Virus record (IMG/VR): IMGVR_UViG_3300033518_000151
Strand: one strand, 5' to 3'
DNA: 38,285 nt
Source of the DNA: a virus
Shown one piece after another: positions 1 to 38,285 of this stretch. Position numbers and translations under genes: made by a program. The notes under the pieces were generated by a model. That model saw only the letters and a program-made list of their open reading frames with translations. It had not been told where the DNA came from and searched no databases. Position 1 is the first letter of the stretch, and every line of letters begins with the position of its first letter.

Positions 1-141
1 AGACCTTAAAAGGTCAGTTGACTTGTTGATAAGAACAGTGTAGTCGTGGTATCATATAATATATGTCAACAAGAACTTTTTTCCTAAATTCAAACACTAC
101 TCAATATGGTGAAGAAGAATTAAACGCAGTTCAGAAATTTC
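1..141. repeat. Terminal direct repeat, left copy. It is identical to 38145-38285 and marks circular-genome closure or an assembly overlap.
   Basis: Read directly: agaccttaaaaggtcagttgacttg...cagttcagaaatttc occurs at both ends of the window. The left copy holds the 3' end of the Tal-like gene, the fibre promoter and the first 79 nt of the fibre gene. Confidence 0.95.
47..62 (+). promoter_or_regulatory. Extended -10 promoter (TGgTATCAT) 7 nt upstream of the fibre ATG; predicts a leaderless transcript.
   Basis: tg(47-48) g tatcat(50-55), then 7 nt, then ATG at 63. Same motif family as 8 other sites. Confidence 0.5.
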
Positions 142-1811
142 TGTTTGGGCAAGGTATCTTGAACACTCTCGGTTCATCTTGGGAAGATTGGATTGCTAAT
201 GGTGATCTTAAAGTTTCACAGCGTGGAGCAGGTGCTAATATGTCGGTTGATGTAAAAGCAGGATGGGGACTTCTTAACACAACTCGTAATGCAATTACAT
301 TCAAAGTATTTTGTCAGTCAACTGCATTAACAAACTTAGTAGTATCTGCAAATGCTCTCGGCACAAACCGTGTAGACGCAGTTATTATGCGTGTATCACG
401 AAGTGCAACTCCTAACCTACTCGCAAACAATATTGTTACTCTTGAAGTTATAACAGGTACAGGAGCCTCAGCACTTTCAGACGGAGCTATTACAACAGCA
501 ATTGGAAATGACGACTTTATCCGTCTTGCAAACATCACAGTATCAAACGGAGATACAGACATTACTACAGGCCAGATTGCAGACACTCGTGTACGTGCAT
601 CAACAGCAAACTCAATGTTTAAACAAGCACCTGAAATGCTAGAGTTTAAAGTACTTGGTGCTGACCCATCTACTGTTAACTTAAGCGAAGCAAACTTTTG
701 GTTCAACACAGCAACTAAAACTTTTAAATATTGGAATGGAACAGTTGTTAAGGAGGTTTCTGATACATCGGCAAATGTAGTAACTATATCTGATGGAGCT
801 GATGGAGACGTTGTTATTTCTTCAAACACAACTCTCACTCGTAATATGTATTACAATAACCTTACTATCAATAACGGTTTTACTCTCACAACAGCAGGGT
901 ATATTGTAAACGTAAAAGAAACACTAACACAGGTTGGGACTGGTAAATTTGCAAACAATGGTTCAGTTGGAAGTAACGGAGTTACAGGCAATAACGGTAT
1001 TTCTGGTGGAGGAGGGGCAGGAGGGGCAGGAGGGGCAGGAGGGGCAGGAGGATTAGGAGCAACATTACCTGCAGGACTAAATGGTGTAGCAGGGGTACAA
1101 GGTGGTACTGGTGGTGTTAATGCTGCGAATGGTGGTGTTGGTAGTAGTGGACTTACTGGAACAGTGTCTTTCGCAAGTATATTAAATGGAACACCTGCAC
1201 CAGTATCAGGTGCTATATCAGGTAAGGGTGGCGATGGGTATCTTCAGACAGGTGGAGCTTCAGGAGCTGTTGGTATAGCAGGAGCTGTTGGTGTTGGTGA
1301 AAAAATATTAAATATATTCCCTCTAATAAACAAGTTCTTGTTTTTCAAGAACGGAACTGTTGGACAGCTAGATTATAATCCTGTTTCAGGTGGTGCTCCT
1401 GCGGGTGGTGGTGGTTCGGGTAATAACTCTAGTGGTGGCTATTCTGGTGGTGGTGGAGGAGGGTCAGGAGGTAACGGAGGTAACGGTGGAATGGTTGTTG
1501 TATTTGCAAAAAATATAGTTACAGCTAATAATCCACTAGCTTCAGTTATAGGAGGTAACGGTGGTAACGGTGGTAACGGTGGTAATCATTATATTTCTGC
1601 AGGAGGAGGTGGTGGAGCTTCAGGTGGGACAGGAGGTAATGGTGGAGTTGTTTGCTTCTTCTATAAGTCTTTAACAGGCTCTCTTACTGCAACCTTAACT
1701 GGAGGAACTGGAGGGGTAGGAGGAACTGCAGGAACTGGAGGAACTGGAGCAGGTAATGGAAACACTGGAACAACAGGAGGTAGCGGTATTCTTGTTTCTT
1801 TAGTAGTCTAA
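63..1811 (+). CDS. Tail fibre / receptor-binding protein with a glycine-rich C-terminal half.
   Basis: 582-aa ORF. On the circular map it follows the Dit and Tal-like genes. The C-terminal 270 aa consist of GGAGG / GGNGG / GGTGG runs alternating with short hydrophobic strand-like segments (MVVVFAKNIV, VVCFFYKSL, ILVSLVV). Confidence 0.6.
   Translation: MSTRTFFLNSNTTQYGEEELNAVQKFLFGQGILNTLGSSWEDWIANGDLKVSQRGAGANMSVDVKAGWGLLNTTRNAITFKVFCQSTALTNLVVSANALGTNRVDAVIMRVSRSATPNLLANNIVTLEVITGTGASALSDGAITTAIGNDDFIRLANITVSNGDTDITTGQIADTRVRASTANSMFKQAPEMLEFKVLGADPSTVNLSEANFWFNTATKTFKYWNGTVVKEVSDTSANVVTISDGADGDVVISSNTTLTRNMYYNNLTINNGFTLTTAGYIVNVKETLTQVGTGKFANNGSVGSNGVTGNNGISGGGGAGGAGGAGGAGGLGATLPAGLNGVAGVQGGTGGVNAANGGVGSSGLTGTVSFASILNGTPAPVSGAISGKGGDGYLQTGGASGAVGIAGAVGVGEKILNIFPLINKFLFFKNGTVGQLDYNPVSGGAPAGGGGSGNNSSGGYSGGGGGGSGGNGGNGGMVVVFAKNIVTANNPLASVIGGNGGNGGNGGNHYISAGGGGGASGGTGGNGGVVCFFYKSLTGSLTATLTGGTGGVGGTAGTGGTGAGNGNTGTTGGSGILVSLVV
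1011..1046 (+). repeat. Perfect 9-bp tandem repeat (ggaggggca x4) inside the fibre gene, encoding (GGA)n.
   Basis: Four exact head-to-tail copies read in the sequence; the unit is in-frame (3 codons). Confidence 0.9.
1554..1580 (+). repeat. Perfect 9-bp tandem repeat (ggtaacggt x3) inside the fibre gene, encoding GNG repeats.
   Basis: Three exact copies followed by ggtaat. Confidence 0.85.
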
Positions 1812-1815
1812 TTAT

Positions 1816-2181
1816 ATGAACGACCTAGAAAAACTATTTGCAGAAATAAGAGAAATCGCAAAATCTCAAGCTGTTATGGAGAGTGAAGTTAAGCGAATGA
1901 ATACAGACGTTCAAAGTCTATTTAAACTCATTGATAATCGGTTTCCTACTAAAGACGAATTCAAGAAGCTCGAAGAGAATGTGCAATCATTAGCAGATGA
2001 GAATAGAACTTTTGTAACTAAAGAAGAGCTAGATAAACACAAAGACGATCAGGAAAAGGAGGTTGAAAAACTCGTAACTAAAGAAGAGTTCGAGCCTATC
2101 AAAAGACTTGCTTATGGTGCTGTGTCGTTTATATTACTAGCAGTTCTTGGAGTTGTTATAACGGGGACATTACAAAAATAA
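1816..2181 (+). CDS. Coiled-coil protein with a single C-terminal transmembrane helix; possibly holin-like or lysis-associated.
   Basis: 121 aa. Charged, heptad-like N-terminal 95 aa, then LAYGAVSFILLAVLGVVITGTL at the C-terminus. Lies immediately upstream of the peptidoglycan hydrolase gene. Confidence 0.4.
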   Translation: MNDLEKLFAEIREIAKSQAVMESEVKRMNTDVQSLFKLIDNRFPTKDEFKKLEENVQSLADENRTFVTKEELDKHKDDQEKEVEKLVTKEEFEPIKRLAYGAVSFILLAVLGVVITGTLQK

Positions 2182-2191
2182 ACTTATATTT

Positions 2192-2920
2192 ATGACTAAT
2201 GAAATAATTTTAAACTATATTAAAGCAAATCTTGGTAAAGATTTAAACAACGACTATAACGAATTAGGTTGTGCTCAGACAGTAAATAATATTTTGCAGA
2301 ACTGTCTCGGTTATCAGGCAGGAGGTGGACCATCTACAAAACTAATGCTAGATGCTGTTATTAAGAATCCAAACTTTCTTGAAGTAACTTCATCACAAGC
2401 AAGGTCAGGTGATATTATTCTTTGCGCTACTGGTACAGGTAACGGAGTTATAGATCATGGCCATGTAGGTTTTCTTGGTGAGAATGGTGTGATCTATTCT
2501 AACAATTCAATCACTGGTGTTTTAGATGGACACTTAACAGCAACACAATGGAAGAATTATTTTCACTTAAAAGGTGGATTCCCTGTTAGATACTTTAGAG
2601 CAATCAATAATAATATTCCTGAAGTTTTAAAACCTCAAGTTGTTATTGAAAAGAAAGTTGAAACACCTGTAATTGAGAAGCCAAAAACTGATGCTTGGTA
2701 TCAATCATCTACTGGAAACGGAAGCTTGTCATTAACTGTTAAAGGAGCAATGCTAAGTTCTATTCCTAACATTATTTTACTAGCTCAGAATTATGGTTTT
2801 GTACTATCTACAGCAGATGCTACAACTTTAATCACTAGTACATTTTCTATAGGTTCAGTTGCTATCATGAGCTTCGGTATTGTTAGGAAGATATACAATT
2901 CAAGAACTGTCTCTAAGTAG
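2192..2920 (+). CDS. CHAP / NlpC-P60-like cysteine peptidoglycan hydrolase (endolysin) with a C-terminal double transmembrane anchor.
   Basis: Motifs ELGCAQTVNNIL (Cys) and DHGHVGFLGENG (His) fit a CHAP-type Cys-His pair. A Pro/Lys-rich linker follows, then two hydrophobic segments (MLSSIPNIILLAQNYGFVL; FSIGSVAIMSFGIV). Confidence 0.6.
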   Translation: MTNEIILNYIKANLGKDLNNDYNELGCAQTVNNILQNCLGYQAGGGPSTKLMLDAVIKNPNFLEVTSSQARSGDIILCATGTGNGVIDHGHVGFLGENGVIYSNNSITGVLDGHLTATQWKNYFHLKGGFPVRYFRAINNNIPEVLKPQVVIEKKVETPVIEKPKTDAWYQSSTGNGSLSLTVKGAMLSSIPNIILLAQNYGFVLSTADATTLITSTFSIGSVAIMSFGIVRKIYNSRTVSK

Positions 2921-2947
2921 TAGTTATATAGGTCAGGTTAAAGAAAT

Positions 2948-2978
2948 TCAGCACCGTCATTGGTGCTGATTTCATTTT
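2948..2978 (+). terminator. Rho-independent terminator ending the fibre-lysis transcription unit.
   Basis: 8-bp stem tcagcacc/ggtgctga, 6-nt loop, then tttcatttt. Confidence 0.7.
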
Positions 2979-3215
2979 GTGATACTTTCCTTGTCCTATA
3001 AAAAAAGACATCTTAAAACTCAATTTTGGGCTTCGAGCTTTACTTTTTCTTTACAAATTTAAGAAAGTATTTTATTCCAACGTAAGCAAATTTGCTAACG
3101 TAACGTGGTCGTTTTTGCCCATGTTGAAGCTTTGTACTATATATATAATAATATAAGTTAATAGGATAACGTCTGAAGTCAGTTTTTTAACTTTACTTTT
3201 TCAAAGAAAATTAGA

Positions 3216-3292
3216 GTTACGCACAGGGGTCTTGCTTTTTTCATTCTTGGATAGGTTATAATAATTAAATACAAAAAGTATAAGCAATCAAT
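3216..3292 (+). promoter_or_regulatory. Early promoter/leader cassette, copy 1.
   Basis: gttacgcacag(3216-3226) ... ttataat ... taagcaat, then 4 nt, then ATGACAAC. ACTTTACTTTTT boxes also occur at about 3037 and 3190. Confidence 0.5.
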
Positions 3293-3625
3293 ATGACAAC
3301 TAAAGGACAAAAACGCTCATCAATCATCACTACCTTTGGTGGCGATATTTATATAATAAATAAAACACCGGATGAAATAGATCACATGATCTCAGGAGTT
3401 GAAATGATAACAATGCCTAATGGCTCACGAGTTAATAAAAAAGCGATTGCAACAATTCAGGGCTATGATGATTACTCTTTCCAAGTTGAACAAAAACACC
3501 GACATAAAAAAGGACAGTATCTTCAGGGGGGTAAGTGGAATGATACAAATGGTTCACTAGGAATAAGTGCAGAGCTTGAGAGAATAACAGGAGAGATAAA
3601 AGTTAAACAATTAAAAGCAGCTTAA
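3293..3625 (+). CDS. Hypothetical protein (first early gene).
   Basis: 110-aa ORF starting ATGACAAC just after early cassette 1. No recognisable motif. Confidence 0.6.
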   Translation: MTTKGQKRSSIITTFGGDIYIINKTPDEIDHMISGVEMITMPNGSRVNKKAIATIQGYDDYSFQVEQKHRHKKGQYLQGGKWNDTNGSLGISAELERITGEIKVKQLKAA

Positions 3626-3626
3626 T

Positions 3627-4340
3627 ATGGACAATCAAAATATATTTTCAGATGGATGGGGACTTCTACCAAGAAGAATTGCTAAGGATGATACAATCAC
3701 AGATTTCTCAAAAGTTTTGTATTCTGAGATTGCTGCTCTCTGTGCTGAGAAAGGTTATTGCTGGGCCAAGAATGAATATTTTGAAGCTGAGTTTAAGGCA
3801 AGCAAAACAAAAATCTCAAGAGCTATAGCAGAGATTAAAAAATATTTATACATCACTGATGGAGAAAGTGGACAGAGAAAAATTCAGGTTCATCAACTTG
3901 GAAATTTAGGAGACTATAAAAAAGAAGAAGTTAAAAAAACTGGTAAGGGCAAGGATGTCCCTACCAAGAAAAAAGTTGAGAAGAAAATTATTGTTAAGTT
4001 TACAACTGATGATCTCTTCTTAGCTGAGCTTCTACTTAGTAAAGTGATCTACAACTTTCCTCTGTTCCAAAATAAAAAAGTTCAGATTAAAGATTGGGCA
4101 GAGGATATTAGAAAGCTTCGTGAAATTGATAAGGCAACATTTGAACAAATAAAGTTCATGATTATGTGGGTACATGGTGGAGACATCGAGACTGAAGGAA
4201 AGCCACCACGACATTTTGAGCCTAACGATTTTTGGAGTAAGAACATTCTTAGCGCTTCAAAGTTAAGAAAGCAATGGTTCGAGCATCTCATCCCACAGCT
4301 TCAAGAAAAGTTGAAAAAGAGTAGGACTGTACAACTCTAG
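3627..4340 (+). CDS. Winged-helix/HTH DNA-binding protein; possible replication initiator or replisome organiser.
   Basis: 237 aa. The N-terminus (LLPRRIAKDDTITDFSKVLYSEIAALC...SKTKISRAIAEIKK) resembles an HTH. Basic linker. The C-terminal region is DnaD/replisome-organiser-like. Position is at the head of the replication module. Confidence 0.4.
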   Translation: MDNQNIFSDGWGLLPRRIAKDDTITDFSKVLYSEIAALCAEKGYCWAKNEYFEAEFKASKTKISRAIAEIKKYLYITDGESGQRKIQVHQLGNLGDYKKEEVKKTGKGKDVPTKKKVEKKIIVKFTTDDLFLAELLLSKVIYNFPLFQNKKVQIKDWAEDIRKLREIDKATFEQIKFMIMWVHGGDIETEGKPPRHFEPNDFWSKNILSASKLRKQWFEHLIPQLQEKLKKSRTVQL

Positions 4341-4460
4341 TCCACAGGTGTATGATTGAAGAAGCAATACTTTTAATATATAATAAAACACGTGGAAGAG
4401 TTTTGTCCCTCATCCATATTGCTTATACTTAAAATCTCACAGTTTTAACTATAGAGAACG

Positions 4461-4488
4461 AGCACCCTTAAAAGGTGCTTTTTCTTTT
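4461..4488 (+). terminator. Rho-independent terminator.
   Basis: agcacc / ggtgct stem with a 7-nt loop, followed by tttttctttt. Confidence 0.6.
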
Positions 4489-4493
4489 GCTAA

Positions 4494-4571
4494 GTTACGC
4501 ACAGTTATGCACTTTACTTTTTGGATAGTAAAATGTATAATATCTATATTACTAAGTTAAGCAATTGATAA
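4494..4571 (+). promoter_or_regulatory. Early promoter/leader cassette, copy 2 (archetype).
   Basis: gttacgcacag(4494-4504); -35-like tttact(4513-4518); 17-nt spacer ending in tg; tataat(4536-4541); leader actaagttaagcaat; ATGACAACA at 4572. Confidence 0.6.
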
Positions 4572-4739
4572 ATGACAACAAACAAAGAAACAACAGTTTG
4601 TGAAATGTGCGAGGGAACAGGTGAAGTTTCTCAGTCAGCTCAAGTATATCCGGGAGAGCCGCATACTGCTGATATTGAAACAGCTCCTTGTCCTGAGTGT
4701 CAGCTTGGAGATCAAGACGATTACCAAGAAGAAGAATAA
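4572..4739 (+). CDS. Small zinc-finger protein (CxxCxGxG ... CxxC, DnaJ-type finger).
   Basis: 55-aa ORF hand-translated as MTTNKETTVCEMCEGTGEVSQ...APCPECQLGDQDDYQEEE, with TAA at 4737-4739. Absent from the ORF track (under 60 aa). It starts at the ATGACAACA that follows early cassette 2. Confidence 0.55.
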   Translation: MTTNKETTVCEMCEGTGEVSQSAQVYPGEPHTADIETAPCPECQLGDQDDYQEEE

Positions 4740-4749
4740 AAAACAGTTT

Positions 4750-4983
4750 ATGAAAATCAACCCAGAAAAGTTTTATACACCGAAAGAAATAGTGTCGCTA
4801 GGTATCATGAAAGCTTCAACCCCTGATACTAAACGACAGATGCTATTGAGATTCATTCGTGAGAAAAGAATTGAAGCACTCAATCTAGGTGGAGACAAAA
4901 AGCCTAGATATGTTGTTCAAGGTAAAAATCTTCTTGAGTACATGAATACTCAGATGAAGCCTAAGCAATATATTAAAAAATAA
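4750..4983 (+). CDS. Excisionase/MerR-like HTH DNA-binding protein.
   Basis: The ATG at 4750 gives a 77-aa product MKINPEKFYTPKEIVSLG...RFIREKRIEALNLGG..RYVVQGKNLLEYM, which fits the HTH_17 pattern. The track's 4600 GTG start would overlap the zinc-finger ORF and is rejected. Confidence 0.5.
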   Translation: MKINPEKFYTPKEIVSLGIMKASTPDTKRQMLLRFIREKRIEALNLGGDKKPRYVVQGKNLLEYMNTQMKPKQYIKK

Positions 4984-5018
4984 TTATTTAAAATTAAGTA
5001 CAAAAGCAATTAAAATTT

Positions 5019-5654
5019 ATGGACACATTTGAAAAAGAATTACAACCACTAGCAACAGAAGTTCAGACATACAAGGAACAAGCTGAAGCAATTGTTATCA
5101 AGACTGATGAAGATTACACAATGGTAGGTGATCTAGCAGGAGTTGTTAAGGGTAAAGGTGAAGCAGTTGAGAAGATGAGAAAGTTCTTTACAGTTCCACT
5201 CAATGAACAGCTTGATAGAATCAATGGACTCTTTATGCCTAAGAAGAAAGAAGCTGATGAAGTTGTAAAAATTCTTAAAGGAAAGATGGCTGATTATCAT
5301 CAGAAGAAAGAAGATGAGCGAATTAAAGAAGAAGCTCGTTTACAAGCTATCAGAGACAAGGCAAATGCTAAGCGTGAAGAGAAAGGACAAGAAGCAATTG
5401 CTGAGCCTATCAAAACTGTTGCTGAAGTTCCTAAGACAGTCTCAACAGGAACAACTCAGTCAACTGTTAAGAAGGTATGGACTCATGAAATTATTTCTAT
5501 AGATGCACTTCCTGAAGATGTTAAGAAGGCAATTTTTGCTGAAGCTTACAACAAAGGAATCATTAAAACAGTTGTTCAGAAGTTTGTTAATGCCGGTATT
5601 CGTGAGATGTCTGGTGTTAAGATTTATCAAGATTCTCAAGTTTCTCTTAGATAG
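5019..5654 (+). CDS. Coiled-coil protein associated with the recombination module (Gp157/DUF1351-like?).
   Basis: 211 aa, Lys/Glu-rich central coil. Positioned directly upstream of recT, as in many sipho-phage recombination cassettes. Similarity not verified. Confidence 0.3.
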   Translation: MDTFEKELQPLATEVQTYKEQAEAIVIKTDEDYTMVGDLAGVVKGKGEAVEKMRKFFTVPLNEQLDRINGLFMPKKKEADEVVKILKGKMADYHQKKEDERIKEEARLQAIRDKANAKREEKGQEAIAEPIKTVAEVPKTVSTGTTQSTVKKVWTHEIISIDALPEDVKKAIFAEAYNKGIIKTVVQKFVNAGIREMSGVKIYQDSQVSLR

Positions 5655-5655
5655 A

Positions 5656-5739
5656 GTTACGCACAGTTTTACATTTTACTTATAGCAAGAAAAAGAGTAA
5701 ACTGTATTCATTACAAAGTTAAGTAATAAGCAATAATAT
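5656..5739 (+). promoter_or_regulatory. Early promoter/leader cassette, copy 3.
   Basis: gttacgcacag(5656-5666), tttact-N17-taaact, leader aagttaagtaataagcaat, ATGACAACA at 5740. Confidence 0.55.
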
Positions 5740-6588
5740 ATGACAACAGCTGGTAAAAATTTAAAGGAGCAGATTCTTGTTCTGTTGGCAGACGAAAAAA
5801 AAGAGGATGCTGAAAAGTTTGCTTCTTACTGTTTGAATCTTTTAACAGATGTAAAGACAGATAAGACATTAAGAAATCCTTGGATGCAGTTCAGAACTGC
5901 TCAAGACTTAGCAACACTCTTCAAGCGAGTAAAAGCAGAGGGACTTACTTTTGATGGTAAGCACATCTCACTTCAATCAACAGGAGTAAGTTATGACTAT
6001 ATAGCATACAAAAATAAAATGCTTCTAGTCTATCCTGAAACAAAGTTTGATATGGATGTTGTAAAGACAGGGGACACTTTCAATGTTGATAAGGTTGATG
6101 GTGATATTGTTTACAGACATGTCATTACAAAGCCACTTGAGACAGCAGAGTTCAAGAACATTGAAGGAGCTTACTGCATCATTAAGAATTCAAGAGGTGT
6201 GTTCCTTACAACTCTTTCAAAGGAAGATATTGCAAAGCATAGAAAAGTTGCTAAGGGTGATTTTATCTGGTCAGCTTGGTTCAAAGAGATGGTGCTTAAG
6301 ACAGTTCTCAAGAAAGGTTTTAAATATCACTTTGATGATATTGTAAAAAATATTGATGAGATGGATAACGAAAATATCGACCTTGAAAAGCTAGAGCTAC
6401 CTGATGAAGAAGATGATACAAAATATAATAATGAGAAAGCAAGATTGCTTGAGCTTATCAAAGGCTATGATGATCTTGCTAAGCTCCGTCATTTCTTCGA
6501 GTCAGTGCCTAAAGAATTTCAGAAGGATGAAGATATTATTGAAGCTTGTAAGTCTCAAAAACTTTTATGCAAGAAGCCTACGAAATAA
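5740..6588 (+). CDS. recT: RecT-family single-strand annealing protein.
   Basis: 282 aa. The core pattern (GAYCIIKN.RG...LSKEDI..HRK.....WSAWFKEMVLKTVLKKG) fits RecT. It is followed by a YqaJ exonuclease and SSB. Confidence 0.65.
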   Translation: MTTAGKNLKEQILVLLADEKKEDAEKFASYCLNLLTDVKTDKTLRNPWMQFRTAQDLATLFKRVKAEGLTFDGKHISLQSTGVSYDYIAYKNKMLLVYPETKFDMDVVKTGDTFNVDKVDGDIVYRHVITKPLETAEFKNIEGAYCIIKNSRGVFLTTLSKEDIAKHRKVAKGDFIWSAWFKEMVLKTVLKKGFKYHFDDIVKNIDEMDNENIDLEKLELPDEEDDTKYNNEKARLLELIKGYDDLAKLRHFFESVPKEFQKDEDIIEACKSQKLLCKKPTK

Positions 6589-7193
6589 TTGAAGGAGAGC
6601 AAAAAACTGATGAATGGTTCAAGCTCAGAGAAGGCTGCATCATTACAGGCTCGAATGCAAAAAAGGTTAAGGGGACAGGTGATGCTTACTTGTATGAGTT
6701 ACTAGCAATGGCGACAACAGAACGAGAAACAAAAGAAGCTCATAGTATACACATTGATAGAGGGGTAACACTTGAGCCAGTAGCTAGAGAAGTTTACTCT
6801 AAAGCTAACAAGGTAAAAGTTAAAGAAGTAGCGTTTATAAGAAATGGAAGAATAGGAATATCACCAGACGGACTTTTAATGAAAGGAGGAAAGATAATAA
6901 AGCTCTTAGAAATTAAATGTCCTGATACTCCTAATCACATCCGTTACATTCTTGAAAACAAAATACCGACAGAACACAAAGATCAGATTATTCATGGCTT
7001 CATTACTTGCCCTGATATAGATGAGATTGATTTTATCTCGTATGATGCAAAGTTCAAGTTTAAACCGCTTCATGTAATAACAGCCAAGAGATCAACTTAC
7101 ACAGTTGACATCATGACTTCTAAAGTTCATTACAATAAATTTATTAGTAAGTATGACGAAGGTCATTCAAAAATTGTTTCTCTAATTCTATAA
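6567..7193 (+). CDS. YqaJ-type (lambda Exo-like, PD-(D/E)xK) recombination exonuclease.
   Basis: Motifs QKTDEWFKLREGCIITGSNA, GISPDGL and LLEIKCP. Confidence 0.75.
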   Translation: MQEAYEIIEGEQKTDEWFKLREGCIITGSNAKKVKGTGDAYLYELLAMATTERETKEAHSIHIDRGVTLEPVAREVYSKANKVKVKEVAFIRNGRIGISPDGLLMKGGKIIKLLEIKCPDTPNHIRYILENKIPTEHKDQIIHGFITCPDIDEIDFISYDAKFKFKPLHVITAKRSTYTVDIMTSKVHYNKFISKYDEGHSKIVSLIL

Positions 7194-7197
7194 CACT

Positions 7198-7653
7198 ATG
7201 TACATCAATAAAATTCAAATTCTAGGTAACATTACAAGATCACCAGAAGTAAAATCACTTCCTAATGGAACAAAAGTTGTTGCGTTCTCAGTAGCAACTA
7301 ATGAAGTCTATAAGGATAAAAACACAGGGCAGAAAACAGAAAAAGTTGAGTATCACAACATTGTCTGTTTTGGAAACACTGCTGATAATATCGGCAAGTA
7401 TATGGACAAAGGAAGTCAGATATACATTGAAGGTAAGATGCAAACTCGCTCTTGGGATGATAAGACAACAGGAGAGAAGAAGTATCGTGTAGAGATTCTT
7501 GCAAATCATGTTCAGTTTGGAAACAAGCCACAAGGTCAAGGAGGTAAGACTCAAGGAGATCAGAAGCCTGAAGTTCAAGGACAAGGAATGCCTGACTTAG
7601 ATACAATCGATTACGGAGACGTAAATGCCGATATCTCAGATATACCCTTCTAA
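7198..7653 (+). CDS. ssb: Single-stranded DNA-binding protein.
   Basis: OB-fold N-terminus (NKIQILGNITRSPEVKSLPNGTKVVAFSVATNE...YHNIVCFG...QTRSWDD), a Gly/Gln-rich linker and an acidic C-terminal tip DISDIPF. Confidence 0.9.
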   Translation: MYINKIQILGNITRSPEVKSLPNGTKVVAFSVATNEVYKDKNTGQKTEKVEYHNIVCFGNTADNIGKYMDKGSQIYIEGKMQTRSWDDKTTGEKKYRVEILANHVQFGNKPQGQGGKTQGDQKPEVQGQGMPDLDTIDYGDVNADISDIPF

Positions 7654-7667
7654 AATGGTATCTACTA

Positions 7668-7682
7668 TGTTACAATAATATC
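7668..7682 (+). promoter_or_regulatory. Extended -10 promoter (TGtTACAAT) 6 nt upstream of the ATG; predicts a leaderless transcript.
   Basis: tg(7668-7669) t tacaat(7671-7676), N6, ATG at 7683. Confidence 0.5.
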
Positions 7683-8153
7683 ATGCCTAGCAATAAAGTA
7701 TGCTTCAAGTGTAAGCAAGAGAAAAGACTAGACAATTATTATAAACATAATGAAATGAAGGATGGGCATCTTAATAAGTGTAAGTCTTGTTGTAAAGTAC
7801 CTCACACTGAAGAAAGAAGAATTTATGATCTTAATAGACAAAGATATCAACCTAAGAGAATATTTTTAATTAGATATCTTTCTATTAAAAGAAGATGTTT
7901 AAAAGGTGGAAGTAATAATAGAAGATACTCTGTAACAGGTAAATCTTATCTATCAAAAGAAGAGTTCTTTGATTTTTGTAACTCAAAAGAAAACTACTCT
8001 AAGTTTATTAGGTTGCAGAATAAATATATAAAAAGTAACTTTCAAAAAAAGTATGCTCCGAGTATAGATAGAATAGATAATACTAAAGGTTATATTAAAG
8101 GTAACATTCAGTGGTTAACACTATCACAAAACACTAAAAAATATACAAAGTAA
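7683..8153 (+). CDS. HNH homing endonuclease.
   Basis: Cys-rich N-terminus (CFKCKQEK...CKSCC) and the HNH_3-type motif SIDRIDNTKGYIKGNIQWLTLSQN. Confidence 0.65.
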   Translation: MPSNKVCFKCKQEKRLDNYYKHNEMKDGHLNKCKSCCKVPHTEERRIYDLNRQRYQPKRIFLIRYLSIKRRCLKGGSNNRRYSVTGKSYLSKEEFFDFCNSKENYSKFIRLQNKYIKSNFQKKYAPSIDRIDNTKGYIKGNIQWLTLSQNTKKYTK

Positions 8154-8154
8154 T

Positions 8155-8601
8155 ATGACTTTAAATAAAATTATTTACCTAGTGCATGACATCTTAGCAG
8201 ATGATGAAGAAGCAAGAAATAATGATGCTCGTCTGATGTGTCTGGTCTGGCTCAACTTACATCCTTCATGTATAAGATCAATAGAGATAAAAGGAGAGAC
8301 ACGACCAAAGCAAGGTGTAACTCTCAAAGACATTGTTGAAGTCCTTGAGAACTCTGAGACAATCAGAAGGACAAGACAGAAGCTTCAGAATGATTTAGGG
8401 CTTTATCCTCCTACACTCATCAAAGTTATAAAGGGGAGAAGGTTCAAAGAAATGCAAATCAGAGAATGGGTAAATAATAAATTTACTAAGGAACAGACAA
8501 AAGCAATTCTTGAAGTCTACATGTTAGCTAAGAATAAAAGTAAGGTCGATATAGAAAAAGTTAAGAGAGATGTAAAAGCAAAATATCACTTAGAGCTATG
8601 A
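8155..8601 (+). CDS. Hypothetical protein.
   Basis: 148-aa ORF. It ends in TGA (8599-8601), which forms an ATGA overlap with the next gene and is immediately followed by an in-frame TAA. Confidence 0.6.
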   Translation: MTLNKIIYLVHDILADDEEARNNDARLMCLVWLNLHPSCIRSIEIKGETRPKQGVTLKDIVEVLENSETIRRTRQKLQNDLGLYPPTLIKVIKGRRFKEMQIREWVNNKFTKEQTKAILEVYMLAKNKSKVDIEKVKRDVKAKYHLEL

Positions 8602-9191
8602 TAACAAAAAATCAAACAAAGTCGCTCTTCTACCTAGACAGAGATTCAGACGTTAACAGTTTAGTAAGTGAAATTCTAAGAGTGAAGCGATCTGAAATTC
8701 TAGTCTTTTTACAGAGACAGCATGACAGGTTGCAAGAGAAAGACGCAGGAGAATATTTCACTGTTGAAGATGTGTTAAAGCTTAAAGAGGGAGAGCTTGA
8801 AAATATGCAGAGGTTCTTCAGGGGGGCAGTTGTTCCTTACTATGTCAGACAGAAGTTTAATATCTGGTCCGACACAATAGATTCAGAATCAATTGAAAGA
8901 GGAACAAACGAGATTAAGAAGATGGTAGGTTTTTTGAAATACGACCATACAGGACACATAACTCAAGAAGTAAATTCGATGGTTACTTTTGAAAGAGTAA
9001 AAGACCTTAATGAATTCTTGGCGATGGTTGAAAATGTCTGTTTCAATGATGAAGGGCTTATCTTTCCTAACTCAGAAGACTTTAAAAAAGTTGAGAAAGA
9101 GAAAGGTAGAGATTCAGCTCAGAGACAAATGATTGGTGAGCTTCACGAGAAGGTCAAGAATCAACACTACAAACGTGAGATTTTAGATTAA
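8598..9191 (+). CDS. Hypothetical protein.
   Basis: 197-aa ORF with an ATGA overlap to the upstream gene. Confidence 0.6.
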   Translation: MITKNQTKSLFYLDRDSDVNSLVSEILRVKRSEILVFLQRQHDRLQEKDAGEYFTVEDVLKLKEGELENMQRFFRGAVVPYYVRQKFNIWSDTIDSESIERGTNEIKKMVGFLKYDHTGHITQEVNSMVTFERVKDLNEFLAMVENVCFNDEGLIFPNSEDFKKVEKEKGRDSAQRQMIGELHEKVKNQHYKREILD

Positions 9192-9196
9192 AATTT

Positions 9197-9805
9197 ATGG
9201 CAAAAAAAGACACAACAAAAAAAGAAGTATCAAACGTAAAAGCTCCTAAGATTAAGAAAGAAGTTAAGGTTGATACTAAAGCTCACAATGAGAAGGTAAC
9301 AAAAGAGCTAGGTGAGATAGTAGACAACGCAAGAAAAGAACTCTTAGACTTAGATGAGAAGATTCTCATAACAGCAAAGTTCTCTCTTAGTGAAATTACA
9401 ATGAAGGCAGATGGTAGATGGAAGATTAAAATGCTAGTTCACAAGCAACTTCCTAAAGGAGATCATGACTATTCAGTAAAGCTTGAGTTTGATGATGAGC
9501 CTTTCTTAAAGACAATTAAGCAGCTTGAAAAAGACATCGCTGAAGTTGAAGCAAATCCTACACTATTGCAAAGTATTGATAACGACAAAATCAATCGTCT
9601 TAACAGAAGAATTGATGAGACTCAGAGAGAAATGCTTAAGAACAAAAAAGAGTGTCCTGATATTGAGTTCGTAGCTCAGACAGAGCAAATCAAGTGGACA
9701 GCTGACACATCTCTAGTCTTTAAGGTTCTTGATACAGTTATCGAGCCACTCAATAAGCAAAGATTCCGATTGTCTGAATATCGTGTCGTATTAGAAACAA
9801 TTTAA
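9197..9805 (+). CDS. Hypothetical Lys/Glu-rich protein.
   Basis: 202-aa ORF in the aaatttATGG start context shared with several other genes. Confidence 0.6.
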   Translation: MAKKDTTKKEVSNVKAPKIKKEVKVDTKAHNEKVTKELGEIVDNARKELLDLDEKILITAKFSLSEITMKADGRWKIKMLVHKQLPKGDHDYSVKLEFDDEPFLKTIKQLEKDIAEVEANPTLLQSIDNDKINRLNRRIDETQREMLKNKKECPDIEFVAQTEQIKWTADTSLVFKVLDTVIEPLNKQRFRLSEYRVVLETI

Positions 9806-9814
9806 TTAACTCTT

Positions 9815-10066
9815 ATGAATATCCTTAATTTTTTTAGAAAGCCATCAATCACAGCAAAGCTTGTTAACGGAGGAAAGCAAGTTAAAGTGAATCTTGTAAA
9901 TACTACAAGTGAGAATGTAATGACAATGTTATTCCTAATGACAAAGCAAGTAGCTAAGATGATGAACATGGAACACAGACAAATCTTAAACGGACTCAAG
10001 GACATTGATACTCAAATGCACAAGACAATCAAGAAAGCCGAAAGAGTTGCAAAATACGGGAAGTAG
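9815..10066 (+). CDS. Hypothetical small protein.
   Basis: 83-aa ORF, co-directional and tightly packed. Confidence 0.5.
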   Translation: MNILNFFRKPSITAKLVNGGKQVKVNLVNTTSENVMTMLFLMTKQVAKMMNMEHRQILNGLKDIDTQMHKTIKKAERVAKYGK

Positions 10067-10086
10067 TTACTTAATAAATAGACTTG

Positions 10087-10101
10087 TGGTATAATGTAAG
10101 A
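10087..10101 (+). promoter_or_regulatory. Extended -10 promoter (TGgTATAAT) 6 nt upstream of the ATG; predicts a leaderless transcript.
   Basis: tg(10087-10088) g tataat(10090-10095), N6, ATG at 10102. Confidence 0.55.
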
Positions 10102-10557
10102 ATGAACAAAAAAGGAAAAGAAAATAGTAATTATAGGCACGGACATAATTCAAAAACCTTAATCTCACCAACGTATATTAGTTGGAGTGCAATGAAGAAC
10201 AGATGTAAATGCAACCATCCTAGTCAAATAAGATACAAAAAAATAAAAGTTTGTAAACAGTGGGAATTGTTTGAGAACTTCTTAAAAGATATGGGTGAGA
10301 GACCTTCAGGGATGACACTTGATAGAATCAATCCATTAGGGAATTATGAACCAGAAAATTGTCGGTGGGATACACGTTCACAGCAACAACAAAATACTAT
10401 CCGTGCATCAAAAATTGTATTCAATGGTGCTACTAAACACATTGAGGAATGGGCAACATTAATTGGAGTTTCATCACAAGTCTTACGCAGGAGAATTCAG
10501 AGAGGGTGGACAATAGAACGAACCTTACAACAAAAGAAAAGAAAATATGGAATATAA
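10102..10557 (+). CDS. HNH homing endonuclease with a C-terminal HTH.
   Basis: The ATG at 10102 is preferred to the track's TTG at 10084. Motif TLDRINPLGNYEPENCRWDTRSQQQQN, and a C-terminal HIEEWATLIGVSSQVLRRRIQRGW. Confidence 0.6.
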   Translation: MNKKGKENSNYRHGHNSKTLISPTYISWSAMKNRCKCNHPSQIRYKKIKVCKQWELFENFLKDMGERPSGMTLDRINPLGNYEPENCRWDTRSQQQQNTIRASKIVFNGATKHIEEWATLIGVSSQVLRRRIQRGWTIERTLQQKKRKYGI

Positions 10558-11743
10558 ATTAAGGCATTATCAAAAGGAAGCAGTAACAAAAGCAGTAGAG
10601 TTTTTTCTAGCAGAAAGAAGTAAGACAAGACCTATATTAGTGATGCCGACTGGAAGTGGTAAGAGTTTAGTAATCGCAGACATCACAAGACAGCTTCAAG
10701 ATGAAGTGCTTATCTTACAACCATCACTTGAACTCTTAGAGCAAAACTATAAGAAGTATCAAGCTGTATGTGAAGAGTATCCTGAACTTGTTAAGGCAAG
10801 TATCTACTCAGCTTCAGTTGGAATAAAAGAAAAAGGACAACTGACTTTTGCAACTATAGGAAGTATCTACAAAAATCCTGAACTGTTTGCATCAACTCAA
10901 TATGTGATAGTTGATGAGTGTCAGAATGTACCGCCTAAAGATGATTCAATGTATGTTGAATTTCTCTCAAGGTTAACAGCAAAAGTATTAGGTCTTACAG
11001 CTACTCCTATCAGACTCAAGACTTACAACGACCCATTCACTTATAAGAAGTTCTCAAAGGTTAACTTGTTAATCAGAGAGCGACCTCAGTTCTTTAACAA
11101 ATTTGCTCATGTAACTCAAGTATCTCAGATGTATGAAGAAGGCTTTTTAGCTCCTATCAATTATGTTGAAATGCAGTTTGATGGAAGCTTCCTAAAAGTA
11201 AATTCAACAGGTGCAGAATATTCTGATTCATCTCTTAAGGAAGCTATTGAAAGAAATGAGATCATCAAAAAGATTCCTCTTATTCTTAAACAAGCTTATG
11301 AGAAAGGACAGCGCTCTTGCCTAGTCTTTGTTAGATCGGTAGAAGAAGCACGAGAACTTGCAGAGACAACACCTTTCTCAGCTTATATTCATGCTATGAC
11401 TCCTAAACCAGAAAGAGCAAATATAATAAAAGGCTTCAAGAGTGGAAGCATTAAAACACTCTTCAATGTTGCTGTACTAACTACAGGCTTTGACTATCCT
11501 GCTCTTGATACAATTATTCTTGCAAGACCAACAATGTCTTTGACTCTCTATACTCAGATTGTAGGTAGAGGAATGAGAATTGCTCCCGGTAAAACAAAGT
11601 GCACATTCATAGACATGTGTGATAACATCAAACGCTTTGGAAAGGTAGAAGAGCAGAGATATGAAGAAGATCCTAAGCTCGGATGGGTTCTAAGAAACAA
11701 TGAAAAGGTATTAAGTGGACGCAGGCTAGATGAATTGATTTAG
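10547..11743 (+). CDS. SF2 (DEAD/DExQ-box, ResIII-type) DNA helicase.
   Basis: LRHYQKEAV, Walker A MPTGSGKS, Walker B VDECQ, motif III LTATP, motif VI YTQIVGRGMR. Confidence 0.85.
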   Translation: MEYKLRHYQKEAVTKAVEFFLAERSKTRPILVMPTGSGKSLVIADITRQLQDEVLILQPSLELLEQNYKKYQAVCEEYPELVKASIYSASVGIKEKGQLTFATIGSIYKNPELFASTQYVIVDECQNVPPKDDSMYVEFLSRLTAKVLGLTATPIRLKTYNDPFTYKKFSKVNLLIRERPQFFNKFAHVTQVSQMYEEGFLAPINYVEMQFDGSFLKVNSTGAEYSDSSLKEAIERNEIIKKIPLILKQAYEKGQRSCLVFVRSVEEARELAETTPFSAYIHAMTPKPERANIIKGFKSGSIKTLFNVAVLTTGFDYPALDTIILARPTMSLTLYTQIVGRGMRIAPGKTKCTFIDMCDNIKRFGKVEEQRYEEDPKLGWVLRNNEKVLSGRRLDELI

Positions 11744-11746
11744 TCT

Positions 11747-11756
11747 GTGGTATTAT
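11747..11756 (+). promoter_or_regulatory. Extended -10-like element (gTGgTATTAT) upstream of the acidic-protein gene.
   Basis: gtggtattat at 11747-11756. The 41-nt leader contains ttattaagcaaaa, related to the TAAGCAAT box. Confidence 0.4.
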
Positions 11757-11797
11757 TAAAGTGTACTTATTAAGCAAAAAAATTAACATAAAATTTT

Positions 11798-12085
11798 ATG
11801 GAAGACAATTCAATCAAGTATGAGGTTATCAGTAAAGCAACTCAGGAATGTACACCAGTAGATGGTCTTACATTCGGAGATGGTTACATCGAAGCTACAA
11901 CAGCAATCGGAGTTATTCGTTTTGAGAATCCTAACAAGGATGGTAACAACGAAAATGAAGAATACTTTATGCGTGAGATCGGAACTCATGCACAGCCAGA
12001 CGGAACTGGAACAGTAGAAGTTGTTGATGGTGAAGTTAAGGAAGTTGAAGGTGGTGCAGTTGTAGCTGATGAAGCAACAGCCTAA
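11798..12085 (+). CDS. Small, strongly acidic protein (DNA-mimic / anti-restriction candidate).
   Basis: 95 aa with roughly 22 Asp/Glu against about 7 Lys/Arg by my count. It has its own promoter-like element and terminator. Confidence 0.55.
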   Translation: MEDNSIKYEVISKATQECTPVDGLTFGDGYIEATTAIGVIRFENPNKDGNNENEEYFMREIGTHAQPDGTGTVEVVDGEVKEVEGGAVVADEATA

Positions 12086-12127
12086 CTAAAATTCAAACCA
12101 GAGAATCTCAAACAATCTTGTAAAAAA

Positions 12128-12152
12128 GTCTAGTTATAAACTAGGCTTTTTT
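12128..12152 (+). terminator. Rho-independent terminator.
   Basis: Stem gtctagtt/aactaggc (8 bp including one G-U), 3-nt loop, T6 tail, and an A-run upstream. Confidence 0.65.
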
Positions 12153-12177
12153 ATTTTATATGCGATAATTGAAACAG

Positions 12178-12270
12178 CCGAAAGGTCAACTGGTGCTTTG
12201 TAACCTATCACTATAAACTTGCTCACCAGTGGGGGCGTGGTGGTAGGTTACAGAGAAATACTAACTTCGG
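12178..12270 (+). promoter_or_regulatory. Structured RNA/DNA element with pseudoknot topology in the ninG leader.
   Basis: 13-bp helix 12199-12211 / 12240-12252 (one G-U). Its loop carries caccagt (12224-12230), complementary to actggtg (12189-12195). An outer pairing ccgaa (12178-12182) / ttcgg (12266-12270) encloses both. Confidence 0.35.
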
Positions 12271-12296
12271 TTTTAAAAAGTAGTTATTTAAAACAA

Positions 12297-12827
12297 ATGA
12301 AAAGGACAGGATTTAAAAGACCGACCTATGCTGAAATGATTGAGAAGCAAAAAGTCGCAAGAGAAAAGAAAGCTTCCAAGCCTAAGGCAAAAAGAGTCGT
12401 AAAACATCCAACAGTGATGGGGATTAAGTCAACACGCTATACAGGACTTAAGGGGGTTCTATGGGCAATATTTTCACAATACACACGAAAGAGAGACTTT
12501 ATCAAGTATGAAGGAAAGTGTGTGTCTTGCCCTGCTATCCTAGAAGACTGGAAACAAGGGGATGCAGGCCATTATATCTCAGTAACTCGTGGGAACTTCA
12601 AAACTCTCTTTGATGAGAGAAACGTGCATCTTCAGTGTAAGCGCTGTAACAACCCAGAATGGACCCCAGATGCTTCAATTCCTTTCAGCTATGAGTTAGA
12701 TCGTAGATGTGGAAAAGGAACAGCTGACAAGCTTTATAAAGAGAGTCAGCAATATGCAGGCAGTTACTCAGAGCTTGAATATATGAGAGCGATAGAGCAT
12801 TATAAAAATAAATTTGATACACTTTAA
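12297..12827 (+). CDS. ninG: NinG/Rap-family recombination endonuclease.
   Basis: The ATG at 12297 is preferred to the track's TTG at 12219. Motif CVSCPAILEDWKQGDAGHYISVTRGN...NVHLQCKRCN fits the NinG pattern. Confidence 0.6.
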   Translation: MKRTGFKRPTYAEMIEKQKVAREKKASKPKAKRVVKHPTVMGIKSTRYTGLKGVLWAIFSQYTRKRDFIKYEGKCVSCPAILEDWKQGDAGHYISVTRGNFKTLFDERNVHLQCKRCNNPEWTPDASIPFSYELDRRCGKGTADKLYKESQQYAGSYSELEYMRAIEHYKNKFDTL

Positions 12828-12829
12828 TT

Positions 12830-13366
12830 ATGAAAAAAATAATAGTAGAAAATCCGGCAAATCTTCCACTCATTCCATGGGCAATTCTTAAGGCTCAGTA
12901 TGAGCCAAACGCTCTGAAGAAAAAAGAGAATAGAGATGTTAGCGATCTTAAGGCTTCAATCTTAACAGTAGGCTTCACAATTCCTATGTTTATCTGGGAA
13001 GAAGGAAAGTATATTGCAGATGGTGCAGGTCGTTTTATTGCTCTTGATATGCTCGAATATGAAGGTTATGAGATACCAGACATCCCTTATATTCCACTTA
13101 AGGCAAAGAATAGAGCTGAAGCAAAACGCTTAACCCTCATCATCTCTTCTCAGTATGGTCTTATGACTCCTGATAGTGTTGGAGAGTTTACCTTAGACAT
13201 GAAAGAAATAGACCTTTCATTTATCAACCTTGAAGGTTATAACCTTGAAGAGATAGACTGGAAGCCACCTGTATCAAAAGAGATCGATATGGATAAGATG
13301 AAAGCAGAAGGTGCTACAAAGATGAAGCACACTTGTCCTAAATGTTCGTTCGAGTGGACATCATAA
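12830..13366 (+). CDS. ParB-like nuclease-domain protein with a C-terminal zinc ribbon.
   Basis: ParBc-like motifs (DLKASILTVGFTIPMFIW..GKYIADGAGRFIAL) and a C-terminal HTCPKCSFEW. Adjacent to the methyltransferase gene. Confidence 0.55.
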   Translation: MKKIIVENPANLPLIPWAILKAQYEPNALKKKENRDVSDLKASILTVGFTIPMFIWEEGKYIADGAGRFIALDMLEYEGYEIPDIPYIPLKAKNRAEAKRLTLIISSQYGLMTPDSVGEFTLDMKEIDLSFINLEGYNLEEIDWKPPVSKEIDMDKMKAEGATKMKHTCPKCSFEWTS

Positions 13367-13368
13367 TC

Positions 13369-14412
13369 ATGAAAGCAATTTGGAACAAGGCTACAGATTA
13401 TCCAACAACCAAGAATGGCTTTAAAGTCTATTCTTGTTTTGCTTGTGGTGGTGGAAGTACCATGGGGTATAAGCTCGCAGGTTATACAGTGATAGGAGCT
13501 AATGACATCGACCCAGAAATGGCGAAAATATACCAAGCAAATCACAACCCTAAGTTCTATCACTTGATGGATATTCGTTCACTCGTTCAACAAGAGAATT
13601 TGCCTGTAGAAATGTACAACCTAGATATTCTTGATGGCTCACCTCCTTGTTCATCTTTCTCAATGTCAGGAAGTCGTGAAGAAAAGTGGGGAGAGAAAAA
13701 GAAGTTTAGAGAGGGACAAGCAGAGCAGACACTTGATGATCTCTTTTTTGATTTCATTGATCTAGCTAAAAAGTTACAACCTAAAATTGTTGTTGCTGAA
13801 AATGTTAAAGGTCTTATTGCAGGAAACGCTAAGAGATATGTTATAGCAATCAATGAAGCTTTTGATAAGGCTGGCTATGATGCTCAGTTATTCCTTCTCA
13901 ATGGTTCTAACATGGGTGTTCCTCAGAGAAGAGAAAGAGTGTTTTTCATTGCAAGAAGAAAAGATTTAAACTTGCCTAAACTAACACTTTCATTTAATGA
14001 GAAGCCTGTATTTTTTGGAGACATCAGAACAGATAAAGGAATCTCTAACCCGATGAATCCTGATACAAAAATGTTTGCAATGTGGAGTCATAGAATCAAG
14101 AGTGATTCTAACTTTGCTGCTATAGCAAAGAGACTTTATAACAAGGCTAGTTACTTCAGTGAAACAATTTTGCATGATGATAAAATTCCACCTACTCTTG
14201 TAAGTGGTTCTGCTTACTATCTCTATGACAAAGCTTTTCAAGTATCAAGTAATGATCTAATTTCTATTCAGTCATTCCCTCAAGATTACGACTTCATTAA
14301 GACTTCTTACAACTTTATTAAGTATGTTTTAGGAATGTCTGTACCGCCGGTCATGTGTGGTAAGGTTGCAGAACAAATAGACATTCAGTTATTATCAAAA
14401 TTATATAAATAA
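13369..14412 (+). CDS. DNA (cytosine-5) methyltransferase.
   Basis: The ATG at 13369 is preferred. Motif I FACGGGSTMGY, motif IV GSPPCSSFS, motif VI ENVKG, motif VIII QRRERVFFI, motif X GMSVPP. Confidence 0.85.
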   Translation: MKAIWNKATDYPTTKNGFKVYSCFACGGGSTMGYKLAGYTVIGANDIDPEMAKIYQANHNPKFYHLMDIRSLVQQENLPVEMYNLDILDGSPPCSSFSMSGSREEKWGEKKKFREGQAEQTLDDLFFDFIDLAKKLQPKIVVAENVKGLIAGNAKRYVIAINEAFDKAGYDAQLFLLNGSNMGVPQRRERVFFIARRKDLNLPKLTLSFNEKPVFFGDIRTDKGISNPMNPDTKMFAMWSHRIKSDSNFAAIAKRLYNKASYFSETILHDDKIPPTLVSGSAYYLYDKAFQVSSNDLISIQSFPQDYDFIKTSYNFIKYVLGMSVPPVMCGKVAEQIDIQLLSKLYK

Positions 14413-14415
14413 TAG

Positions 14416-14427
14416 TATACTCAACTA
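14416..14427 (+). promoter_or_regulatory. -10-like element (TATACT) 6 nt upstream of the ATG (no TG extension).
   Basis: tatact(14416-14421), N6, ATG at 14428. Confidence 0.35.
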
Positions 14428-14931
14428 ATGACTTTTAAAGATATTAAAGGGTATGAGGGACTTTATAAAATAAGTGATACAGGAATAGTTTTTGCTTGTG
14501 AGAAGAAAACAATGATGCCTAATGGTGGATTCTTTTTAAGAAAAGAAAACTATCCTAGTTGTTTTACAAATCATAAAGGATATTTAAAGGTAAATTTAAC
14601 TTCTAAGAATAGAGTTAGAAAAGGGCACTTCATTCATCGTCTTGTTGGATTTGCTTTTATAGAAAATAATGATGTTACTAGAGATCAGATAAACCACAAA
14701 GATAAAAACAAGAAAAATAATTGTGTATCAAATCTTGAATGGGTAACTAACCAAGAAAACTCAATCCATAAATTTGATAAAACAAAAACATCATCTAAAT
14801 TTTACGGAGTATGTAAGAAGAGAAATAGCTATCAGGCAGGGATTTGTAGAAACGGAAAATACATTTATTTAGGCTCTTTTAAGACAGATGAAGAAGCAGG
14901 AAAAGCAGTAAAAAACTATTGTAATATATAG
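14428..14931 (+). CDS. HNH homing endonuclease (NUMOD4 + HNH_3 + AP2 domains).
   Basis: FKDIKGYEGLYKISDTGIVF (NUMOD4-like), HRLVGFAF...QINHKDKNKKNNCVSNLEWVTNQEN (HNH), and YGVCKKRNSYQAGICRNGKYIYLGSFKTDEEAGKA (AP2-like). Confidence 0.75.
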   Translation: MTFKDIKGYEGLYKISDTGIVFACEKKTMMPNGGFFLRKENYPSCFTNHKGYLKVNLTSKNRVRKGHFIHRLVGFAFIENNDVTRDQINHKDKNKKNNCVSNLEWVTNQENSIHKFDKTKTSSKFYGVCKKRNSYQAGICRNGKYIYLGSFKTDEEAGKAVKNYCNI

Positions 14932-14939
14932 CTTAAAAA

Positions 14940-15017
14940 GTTTCGCACAGCTTTACACTTTACTTTTTATCTGTAGCGCAGTAGTATTAAGATATTACAG
15001 AAGTAATAAGCAATACT
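14940..15017 (+). promoter_or_regulatory. Early promoter/leader cassette, copy 4.
   Basis: gtttcgcacag(14940-14950), tttact-N17-tagtat, leader agaagtaataagcaat, ATGACAAAC at 15018. Confidence 0.5.
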
Positions 15018-15281
15018 ATGACAAACACAAATACAAATTTAAAGACAGTTTTTAGTAACGATCTTTGTTCAATCACTCTCAGAAAAGATAACACTTTTTA
15101 CGGAGCAGATAAAACAGACTTCTACAATGAGCCTAGAATGTACACAGAAAATACACGTTCATTCAAGAAGGGATTAGCTCTATTAGAAAAGAATTTTTCA
15201 GACTCAACAACAATGTATCAAGTAGCAAGAATGCTTGATGAAGTAGGTCTTAAGGCTCACACATACTGTGCTGTAAACTAA
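15018..15281 (+). CDS. Hypothetical protein.
   Basis: 87-aa ORF behind early cassette 4. Confidence 0.55.
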   Translation: MTNTNTNLKTVFSNDLCSITLRKDNTFYGADKTDFYNEPRMYTENTRSFKKGLALLEKNFSDSTTMYQVARMLDEVGLKAHTYCAVN

Positions 15282-15282
15282 T

Positions 15283-15447
15283 ATGAAAACACTCATTCAC
15301 TTCTTTCTTAATATGTTGATGATTGTGCTGACAGTCGATGCTATCGGCTTTGTGTTGTGGAGTGTCTCAGGACAAACTCCAATTGATGGGTTCTTCATAG
15401 GTGCTATTACTAAAAACATTATCAGCTTAATTACTTCACTCTTCTAA
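15283..15447 (+). CDS. Small membrane protein (two hydrophobic segments).
   Basis: Hand-translated 54 aa: MKTLIHFFLNMLMIVLTVDAIGFVLWSVSGQTPIDGFFIGAITKNIISLITSLF. Below the track cutoff; abuts its neighbours. Confidence 0.5.
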   Translation: MKTLIHFFLNMLMIVLTVDAIGFVLWSVSGQTPIDGFFIGAITKNIISLITSLF

Positions 15448-15448
15448 T

Positions 15449-15565
15449 ATGGACCAAGCTTTAATTGACCTTAAGACAATGCCTTATAGAAATATAATGC
15501 AGAAGTTAAGCAAGAAAGCAGAGAAAGACGGGGTTATTATTACTTACATGATTAGATTAAAATAG
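15449..15565 (+). CDS. Hypothetical micro-protein (38 aa).
   Basis: Hand-translated MDQALIDLKTMPYRNIMQKLSKKAEKDGVIITYMIRLK. It fills the gap between neighbouring genes exactly. Confidence 0.35.
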   Translation: MDQALIDLKTMPYRNIMQKLSKKAEKDGVIITYMIRLK

Positions 15566-15566
15566 T

Positions 15567-15686
15567 ATGGATATTTGTACTCACTGCAAAGCATACTCAA
15601 TCCACTTCATTGATGGGGAACAAAAGAAGTGTGAATTGTGTAAAAAAGTTACAGCAATATTTATTAACGGACAATGGGAAAGAATA
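15567..15686 (+). CDS. Zinc-ribbon micro-protein (39 aa; CxxC-N13-CxxC).
   Basis: Hand-translated MDICTHCKAYSIHFIDGEQKKCELCKKVTAILLTDNGKE. Confidence 0.4.
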
Positions 15687-15707
15687 GTCTTACCTGATTA
15701 AAAATAT

Positions 15708-16025
15708 ATGGATGATGATAAAATTTTAGCAAGGGGAGGTGATGAGACAGACATCAGTAATTACTCAAAGCAGAATGGAGCTGATCTAACTGAAGGTGAT
15801 GTTTGGAATGATGTAAAAAGAATGTCTAAGATTAAGAGAGCTAAGAATGAAGAAAGCAGCTTAAAAATTTTAGATGAAAAAGGTATAGGATATACAATTC
15901 TCAATCTTGAGTGTAGACACTATAGGGTGTGTAGCTTTGATTTCTGGCCATCTACTGGAAAATTTTACAATCAGAAAACAGGAGAGAAAGGGAGAGGGGT
16001 TTTTAATTTAATAAAACTGTTGTAA
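15708..16025 (+). CDS. Hypothetical protein.
   Basis: 105-aa ORF. Confidence 0.55.
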   Translation: MDDDKILARGGDETDISNYSKQNGADLTEGDVWNDVKRMSKIKRAKNEESSLKILDEKGIGYTILNLECRHYRVCSFDFWPSTGKFYNQKTGEKGRGVFNLIKLL

Positions 16026-16067
16026 TTCACTTGTGTTATTTTTCTCTAGTGAGATACTTGAAATAGA

Positions 16068-16181
16068 GATGGTGTATTTATAGGGGGAAGGTAGAGAGTT
16101 CGATTCTCTTCAGGCTGTGTTAAGTCATGGGCTGTAGCTCAATGGTAGAGCATCCCTATAAGTACATCATCAATATTTTTT
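16068..16181 (+). ncRNA. Circularly permuted tRNA-like RNA (YrlA / Y-RNA-like architecture) with a built-in terminator.
   Basis: Hand-folded. Terminal stem 16068-16081 / 16158-16171 (14 bp, 2 G-U). AG bulge (16082-16083). Anticodon-stem equivalent 16084-16088 / 16153-16157. 5-nt variable loop 16089-16093. T-arm 16094-16098 / 16106-16110 with loop TTCGATT. Acceptor-like stem 16111-16119 / 16126-16134 (9 bp, one G-G mismatch) capped by hexaloop ttaagt. U8-A9 equivalents at 16135-16136. D-arm gctc/gagc with loop aatggta. A26 equivalent at 16152. A T6 run (16176-16181) follows the stem. Confidence 0.7.
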
Positions 16182-16194
16182 AAAGGAGGAAGCT

Positions 16195-16386
16195 ATGCAG
16201 TCAGTTGATAAAACTGTAGAACGACTGGTTGCACTCATCAAGCAAACAGTTCCTAAAGCCGAGATGGATGGACACGCTTGGTATGACGTAACCGACCAAG
16301 GACTAGAAGCAGAAGTCAAATTGCTTCGCTTGAAAGGTGCGTTAGCTGAGCATCCACTCGTTTCAACTTTGATTCGTTTTAACTAG
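16195..16386 (+). CDS. Hypothetical 63-aa protein on a compositionally atypical cassette.
   Basis: It has the only strong SD I noticed (aaggagg at 16183-16189, 5 nt before the ATG). It looks visibly GC-richer, with CGA/CTG/GCC/GAC/CGC codons that are rare elsewhere in the window. Confidence 0.6.
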   Translation: MQSVDKTVERLVALIKQTVPKAEMDGHAWYDVTDQGLEAEVKLLRLKGALAEHPLVSTLIRFN

Positions 16387-16430
16387 GAAGGGGGTGATTC
16401 AATCTTGGCAGATCGGAAATAGACGGTCAG

Positions 16431-16469
16431 GAAGTTATTAAGCAATCCTTAATAACTTCTTTCTTTTTT
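16431..16469 (+). terminator. Strong rho-independent terminator.
   Basis: Perfect 12-bp stem gaagttattaag/cttaataacttc, 5-nt loop, then tttcttttttt. The stem-loop contains the TAAGCAAT box (16439-16446). Confidence 0.8.
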
Positions 16470-16479
16470 AATACTCAGA

Positions 16480-16488
16480 ATGTTATAA
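16480..16488 (+). promoter_or_regulatory. Extended -10 promoter (TGtTATAAT).
   Basis: tgttataat lies 18 nt upstream of the ATG at 16507. Confidence 0.45.
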
Positions 16489-16506
16489 TTATAGAGTCAA
16501 AACAAC

Positions 16507-16605
16507 ATGCGCTGCACTCAATGTCATAAACAGAGAAAGACTAAGAAAGGTCTGTGCAAAACATGTCGTCAAGGCAGTTATGAAATCACAATACAAGAAA
16601 TCTAG
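16507..16605 (+). CDS. Zinc-ribbon micro-protein (32 aa).
   Basis: Hand-translated MRCTQCHKQRKTKKGLCKTCRQGSYEITIQEI (CxxC-N10-CxxC). Confidence 0.4.
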   Translation: MRCTQCHKQRKTKKGLCKTCRQGSYEITIQEI

Positions 16606-16735
16606 GTTATCAGTAACCTACATAATCATCTTGGTTTTAGTATTCATCTTCTCTTTGCTCTTAACACCTAAAACAGCTTCGTCTATGATAGTTGCTGAAG
16701 CTGAAGTGAATCCTAAAAGCCAAGCTCCGCTATGA
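16580..16735 (+). CDS. Signal-anchor micro-protein (51 aa), or the N-terminal part of a TGA-interrupted transglycosylase.
   Basis: Hand-translated MKSQYKKSRLSVTYIIILVLVFIFSLLLTPKTASSMIVAEAEVNPKSQAPL. It ends in TGA at 16733-16735 and is in the same frame as 16748-17107. Confidence 0.4.
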   Translation: MKSQYKKSRLSVTYIIILVLVFIFSLLLTPKTASSMIVAEAEVNPKSQAPL

Positions 16736-16747
16736 AGAGATCATGCA

Positions 16748-17107
16748 ATGGACTTAACTGAAGTCATTGCATATATTGAAACAGGTGGAAAAATGGACTG
16801 TGAGCTAACTGGCCTTTCTGGGGAAAAGGGTTGTTTTCAGTTCTTGCCTAGTACATGGGAAGCTTACTCAAAAGAAGTCTTAGGATATATAGCAGAGCAG
16901 ACACCAGAAAATGAGGTGATTATTGCTCATGGAAAAATCAAAAACTGGATTGAAAAAGGTTATACAGATAGAGAAATATTTTTAATATGGAATCAGGGAA
17001 ATTCTGGTCCTTGTAAGAGTGGAGTTAATAGACATGGAGTTCCTTATGACTCATGTGCTTATGCAGAAAAAGCCCTTATTTTAACCGGGAAAGTTATGCA
17101 CAGGTAA
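16748..17107 (+). CDS. Lytic transglycosylase (SLT-like) domain protein.
   Basis: Motif order IETGG (catalytic Glu), GCFQF (GLMQ-like), STW, IWNQG (AYNAG-like), YAEKAL. There is no signal peptide of its own. Confidence 0.55.
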   Translation: MDLTEVIAYIETGGKMDCELTGLSGEKGCFQFLPSTWEAYSKEVLGYIAEQTPENEVIIAHGKIKNWIEKGYTDREIFLIWNQGNSGPCKSGVNRHGVPYDSCAYAEKALILTGKVMHR

Positions 17108-17185
17108 ATATTTATGCACTTTACTTTTTTATAGTAAAAGAGTATAATTAAGGTATTACTAAGTTAAGCAATAAACAAAGGACAA
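17093..17185 (+). promoter_or_regulatory. Early promoter/leader cassette, copy 5.
   Basis: gttatgcacag(17093-17103, overlapping the end of the SLT gene), tttatgcac, tttact-N17-tataat, leader actaagttaagcaat, ATGACAAAA at 17186. Confidence 0.55.
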
Positions 17186-17461
17186 ATGACAAAAATTTCA
17201 CACTTTGAAAAAAATCAGTTTCTACAAAACATAAGTAGTGTTGAACTTACTTATGTTGTTGATTCTGAAAATAAAGAAATGAAAACGGGGGGTGGAGATA
17301 TGCTTCTATTAGGAAAGATTATATTTCAGAACGATATGATTGAACTTTCGTTTGATAAAATGCGTGATGATGTTCAGTTAACTTCTCAAGATTTAAGAGA
17401 TTTAGCAGAAAAGCTTATTCAGTGGGCAGACATGTCAGATTATTCAAATACAGCAATATGA
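17186..17461 (+). CDS. Hypothetical protein.
   Basis: 91-aa ORF. It ends in TGA within an ATGA overlap. Confidence 0.55.
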   Translation: MTKISHFEKNQFLQNISSVELTYVVDSENKEMKTGGGDMLLLGKIIFQNDMIELSFDKMRDDVQLTSQDLRDLAEKLIQWADMSDYSNTAI

Positions 17462-17775
17462 AAGACCTCGATAACACAACAGAACAAGTTGGTTCACTAA
17501 AGAAAAGAGAGCTTTGCTATAAGAAGCAACCTCACAATTTTGAGTTGATACTACCTGACTTTGTATCAAGAAAGAATCCTGATGCAACACCGGAACAAGT
17601 AGAAGCTTATTATCTAAGTGAACAAAGAATCAAGGACTTTCAAATGAATGAGGTAAGAGAGCTTGAAAAGTTGGGTGTATATACTCAGAACTGGAATGCA
17701 ATCAGACCTGTTTCAAAATACTATAAGTGTTCTGGTTGTGGTAAGAGAGAATACGATTTAAAAATTAAGAAATAA
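17458..17775 (+). CDS. Hypothetical protein with a C-terminal CxxC.
   Basis: The ATG at 17458 (ATGA overlap) is preferred to the track's GTG at 17422. 105 aa. Confidence 0.5.
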   Translation: MKDLDNTTEQVGSLKKRELCYKKQPHNFELILPDFVSRKNPDATPEQVEAYYLSEQRIKDFQMNEVRELEKLGVYTQNWNAIRPVSKYYKCSGCGKREYDLKIKK

Positions 17776-17780
17776 TATAT

Positions 17781-18044
17781 ATGTCAAAACTAATTTGCAC
17801 ATCATGTGGGTCCGTTAATAAAGTAAAGAGAGAGACAAGAGGAAGTTTTTTTATTGAGATCCTTCTCTGGTTATGTTTTATCTTTCCTGGTCTTATTTAC
17901 TCAATCTGGAGACTAACTACAAGATTCAATGCTTGTAAGGTATGTAACGGAAAAGAGCTTATTCCTGATGATTCAATTCTAGGTCGTAAATTGATGAAGG
18001 AATTAGAAGGTGAAGTTATCTCAAAGTATGAAAAAGCTCAATAA
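17781..18044 (+). CDS. LITAF/SIMPLE-like zinc-ribbon membrane protein.
   Basis: CTSC ... hydrophobic hairpin FFIEILLWLCFIFPGLIYSIW ... CKVC, the arrangement typical of LITAF-like domains. Confidence 0.5.
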   Translation: MSKLICTSCGSVNKVKRETRGSFFIEILLWLCFIFPGLIYSIWRLTTRFNACKVCNGKELIPDDSILGRKLMKELEGEVISKYEKAQ

Positions 18045-18468
18045 AATTACATTTTGGATATTCACAGCATTAACAGTTATATTCTGGGGACAGGGAGCTT
18101 CTTCATTCTTAGAATCATTTAAGCTTGGTGAGATCGCAAATTCAATTATTTCTTTATCTTGGGGAGTCTTAACAGCTCTCTGGGTAAAGGCTCTAGTTAT
18201 AACTTTAAAGCCTAGTGATGAAGATGAGTATAGTAATTCAGATTCAGGCATTACAACATTCACACCAGACTTCTATCAACCTAATGGAAGAATCAACACT
18301 GATAAGACTTTCAAACTAAGATTCGGAAAGTTCAGCGTTAAAGATGCTACATGGGACAAAGATAAGAAAGTTCATAAGTGCTGTGGAAGTAAGAAAGCAG
18401 TTAGACATCACATTAAGTGCAGATTCCTTGAAACAATAAGTTCAGATGATCTAAGCGATCTAAAATAA
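18028..18468 (+). CDS. Membrane protein (2 TM) with a basic Cys-containing C-terminal tail.
   Basis: The ATG at 18028 is preferred to the GTG at 18010. Hydrophobic segments ITFWIFTALTVIFWG and IISLSWGVLTALWVKALVI. Confidence 0.5.
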   Translation: MKKLNKITFWIFTALTVIFWGQGASSFLESFKLGEIANSIISLSWGVLTALWVKALVITLKPSDEDEYSNSDSGITTFTPDFYQPNGRINTDKTFKLRFGKFSVKDATWDKDKKVHKCCGSKKAVRHHIKCRFLETISSDDLSDLK

Positions 18469-18469
18469 T

Positions 18470-18658
18470 ATGGTAAAAAGAATCAAAGCTTATGCACTGA
18501 TAGAGAACGGAAAACTTTGCCACTATTACGCTTTACCTTTCATAGTGATGTCTAAGAGCCAAGCAGTAATCGAACGAGAATACTACAACAAGAATCTAGG
18601 GCATAAGATGAGTATTCAAAAATGTGTGATATTAGTAAACACTAAGCCTAAAAAATAG
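18470..18658 (+). CDS. Hypothetical small protein.
   Basis: 62-aa ORF, tightly packed. Confidence 0.45.
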   Translation: MVKRIKAYALIENGKLCHYYALPFIVMSKSQAVIEREYYNKNLGHKMSIQKCVILVNTKPKK

Positions 18659-18660
18659 TT

Positions 18661-18933
18661 ATGAGCAATATACAAAAAATTACTTCTTTAGTAAAAGAAA
18701 AAGAGAAGTTAGAAAGAATAGTTAAGATGATTGATGGAACTAAACACTGGACAAAGATAAGTGTCTCAGGTGAAGATGGAGCAGAGAATCGTTCAAGTTT
18801 TGAAATAGGTGGTCCAGGAGATAACGACAAAGCAAATCTAAACCTAGTAGAGCATTTACATGAAAACATAAGGATGCACTATAAAACAAGAATGAAAGAA
18901 GTTAATGAGCAGATTGAAAAGTTACTGAAATAG
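18661..18933 (+). CDS. Hypothetical small protein.
   Basis: 90-aa ORF. Confidence 0.5.
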   Translation: MSNIQKITSLVKEKEKLERIVKMIDGTKHWTKISVSGEDGAENRSSFEIGGPGDNDKANLNLVEHLHENIRMHYKTRMKEVNEQIEKLLK

Positions 18934-18935
18934 TT

Positions 18936-19202
18936 ATGCAATTTGAAATAAGAAAGAATCAATACGGTTACATGCAATTCCTTTGTCCTTTCTGTAATGA
19001 GTGGAAAGCACTAAGAACAAAAGTCATTCACTTATCATCAAAGGCTAGAAATGAGTCATTAAGGAAGGCAATTGATGAATTAGCTTCTACTCCTCACCTA
19101 GACTTCTATTTATCTAACACAAGAGAAATTGTGGTTACTAGAAGAGAATGGAATGAAGACTTTATTGAATCACACTGTAAGGACTTACTAAGGAAAGACT
19201 AG
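18936..19202 (+). CDS. Hypothetical small protein.
   Basis: 88-aa ORF; contains CPFC. Confidence 0.5.
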   Translation: MQFEIRKNQYGYMQFLCPFCNEWKALRTKVIHLSSKARNESLRKAIDELASTPHLDFYLSNTREIVVTRREWNEDFIESHCKDLLRKD

Positions 19203-19232
19203 GTTAGTTAAATAGCATAGAAAGGATAGATA

Positions 19233-19259
19233 CTAGCATAATACACTATGCTAGTTTTT
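19233..19259 (+). terminator. Rho-independent terminator closing the early/middle region.
   Basis: Perfect 8-bp stem ctagcata/tatgctag, 6-nt loop, T5. Confidence 0.75.
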
Positions 19260-19266
19260 ATTTGTC

Positions 19267-19281
19267 TGCTATCATTTAAGT
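19267..19281 (+). promoter_or_regulatory. Extended -10 promoter (TGcTATCAT) 6 nt upstream of the terS ATG; predicts a leaderless transcript.
   Basis: tg(19267-19268) c tatcat(19270-19275), N6, ATG at 19282. Confidence 0.55.
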
Positions 19282-19824
19282 ATGAAGAAGAAAACAGTGA
19301 TAAACAGTGAAGAGAACAGTGTTAAAGAAAAAGATAACACTGTAATCTCTGAAGCAAAGAAAAGACAGCTATCAGGATTGAAGCCTTTTAAGAAGGGGCA
19401 ATCAGGGAATCCTAAGGGAAGACCTCAAGGAATAATGGATTTTAGAAAGAGAGTAGAGCTATCTATTAAGTTCTTAGCTGAGCAGTATGTTGAGAAGCAC
19501 AACAAAGACCCTAAGAATAAGAACAACAAAATGAAGGTTGAAGATGTTGATATAATGGGAGACATCTTTGCTCAATACATGAATCTTGCAAGAAATGGAA
19601 ATCTTAAAGCTACAGACTCACTTTTTGATAGAGTCTATGGAAAGGCAAAACAAACAGTTGAGATCGGTGGAATCGGTGGAGGTGCTATATCTCATGAAGT
19701 TGAGATGTCGCTTGCAGAAGCCGACATCGATGCTTGGATGGAAGGCTGGACAAAGCCAGTAGATAATAAAAAAGATGATAATAAACCTAACACCAGAACA
19801 GAAGGAAGTAGTCAAGAAGAGTAA
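19282..19824 (+). CDS. terS: Terminase small subunit (DUF5681-type N-terminus).
   Basis: Motif LKPFKKGQSGNPKGRPQG. It lies immediately upstream of, and overlaps, the large-subunit gene. Confidence 0.6.
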   Translation: MKKKTVINSEENSVKEKDNTVISEAKKRQLSGLKPFKKGQSGNPKGRPQGIMDFRKRVELSIKFLAEQYVEKHNKDPKNKNNKMKVEDVDIMGDIFAQYMNLARNGNLKATDSLFDRVYGKAKQTVEIGGIGGGAISHEVEMSLAEADIDAWMEGWTKPVDNKKDDNKPNTRTEGSSQEE

Positions 19825-21223
19825 AGCCCATAAGATAGCTATTTCTAAAAAGTCTTTCTTTCACTTTCTTGGATATTACATGCGTCATAGGTTGGAGCTT
19901 CCACCTGCTCTTTTTCATAAGGAGATGCTTGATGCTTTGGATTCTATAGATGAGCTTAATAAGTACATCGCTATTGAAGGCTTCAGAGGTTCAGCTAAGT
20001 CTACAATCCTTGAAGCCTTTGCTATCTGGTCGCTTATCAATGGGCTTCATAACTTCATTGTTTATATAGGGGCAACAATTGATGCTGCTCAAATGAATCT
20101 CGCTAACATCCGAGATGAGATTGAGAATAACCTAGAGCTTCAGAAAGATTTTAATATTGTTCTTGAAGATAGTAATGCTCATAACTTTAGAGAGAAGTGG
20201 AGCGAAGGACAGATCACAATAGGTAACTGCACAATGATTGCAAAATCAAGAGGGCAGAAGATTCGTGGTTCTAAGTTTAAACAAGCTCGTATTGACTTAA
20301 TTATTGGAGACGATATTGAAGATGTGAAAGATGCAGATTCAGCTGAGAAGCGTAAAGCAACTAGAGTCTGGTTCTTTACTGAAGTTCTACCTGCAACAAA
20401 GCAAGGTGTCTTAGCTGATAATGTTAAAGTTGTTTTGATTGGTAACAAAGTTCATCGTGATTGTTTGCTTGAGCATCTTTCAAAGGGAGAGATTGTGAGA
20501 GTGCTTAAGTTCGCTCTTCTTGATGAAGATGGAAATATTACATGGCCTGGACTTTATCCTGATATGGATGCAGTCAACAGAGAGAAAGAAAAAGTCTTGC
20601 TTGCAGGTGAAGGATTGGGGCAAGTCATTTGGGCTAGAGAGTATCTCTTGAAGTCAGTTGATGAAGAAGACATGGTGCTTAAGCTTGATGATATTCAATA
20701 CTATGATGATGAGTGGCTACAGAGACAACCTGTTGCCTCAGGTGTTGGAGTCGACCCTGCTATCTCTAAAAAACAGACTGCTGACTATACTGGAATGGTT
20801 AAAGCTATGGATGTTAAGAATGATGATGGTGAAAGAAGGCTTTTGATTATGAAGAACAATGTTGAGAAGAGAATGGGATTTGCTGAGACTGTAAAGGAAG
20901 CTGTAGACATTGAAGAGATAATGCCACAAGGCTCAAAGTGGTATGTTGAAAAACAAGCTTATCAACAGGCTTTAGTTGAGATACTAGAAAAGAATGGTCT
21001 GACTGTTGTTCCTATGGTATCTACAGCTGATAAGAAAAGCCGTATATCTTCAGCATGTTTTTATATTAAGAGTGGAAGAGTTCTATTCCCTAAGACTGGA
21101 GCTGAGAATGTTATTAACAATCTTGTAGGATTCGGAATTGAAGATCATGACGACTTAGCTGATGCCTGTGCTAATGTGATTCTTGGAATTGTTAAGAAGG
21201 GTGGGGGTATACTGTTTGGATAA
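19775..21223 (+). CDS. terL: Terminase large subunit.
   Basis: 482 aa. Walker A-like GFRGSAKST, Walker B-like DLIIGDDIED, a C-terminal nuclease-like region with acidic residues. Followed by the portal gene. Confidence 0.8.
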   Translation: MIINLTPEQKEVVKKSKAHKIAISKKSFFHFLGYYMRHRLELPPALFHKEMLDALDSIDELNKYIAIEGFRGSAKSTILEAFAIWSLINGLHNFIVYIGATIDAAQMNLANIRDEIENNLELQKDFNIVLEDSNAHNFREKWSEGQITIGNCTMIAKSRGQKIRGSKFKQARIDLIIGDDIEDVKDADSAEKRKATRVWFFTEVLPATKQGVLADNVKVVLIGNKVHRDCLLEHLSKGEIVRVLKFALLDEDGNITWPGLYPDMDAVNREKEKVLLAGEGLGQVIWAREYLLKSVDEEDMVLKLDDIQYYDDEWLQRQPVASGVGVDPAISKKQTADYTGMVKAMDVKNDDGERRLLIMKNNVEKRMGFAETVKEAVDIEEIMPQGSKWYVEKQAYQQALVEILEKNGLTVVPMVSTADKKSRISSACFYIKSGRVLFPKTGAENVINNLVGFGIEDHDDLADACANVILGIVKKGGGILFG

Positions 21224-21239
21224 ACATTGTTTTGTGTTG

Positions 21240-21251
21240 TATAATAAACAC
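21240..21251 (+). promoter_or_regulatory. Consensus -10 (TATAAT) 6 nt upstream of the portal ATG; predicts a leaderless transcript.
   Basis: tataat(21240-21245), N6, ATG at 21252. The preceding TG is adjacent to the hexamer (ttgtataat), not in the canonical TGn position. Confidence 0.45.
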
Positions 21252-23297
21252 ATGAATATCTTTCAAAAACTTTTTAGTAAGGCTAAGAAAAAATCTGTTT
21301 CATTTCTATCAAGCTCAACAGGTGGATTTAATGGGATGGAAGACATTTTTGATAGTAGTAACTTGAGAACTTTTAAAGACAGCCTTTATCTCTTCATAGG
21401 TGTGTCAATGATTCGTGAAACTGTTTCATCTATTCCACTTGAGATGTACCGTATCGTTAATAAAGATGGAGACACAGAAGTTGTTACTTCAGATCCTTTC
21501 CTAGATGTACTTGAAAGACCTAACTACAGACAGACACAAAAAGAATTTTGGAAACTATCGATTGCTTACTATCTTCTCGCAGGTGAGACTTTTTGGTATT
21601 TAGAGAGAGCAGAGAATGGAATACCTACAACAATGGTAAACCTTCGCCCTGATAATGTGAGAATCCTTATGTCTGAAGACAGCATGAGAATTGTAGGTTA
21701 TGAATTCGTACAATCAAATGGAGAGACTATCAAGCTTCGTGTAGAAGATATTTTGCATGTGAAGAACATTGACCCTGTAAACCCTGCTCGTGGTGTTGGA
21801 GTCGTAAGACCTGCTACACAGAGAATAATTACAGAGAAGGAAGCATCAAAGCATCAGGCTAATACTTTTAGAAATCAGGGTCGCCCTGATATTGCTGTTT
21901 TCACTTCTGTTGATCTAACTGAAGAACAAGCTACAACAGCAAGAGAGAAGTGGAATAAAATTTATGGTAAAGATAATGGCTCTCAAGCAGGGTTCTTTGG
22001 TGATGATGTTAAAAGTATTCAGCTTCTTAATGCTAACCCTAAAGAGATGGACTTTATCAACTCTCAGAACTTCTTGCGTGATGATATTCTTTCAGCTCTT
22101 CATATTCCTAAAGCTATGGTTACAAGTGATGATGTTAATCTTGCTAACTCTCGTACAGCTAGAATCAACTACATCAAGGAAGCTTGTTTGCCTTTACTAG
22201 ACACATTCCTAGACATCATCAACAACAAACTTCTTAATGATATGGGTGAAGATAAGTTTATTTCATACGAGAATCCAGTAAACGAAGACCGTGAAATGAT
22301 ACTCAAGGAAACAGTTGAGCTTAAGAATGCAGGAATTATTACAACAAATGAAGCTCGTGATTTGATGAGTTACCCACAGATAGAAGGTGAGGATGTACTC
22401 TCACAAGGTTCAATGGGACAGTTCCAACTATCTATGAAGAAGAAGGAAGTTAAAAGACTTGCTAAGAATATTCTTAAGAAGCGATCTATTCTTGTTAAGA
22501 AGTTCACAGCTGTTGAAGCATACACAAAGATGATTCAGATGGAGAAAGAAGTTAAGCGAGAGCGTAACTCAGTCTTTGCTACACGAGAACAAAAAGAAAT
22601 GTATATCAAAGCTTTTAATAATAAGATTGATAACAAGGCAAAAGTATTCAGCGAGACTATTGATGTTTATAACAATCAACTAGAGAAGAGAATTATAAAG
22701 CACATGGAAGACTTTGGAATTAACCCTGCAAAGTTCTTTGATGTATCTAGTGAAATCTCAGAAGCAAAGAAAATCTTTACACCACTTATGCAGAATATGT
22801 TTAAGAAGCTAGGGCAAGACACTCTTGATAATGTTGCAACAGGATTTTCAACAAAGGCTTCAGAACAATTCTTTACACCTGAATCAATGCTACAGGCTCT
22901 TGAACAGCGTGCTGAATTCTTTGTTATCTCAATGCTTGATACTGATTACAATCAGCTTAAGAAGATCATAGTAGCAGGAATGGATGAAGGAAAAGGAGTA
23001 GATCAGATAGGGCGTGATATTCGTGCTTACTTCACTGATATGAGTGTCTCAAGAGGAAAGACTATTGCAAGAACTGAGACAGGTCGCTTAATGTCTCAAG
23101 CTACTAATGAAGCATACAATCAGAGTGCTCTAGTAACAGGTAAAGAGTGGATGAGTGCACAAGATTCAAAGGTCCGTCATGAGCATCAAGTTAATGATGG
23201 AATCATAGTAGATACAAATGGAGTGTTCCCTAATGGTGAGCACTATCCGGGAGAATTAACAATCAACTGCAGATGTGCACTAGCTCCTGCTGTTTAA
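21252..23297 (+). CDS. Portal protein fused to a Mu F / SPP1 gp7-like head-morphogenesis domain.
   Basis: The ATG at 21252 is preferred to the track start at 21183. The N-terminal ~400 aa are HK97-type portal-like. The C-terminal motifs IARTETGRLMSQATNEAY ... DSKVRHEHQVNDG ... INCRCALAP are typical of the MuF domain. Confidence 0.75.
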   Translation: MNIFQKLFSKAKKKSVSFLSSSTGGFNGMEDIFDSSNLRTFKDSLYLFIGVSMIRETVSSIPLEMYRIVNKDGDTEVVTSDPFLDVLERPNYRQTQKEFWKLSIAYYLLAGETFWYLERAENGIPTTMVNLRPDNVRILMSEDSMRIVGYEFVQSNGETIKLRVEDILHVKNIDPVNPARGVGVVRPATQRIITEKEASKHQANTFRNQGRPDIAVFTSVDLTEEQATTAREKWNKIYGKDNGSQAGFFGDDVKSIQLLNANPKEMDFINSQNFLRDDILSALHIPKAMVTSDDVNLANSRTARINYIKEACLPLLDTFLDIINNKLLNDMGEDKFISYENPVNEDREMILKETVELKNAGIITTNEARDLMSYPQIEGEDVLSQGSMGQFQLSMKKKEVKRLAKNILKKRSILVKKFTAVEAYTKMIQMEKEVKRERNSVFATREQKEMYIKAFNNKIDNKAKVFSETIDVYNNQLEKRIIKHMEDFGINPAKFFDVSSEISEAKKIFTPLMQNMFKKLGQDTLDNVATGFSTKASEQFFTPESMLQALEQRAEFFVISMLDTDYNQLKKIIVAGMDEGKGVDQIGRDIRAYFTDMSVSRGKTIARTETGRLMSQATNEAYNQSALVTGKEWMSAQDSKVRHEHQVNDGIIVDTNGVFPNGEHYPGELTINCRCALAPAV

Positions 23298-23299
23298 AA

Positions 23300-23314
23300 T
23301 GGTATAATAATTTT
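23300..23314 (+). promoter_or_regulatory. Extended -10 promoter (TGgTATAAT) 6 nt upstream of the protease ATG; predicts a leaderless transcript.
   Basis: tg(23300-23301) g tataat(23303-23308), N6, ATG at 23315. Confidence 0.55.
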
Positions 23315-24001
23315 ATGAATGAACTAGCAAAAAAACTTCTACAAGAAAAAAGAGATAAGGCCATTGAGATGGTTGGTAAAAAACTTGATGTTGAAGTTAC
23401 TGGTAAAGCAATCTCTATTGATGAGAAAAACTTTACAGCAACATTCGTTATGTCTACATCTTCAATTGATAGACATGGCGACATAGTAGATCAGAACACA
23501 TGGAATCTTTCTTACTTCAAGGAGAATCCTTATTTTGCTTTACAGCATCGCTCTGATGAATTCCCTATTGGTAAGTGGATAAGTGTAGGGCTTGAGAACG
23601 ACCCTAACAATGCAGGACAGCAAAGACTTGTAGGAGTTGCTAAGTTTAATACTAAGTATGAAGATGGAGCTAGAGCTTTTGACCATGTGATGGAAGGTGA
23701 AATGAATATGGTATCAGTAGGCTTTATTCCTCGTCGTGTTGAATATGATGAAGTGAAAGATGCTTTTGTGCTTTATGAATGTGAGCTTATCGAGTGTTCA
23801 CTCGTTGGTATCGGTTCAAATCGTCAGGCTCTTGTTAAGACAGTAGATGAAGTTGTTGAAGTAAAAGAAGCTGAAACAATTAAAGAGAAGATAATTAAAG
23901 TTGCTAATGAACTTGACAAAGAAATCAAAGTCAGTAATACTGCAACTATCAATCAGTTACGTGCACGTGATTTGCTATTCAAAGCAATCCACAAAATGTA
24001 A
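23315..24001 (+). CDS. HK97-family prohead protease (S78-like).
   Basis: The ATG at 23315 is preferred. Motifs MSTSSIDRHGDIVDQ and VSVGFIP. Located between the portal and capsid genes. Confidence 0.7.
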   Translation: MNELAKKLLQEKRDKAIEMVGKKLDVEVTGKAISIDEKNFTATFVMSTSSIDRHGDIVDQNTWNLSYFKENPYFALQHRSDEFPIGKWISVGLENDPNNAGQQRLVGVAKFNTKYEDGARAFDHVMEGEMNMVSVGFIPRRVEYDEVKDAFVLYECELIECSLVGIGSNRQALVKTVDEVVEVKEAETIKEKIIKVANELDKEIKVSNTATINQLRARDLLFKAIHKM

Positions 24002-24081
24002 TGTGTCTCAACAAGCAGTAATATATATACCTCCCCTGAAATGGGTACTGTAAAAAAATTAATAGTTAATTTAAAAAAGGT

Positions 24082-25404
24082 ATGTATAAATTTTTTAGAC
24101 TCGTTGCAGGGAAGAAATTCTACTCAGACGAGAAGGGTATCCTTGTAAAGGATGCAGAAAACAACTTTGTTGAAATGCTTGAAACAGATACAGTTGCTAA
24201 AGAAGCAGTTGTTGAAGATGAAGGTGTTGCAGAAGTTGAGAAGATGCTTGCAAAGGCAGTTCTTCAAGTGAAGGCTTCAGCTACAAAAGAGCTAAGTGAT
24301 TCACAGGTTAAAGCTATTGAAGCAGTAGGTGAACTCTTTAAGGGTATCACTGCACAGGCTAAGTCAAGTTCAAGTAAAATCGCTGAATCAATGGAAAAGG
24401 CATCATTTGATGTTGAAGCTGTTGAGAAGGGTATTGCTGATCTTGCTGCTCGTCAGCGCTCAAGTTTTGCATTTACCATCACTGGTAAGTCAGACCTTAA
24501 GTTCCTTACTAAGTCAACTGCACATGATGATCTTACTGGAGATGTGATTGTTCCTCAGCTTGTTCCTGAGATTACTCGTAATCCAGTAAGACAAGTGTTT
24601 ATCGAAAGTATTGCAGACGTTACACCAAACATGACATCTGACAATCTTTCTTATGTTGAAACAACAACAGAAACAGGTGCACCTGCTACTACAGCAGAAC
24701 TTGCAACTATTCCTGAGAAGGACTTTGCATTCCAAGAATACAAAGCACCTCTAAAGAAAATCACTGTTGCTAACAAGCATTCAGTAGAGCTTCTTTCAGA
24801 TAGTGCTCAGCTTGTGAACGCTATCAAGGGATGGCTACAGGAAGACATCAATATCGTTACAGACCAGCAGTTGCTCAATGGTAACGGTACTGGTGCTAAC
24901 CTTCAGGGTGTTATCGGTAGAGCTACTCTACTCGATGCAACTGCAGTCGGTACAAAGCGTGTAGCTAATGCTAACCTTTACGACGTTATCCGTGTTGCTC
25001 TTACTAAGATTGCAGTCGCAGGACAAGGCAAGTTTATGGCTAACTACGTTATCCTTAACCCAACTGATGCTGATGAACTCGACCTTACTAAGGACTCACA
25101 GGGTCAGTATGTACTTCCTCCATTCAGAAGTGCAGACGGTACAACCATCAAGGGTGCTCGTGTGATTGAGAATACTGGTATCACTGCAGGGACTTTCCTT
25201 GTTGGTGACTTCCGTAAGCTTCACATTGGTACTAAGGGTGGTGTTGAAATTGAAATGACTAACTCAGATGGAACAGACTTCGTTAAGGATATCCTTACGG
25301 TTAAACTACGTCGTCGTGTTGCTTCTTATGTTCGTATCAATGACAACGGAGCGTTCCAAACTGGTGTGATTGCAACCGTTAAGGCTGCACTTATCGCTGT
25401 CTAA
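24082..25404 (+). CDS. Major capsid protein, HK97 fold, with an N-terminal scaffold-like delta domain.
   Basis: 440 aa. Coiled Ala/Glu/Lys-rich first ~110 aa, then HK97-like core motifs (LLNGNGTGANLQGV, ILNPTDADELDL). Confidence 0.8.
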   Translation: MYKFFRLVAGKKFYSDEKGILVKDAENNFVEMLETDTVAKEAVVEDEGVAEVEKMLAKAVLQVKASATKELSDSQVKAIEAVGELFKGITAQAKSSSSKIAESMEKASFDVEAVEKGIADLAARQRSSFAFTITGKSDLKFLTKSTAHDDLTGDVIVPQLVPEITRNPVRQVFIESIADVTPNMTSDNLSYVETTTETGAPATTAELATIPEKDFAFQEYKAPLKKITVANKHSVELLSDSAQLVNAIKGWLQEDINIVTDQQLLNGNGTGANLQGVIGRATLLDATAVGTKRVANANLYDVIRVALTKIAVAGQGKFMANYVILNPTDADELDLTKDSQGQYVLPPFRSADGTTIKGARVIENTGITAGTFLVGDFRKLHIGTKGGVEIEMTNSDGTDFVKDILTVKLRRRVASYVRINDNGAFQTGVIATVKAALIAV

Positions 25405-25409
25405 TCTTT

Positions 25410-25784
25410 ATGATTAAAGACATCAAGGTGGGCACAATCCTAGAAAACTCTATTCGTGAATTCACAAAAGTTCTTGTTATAAAAGACGGAATGTATGGAA
25501 TTACAGGATGGAGCAACCTCAAAGGAACAAAGGAAGCGAAAGTTGTTGTAACATATCTCAACTCTTTCGGTCTTGAGTCAGCTGAGGTTAAGATTGTGAA
25601 AGGCAATAAGCCAGCTGTAGCAAGCGCTCCTGCAACAACTGGTGATGCACCTTCTAAGACTTCTCTCGGTAAACTTTCAGCAGAAGAGGTTAAGGCTCTA
25701 GCAATAGAACTTAAACTTGATGCAGAAGGAACTAAGCCTGAAGTATTGGAAAGACTCTTTGCACATTACGGACTGAATGCCTAA
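25410..25784 (+). CDS. Small protein with a C-terminal Rho_N/SAP(HeH)-like DNA-binding motif.
   Basis: The C-terminus LSAEEVKALAIELKLDAEGTKPEVLERLFAHYGL matches the helix-extended-helix pattern. Confidence 0.45.
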   Translation: MIKDIKVGTILENSIREFTKVLVIKDGMYGITGWSNLKGTKEAKVVVTYLNSFGLESAEVKIVKGNKPAVASAPATTGDAPSKTSLGKLSAEEVKALAIELKLDAEGTKPEVLERLFAHYGLNA

Positions 25785-25801
25785 TGTGTGAGAGTAAAAG
25801 A

Positions 25802-25859
25802 GTGTTATAATTCTTTTGTAGGGTAGTAGAGTAATCTACTATCTTATCAAAAGAATTAT
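25802..25859 (+). promoter_or_regulatory. TGtTATAAT element overlapping a 53-nt extended hairpin.
   Basis: tgttataat at 25803-25811. Perfect 12-bp outer stem 25807-25818 / 25848-25859, plus an inner stem of about 10 bp (25820-25829 / 25836-25845, two G-U). No U-run follows. Confidence 0.45.
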
Positions 25860-25889
25860 ATTTAATAATTAACTAAGCATCATAAATTT

Positions 25890-26390
25890 ATGGCAGCAAC
25901 AATTGAAATAGATGAAGCAAATGGAGCAGGAGAAACGCTATCACACAACATCACTAATGGAAATATGGGAAGTGTTGATGCAGCTAACCTTGACCCAGTT
26001 GCTAACCCTATCACAGCAGGTAACAGATCATTTGCAAAATACCAGAAGCTTCATGTTACAGCTATGGGCGGTTCAAGTAAAATTGATAACCTCAAAGTAT
26101 GGAGAACAGGAGCGCTTGGAGGTGCTGCAACTCATGTTACTAATGCAAGACTTTCAGCGTATGTAAACATTTCTTATGCAACACCAGTTGCATCAGCAAT
26201 TACAAACGTTGACCAAGCAATGCCGACTTCTGTTCCTGCAACAGCAAATCTCGGTATTGGTGCATCACTATCAGGAAGTTTGACTGCAGTTGGTTCAAGT
26301 GATTACCTCGTGCATCAGCTCATTACTAACGGAGCAGATACAGCAGGAAGTACATCAACACTCAACTTCCAGTACGACGAAACAGCATAA
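25890..26390 (+). CDS. Hypothetical beta-rich (Ala/Thr/Ser/Gly/Asn-rich) virion-type protein.
   Basis: 166-aa ORF; first gene of the accessory block between the capsid and connector genes. Confidence 0.55.
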   Translation: MAATIEIDEANGAGETLSHNITNGNMGSVDAANLDPVANPITAGNRSFAKYQKLHVTAMGGSSKIDNLKVWRTGALGGAATHVTNARLSAYVNISYATPVASAITNVDQAMPTSVPATANLGIGASLSGSLTAVGSSDYLVHQLITNGADTAGSTSTLNFQYDETA

Positions 26391-26403
26391 TTAAAATTAC
26401 TCT

Positions 26404-26646
26404 ATGAAAAAGATAAACCCAGAATCAGTTGGAGCTATCGGCTACAAAGAGGATCTTACTTCTGTTGAACTTGTTGGAAAACATGTTGATAGTCTTACAG
26501 GTCTAGTGTTTGAAACAGAAGAAGCTTACTGCAACCATATTTCACCGGTTACAGGTTCAAGCCCTACTGAAGTAAGACATCAAGACATTCTCACAGATGG
26601 AGAATACTCAAGGCAATCTGACGCAGCACTGAAAAGAGCTGAGTAA
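26404..26646 (+). CDS. Hypothetical small acidic protein.
   Basis: 80-aa ORF. Confidence 0.5.
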   Translation: MKKINPESVGAIGYKEDLTSVELVGKHVDSLTGLVFETEEAYCNHISPVTGSSPTEVRHQDILTDGEYSRQSDAALKRAE

Positions 26647-26680
26647 TTACAAATCAATAACGCTCAATGCAATGAGCAAG

Positions 26681-26727
26681 ACCCTAGTAATGCAATACTT
26701 AAATTAAATACTATGTACTACTAGGGT
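26681..26727 (+). promoter_or_regulatory. Intergenic hairpin.
   Basis: 9-bp stem accctagta (26681-26689) / tactagggt (26719-26727) enclosing an AT-rich 29-nt loop. Confidence 0.35.
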
Positions 26728-26749
26728 GCATAGTATTTTATATAACCAA

Positions 26750-27160
26750 ATGACAAAATTTAAACACAATAAAACAGGGGAAGAAGTAGAGATTGAAAAG
26801 TGGGTGTGGGCTATTGTTTATAAGGATGATACTGAGCTTCATCAGTTCGACTTAGAGACAAACCTATTCCATTCAATAACTGAAGTTGATAAATCTAAAG
26901 GGGTAAAGATGCTTACTCTTTATAGAACAACGGACAATGAAGATATGAGTAAACGCTTTGATATTATCATTCCTGAGGATTGTGATATTTTTGTTAAGTA
27001 TAGGAATGTTATACTAGAAGCATCTACACCAGAAGAAGTAAGATTCAAAGTATATATGTTCGGTTATGGTAACAAGAATTACCAAGTTATCAATTATATT
27101 TTGCCTAATGACAAATTAGTTCAAGCAGGTGAAGATATAGATATTATCAATTTTATATAA
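26750..27160 (+). CDS. Hypothetical protein.
   Basis: The ATG at 26750 (aaATGACAAAA context) is preferred to the track's GTG at 26726. 136 aa. Confidence 0.5.
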   Translation: MTKFKHNKTGEEVEIEKWVWAIVYKDDTELHQFDLETNLFHSITEVDKSKGVKMLTLYRTTDNEDMSKRFDIIIPEDCDIFVKYRNVILEASTPEEVRFKVYMFGYGNKNYQVINYILPNDKLVQAGEDIDIINFI

Positions 27161-27166
27161 ACACTT

Positions 27167-27976
27167 ATGATCTCAACAGGCGATGGCTACATTGGAGCTA
27201 CAAAACAACTCGTTCCTTATTTAAAAACTGCTTCTATTGCAACAATTGCACTTCAGCCTTTTTCTCTGTTCGATGTCGCAGGAAATCCGGGAGCAGGAAC
27301 ACTTGCAGTAGGTAACACAACAACAGGTGTTGTTCCTACAGATGTAACAAACGGATTCCCTGTTCTTAATGCTTTTACAGGTGGGGCTGTAGGCTATCTT
27401 ACTCGTGTTGCTTACTCTTCTTCTGTTGCTTGTCGTCTTAAAGTATGGGATAGACTCTGGCACGCTGGAGCAATCTCAATGACAACTCTTGCAACAACAA
27501 CATTCTCATCACAGCCTTCTTATGTTGGGAGACTTCCTAACTCTGATTACAACGGTCTTTTCATTATCATTGAAATTAACACAGCAGTTTCAGCAACAGC
27601 TACAACTATTAACGTTACATACACAAATAAAGATGGAACAACTGGAAGAACAACAGGAGCTACTGCATCACTATCAGGATATACAAACAAGCGTTGTATT
27701 ATTATGCCACTTCAAGCAGGTGATAACGGAGTTCAAAAGATTGAGTCTGTTACAGTTGGTGGAACAGTAGCAACAACAGGAACATTCAACGTGATTGTTG
27801 CAAGACTTCTTACAGATAACTTAAGAGTTCCACTCGCTGGCTTTGGTGATGTTCTTGGTCTTGATAGAACTGGAATGCCACAAATTTTTGAAGACTCAGC
27901 ACTTTGGGTAACAGTACAAGCAGACTCAACTGCATCAGGTATTCCTGATCTGTTAATGGAGGTAGCAAACGCATAA
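27167..27976 (+). CDS. Hypothetical beta-rich virion-type protein.
   Basis: 269 aa, Thr/Ala/Gly/Val-rich with alternating-polarity strands. No motif recognised. Confidence 0.55.
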   Translation: MISTGDGYIGATKQLVPYLKTASIATIALQPFSLFDVAGNPGAGTLAVGNTTTGVVPTDVTNGFPVLNAFTGGAVGYLTRVAYSSSVACRLKVWDRLWHAGAISMTTLATTTFSSQPSYVGRLPNSDYNGLFIIIEINTAVSATATTINVTYTNKDGTTGRTTGATASLSGYTNKRCIIMPLQAGDNGVQKIESVTVGGTVATTGTFNVIVARLLTDNLRVPLAGFGDVLGLDRTGMPQIFEDSALWVTVQADSTASGIPDLLMEVANA

Positions 27977-27982
27977 TAAAAT

Positions 27983-30676
27983 ATGTCAGTATTTCCCTTT
28001 ATAAAAGTAGCTAAAGGGAAAGGAAGCTTAACAGATAGAGCAAGTAACCTTTTCTTTAAAAGAAATTATCCGGGAGCACTTAAGAGTGTTCTTGGTAGTT
28101 GGTTATTCCCTAACAATGCACCGCCTTCAGTTGTTCTTAATACTCCTATTAATGCAGGTACTACTTCAGACACAACACCTACACTAGACTTCACAGGAAC
28201 AGACGATCTTGGAAGTTCTATTGAGTACAATATACAGCTTGACACTCTCTCAACTTTTGATGGAGCACCTTCAAATAATGATTCAGCAGTAAATCAATGT
28301 GATACTTATATTCGTGCAGACGTTCCTACACTAGATCAAGGAAAAGTAACAACAATGTCTGTTCAGTATTATCAGCCATTCTTGGCTACTAACAGAAGTG
28401 TTCTACAGTTCAAGCTTCCTAATGGTTCAGGTACTATCACAAAAATCTCTCTGTTTCTTTATAACTTAGGAGGTTCTTCAACAGGAGAAAATCTAAACCT
28501 TCACGAATTAACAAGAGTTATAAAAGAAGGAAACGGAGTTGCTAACTCAGGAGCTAACTGGAAGAGATACAACGGAGTGAATAACTGGACAACAGCAGGT
28601 GGAGACTTTAATGCACCTGTTGTTTGTTCTGTTGTAGATACAGGGACAGGATGGAAAGAGTATGTGCTAAAAGGAACAGGAGCAACTAATCCTATTACAG
28701 CGCTTACTTGGAATAGTCTAGTTGGGGTTATCATTAAAGCAGCTAATGAATCAGGTGTAACAAAAAACAATGGCTATGCTACTAAAGAAGCAGCTGAAGA
28801 AAATCTAAGGCCATTCATAAGAATCACCACAACAACAGGTGGTCCACTTATTAATGCAAGTTCTGTTACTGATGCAGGTTTTGTTAATCCTGATAACGGA
28901 GCAGACACACATCCTTTTATTTCAGGGGATAATATTCAATACACAGTTCAATCAGCTTTACCGGGAGCAACTTACTATTGGAGGGTAAGAGCTAAAGACG
29001 TTACAGGAACAAATGTTTGGAGCGCTTGGAGTAGTACATATAGCTTCTTAATTTCTTCAGCAACACAGGTTCAAGTAACTAAGTCCGTTAACTATCTCAT
29101 TAAGAGAAGTGTCTCAGTCTCTAAGAGTCTTGCTTATAAGATACGCTCATCAACAACAGCCTTCACTAGATCGATTCAATACCGAGTGAGAAGGACTCCT
29201 GCAGGTCTTACAAAATCTGTTCAGTATTCTGTTAAGTCTACAAAGCAAATCACTAAGAGTCTTAACTATAAAACAAAGACAACAGCGAGCCTTACTAAAG
29301 GTATTATTTATAGAATCGATAGAGTATTCTCAATCACTAAGGGACTTGTTTACTATATAAGAAAGAGCACGATACTTTCTAAGTCTGTTCAGTATCTCGT
29401 TAAGAGAACAACCTCAGCAACTAAAAGTGTTAAGTATACAATCAAGCTTCCTTTTGCAATTACTAAGAGTGCTAAATATACAATCAGACTTGCTCGTTCA
29501 GTAACAAAGTCAGTAGCTTACTCTGTTAAACATGCTCAGTCAGTTACTAAGGCTGTTAAGTACACAATCAGACTAAACGCAGGTCTTACTAAGTCTCTTC
29601 AGTATGCTCTCAAGCGATCTAATGTAATAACAAAATCAGTAGCTTATAAAGTTAAGGCCATTGCTTCAATAACAAGAAGTATTATTTACCGAGTTAAAGC
29701 TCCTTCATCGCTCACAAAGTCAGTAGCATATAAAATTAAGGGTCCACGATCTGTTACAAAGTCAGTTGATTATAAGCTTAAGCGTAACCTATCATTTACA
29801 AAGTCTCTTAGTTATAAAATCGGAAGGCTTGCAAGTCTTACAAAGTCTCTTACGTATACAATCATCAAGCTTAGATCAGCAACAAAATCTGTAAGCTATA
29901 AAATCAGAACAGTAACAAGTCTTGCAAAGAGTCTTGTTTATTCTGTTATTGCTCCTACTTCAATCAACAAGGCTATTACTTATCTTGTCTCTTCAGCAAG
30001 AAACTCATCAAAGACACTCTCTTATAAAATTAAAAGAGCTTCTTCAGTTACAACTTCAGTTACTTACAATGTCTTTAACCCAGGGGGAACATCTCAGGTA
30101 ACAAAAACAACAGCTTTACAGTATGCAATCAAAACTGCTAAAAGTGTTAGCAAGTCAGTTGCTTATAAGGTCCGTAGAATTGGCTCAATAGCCTTCAGCC
30201 TTTCTTACAGCCTTAAACATGGTACTTCTACCACAAAGTCAATTAGATATGCCTTAAAAGTCAATTTTGGGCTTAGTAAAGGAGTCTCATACAAGGTAAA
30301 AAGACCTTTACTAACTACAATCTCACTTGCCTATAAAGTAGGACAGCCTGAATCAATAACAAAATCTTCTCAGTATGCAGTCAAGAGTTCAAGGAATCTT
30401 ACAAAAACAGTAGGCTATAAAGTCGCTCATCCGTTCAGTAAGCTGCTTTCTATCGCTTATAACATTGTAAGACTCTTCACTTTGTCGATTACTTACACGA
30501 TTATAAAGCCTGCAACAATCACAAAGAGCATTACTTATGTTGTTAGAATCTATCCTTACAGTGATAAAACAAGTCCTTACTCTTTGAAGGCTTCACCATT
30601 CTCAGGAAAGACCTCACCATTCGGCTCAAAAGTTTCACCTTACGGAGATAAGAACAACCCCTATACAAATCTTTAA
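27983..30676 (+). CDS. Large repeat-containing surface/fibre protein (Fn3-like + DNRLRE-like N-terminal domains, 35 x 14-aa repeat shaft, SPY/SPF tail).
   Basis: 897 aa. N-terminal TPTLDFTGTDD...YNIQLDT and YYWRVRAKDVTGTNVWSAWSSTYSF are Fn3-like. NRSVLQFKLPNGSGTITKISLFLYN...ANWKRYNGVNNWTTAGGDF is DNRLRE-like. Then come 35 tandem units with consensus TKSVxYxVKxxxSx, and the protein ends with (SPY/SPF) x5. Confidence 0.8.
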   Translation: MSVFPFIKVAKGKGSLTDRASNLFFKRNYPGALKSVLGSWLFPNNAPPSVVLNTPINAGTTSDTTPTLDFTGTDDLGSSIEYNIQLDTLSTFDGAPSNNDSAVNQCDTYIRADVPTLDQGKVTTMSVQYYQPFLATNRSVLQFKLPNGSGTITKISLFLYNLGGSSTGENLNLHELTRVIKEGNGVANSGANWKRYNGVNNWTTAGGDFNAPVVCSVVDTGTGWKEYVLKGTGATNPITALTWNSLVGVIIKAANESGVTKNNGYATKEAAEENLRPFIRITTTTGGPLINASSVTDAGFVNPDNGADTHPFISGDNIQYTVQSALPGATYYWRVRAKDVTGTNVWSAWSSTYSFLISSATQVQVTKSVNYLIKRSVSVSKSLAYKIRSSTTAFTRSIQYRVRRTPAGLTKSVQYSVKSTKQITKSLNYKTKTTASLTKGIIYRIDRVFSITKGLVYYIRKSTILSKSVQYLVKRTTSATKSVKYTIKLPFAITKSAKYTIRLARSVTKSVAYSVKHAQSVTKAVKYTIRLNAGLTKSLQYALKRSNVITKSVAYKVKAIASITRSIIYRVKAPSSLTKSVAYKIKGPRSVTKSVDYKLKRNLSFTKSLSYKIGRLASLTKSLTYTIIKLRSATKSVSYKIRTVTSLAKSLVYSVIAPTSINKAITYLVSSARNSSKTLSYKIKRASSVTTSVTYNVFNPGGTSQVTKTTALQYAIKTAKSVSKSVAYKVRRIGSIAFSLSYSLKHGTSTTKSIRYALKVNFGLSKGVSYKVKRPLLTTISLAYKVGQPESITKSSQYAVKSSRNLTKTVGYKVAHPFSKLLSIAYNIVRLFTLSITYTIIKPATITKSITYVVRIYPYSDKTSPYSLKASPFSGKTSPFGSKVSPYGDKNNPYTNL
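29078..30562 (+). repeat. About 35 diverged tandem 42-nt (14-codon) coding repeats.
   Basis: Repeats counted by hand in the translation. Most units are exactly 14 aa, with a few of 11-17 aa. Confidence 0.9.
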
Positions 30677-30683
30677 AACTTAG

Positions 30684-30698
30684 TGGTATAATAAAAAC
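30684..30698 (+). promoter_or_regulatory. Extended -10 promoter (TGgTATAAT) 6 nt upstream of the connector ATG; predicts a leaderless transcript.
   Basis: tg(30684-30685) g tataat(30687-30692), N6, ATG at 30699. Confidence 0.55.
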
Positions 30699-31262
30699 AT
30701 GAGCACCAAACCTTACACAACAAAATTAGAAGTTGAAAATTACTTACTAACAACAGTTGACCCTTCATTCGATACTCAGATCGCAACATGGATAAGTGCA
30801 ATGAGTCGCTATATCGATAATTACTGCAATAGAATCATTTATGATGATACTCCAAGTACAATGCTTTATGATGGAGACAATACAGATATTATTTTAATTA
30901 AAGACTGTGTTGATATTACTGAGGTAAAGCTTGATGGTGTTGTAGTAGATACATACTTCAAATACCCACAAGGAAAAACTTACACAAGTAGAATCAAACT
31001 ACAAGATCAGTATTTTTCAAATGGTCTTCAGAATGTTTCTGTTACTGGTATTCATGCAATGGATAAAGTTTTGCGTGATGATATTAAGTTCGCTTGTACT
31101 GTTCTAGTAGCAGGAATTGTTAACGCTTCGATGCTCGGAAATAAGAGAGGAACAACAGAAAAGATTGGAGGTTATGCAATCACTTACAAAGATAATGTTC
31201 AAGAAGCTGATTACTCAACAGCTAAAAAGATTCTCTCAAGCTATAAGCGTATAGCTCTATAA
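30699..31262 (+). CDS. Head-tail connector (gp6-like) protein.
   Basis: 187 aa. First gene after the head/accessory block, in the canonical HK97-like gene order. Confidence 0.45.
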   Translation: MSTKPYTTKLEVENYLLTTVDPSFDTQIATWISAMSRYIDNYCNRIIYDDTPSTMLYDGDNTDIILIKDCVDITEVKLDGVVVDTYFKYPQGKTYTSRIKLQDQYFSNGLQNVSVTGIHAMDKVLRDDIKFACTVLVAGIVNASMLGNKRGTTEKIGGYAITYKDNVQEADYSTAKKILSSYKRIAL

Positions 31263-31265
31263 CTT

Positions 31266-31598
31266 ATGTCTTTCTCAGCACTACTCATTCAGACTTGTAC
31301 AATACAGGAAAAGCAAATCTCACAAGTTACTTATGAGAAGTCTATTGCTTGGATAGATGTTTCAACTAATGTTCCTTGTAGAAAAGAAGCAAGTCAAAGT
31401 GTGAGAATCAATGATGCTGATTTTAGAAGTAACACTGATGATGATGTTTTTTACTTTAATGCTGATGTCATTATTGAAAGAGGAAACAGAATAATTCTCA
31501 ATGCTAAGTATTATGATGTTATTAAAGTGAATGAGATTTTAGATTCAACAAGCCTTCATCACATTGAAGCAGTAGCAAGACTTGTAGACAACAAATAA
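31266..31598 (+). CDS. Head closure / head-tail adaptor protein.
   Basis: 110 aa; the call rests on size and position. Confidence 0.45.
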   Translation: MSFSALLIQTCTIQEKQISQVTYEKSIAWIDVSTNVPCRKEASQSVRINDADFRSNTDDDVFYFNADVIIERGNRIILNAKYYDVIKVNEILDSTSLHHIEAVARLVDNK

Positions 31599-31602
31599 AC
31601 CT

Positions 31603-31986
31603 ATGTCATTAAAAGCAACAGTAACATTCAAGAATGGAACAGATGAAGCTGAAGCAGGTATCTCAAACTTTATTGACCTAGCTGTTAAAAGAGCAGCAAA
31701 AGTTACAGCAAGAAATGTAATGGATGGCTCAAGACATTTATTTCATTGGAGAACAGGAAATCTTGCAAGAAGTATTCAAGCTAGAGATATTAAACCGGGA
31801 CAATCTGAAGTCGCTGTTGCACAGATTGCAGGTGGACAAGATGTTAGGTATGCAATACATCTTGAGTATGGAACAAAGTATATTGCCCCTAGAGCTTTTA
31901 TGAGAAAGGGTGTTGCTGCTTCACAAGATGATATTGATAAGATATTTAAAGAAGAAGCTGACAAAGTAAGAATTACAATTAACTAA
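31603..31986 (+). CDS. HK97 gp10-family tail-component protein.
   Basis: Motifs WRTGNLARSI and RYAIHLEYGTKYIAPRAFMRKG. Confidence 0.7.
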   Translation: MSLKATVTFKNGTDEAEAGISNFIDLAVKRAAKVTARNVMDGSRHLFHWRTGNLARSIQARDIKPGQSEVAVAQIAGGQDVRYAIHLEYGTKYIAPRAFMRKGVAASQDDIDKIFKEEADKVRITIN

Positions 31987-32001
31987 TGCTATACTATTTT
32001 T
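31987..32001 (+). promoter_or_regulatory. Extended -10 element (TGcTATACT) 6 nt upstream of the ATG.
   Basis: tg(31987-31988) c tatact(31990-31995), N6, ATG at 32002. Confidence 0.45.
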
Positions 32002-32397
32002 ATGATTGAGCAATACATATTCAACAAGATAACAGCTGACATAACTCTTCAAGGGTTACTTACTGATGGAAATGGTGGATATAATCTTTACCCTCTTGTT
32101 GTTCCTCGCAGTCTTACTTTTACTAAGGCTGTTACTTTTACTACAGTAGCAACAAATGATGTTTTCCCTAATGTTAATTCCGTAACAGTTCAGTTTAATA
32201 TTTTCACTAAGACTCATACTGATGCTGTTCTTATTTCTAAGGCTATTGCTAACTTATTCAATGGGGATAACAATCAGCTTGATGCAGGGAATATTGCTGT
32301 TGTTTATTCAGAGAGAGCTTCAGAATCAGACTTAGGCTTTGATTTTGATGAGACTATCTATCATAGAGAGTCTAGTTATTACTTTAAAATAAGATAA
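32002..32397 (+). CDS. Tail completion / tail terminator-like protein (DUF3168-like).
   Basis: 131 aa; located between the gp10-like and major tail genes. Confidence 0.4.
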   Translation: MIEQYIFNKITADITLQGLLTDGNGGYNLYPLVVPRSLTFTKAVTFTTVATNDVFPNVNSVTVQFNIFTKTHTDAVLISKAIANLFNGDNNQLDAGNIAVVYSERASESDLGFDFDETIYHRESSYYFKIR

Positions 32398-32398
32398 T

Positions 32399-32563
32399 AT
32401 GACAACAAACAATCGTCAAATCACAACAGGTTTTAATAAAGATGTTCAGCAAGGAATCATCTTAGAGAACATTAAGACAGGGAAGATCATAGAAGTTACT
32501 AAGAGTGAAGCTCGTAGAATCTTGGCTACAGAAAAGACTTGTTACCGTATACACATGGACTAG
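32399..32563 (+). CDS. Hypothetical micro-protein (54 aa).
   Basis: Hand-translated MTTNNRQITTGFNKDVQQGIILENIKTGKIIEVTKSEARRILATEKTCYRIHMD. It starts with ATGACAACAAAC, like the gene at 4572. Confidence 0.4.
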   Translation: MTTNNRQITTGFNKDVQQGIILENIKTGKIIEVTKSEARRILATEKTCYRIHMD

Positions 32564-32574
32564 AGCTTTTGCAA

Positions 32575-32584
32575 GTGGTATCAT
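32575..32584 (+). promoter_or_regulatory. Extended -10 element (gTGgTATCAT) upstream of the major tail gene; not leaderless here.
   Basis: gtggtatcatata is the same as the fibre promoter at 46-58. The ~80-nt leader contains the hairpin ttctag-tgc-ctagaa. Confidence 0.4.
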
Positions 32585-32669
32585 ATAGACAAGACCTAAA
32601 CAGTCTGTACTGCTTAAATTTCTAGTGCCTAGAATTGCGGTAATTTACAAAAAAGTTAATTTAAATATT

Positions 32670-33443
32670 ATGTCTAAACAAACTACTATTCAGAATACAG
32701 CTGCAATCCGTAAAGGTTCAGTTCGTGTTCTTGTCGGCGCAAGCTTTGCTGCTCTCGTTGACATCGGTGCACTTCGTAAGCCAGTTATTAAGTCTCTTGC
32801 AGAAAATCAGGAAATTGAATTTGATAATGTTAACTCACTATCTAAGTTCGTTAAGGGTAAGCGTGTTCAGATCACTTTTGATCTAGCTGAAGTTAACCTT
32901 ACAAACATGGCTGTTCTTGATGCAGGTATTCTTACACTCTCTACAGTTGCAGGAGCTTCAACACCTGTTATTGATGAAGCTAAGGGAACAGGTTGGACAG
33001 TTGCTCAACCTATCAAGCTTAATAACAAGAACGGAGCTAACACAATCGTTACAGCTATCACTGTAAAAGAAAATGCAGTTTCACTTGTTCTTAACACAGA
33101 TTACAAGACCTATGTTGGAGATGGTTCAAATGGTGAACTTGGTTACACTTACATTGTTCCTTTGACAGCTCGTACTCTTGCTATCACTGTTAACTATACT
33201 TATGTTCCTAATGCTTCTAAGAAAGTTGTATTTAGTGATTCAGGTACAAAGACACTTAAGGCTATGCGTATCATCAATACAGATGAGAACGGAAAGACAT
33301 TTAAGATTGATGTTGAGAATGGAACAAACTTTGCTCCTATCTCTATGACTTTCGCAGGTGATGCTCAGGATGATGTTGCAATCCTTCCTGTTGATTTTCA
33401 GGGTGATATTGTTGAGTGGGTTGATGAACAGCAAACTGTTTAA
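32670..33443 (+). CDS. Major tail protein.
   Basis: The ATG at 32670 is preferred to the GTG at 32625. 257 aa, beta-rich. Located immediately upstream of the chaperone and tape measure genes. Confidence 0.55.
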   Translation: MSKQTTIQNTAAIRKGSVRVLVGASFAALVDIGALRKPVIKSLAENQEIEFDNVNSLSKFVKGKRVQITFDLAEVNLTNMAVLDAGILTLSTVAGASTPVIDEAKGTGWTVAQPIKLNNKNGANTIVTAITVKENAVSLVLNTDYKTYVGDGSNGELGYTYIVPLTARTLAITVNYTYVPNASKKVVFSDSGTKTLKAMRIINTDENGKTFKIDVENGTNFAPISMTFAGDAQDDVAILPVDFQGDIVEWVDEQQTV

Positions 33444-33449
33444 TAATTC

Positions 33450-34094
33450 ATGCGTGAACTCACCTTTAAAAGCAGGAAGCATTCTGTTGTCACTTTAAGT
33501 GATAAAAAGGTATATAAAATACCTAGTGAATATACTGTTGAAGAGGTTGAGCGACTCCTTGAATTACAAGAAGAACAGAAGAAGCTTGAGGGTAATGAAA
33601 TCATTGAGAGTATTAAGGACTTACAAGTTGAGAGCTTCTATAAGAACATCTTTAATCAATTAGAGATTATCTTTCAGCACTATCAACCAAAAGTAACTGT
33701 TCAATATCTTAAGAAGATTATCACTCACAGCGAGGCACTAGAGATGGTTGGATTTTTCAACAAGTACAGAAATCTTATTTTGAATCAACCAGAATCAACT
33801 AATGAAGTTGAGTCAAAAAAAAAATCTAAAGTAGAAAACAACGATCTAAGAGACTTACGCCGTGTAATTACCTTTATGGTGATTAACGGCTTTTCTCTTT
33901 TTGAGGTGAGGAAGTTATATATAGATGAACTCTATTACTTCTATACTGAAATGTTCTACAGCTTAGAAAAAATGGGGAGAGTAAATGAGGGGACTTATGA
34001 TAACATTATAAGTAACAGCACTTCTAATTCAGATGAAAACACAGTGAAAGAATTAAAGCGTCAATTCTTTAAAAGTATTGCTGATAAAAAATAA
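33450..34094 (+). CDS. Tail assembly chaperone (G/GT-position gene).
   Basis: 214 aa, between the major tail and tape measure genes. Contains an A10 run at 33815-33824. Confidence 0.5.
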   Translation: MRELTFKSRKHSVVTLSDKKVYKIPSEYTVEEVERLLELQEEQKKLEGNEIIESIKDLQVESFYKNIFNQLEIIFQHYQPKVTVQYLKKIITHSEALEMVGFFNKYRNLILNQPESTNEVESKKKSKVENNDLRDLRRVITFMVINGFSLFEVRKLYIDELYYFYTEMFYSLEKMGRVNEGTYDNIISNSTSNSDENTVKELKRQFFKSIADKK

Positions 34095-34099
34095 AACCT

Positions 34100-36181
34100 A
34101 TGGCAGAAAATAAATTAACAGTTGGAGAGCTTGTATATAAAATCTCAGGGGATATGGACAGTCTTAGGTCTGAGATAAAAAAGTCTGAAACAGAAGTCGG
34201 CAATCTTAAGAGTGCAATGGAGAAAACAACAAGCTCTACTGCAAGTATGGGTAAGCAATCAGAAGGAACAGCCCTATCAGTTTTTAAGGGTGTCTTTGCT
34301 TTTGAAGCTCTCAAGCAAGGTGTAATGGCTGTTACTCAATTTCTCGGTAGTGCTATAAAAGAAAGTGCTGATGCTGCACGAATTCTTGCACAGGTTCAAA
34401 CGAATGTTGAGAACGCAGGTTTTGCTTATGCTGATCTAGCTGATGAGATAGGAAAGACAAGTGAAGCAGCTCTACAGCTTGGCTTTGATGATGATACAGC
34501 TTCAGAGTCTCTCTCAAAGCTTCTTCTTGTTACAAAGGATATGAGTCAAGCTCAGGCTTTACTCGCTCTTTCAATGGACCTTTCACGATCTAAAAACATC
34601 TCTCTTGAACAAGCAACAAAAGCAATCACGCTTGTTACTCAGGGTAACAATAAAGTTCTCAAGGAATATGGAATCAATCTTGACGATACAGCTTCAGTTG
34701 CAGATCAATTGAGAGAAGCTCAGGACAAGCTCAAGAATTCAGCTGTTGCTTATTCTGATACTGTTGCCGGTAAACTTGCAATACAAGAGCAAAGATGGGG
34801 AAACATTAAACAAGCTGTTGGGGATAAGCTACAACCTATCATGCTTAAATTCTTTGATATGGTTGAGAGAAATCAACCTGCAATCAATGATGCTTTTGAA
34901 GTATTTACTACAATCATTATTGGGCTAGGTTTTGCAGTTGAAAAAGTTATCCAAGTCTTTGGGATTCTTTTCAACTCTCTCAAGTCTACAGTTGCACAGA
35001 TAGAAGGCTTCACAACAAAAGCAGGTGCTCTTGTTTCTCTTGGTCTTGAAAAAGTAGGACTCTCTTCAAAGAGTACAACAGCATCTATAAACGCTATGGG
35101 TGATTCTATGCTTGAGACAGGTAAAAAGTCTAGTGATGCAGCTAACAATGGAGTTAAGCAACTCTTTGGAATGTCTACTGAGCTTGATACTTCTGTAAAG
35201 TCAGTCAATAAAACTCTTGACGACACTGGAAAGAATCTTGCAGGAATAGGCAAGAACTCAAAAGCTTCTGTTCAAGATATTGCTGAAGCAAAAAAAGCTC
35301 TTGAGGATTTTCAAAATAAGATGATAGGTGTTATCGATAAGGCTAAAGAAGTTAAGAAGGCTCTTGAGAAAGAACTTGGTGAAGCTTTTAAAAACTTCTC
35401 TGATGGAATAAAAGCTAATGCAAAAGACACAGTTGATACTCTTGCAAAGATGGTTGTTGATTCTACTTCAAAGATTGCAGAATTAAGAACAAAGTTGTCA
35501 GCTGAAACAGATGCAGAACGAAGAACTGAAATTGAAAAAGAAATAGCAGGACAGCAGAAAATTCTTGATGCTCGTGTAGGTTTTGAGGATAGACAGAAGA
35601 AAGTTTTAGATGGCCTTAGAAAGCAATTAGCAGATGCTAATATTGATGGCTCTAAGATTGGTCTTGATAATCTTTTAAATACTCAAACACTTGAGCAACA
35701 GATCGCAGAAGAAAAGAGACTTTCAACACTTAATGAATTTCAGCTATTTGAAGAAGAGCAGAATAAAAAACTTCAGAGCCTTACTACTGCACTTATTACT
35801 GAAGTAAACTTACTCAAGTCTAAGATTGATACTGAAACAAAGTTTGAAGCTGATCTTACTGCTTACCTACAAAGTGAGCAGTCTAAGAGACTTAAAGGCA
35901 CTGAAGCATGGGCTAAGGGAATGATTAAACAATACAAAGATGTTGCTGATAGCCTTCAAACATTCTTAACTCTTCAGAGTCGTGTCTCAGGTCTTAACTC
36001 AGCTGTTACACTTCCAACTTCTGGTGCTGCAACAAGCTCAGTTCCTCAGACTGTTTCTAACTCAGCTACTACTACAAACAAAACTATTAATGCTCCTATT
36101 ACAATTAACGCTTCAACAACAAGTCAAACTGACTGGTCTGCTCTTGCTCGTGATATGGGCTTCTTACTAAGTAAGCAATAA
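34100..36181 (+). CDS. Tape measure protein.
   Basis: 693 aa, Ala/Lys/Glu/Leu-rich and largely helical, with a hydrophobic central segment. Canonical position. Confidence 0.8.
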   Translation: MAENKLTVGELVYKISGDMDSLRSEIKKSETEVGNLKSAMEKTTSSTASMGKQSEGTALSVFKGVFAFEALKQGVMAVTQFLGSAIKESADAARILAQVQTNVENAGFAYADLADEIGKTSEAALQLGFDDDTASESLSKLLLVTKDMSQAQALLALSMDLSRSKNISLEQATKAITLVTQGNNKVLKEYGINLDDTASVADQLREAQDKLKNSAVAYSDTVAGKLAIQEQRWGNIKQAVGDKLQPIMLKFFDMVERNQPAINDAFEVFTTIIIGLGFAVEKVIQVFGILFNSLKSTVAQIEGFTTKAGALVSLGLEKVGLSSKSTTASINAMGDSMLETGKKSSDAANNGVKQLFGMSTELDTSVKSVNKTLDDTGKNLAGIGKNSKASVQDIAEAKKALEDFQNKMIGVIDKAKEVKKALEKELGEAFKNFSDGIKANAKDTVDTLAKMVVDSTSKIAELRTKLSAETDAERRTEIEKEIAGQQKILDARVGFEDRQKKVLDGLRKQLADANIDGSKIGLDNLLNTQTLEQQIAEEKRLSTLNEFQLFEEEQNKKLQSLTTALITEVNLLKSKIDTETKFEADLTAYLQSEQSKRLKGTEAWAKGMIKQYKDVADSLQTFLTLQSRVSGLNSAVTLPTSGAATSSVPQTVSNSATTTNKTINAPITINASTTSQTDWSALARDMGFLLSKQ

Positions 36182-36196
36182 TGCTAAACTAATAAC
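36182..36196 (+). promoter_or_regulatory. Extended -10 element (TGcTAAACT) 6 nt upstream of the ATG.
   Basis: tg(36182-36183) c taaact(36185-36190), N6, ATG at 36197. Confidence 0.4.
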
Positions 36197-37129
36197 ATGA
36201 TAGGAACTATTTTTACAATCACAAACAAAGCAAACCATTCAAGGGTTGTAACTTTCAACGACCATTCAAGCTCTAACTTTATTGCTCTTCAGAGTTATCC
36301 TACTTTTGAACTTGAAGTAAGAAATGATGAGATGAGTAAAGAAGGACAGCATGGAGTGTGGGACTTCTTCTCATTCTATGGAAAGAGACTTATAACATTT
36401 GAAGGTGTTATTGTAGGTAACAATGAAGCAGATGTGCATACTCTAAAAGAATTGATGCAGTCAGTTTTAGAGCTTCCTATACAGCCAACTTCAACAGATG
36501 ATGGAACAGTTATAATCAAATGGACAGACCCACTTGGAAGAGCTGTACAAACTGAAGCAAAGATTGCTACAACAATAAGACTTCACAGAGACATGAAGCA
36601 ACTCTTTAGGCTAGACTTTCAATTCTCTCTTAAGTCAGCAAATCCTATCATTGAGACACAGACATTATATGAAGTTGATGGATTGCGTGGCTATCCACTT
36701 TCAGGCATAACCTTGCCTGTTTTATTGCCTTTCACACTACCTACAAACTATATAAATTCATTCCCGGTAACTAATGCAGGAAATACTGAAGCTGATATTG
36801 TAGTAAAGCTTTATGGAAGCTCTATAATGACAATCAACAATCCTACTCTCACGAATCTTACAACTGGAAAATCAATTACAATCAATGTTGCTCTTATCAA
36901 TGAGACTAAGTATGTCTCTATTAACTCACAGAATGGGCAGGTACTAGATCAAGACGGAAATGATTTGAGTGGAAGCATTCAATCAGGAAGTGCTTTTGTA
37001 AGACTTCAGACAGGTATAAATAATCTCTTCTACTCTTCAGCAGAAAGTACAAACGAATATAATCCACTTGTTACAGGAATAGATCCTACTGAAATAATTG
37101 AAACAGATCACAGGGATGCAATACTTTAA
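36197..37129 (+). CDS. Distal tail protein (Dit).
   Basis: 310 aa, directly after the tape measure gene. Confidence 0.55.
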   Translation: MIGTIFTITNKANHSRVVTFNDHSSSNFIALQSYPTFELEVRNDEMSKEGQHGVWDFFSFYGKRLITFEGVIVGNNEADVHTLKELMQSVLELPIQPTSTDDGTVIIKWTDPLGRAVQTEAKIATTIRLHRDMKQLFRLDFQFSLKSANPIIETQTLYEVDGLRGYPLSGITLPVLLPFTLPTNYINSFPVTNAGNTEADIVVKLYGSSIMTINNPTLTNLTTGKSITINVALINETKYVSINSQNGQVLDQDGNDLSGSIQSGSAFVRLQTGINNLFYSSAESTNEYNPLVTGIDPTEIIETDHRDAIL

Positions 37130-37131
37130 TT

Positions 37132-38187
37132 ATGCAAATTAAAATCTACACAAAAACTCATAGCCCTCTTACAACACTTATTCAAACAAGAACAGAGTCA
37201 GACTTTAATGCTCTAACTTATAAAGAGACACTTCATCAAGTTGGTGATTGTTCTTTCTCTATGAGACTTGATGGAAGCAAAGCAAACCTTGTTAATCTAA
37301 AGCAGTTCAATATTGTTGAAGTATGTGAAGATAATGGAACAGTAAAATGGAGTGGAGTAATTATCTATAGAAGAGTTCTTTTGAATGTAGTTAATATTAC
37401 ATGTTTTAGTATTGCTCACTTACTTACTAAAAGAATTACACCTGCAAACAATGCACAGGTAGGAACAGCCGGAGCAGTAGTAACAAACTTACTTGCTACA
37501 ACTAATGCTGTACTTGATACACAAATTACTGCAGGAGTATTAACGGACCCAGCAAACGTGAATCTTACTTTTAATCGCTCTTCTGTATTCGATGCACTAA
37601 AGACTGTATCTGAAGCTTCAGGTGGACAGTTCAGAATCAACCCTGACAGAACACTAGACTTTAAAACTTCAATAGGAAGTGATCTATCTTCTTCAGTTAT
37701 TTTTCAGTACAATATAGATTTAATTGCAGCAGCTAATATTCTTACATTCCAAGTTGAAGATGATGCTAAGTCTATTACAACAAAAACTTATGGAGAGAGT
37801 GGGGCACTTACAACAACTCAGACTAATACACCACTCTATGATGAATACGGATTGTTTGAAGAATACAAGAATTATAGAGAGCTAGGAAATCAGGGAACAC
37901 TAGATAGTACAGCTTTAGAAAATAACAGAGGTTCAGAGTTATCCCCACTTTTGAATCTCTCACCTGATGTAATAGATAACTTTGAGGTAGGTGATCTAGT
38001 AAAAGTTATCATTAAAAACAAGCTCATCAATATCAATTCTGTTTATCAAGTTACTGAAAAATCGGTTAAAATAAAGGGAGGAAACGAAAGACAGATAACA
38101 ATCAGAGTTAACAGCAATAACTCAGACTTCTTTAAACAGATCAAAGACCTTAAAAGGTCAGTTGACTTGTTGATAAGAACAGTGTAG
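37132..38187 (+). CDS. Tail-associated / baseplate hub protein (Tal N-terminal domain-like, Gp37-like).
   Basis: 351 aa. It follows Dit and precedes the fibre gene on the circular map. Confidence 0.5.
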   Translation: MQIKIYTKTHSPLTTLIQTRTESDFNALTYKETLHQVGDCSFSMRLDGSKANLVNLKQFNIVEVCEDNGTVKWSGVIIYRRVLLNVVNITCFSIAHLLTKRITPANNAQVGTAGAVVTNLLATTNAVLDTQITAGVLTDPANVNLTFNRSSVFDALKTVSEASGGQFRINPDRTLDFKTSIGSDLSSSVIFQYNIDLIAAANILTFQVEDDAKSITTKTYGESGALTTTQTNTPLYDEYGLFEEYKNYRELGNQGTLDSTALENNRGSELSPLLNLSPDVIDNFEVGDLVKVIIKNKLININSVYQVTEKSVKIKGGNERQITIRVNSNNSDFFKQIKDLKRSVDLLIRTV

Positions 38188-38285
38188 TCGTGGTATCATA
38201 TAATATATGTCAACAAGAACTTTTTTCCTAAATTCAAACACTACTCAATATGGTGAAGAAGAATTAAACGCAGTTCAGAAATTTC
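38145..38285. repeat. Terminal direct repeat, right copy (identical to 1-141).
   Basis: Exact 141-nt identity with the window start. The partial ORF starting at 38207 duplicates the start of the gene at 63. Confidence 0.95.

Follow-up and report, generated by a model that had tools for sequence, protein, structure and literature searches.

In the window analysed here, a 38,285-nucleotide stretch of viral DNA (IMG/VR record IMGVR_UViG_3300033518_000151), a 63-aa open reading frame proves to be a genuine phage gene, small and self-contained, which is under purifying selection and belongs to a family not described before. We give a probability of roughly 0.5 to the reading that this gene belongs to an autonomous unit whose 3' box captures ribosomes via the 16S rRNA tail, a proposal built on comparative sequence analysis. 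The cassette would consist, in order, of an extended -10 box, a leader (here with a YrlA-like RNA), a Shine-Dalgarno (SD) site, the 63-aa gene, a 3' element and a terminator (Table 1).

SD/anti-SD pairing is normally discussed for translation start, and recent studies in Bacteroidia show that a very long helix can alter ribosome composition as well. Here an SD-less phage family keeps one SD-led gene whose message ends in a box complementary to the tail over an even greater length. The protein family is itself new, and its fold is confidently predicted.

Table 1. Coordinates of the cassette features and of the downstream edge in the window
Feature	Position	Strand	Basis or remark
Extended -10-like promoter box TGAGATACT, presumed transcription start of the cassette	16050..16058	+	consensus match only
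YrlA/Y-RNA-like RNA with tRNA-like module, in the cassette leader	16069..16181	+	Rfam RF02553
Shine-Dalgarno site AAGGAGG	16183..16189	+	strongest of 59 gene starts; conserved in relatives
63-aa protein gene, undescribed phage family	16195..16386	+	homologues, pS/pN, AlphaFold2 pLDDT 89
3' box AGGAAGGGGGUGAUUC, overlaps stop codon	16385..16400	+	16 consecutive predicted pairs to GGAUCACCUCCUUUCU
Linker AUCUUG	16402..16407	+	invariant in 7 type-1 loci
Hairpin 2, GAUCG-GAAAUAGA-CGGUC, GAAnAGA-type loop	16411..16428	+	covariation
Intrinsic terminator, 14-pair AT-rich stem, CAAUC loop, U-tract	16429..16469	+	predicted fold
Extended -10 box TGTTATAAT, next transcription unit; downstream edge of the cassette	16481..16489	+	TGnTATAMT match

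The 63-aa gene and its transcription unit

The initial annotation had proposed the open reading frame as a gene, and this is borne out by about 20 metagenomic homologues (n=20; 63–66 aa, 64–86% identity) and by a pS of 0.79 against a pN of 0.19 across 12 loci. About ten remote homologues are of equal size. An IMG/VR search with the protein returned one locus only, no homologue was found among 185,579 bacterial and archaeal genomes, and tblastn against 50,697 GenBank phage records gave no match; a remote member of the family produced one marginal match in the GenBank phages. The family had been called unrecognised, and so it is in Pfam, PHROGs and NCBIfam, none of which contains it. A PDB sequence search yielded nothing, and a feature search of the ESM Atlas gave unnamed viral clusters only, at a score (0.83) that lies within noise. 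The protein had been predicted to be helical; the AlphaFold2 model (pLDDT 89) shows an alpha-beta-beta-alpha-beta-beta arrangement instead. The best matches in a fold search are all of winged-helix type, weak at Z 4.0–4.8 only, Foldseek found no match at E 0.001 or better, and the order of the elements differs from the canonical winged-helix order. The model describes a small alpha/beta domain that weakly resembles a winged helix. The protein may target the ribosome, nucleic acid, or some component of defence or regulation; an anti-defence or toxin-antitoxin role is possible. In bicistronic variants the gene is joined by a normal SD to a second frame encoding a zinc-ribbon protein (ORF2), of which the window holds no homologue.

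The SD site, separated from the ATG by a 5-nt spacer, had been singled out as the only strong one in the genome, and the 59 gene starts of the window agree: predicted anti-SD pairing reaches -11.7 kcal/mol at this start, the next best value is -6.1 and the median +0.4 kcal/mol. None of the 50 other window genes of at least 80 aa has AGGAG or GGAGG at -18 to -4, and before the other starts of the window the G content at -8 to -4 falls to as little as 2–6%. The other genes of all 15 loci compared are essentially without SD. AAGGAG(G), like the 3' element, is retained across relatives despite saturated synonymous sites.

For the host, both the use of SD sites and the sequence of the 16S tail were assumed. 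The major capsid protein has its best cultured-phage match in Flavobacterium phages (37% identity), the TerL and capsid matches are remote, and the relatives of the SSB are taxonomically mixed. The promoter-like boxes of the window conform to TGnTATAAT, and the phage shows no enrichment of TAnnTTTG, the motif of Bacteroidia, which argues against Bacteroidia, the group with documented SD-blind ribosomes. The tmRNA of L126 has an atypical tag.

The gene had also been described as GC-richer than its genome and atypical in codon usage. Computed profiles support both statements, the first modestly: its GC content is 44.3% and that of the genome 36.2%, which at z 1.9 places the gene in the top 3.5% of 192-nt windows, with several structural-gene regions of the window equally GC-rich, and its synonymous-codon score (z -3.1) falls in the lowest 1% of 62-codon windows. 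The GC content exceeds that of the flanks in all 15 loci, by 0.8 to 8.8 points, and is therefore a family trait and not a sign of recent import. Since all 15 loci also lie in SD-less phages, SD and GC excess alike are maintained family traits. Across contigs the gene, its SD and its terminator adjoin RusA, HNH, helicase, small-gene or terS/terL regions, and in L001 and L003 the cassette lies just upstream of terS/terL. The region is best read as an autonomous small-gene transcription unit moving among uncultured aquatic and microbial-mat phages that have no other SDs. The samples in which this phage occurs come from microbial mats and fresh water. A DNA search with the region and 25 kb of the window found no match in GenBank phages. 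The phages carrying the cassette are apparently lytic; a scan of 30 window proteins revealed no integrase.

Extended -10-like boxes occur at a consistent distance from the gene in nine loci, as judged by sequence consensus. In seven related loci a TGnGATACT or TGnTAyACT box lies 39–65 nt before the ATG; the box stands at -145 in the window and at -178 in L001, the extra length being a Y-like stem-loop. Matches to TGnTATAMT number eight in the window, all on the + strand, and TGnTATACT is found downstream of the cassette in L001, L003, L007, L009, L011 and L013.

The leader RNA resembles YrlA, a bacterial Y RNA (RF02553), in its Y-RNA-like basal stem (19 bp) and its tRNA-like module, and spans 16069–16176 up to its U-run; the fold has a predicted energy of -45.5 kcal/mol (z -6.7). 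It differs from YrlA in its score of 40.9 bits (E 1.5e-7), below the gathering score of 69, in the lack of a Ro/Rsr (TROVE) protein among the 30 window proteins scanned, and in its sparse association with the gene. At the gathering threshold Rfam found nothing in the window, and ARAGORN no tRNA. A Y-RNA-like stem lies between promoter-like box and SD in only two of the 15 loci, the window and L001; in L001 the basal stem shared with the window is topped by a plain hairpin and the tRNA-like module is missing. Rfam detected no YrlA in 11 related loci. The partnership between protein and RNA put forward in the initial annotation consequently finds no backing in this co-occurrence or in the proteins scanned. 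Its account of the local layout is accurate: the U-run (16176–16181) stands directly before the SD, 5 nt away. The proposed co-transcription is likewise favoured, since the sole conserved promoter-like box is upstream of the RNA and the gap to the SD is 5 nt; judged from these sequences, any transcript of the 63-aa gene in this phage would have to run through the ncRNA first.

The terminator stem has 14 pairs, 12 of them consecutive Watson-Crick pairs, and is followed by UCUUUUUU. It had been described as a perfect 12-bp terminator and as the strongest of the genome. The 12-bp stem is there; the ranking fails, as its predicted energy of -13.4 to -13.9 kcal/mol is equalled at position 2948 (-13.9) and surpassed at 12120 (-15.5). 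A terminator-like hairpin occupies the same place in every related box-bearing locus, with a different sequence each time. The sequence TAAGCAAT, said to be a box of the early leaders, is present in the stem-loop at 16439–16446 and occurs 11 times genome-wide against three expected, and is not conserved in the terminators of relatives. A functional tie between it and the early leaders is not supported: it is missing from those terminators, and in a close relative it has lost 1 nt. One sequencing run labelled RNA-Seq, probably of DNA, gave contigs over 15935–16576 only, from which level, ends and strand are not readable.

The 3' element

The pairing partner used throughout was the generic 16S rRNA 3' tail GGAUCACCUCCUUUCU, from which the tail of the host may differ. 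Against this tail the window's box forms 16 consecutive predicted pairs including G-U wobbles (-26.0 kcal/mol), all of its deviations from the perfect complement being wobble-compatible. It is the best tail complement of the + strand; the next site reaches -19.5 kcal/mol, and the mean is -4.0 (sd 2.7). In 13 of the 15 loci no other site on either strand pairs as well as the box, which forms 14–16 pairs at -22 to -29 kcal/mol on the same generic tail. It always lies at the end of the last cistron; in each of the 13 loci that have it, the final stop codon is no more than about 20 nt away, and in bicistronic and tricistronic variants it shifts to the end of the last cistron, overlapping the final codons or the stop. 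Among the remote homologues, L055 retains the box, and it is absent from L054 and L056. A one-base bulge interrupts the middle of the box in many loci; this makes for a less neat fit to the tail and would fit a protein-binding or RNA-RNA site equally well.

The linker AUCUUG can pair back onto the box to form hairpin 1, and this pairing is 100% kept, with no compensatory change in the type-1 alignment. Hairpin 2 has all cells paired in the hand-checked alignment of type-1 copies and compensatory changes in three of its five pairs; none of 500 shuffles reaches its score, and slid controls pair at 26–46%. It is present in 13 of 13 box-bearing loci. When RNAalifold was given an unadjusted MAFFT alignment that included every variant, hairpin 1 was all it found, because the hairpins are misaligned there. 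The 3' element (16384–16470) has no significant covariance-model match in Rfam 15. The combination of a tail-complementary box and a covarying hairpin before the terminator is the most unusual feature of the region, and the initial annotation had overlooked it.

The UUG within the linker opens a 5-codon frame at 16405–16422. Frames after the box span 5–38 codons and are unconserved, and there is none in the type-2 copies (L002, L006, L009 and L015), which carry AUCUCC and so have no start codon at the linker. A second protein gene after the box was rejected: the GTG/UUG frames are unconserved and the frame differs between loci.

The element extends beyond this gene family. Box, AUCUUG and GAAnAGA-loop hairpin occur together in 11 other IMG/VR phage contigs, a combination for which the search pattern did not select. 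Matches to the motif were found in about 51 GenBank phages, in stretches that are nearly all unannotated, and a related motif is present in cultured Enterobacterales phages of Serratia, Edwardsiella, Salmonella, Klebsiella and Erwinia; no Rfam family corresponds to it. In Serratia phage Eta it begins 1 nt past a stop codon; Edwardsiella phage GF-2 is another cultured carrier. The 3' element is thus also found without the 63-aa gene, and in other phages it comes after lysis genes. In the lysis-cassette group as much as about 120 nt can separate the preceding ORF from the box, so the link to termination is not universal. In all type-1 and lysis-cassette-type copies a UUG follows the GGAGG core by 9–11 nt.

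Possible roles of the 3' element

The cassette would rely on SD/anti-SD pairing, a mechanism avoided elsewhere in the phage. A ribosome finishing the last cistron would melt hairpin 1 and so expose the box, which could then capture a 30S subunit in a 14–16-bp helix with the 16S tail. Most likely this would keep the ribosome at the 3' end of a short message, where it might stabilise that message or be re-used on it. By occluding hairpin 2 and the foot of the terminator, the held ribosome may also link cassette translation with transcription past the terminator into the following unit. If the host's ribosomes ignore SD sites, their tail might be engaged only by an extended helix, as with rpsU in Bacteroidia.

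A bolder version, which we regard as unlikely, is that box and hairpin represent an undescribed class of phage RNA that seizes the ribosome after termination and unlocks or reprogrammes the ribosomes of SD-ignoring hosts, for example by displacing bS21 or by masking the anti-SD. Were this the case, the SD-less and leaderless messages of the phage would be favoured, or the SD-led gene of the cassette switched on. Binding of ribosomes by the box, if it takes place, would provide a bacterial counterpart to the rRNA-tethering elements of eukaryotic viruses and a handle on how phages manage ribosomes in non-SD hosts. The idea is bench-testable now because the motif is present in cultured enterobacterial phages.

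The box might instead be a very strong ribosome-binding site for a downstream frame, coupled to the preceding cistron or restarting at the UUG, in a kind of leader-peptide-like terminator control. The constant spacing between the GGAGG core and the UUG speaks for this, as does the normal SD that couples ORF63 to ORF2 in the bicistronic variants; furthermore, the 5-codon frame of the window ends 7 nt before the terminator stem, so that a ribosome there would cover the stem's foot. We nevertheless think it improbable that initiation is what the box serves, as the downstream frames are not only short and unconserved but broken by changes in loop length, the start codon is missing from the type-2 copies, and a complementarity of 14–16 nt goes well beyond the need of an initiation site.

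Somewhat less probable again is a role for box and hairpin 2 as the site of a protein or other factor unrelated to the ribosome, either an operator through which the 63-aa protein regulates itself or a nut-like (boxA/boxB-like) site for an antiterminator with whose help RNA polymerase would run past the terminator into late genes. The layout of small regulator gene, RNA site and terminator recalls lambda pR-cro-nutR-tR1, the position before terS/terL in L001 and L003 and after lysis genes elsewhere would suit such a site, and the conserved GAAnAGA loop on a covarying stem is what a recognised loop would look like; the weak winged-helix resemblance of the protein points the same way. As the element is also found without the 63-aa gene, it cannot be solely the operator of that protein. 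No N-like protein was identified, AUCUUG is a poor match to boxA, and this explanation leaves the exact complementarity to the 16S tail, with its wobble-compatible substitutions, unexplained.

Morons are autonomous promoter-gene-terminator units of lambdoid and other phages, a concept of Hendrix and colleagues, and are usually regarded as recent imports expressed from prophages. The initial annotation had taken the region for a horizontally acquired moron, and much of this description holds. The cassette is autonomous and mobile: it has a single small gene with a promoter-like box and its own terminator, varied neighbourhoods, and a composition unlike that of its flanks. It differs from a typical moron in being carried by apparently lytic phages, in keeping its odd composition and its SD family-wide, and in having a conserved structured 3' element. 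The part left without support is the recent foreign origin. We have little confidence that the cassette came lately from a GC-richer, SD-using donor with a protein serving as partner or adaptor of the YrlA-like RNA. The raised GC content and unusual codons would agree with such a history, and so would the placement of RNA and gene under one promoter-like box in the window and L001, the near-identity of the basal stem between these two though the pS between their ORFs is 1.0 (saturated), and the fact that RNA and gene stay together in close relatives from other samples. Set against these are the SD-less phages that host all 15 loci, a GC excess shared by every locus and hence no mark of recent import, the absence of a Y-like RNA beside the gene in 13 of them, the lack of a TROVE/Ro protein among those scanned, and the want of any homologue in the bacterial and archaeal genomes searched.

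Least probable is a transcript acting as a decoy of the 16S tail, an abundant and stable RNA whose one or two sites for the anti-SD would titrate or remodel host ribosomes so that SD-dependent host translation is shut off or bS21 displaced, with SD-less and leaderless phage messages unaffected: the box is indeed the top tail complement of each phage, G-rich SD-like sequence is avoided before other phage starts, the unit has its own promoter-like box and terminator as well as structure at its 3' end, and in F. johnsoniae bS21 is ejected when a 13-bp helix forms (PMC13000457), but the stoichiometry needs thousands of copies per cell, SD-lessness of a phage usually mirrors that of its host and leaves little to shut off, the cassette's own ORF requires the anti-SD, and the motif also occurs, presumably in a late transcript, in phages whose Enterobacterales hosts are ordinary SD users.

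Comparison with other rRNA-pairing systems

A small-gene unit that captures ribosomes through its 3' box would have its closest parallels among elements that pair with rRNA. In Flavobacterium johnsoniae an SD is present only on rpsU, where it takes a 13-bp SD/anti-SD helix for the tail to be engaged, with displacement of bS21, and the extended SD of rpsU (encoding bS21) in Bacteroidia forms a helix of 9–13 bp with -14 to -21 kcal/mol (PMC9976891, PMC13000457, PMC13000453). The phage cassette is similar in that one gene unit of an otherwise SD-less genome is complementary to the 16S tail over an unusual length; its box pairs over 14–16 bp with a predicted -22 to -29 kcal/mol on the generic tail, from which the host's may differ. 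The rpsU site, however, lies upstream of the start codon and drives a conserved protein, whereas the phage box lies at or after the stop codon and precedes no conserved frame. The cassette gene's own SD is also of ordinary length, and the promoter-like boxes of the phage are unlike those of Bacteroidia.

The TURBS of caliciviruses and influenza B are termination-reinitiation elements (reviewed in PMC5972666). They too place an rRNA-complementary motif beside a stop codon, in their case tethering the post-termination subunit, and local pairing can hide this motif until it is opened by translation, a part that hairpin 1 would play in the cassette. TURBS are eukaryotic, pair with helix 26 of 18S rRNA, lie upstream of the stop codon and serve a conserved downstream ORF, while the phage box has no conserved ORF for restart.

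The STAB-SD sequence GAAAGGAGG is SD-like yet unused for initiation, and is thought to bind the 3' end of 16S rRNA and thereby protect the message. This stabiliser, known from the cryIIIA mRNA of Bacillus thuringiensis (reviewed in PMC4113751), shares with the phage box, as proposed here, a putative binding of the 16S 3' end that does not initiate translation. It differs in its position in a 5' leader, where it guards against 5'-to-3' decay, and in its occurrence in Bacillota; the phage box is located in a 3' region and is longer.

Finally, strong rRNA-mRNA pairing is selected at the ends of coding regions, and it has been proposed to slow ribosomes and aid termination (10.1101/2020.07.24.220731). 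Anti-SD-complementary sequence near stop codons is common to this trend and to the phage box. The former is a weak statistical tendency, genome-wide, within the last 20 coding nt (10.1101/2020.07.24.220731), whereas the latter is a discrete, strongly conserved element of 14–16 nt accompanied by a covarying hairpin.

A Shine-Dalgarno-led gene family in SD-less phages

In the cassette (window 16050-16469), a conserved gene led by a Shine-Dalgarno (SD) sequence in otherwise SD-less phages is followed by a box strongly complementary to the 16S rRNA tail, positioned where the last cistron ends, and then by a covarying hairpin and a terminator. The SD of the 63-aa gene reaches -11.7 kcal/mol against the anti-SD, compared with -6.1 kcal/mol for the runner-up among 59 gene starts (median +0.4), which bears out the initial annotation's claim that a strong SD is unique to this ORF. 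None of the 50 larger genes of the window has AGGAG or GGAGG upstream; at 49 gene starts (positions -8 to -1), G makes up only 2-6% at -8 to -4 in an A-rich context, and T occupies -1 in 78%. SD-like sequence is actively avoided by this phage. The G-depleted, A-rich, T(-1) signature is an unusual initiation context that might assist host identification. Every phage examined that carries the 63-aa gene is SD-less, and AAGGAG(G) precedes the gene throughout the related loci.

A search of 5.8 billion proteins returned 20 homologues, all metagenomic (63-66 aa, 64-86% identity), and about 10 remote members, which share the core DG..WYD....E.K.LR..G...HP...L.RF, came from a profile search against 1.8 billion representatives. 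At 12 loci pN is 0.19 against a pS of 0.79 (saturated synonymous sites); sequence comparison thus identifies the ORF as a real gene belonging to a family. The gene was found neither in GenBank phages nor in a search of 185,579 prokaryote genomes, and the protein matched nothing in Pfam, PHROG, NCBIfam or PDB sequences. It had been predicted to be helical, but the AlphaFold2 model built from the family alignment, although confident (pLDDT 89), has the order alpha-beta-beta-alpha-beta-beta; fold searches with it gave only winged-helix-type domains at Z 4.0-4.8, not above background. Two other samples contain relatives in which the middle of the gene (16232-16345) falls below 80% identity at unchanged length, unlike its flanks (95-99%); this part looks like a local mosaic or a fast-evolving patch.

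Computed profiles agree with the earlier impression of a GC-richer ORF with odd codons: its GC content is 44.3% (z 1.9, top 3.5% of windows), equalled by the capsid-region genes, and its synonymous-codon score lies in the lowest 1% (z -3.1). The ORF exceeds its flanks in GC in 15 of 15 loci, by 5 points on average. Since the SD and the GC excess recur in all the SD-less relatives, they are maintained family features, with no sign of a recent SD-using donor. On other contigs the gene lies downstream of RusA, HNH, helicase or unknown small genes and upstream of terS/terL, a convergent lysozyme gene or further small genes. The suggestion of an imported moron therefore holds for mobility, given these varied neighbours, but not for recent foreign origin; by these comparisons, the cassette is a mobile unit and not recently imported foreign DNA.

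Genome setting, leader and YrlA-like RNA

The window is a phage-like genome of 38.3 kb (GC 36.2%) with all plausible genes on the + strand. RecT, a YqaJ-type exonuclease, SSB, helicase, NinG, a cytosine methylase and HNH are followed by a series of very small genes, then by terS, terL, a portal-MuF fusion and structural genes. Positions 1-62 recur within 38188-38285 (about 60 nt, including the first gene's start), so the record is probably complete, circularly closed or terminally redundant. No DNA-level likeness was found among GenBank phages for the cassette region plus 25 kb, and the public runs containing the window are from microbial-mat, aquatic, freshwater and wastewater samples. The capsid's closest cultured relatives, from Flavobacterium phages, share only 37% identity, and the SSB relatives are taxonomically mixed. 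The promoter-like boxes follow the pattern TGnTATAAT, on the + strand only, and the Bacteroidia motif TAnnTTTG shows no enrichment in the window.

In seven loci the ATG is preceded, at 39-65 nt, by an extended -10-like box (TGnGATACT or TGnTAyACT); this box lies further out in the window (145 nt) and in the related contig L001 (178 nt). The added leader forms a long stem-loop with nearly identical basal stems in both, carrying in the window a tRNA-like module and a U-run and in L001 (2854-2926) a plain hairpin without either; a related phage thus seems to have the Y-like stem in its leader in a simpler form. As the promoter-like box, a consensus match, lies upstream of the RNA, the window ORF would be reachable only by transcription through it, in line with the co-transcription originally proposed. 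The proposed partnership of ORF and RNA fared less evenly: the two stay together in 95-99% identical relatives from other samples, but the RNA is absent from 13 of the 15 loci with the gene, so the protein is independent of it.

The 3' box, linker and hairpins

Features of the cassette and of related elements
Feature	Location	Strand	Remarks
YrlA-like RNA	16069-16176	+	Rfam match below threshold, 40.9 bits, E 1.5e-7
SD AAGGAGG	16183-16189	+	5 nt upstream of ATG at 16195
3' box AGGAAGGGGGUGAUUC	16385-16400	+	16 consecutive pairs with G-U wobbles, generic 16S tail
Hairpin 2	16411-16428	+	covariation in seven type-1 copies (linker AUCUUG)
Lysis-type motif copies	L153:440-600, L082, L110, L116, L134, L141, L162, L165 (phage contigs)
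Lysis-type motif in GenBank	KC460990.1 27107-27172 (= L173:2501-2566); AP014629.1 41755-41819

In every close relative (G)AAAGG(A)GGUGAUC stands between stop codon and terminator. It is complementary to a generic 16S 3' end, GGAUCACCUCCUUUCU, which may not be the host's tail. Against this generic tail the window box scores -26.0 kcal/mol (+ strand runner-up -19.5, mean -4.0), and in 13 of 15 loci the box is the best complement on both strands, at -22 to -29 kcal/mol; its pairing is far stronger than that of the SD ahead of the gene. A second cistron is present in three loci, and a third in L012; the box then lies over the final codons or stop of whichever cistron comes last, never between cistrons. 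The same holds in the remote homologue L055. The second cistron encodes a 51-aa zinc-ribbon protein (YCPHCG..ADTTGYKT..; L007:4199-4351, L012:4208-4357, L013:4204-4356) that appears translationally coupled to the 63-aa gene. In L012 an additional 33-codon Trp-rich frame (about 4365-4470) has the box over its end. In the window, the first ORF past the terminator and a TGTTATAAT box is a zinc-ribbon frame of 32 aa with a CxxC...CxxC pattern (16507-16605) and no homology to the relatives' second cistron.

After the box come AUCUUG (AUCUCC in the second subtype), a short hairpin and the terminator. The AUCUUG linker is invariant and able to pair back onto the box, a pairing kept in type-1 copies without any variation. 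Hairpin 2 is paired in every cell of the seven type-1 copies, with compensatory changes in three of five pairs; none of 500 shuffles matched its score, and slid controls were 26-46% paired. Pattern and fold both support the terminator (14 pairs, 12 perfect, then a U-tract), confirming the perfect 12-bp stem first described, although it ties two others in energy rather than being the strongest.

Sequence matches place the box-hairpin element outside the 63-aa family as well. A box-plus-linker pattern, leaving out the GG prefix and hairpin loop, gave over 116 hits in IMG/VR, most of them chance matches; 11 also had GG before the box and a GAA(n)AGA-loop hairpin directly after the linker. Two of these contigs, L126 and L084, reproduce the cassette layout (gene, box, hairpin, terminator, TGGTATACT), the gene here encoding a small zinc ribbon; in L126 (2030-2421) a tmRNA also lies about 400 nt 3' of the element, with the atypical tag peptide AKASIPSPYAHELGLKNTVLA. 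The other nine belong to phages with 45-57% GC, where the motif lies between lysis genes (endolysin, Rz/Rz1) and terS/terL and runs on into a longer conserved, noncoding stretch (GGAGGUGAUC..AUCUUG, GAAnAGA-loop hairpin, GAAGUG..CUGUGAAGCGUGGC), 0 to about 120 nt after the preceding ORF. In GenBank, 51 phages, cultured ones among them, match this version at about 80% identity (Erwinia, Salmonella, Klebsiella, Edwardsiella, Serratia and others); the matching stretches nearly all lack annotation, and Rfam 15 has no family for the motif. The copy in Serratia phage Eta begins one base past the stop of the gene after Rz.

Proposed ribosome capture at the message end

A ribosome terminating on the last cistron would have to melt the box-linker pairing, leaving the box free next to its own 16S tail; a helix of 14-16 bp would then tether the small subunit to the message's 3' end. 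Such capture might make the message more stable, return the ribosome to this short mRNA for another round, or change the ribosome itself; it might also cover hairpin 2 and the terminator foot, in which case translation would favour read-through. Three alternatives keep real weight: the element may be an antitermination site of the nut kind, the 63-aa protein's operator, or a decoy for ribosome tails. So does a leader-peptide-like restart at UUG, although the frames opened there span 5-38 codons, are unconserved and shift with loop-length changes, and the second subtype has no start codon at the linker position; conservation is therefore at the RNA level.

Capture of the terminating ribosome would resemble two known systems. 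Caliciviral TURBS elements tether rRNA and stay masked until translated (PMC5972666), as the box would be by its linker. In the extended SD of Bacteroidia rpsU, the sequestered tail can be engaged only through a 13-bp helix, which displaces bS21 (PMC9976891, PMC13000457, PMC13000453); the helix predicted here would be similarly long, at 14-16 bp.

Follow-up and report, generated by a model that had tools for sequence, protein, structure and literature searches.

Locus and neighbouring genes

The window analyzed here, a stretch of 38,285 nucleotides from a virus (IMG/VR record IMGVR_UViG_3300033518_000151), carried its genes in the order terminase, portal, protease, MCP, a set of small ORFs, the gene for a fibre-like protein, head-tail adaptor, and then neck and tail genes. 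The fibre-like protein was encoded by a complete ORF of 897 aa on the plus strand (27983..30676, with an ATG start and with the stop codon included), as were the other features given below as start..end. This ORF lay downstream of the MCP gene (24082-25404) and was followed immediately by the head-tail adaptor gene (30699..31262; phrog_442, E = 5e-15). Its start was 7 nt past the stop of the preceding ORF, and the start of the adaptor gene was 23 nt downstream of its end. No promoter or terminator signals above background were found within the gene block, and the only rival ORF at the fibre locus was an 89-aa ORF on the minus strand, which was without support. From N- to C-terminus, the protein had a head of sugar-binding type, 35 fourteen-residue beta repeats as its shaft, and a tail rich in tyrosine.

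The original prediction, made from the DNA letters and their open reading frames, had placed this gene in the head module, and comparison with other genomes agreed: the position between MCP and head-tail adaptor was kept in dozens of related phages. For its tail tip the phage had separate genes, encoding Dit, a Tal-like protein, and, across the genome ends, a Gly-rich fibre of 582 aa, and therefore the 897-aa protein is an extra fibre.

Analysis of related loci indicated that the fibre gene occupies a conserved slot. The order MCP, 166-aa ORF, 144-aa ORF, fibre gene, head-tail adaptor was found in about 26 of the 33 sampled loci, and the MCPs of the sampled loci were of at least five types unrelated by BLAST. 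Siphovirus-like and SU10-like genomes alike kept the fibre gene just upstream of the head-tail adaptor, and homologs of the adaptor came after the fibre gene in most loci. In related phages, genes next to the fibre in this slot encoded a LamG protein and a protein resembling pectate lyase, both typical of virion proteins directed at host glycans.

Two of the small ORFs in the window were syntenic with this slot. The 166-aa ORF after MCP (W166; 25890..26390) was highly conserved, with 57-84% identity in more than 1,100 proteins across at least five unrelated MCP clusters, and was more conserved than the capsid proteins beside it. Searches of Pfam, PHROGs, and the PDB, including a profile search against the PDB, gave no match to W166, and no function was assigned to it; its conservation is a question separate from that of the fibre. 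The 144-aa ORF upstream of the fibre slot (W144; 26726..27160) had homologs, 28-45% identical, directly upstream of the fibre gene in loci L001, L004, L006, L007, and L009 and in nearly all of the W166 loci. It had no match in Pfam or in the PDB, again including a profile search against the PDB, and is a possible assembly factor or attachment partner. Homologs of a further small ORF (W80; 26404..26646) were placed between W166 and W144 in about half of the loci. An orphan 269-aa ORF (W269; 27167..27976) separated W144 from the fibre gene in the window; it had no homologs in the related loci, among the matches, or in Pfam, PHROGs, or the PDB, and is possibly an extra slot protein.

In GTDB, W166 loci were found on contigs of 20-90 kb binned as CPR (Moraniibacteriota, Woesebacteria, and Microgenomates), and in other bins assigned to Gammaproteobacteria, Nitrospirales, and an archaeon. 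This mixed binning most likely reflects mis-binned phage contigs, and for that reason no host is assigned from it.

Anatomy of the 897-aa protein

The N-terminal 44 aa (27983..28114) were without confident structure in the AlphaFold2 (AF2) model (pLDDT 35-40). The Fn3-like signatures that had been noted in the head turned out to be the two halves of one split Fn3/Ig-like domain. The first half (aa 45-95, TPTLDFTGTDD...YNIQLDT; 28115..28267; pLDDT 77-96) was 50-68% identical to its counterpart in about 90 homologs, and together with the second half (aa 280-358, PLINASSVTDAGF...YYWRVRAKD...WSAWSSTYSF; 28820..29056; pLDDT 73-96) it formed a compact beta-sandwich of 7-8 strands with a pLDDT of about 95. 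In Pfam only the C-terminal half was matched, below the gathering thresholds, by Ig_Rha78A_N (PF25788; 19.7 bits, threshold 27.4) and fn3 (PF00041; 15.8 bits, threshold 25), and weakly also by Pur_ac_phosph_N. Weak Fn3 matches to the split domain were found in the PDB both by sequence and by Foldseek, and homologs in which the domain was uninterrupted carried Ig_Rha78A_N (PF25788) in precomputed annotation.

The Fn3 fold was interrupted by a 184-aa insertion in one of its loops (aa 96-279; 28268..28819), which is a possible CBM96-like carbohydrate-binding module. The insert matched CBM96 (PF24517) with 19.3 bits, below the cut-off of 26 (E = 0.001), over profile positions 8-74 only, and its only close homolog, P0358, also matched CBM96 below threshold (20.9 bits). 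No match at E <= 1 was returned by NCBIfam, which includes the DNRLRE model, and AF2 was not confident in the insert (pLDDT < 50). A phage CBM96 protein was matched by Foldseek in BFVD with E = 5.8e-4 but with a TM of only 0.24. When the insert was searched alone in 5.8 billion proteins only two homologs were found, which makes its transitive annotation impossible. A head with DNRLRE or carbohydrate-binding-like domains, as first proposed, was only weakly supported. One family member, P0015, carried CBM96 above threshold, and in other family members the same insertion site held LamG, MAM, or other modules. The carbohydrate-binding assignment of the head rests on sub-threshold matches, and the head is a candidate for glycan binding.

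The repeat array (aa 366-860; 29078..30562) consisted of 35 tandem beta-repeat units, with coordinates exactly as originally predicted and with one predicted strand per unit. Thirty-one of the 35 units were exactly 14 aa long, and the remaining four were 15, 15, 19, and 12 aa. The unit consensus in this protein was h-T-K-S-h-x-Y-x-h-K/R followed by x-x-x-S. Of the positions that had appeared invariant on first reading, Tyr was present at an identical place in 35 of 35 units, and position 3 was Lys or Arg in 29. The 14-residue periodicity was far above chance: there were 30 Tyr-Tyr pairs at lag 14, whereas 20,000 shuffles averaged 2.8 and never exceeded 11, and the residue-identity autocorrelation at this lag was 0.297, compared to 0.094 +/- 0.012 in shuffles. 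A 28-residue super-repeat was absent from the periodicity analysis of the array.

The units had diverged at the DNA level, as the original prediction had stated. Tandem Repeats Finder reported nothing on the DNA at a score >= 30, the DNA identity between units averaged 47% in pairwise comparison with a maximum of 74%, and the codons of the conserved Ser were drawn from both the TCN and AGY families. These data and the predicted strands support an ancient repeat, predicted to be all-beta, that has been preserved at the protein level.

The C-terminal tail (aa 861-897; 30563..30673) had been described as a micro-repeat of a different kind, and its pattern was sharper than that description. The dipeptide P-Y/F occurred in six copies with an exact period of 7, at aa 858, 865, 872, 879, 886, and 893, so that the first PY (aa 858-859) fell inside the last shaft unit.

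The repeat family in uncultivated phages

The repeat belongs to a large, unannotated family that is found only in uncultivated phages. It was shared by 418 protein clusters at 50% identity, with lengths of 400-2446 aa, all of them metagenomic and many from groundwater and CPR-rich samples. The family unit was I-T-K-S-L-x-Y-x-V plus a loop of 4-6 residues, with a period of 14 or 15; in 168 family proteins, the spacing between units was 14 in 2287 cases and 15 in 1147, and indels between units were confined to the loop. The repeats were C-terminal in all members and usually ended in an aromatic-periodic tail. Seventy-one of 172 family proteins had the P-Y/F heptad type of tail, and 54 more had other aromatic-periodic tails. 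The N-terminal modules were exchanged among members and mutually unrelated, including split Fn3/Ig domains with various inserts, LamG, CBM96, and Kelch propellers, and the member at L012 was essentially repeats and tail, with almost nothing N-terminal and no head domain. The conserved parts of the family were the shaft and the aromatic tail.

The repeat had originally been left outside any named family, and searches of Pfam, PHROGs, NCBIfam, and the PDB leave it there. All matches of the full protein in Pfam, PHROGs, and NCBIfam were spurious or below threshold; one of them, to the DNAJC11 beta-barrel, was produced by the alternating pattern. Sequence searches of the PDB with phmmer and with a 10-unit profile retrieved nothing meaningful for the repeat. 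In 50,697 phage records, neither megablast nor tblastn returned a match to the locus, the protein, or W166, apart from unannotated huge-phage contigs at about 20% identity. The repeat family was not described in the literature searched on 14-residue repeats in phage fibres and on fibres of CPR phages.

The ORF might have been mis-called, or its product might be a secreted or intracellular phage protein and not a virion component at all. No annotated homolog was found, which would fit this explanation. It is nevertheless very improbable, since the ORF is long and uninterrupted inside an operon of structural genes, its 418 homologous clusters conserve their architecture with purifying selection acting on the unit, and modular adhesin-type domains suit a virion protein. 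We infer that the fibre protein is present in the virion.

The charge of the shaft was variable. In this phage the shaft contained 96 K/R and 3 D/E residues, for a net charge of about +93 and a pI of 10.8, while across the family the pI ranged from 4.6 to 10.8, with P0001 and P0015 at about 4.6. The array itself might bind ligand, as a multivalent Lys/Tyr lectin-like or polyanion-binding surface for teichoic acids, capsule, or EPS, and would then be more than a passive spacer. Such a role would fit the basic composition of the shaft, the near-invariant Lys and Tyr in every unit, and the headless member at L012, and it has a parallel in the sigma1 body, which binds sialic acid inside its beta-spiral repeats (PMC3150272). 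However, the charge is not conserved, and the conservation of Lys3 and Tyr7 over more than 3,000 units, presumably from many hosts, fits a structural role better, making ligand binding by the array rather unlikely.

Fold of the shaft and role of the protein

The shaft was modelled in two independent AF2 runs, one of the full-length monomer with a 46-sequence alignment and one of 10 units, for which non-overlapping repeat windows had been aligned in register by hand. The full-length model had an overall pLDDT of 58, with 55-70 in the shaft, and the 10-unit model had a pLDDT of 50. Both runs gave one beta-strand per unit, though even this strand assignment is provisional because the shaft pLDDT was low. 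Foldseek found no match in the PDB with E <= 0.001 for either of these low-confidence monomer models, whose quality makes this a weak test of the fold, and against BFVD the best TM of the full model was <= 0.38, which is not trustworthy given the model quality. The 10-unit profile had only spurious matches in the PDB (E > 0.2), with no adenovirus or reovirus chain among them.

The resemblance to a triple beta-spiral that had been proposed for the shaft held in its period and in three alternating hydrophobic positions, but not in the turn, in position k, or in any fold or sequence match. The triple beta-spiral consensus has hydrophobic residues at c, e, g, k, and m and Pro or Gly at the turn position j (PMC3150272). 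The period of 14 or 15 is close to its 15-residue repeat, unit positions 5, 7, and 9 matched c, e, and g in being hydrophobic (91-100%), and in 14-mers position 1 of the next unit was hydrophobic (82%) like m. A low-confidence monomer model is also what would be expected of an obligate oligomer. However, Pro or Gly at j was found in only 17% of 14-mers and 9% of 15-mers, position k was hydrophobic in only 12-30%, and the 15-mers carried Pro at k (56%), one position past j, and Ala as the consensus equivalent of m. The near-invariant Lys3 and Tyr7 are without counterpart in the published consensus (PMC3150272), neither the PDB profile search nor Foldseek matched adenovirus or reovirus, and no trimerization module was seen. 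In addition, the N-terminal LamG, Kelch, Fn3, and CBM modules are typically monomeric domains and not trimeric knobs. A homotrimeric triple beta-spiral, as in the adenovirus fibre or the reovirus sigma1 body, is on this evidence quite unlikely.

The protein might instead be a decoration protein in the form of a monomeric rod, with a single chain folded as a beta-serpentine or a solenoid-like stack, one copy per capsomer or site, and its six PY heptads bound to subunits in a symmetric ring. Both AF2 models built an intrachain beta-meander with one strand per unit, and the top matches of the 10-unit model in Foldseek, none of them significant, were FapC, bactofilin, and CsgA, which are stacked beta-solenoid or amyloid-like folds. 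The head modules are of the monomer type, and Hoc and pb10 are likewise monomeric adhesins, located at hexamer centres (PMC7602432). Against this, every strand has one strongly hydrophobic face (I/L/Y/V) that could not be buried by a single-layer sheet, the pLDDT was low (50-65) and no structural analog was significant, the 28-residue super-repeat often produced by hairpin pairs was missing, and the number of heptads is not constant; we consider a monomeric rod improbable. A beta-solenoid with one coil per unit was rejected as unlikely, since a loop of 4-5 residues would be too short to lead back to the start of a parallel strand, and a 14-residue coil would be too narrow for Tyr together with two large aliphatics.

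The preferred reading, held with moderate confidence, is that the product of the fibre gene is a virion-surface adhesin fibre on the capsid or neck, which the phage would carry besides its receptor-binding apparatus at the tail tip. Glycan adhesins are known among head fibres and decoration proteins (PMC7602432). Because the conserved end of the protein is the C-terminus, the fibre is probably anchored by its tail with the N-terminal head displayed. It would be synthesized together with the head and neck proteins and then attached to the capsid or neck, docking on the particle via its conserved C-terminal end, that is, the last units and the aromatic heptads. Any fold and oligomeric state of the shaft is a proposal: each unit would give one amphipathic strand of about 10 residues (I-T-K-S-L-x-Y-x-V-K) and a variable loop of 4 residues, with I/L/Y/V and Lys on the same strand face, and the shaft would be a stiff spacer, longer or shorter according to its number of units. 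At the distal end, the Fn3/Ig-like domain would bear on its loop the inserted beta-sandwich module, probably carbohydrate-binding, and this variable head may contact surface glycans reversibly and so raise the encounter rate with the host, a mechanism described for Hoc, pb10, and the phi29 head fibres. In this phage the basic shaft may add non-specific electrostatic adhesion to anionic envelopes.

The position of the gene does not discriminate between attachment to the capsid and attachment to the neck. A neck fibre (collar or whisker), or a side fibre on the adaptor or connector region and not on the capsid shell, is possible though doubtful. The gene lies immediately upstream of the head-tail adaptor across at least five unrelated MCP clusters, a position that may be analogous to that of T4 fibritin, whose gene adjoins neck genes, and slot neighbours in related phages have N-termini and enzymes of the kind usual in tail fibres or spikes. 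The type of tail also differed with the type of adaptor, in that the SU10-like L009, with a different adaptor type, had the tail ...VDG..HYT while genomes with siphovirus-type adaptors had aromatic-heptad tails, a correlation that rests on L009 as the one contrasting locus. However, gene adjacency is no proof of physical contact, and head fibre and decoration genes also adjoin MCP genes (PMC7602432).

A broader and tentative reading of the virion-surface fibre is that its unit is a previously unseen beta-fibre fold, oligomeric or self-stacking, with Lys-Tyr ladders as its stabilizing element. With W166 and W144 it would make up a portable fibre kit, horizontally transferable onto the capsids or necks of unrelated lineages. 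In such a kit the tail of aromatic heptads would provide generic docking, and any glycan-binding module could be plugged in at the N-terminus. The heptad count differed among family members (2 to 7), and roughly one member in four had another type of C-terminus, and for this reason a single shared docking mode is not proven. If confirmed, this repeat would be a new type beside the beta-spiral, the triple beta-helix, and the beta-bracelet on the short list of viral beta-fibres, and over 400 protein clusters of uncultivated phages that have no annotation would gain a name and a model. The conserved shaft and tail, the exchangeable N-terminal modules, and a slot common to several capsid lineages would make the family a natural system for retargeting of adhesion by domain swapping, and the repeat family is a possible display scaffold.

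With the phage head fibre and decoration class (Hoc, pb10, gp8.5, and SPP1 gp12) the protein shares its location in the head-morphogenesis gene block. No PHROG, Pfam, or PDB match linked it to the Hoc, pb10, gp8.5, Dec, Soc, or gpD families. Like T4 Hoc and T5 pb10, it is encoded with head genes and is presumably a surface protein of the dispensable type, and it would likewise hold Ig/Fn3-type and glycan-binding modules off the capsid, an arrangement proposed to give weak host adhesion (PMC7602432); Hoc and pb10, however, are short strings of Ig domains without a shaft of 14-residue repeats. In phi29 as well, the fibre gene is next to the MCP gene, and its product gp8.5 is a head projection with a proposed part in attachment to the cell wall (PMC7602432), but the protein described here is predicted to be all-beta without helices, and its conserved end is C-terminal. 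The adenovirus fibre and sigma1 likewise combine a long shaft and a receptor-binding head, with tandem pseudo-repeats of about 15 residues, alternating hydrophobic residues, and a short variable loop. Their variable head is C-terminal, whereas here it is N-terminal, so that the polarity is reversed, and the near-invariant Lys and Tyr are found only in the present family. The Orsay virus delta protein is a beta-bracelet head fibre with a 5-residue strand and a 3-residue loop that was unrecognizable by sequence (PMC7565637). Delta comes from a eukaryotic RNA virus, is not homologous, and forms a pentamer with a period of 8, in contrast to 14 or 15, and a motif of (L/V)xVxV. Both proteins are nevertheless built from short-period beta repeats, and in delta these formed a new oligomeric fibre fold.

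Repeat array of the 897-aa protein

The candidate fibre gene is an uninterrupted open reading frame on the plus strand (27983-30676), with an ATG start, that encodes 897 aa and is separated by 7 nt from the upstream ORF and by 23 nt from the next. Parsing of the protein gave 35 units arranged head-to-tail from aa 366 to 860 (nt 29078-30562), exactly where the original prediction had placed about 35 repeats of nearly uniform length. Thirty-one of the 35 units are exactly 14 aa long, and the remaining four are 15, 15, 19, and 12 aa. The unit profile is h-T-K-S-h-x-Y-x-h-(K/R)-x-x-x-S, with Tyr in 35/35 units and Lys or Arg at position 3 in 29/35. The 14-residue periodicity is far beyond chance: there were 30 Tyr-Tyr pairs at lag 14, whereas 20,000 shuffles gave 2.8 on average and at most 11, and the identity autocorrelation at this lag was 0.297, compared with 0.094 ± 0.012 in shuffled sequence. 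Autocorrelation at lags 28 and 42 equaled that at lag 14, and therefore a two-unit super-repeat is absent. The distinct C-terminal micro-repeat that had been proposed was also found: within the last 40 residues, P[Y/F] occurs in six copies (aa 858, 865, 872, 879, 886, and 893) with a period of exactly 7, half that of the shaft.

Tandem Repeats Finder reported nothing with a score of 30 or more in the DNA of the array, the unit-to-unit DNA identity averaged 47% (maximum 74%), and the conserved Ser was encoded by codons of both the TCN and AGY families. These data agree with the earlier claim that the repeats have diverged at the DNA level, where the array is old. The shaft contains 96 Lys or Arg versus 3 Asp or Glu (pI 10.8), and no Cys, Trp, or Met. 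This extreme positive charge may add non-specific adhesion, but with pI values of 4.6 to 10.8 across the family it is not a general trait. Promoter-like and terminator-like matches occurred in the fibre gene block no more often than in shuffled sequence, and the gene is therefore part of the late structural operon.

Repeat family and N-terminal domains

A word-indexed search found 97 relatives. When 1.84 billion representatives were searched exhaustively by phmmer, with aa 360-897 as the query, 418 clusters matched at E ≤ 1e-3 (238 of them at ≤ 1e-10 and 121 at ≤ 1e-30), with lengths from 400 to 2446 aa. In the 168 proteins with at least six recognisable units, successive units started 14 residues apart 2287 times and 15 residues apart 1147 times; the consensus of the 14-mers was I-T-K-S-L-x-Y-x-V-x-x-x-x-(S/A) and that of the 15-mers I-T-K-S-L-K-Y-T-V-K-T-T-P-S-A. 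When non-overlapping windows of 10 units, taken from 11 proteins, were aligned with the register set by hand, Lys3 and Tyr7 were invariant or nearly so, and all indels fell in the loop after position 9-10. When repeat numbers were compared among relatives, as had been suggested, 5 to 57 units were detected per protein, which is an undercount.

The array was at the C-terminal end of every family protein, with a median of 430 residues preceding the first unit and 56 following the last; one protein (at locus L012) had merely 35 residues before the first unit. Seventy-one of 172 family proteins ended in a Pro-Tyr/Phe heptad tail like that of the query (e.g. YPYSKKTSPYSKKTSPYTRL), 54 ended in other aromatic-periodic tails (DDY, SSTYTK, GWxT), and the remainder had other endings. 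VDG..HYT and LQT..KSIL are further tail classes of the family. The N-terminal parts were unrelated to each other and included LamG (PF13385), CBM96, double Kelch propellers, split Fn3 domains with LamG or MAM inserts, and jelly-roll-like domains. The conserved parts of these proteins are the shaft and the C-terminal tail, and modules of a glycan-binding type are plugged in at the N-terminus. The size of the family and its polarity, with a putative C-terminal anchor and an N-terminal head, had been missed by the original prediction.

No model in Pfam, PHROG, or NCBIfam covered the repeat and no PDB chain matched it by sequence, in keeping with the earlier failure to place it in a named family. 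It was found in none of 50,697 deposited phage genomes, and full-text literature searches returned no description of it. The repeat is undescribed and possibly structurally novel, and it is built into what is probably a known kind of protein, the phage fibre or decoration adhesin.

In the N-terminal part, the original prediction had recognised two Fn3-like signatures and a DNRLRE/carbohydrate-binding-like region, and had proposed a lectin-like head. The Fn3/Ig fold was recovered by AlphaFold2, but the two signatures are halves of one domain, with aa 45-95 and 280-358 folding jointly (pLDDT ~95) and the 184 residues between them modeled at pLDDT < 50. This split domain is common to about 90 metagenomic proteins, with 50-68% identity in both halves and unrelated material between the halves from protein to protein; P0024 and P0007 are examples of related metagenomic proteins with an uninterrupted 110-aa domain, annotated Ig_Rha78A_N. 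Pfam matches of the query itself were all below threshold, both for the Fn3/Ig domain (Ig_Rha78A_N, 19.7 bits, threshold 27.4; fn3, 15.8 bits, threshold 25) and for the insert (CBM96, 19.3 bits, threshold 26). The insert had only two homologues among 5.8 billion proteins, the closest of which also scored below the CBM96 threshold (20.9 bits). A search of NCBIfam, including the DNRLRE model, gave no match for the query. Because the CBM96 matches were sub-threshold and NCBIfam gave no match, the lectin-like head is plausible rather than demonstrated.

Gene order and conserved neighbours

An identical 141-nt direct repeat at 1-141 and 38145-38285 marks the window as a complete genome, which measures 38,144 bp and was either assembled as a circle or is terminally redundant. 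The structural genes begin with the large terminase (19775-21223), a portal fused to a Mu-F-like head-morphogenesis domain (21183-23297; domain at aa 460-704), a fusion also present in L001 and L006, a protease/scaffold (23273-24001), and an HK97-type major capsid protein (MCP; 24082-25404). These are followed by a 124-aa ORF (25410-25784), three ORFs named by their lengths in aa, W166 (25890-26390), W80 (26404-26646), and W144 (26726-27160), an orphan 269-aa ORF (27167-27976), the fibre gene, and the head-tail adaptor (30699-31262). Downstream of the adaptor are two further connector proteins, the tail tube, the tape measure, Dit (36197-37129), and a Tal-like protein (37132-38187), after which, across the genome ends, come a 582-aa fibre-like protein (63-1811), a 121-aa ORF that is holin/spanin-like, and a CHAP-like lysin (2192-2920) whose C-terminus includes a hydrophobic segment. 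The 582-aa protein is fibre-like in its N-terminal half and has a long, Gly-rich C-terminal half with GGxGGxGG runs; it is likely a tail-tip fibre or receptor-binding protein. Since the phage has a conventional tail-tip set, the 897-aa protein would be an additional fibre. Elsewhere in the genome, a 73-nt intergenic element occurs in four copies that are 60-73% identical (4493-4565, 5655-5727, 14939-15011, and 17100-17172); the copies contain TTTACTTTTT ... TATAAT-like motifs and a conserved end, ATTACTAAGTTAAGCAAT, and are probably repeated early/middle promoter or leader elements.

Related loci were sampled by anchoring on W166, which yielded 34 loci from IMG/VR and 12 from GTDB genomes. The usual order was MCP, W166, (W80), W144, one or more large proteins, and adaptor. 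Among the 33 loci long enough to include the slot upstream of the adaptor, about 26 had a repeat protein there, a count that takes in three proteins missed by the HMM (L011, 1031 aa; L033, 499 aa; L024, 378 aa) with diverged units and a PY tail. The placement of the gene in the head module is thus well founded, both in the window and across the sample. The related proteins P0005, P0004, and P0013 each follow an MCP and a W144 homologue and directly precede the adaptor, and P0006 directly precedes an SU10-type adaptor on a podovirus-like contig.

In some loci the slot holds more than one protein. That of L024 (10620-13930) is split into genes for a protein of 330 aa, a pectate-lyase-like protein of 389 aa (PF12708), and the 378-aa repeat protein, which has LLLETGDxLLLE motifs at both ends; in L037 (1829-3949) a separate LamG protein is followed by a head-less repeat protein, and the slot of L036 includes an extra fibre-like protein without repeats. 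The orphan 269-aa ORF lies at the position of these extra LamG and pectate-lyase-like proteins, and had no homologue in the related loci, the 97 matches, Pfam, PHROGs, or the PDB. The 330-aa protein and a 321-aa protein share the N-terminal motif M-A-D-x-K-I-T-x-L-T ... T-K-K-I-T. A 565-aa slot protein in L010 (11435-13132) and L011 (11470-13170) contains three jelly-roll-like repeats in its interior and no more than two fibre units. It ends in a separate globular domain (...WNGQS..APS...LQIYN...), which is also found at the C-terminus of the family members P0129, P0158, and P0159.

W166 lies shortly downstream of the MCP in the window and is also found in L001 (8628-9140), L006 (7970-8698), L007 (8153-8890), and 46 further loci, with more than 1,100 metagenomic homologues that are 57-84%, mostly 70-84%, identical. 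Across at least five MCP clusters that could not be connected by BLAST, among which the MCP of the window is a singleton, W166 was 57-74% identical to the window copy, and it is therefore far more conserved than the capsid proteins that accompany it. Both of its termini are invariant (MAATVEIDEANGA... and ...QYDETA), the motifs KIDNLKVWR and ATVEIDEANG are strongly conserved, and in some copies 75 aa are inserted after EANGA. W144 (~140 aa), with conserved motifs that include W.W..Y.DGTEL.QFD and KVY.FGY...LPDDR, always follows W166 and is usually directly upstream of the fibre gene. The pair also occurs where no repeat protein follows it, and is therefore more than an accessory of the fibre. 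Neither protein had a relative in Pfam, PHROG, or the PDB.

W144 is also directly upstream of the fibre gene in L004, a contig labelled Candidatus Dojkabacteria. This locus (6919-19195) encodes P0001, the match with the largest aligned share of the query (87%; 29% identity), in a differing gene neighbourhood, next to a serine recombinase, a hitless 815-aa protein, a lectin-like protein of 707 aa, and a baseplate/tail protein resembling T4 gp10-C. Neither W166 nor a recognisable MCP was found within 10 kb, and the region may be a prophage, or an element derived from a phage, within a CPR genome. A few relatives were labelled Dojkabacteria or Saccharibacteria, and some came from 0.1-µm groundwater fractions; W166 contigs were also binned with Proteobacteria, Nitrospirales, and an archaeon.

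Predicted shaft structure, proposed attachment, and comparison with known fibres

AlphaFold2 was run on the full-length protein with 46 sequences and on 10 units with a registered 20-row alignment. In both runs each unit was predicted to form a single beta-strand about 10 residues long, with the variable loop making the turn, as expected of the beta-structured shaft originally proposed, at low pLDDT (55-70 in the full-length run and ~50 in the 10-unit run). The outcome is neither disorder nor a confident fold, which is how an obligate oligomer, a fold that depends on a partner, or one missing from the training data should behave. With a cut-off of E ≤ 0.001, Foldseek returned no PDB analogue; for the 10-unit model the best matches, none of them significant, were FapC, bactofilin, and CsgA, which have stacked beta-solenoid or amyloid folds. 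Five BFVD matches at E ≤ 0.001, one of them a phage CBM96 protein, were not relied on because TM was ≤ 0.38 on a low-confidence model. Positions 1, 3, 5, 7, and 9 (I, K, L, Y, V) would lie together on one side of the strand, with T, S, and the variable residues opposite, and such an amphipathic strand must pack against something. The shaft would be about 17 nm long with strands stacked at 4.8 Å per unit, and about 45 nm long with a beta-spiral-like rise.

The conserved shaft and tail, the plug-in N-terminus, and a fixed gene place at the head/neck boundary in phages with differing capsid, portal, and adaptor families are all in agreement. The most economical reading of them is that the 897-aa protein is a virion-surface fibre, in line with the head-module adhesin of the original prediction. 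Its C-terminal end would anchor it on the virion surface and its N-terminal head would be displayed outward as a candidate binder of cell-surface carbohydrates. The fibre may sit on the shell or on the neck; in P0006 (L009) the SU10-type adaptor is paired with a different C-terminal ending, a single contrast at one locus that hints at neck attachment. Hoc, pb10, phi29 gp8.5, and SPP1 gp12 are non-essential proteins that boost binding to cell-surface carbohydrates (PMC7602432), and the same logic is proposed for the 897-aa protein as a surface-anchored candidate adhesin.

The shaft had been likened to the triple beta-spiral, whose consensus, lettered a to o, is hydrophobic at c, e, g, k, and m and has Pro or Gly at j, in a g-h-i-j turn (PMC3150272). 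Unit positions 5, 7, and 9 correspond to c, e, and g and are hydrophobic in 91-100%, and the m position is hydrophobic in 82% of the family 14-mers. However, Pro or Gly occupies j in just 9-17% of units, a hydrophobic residue occupies k in just 12-30%, and the frequent Pro of the 15-mers (56%) falls at k. The resemblance is genuine, though partial, and does not support membership in the triple beta-spirals. The beta-bracelet of Orsay virus is a pentamer with a 5-residue strand and a 3-residue loop (PMC7565637). Its period and motif are unlike those of the family repeat, and it is proof that short-period beta repeats may conceal wholly new fibre folds.
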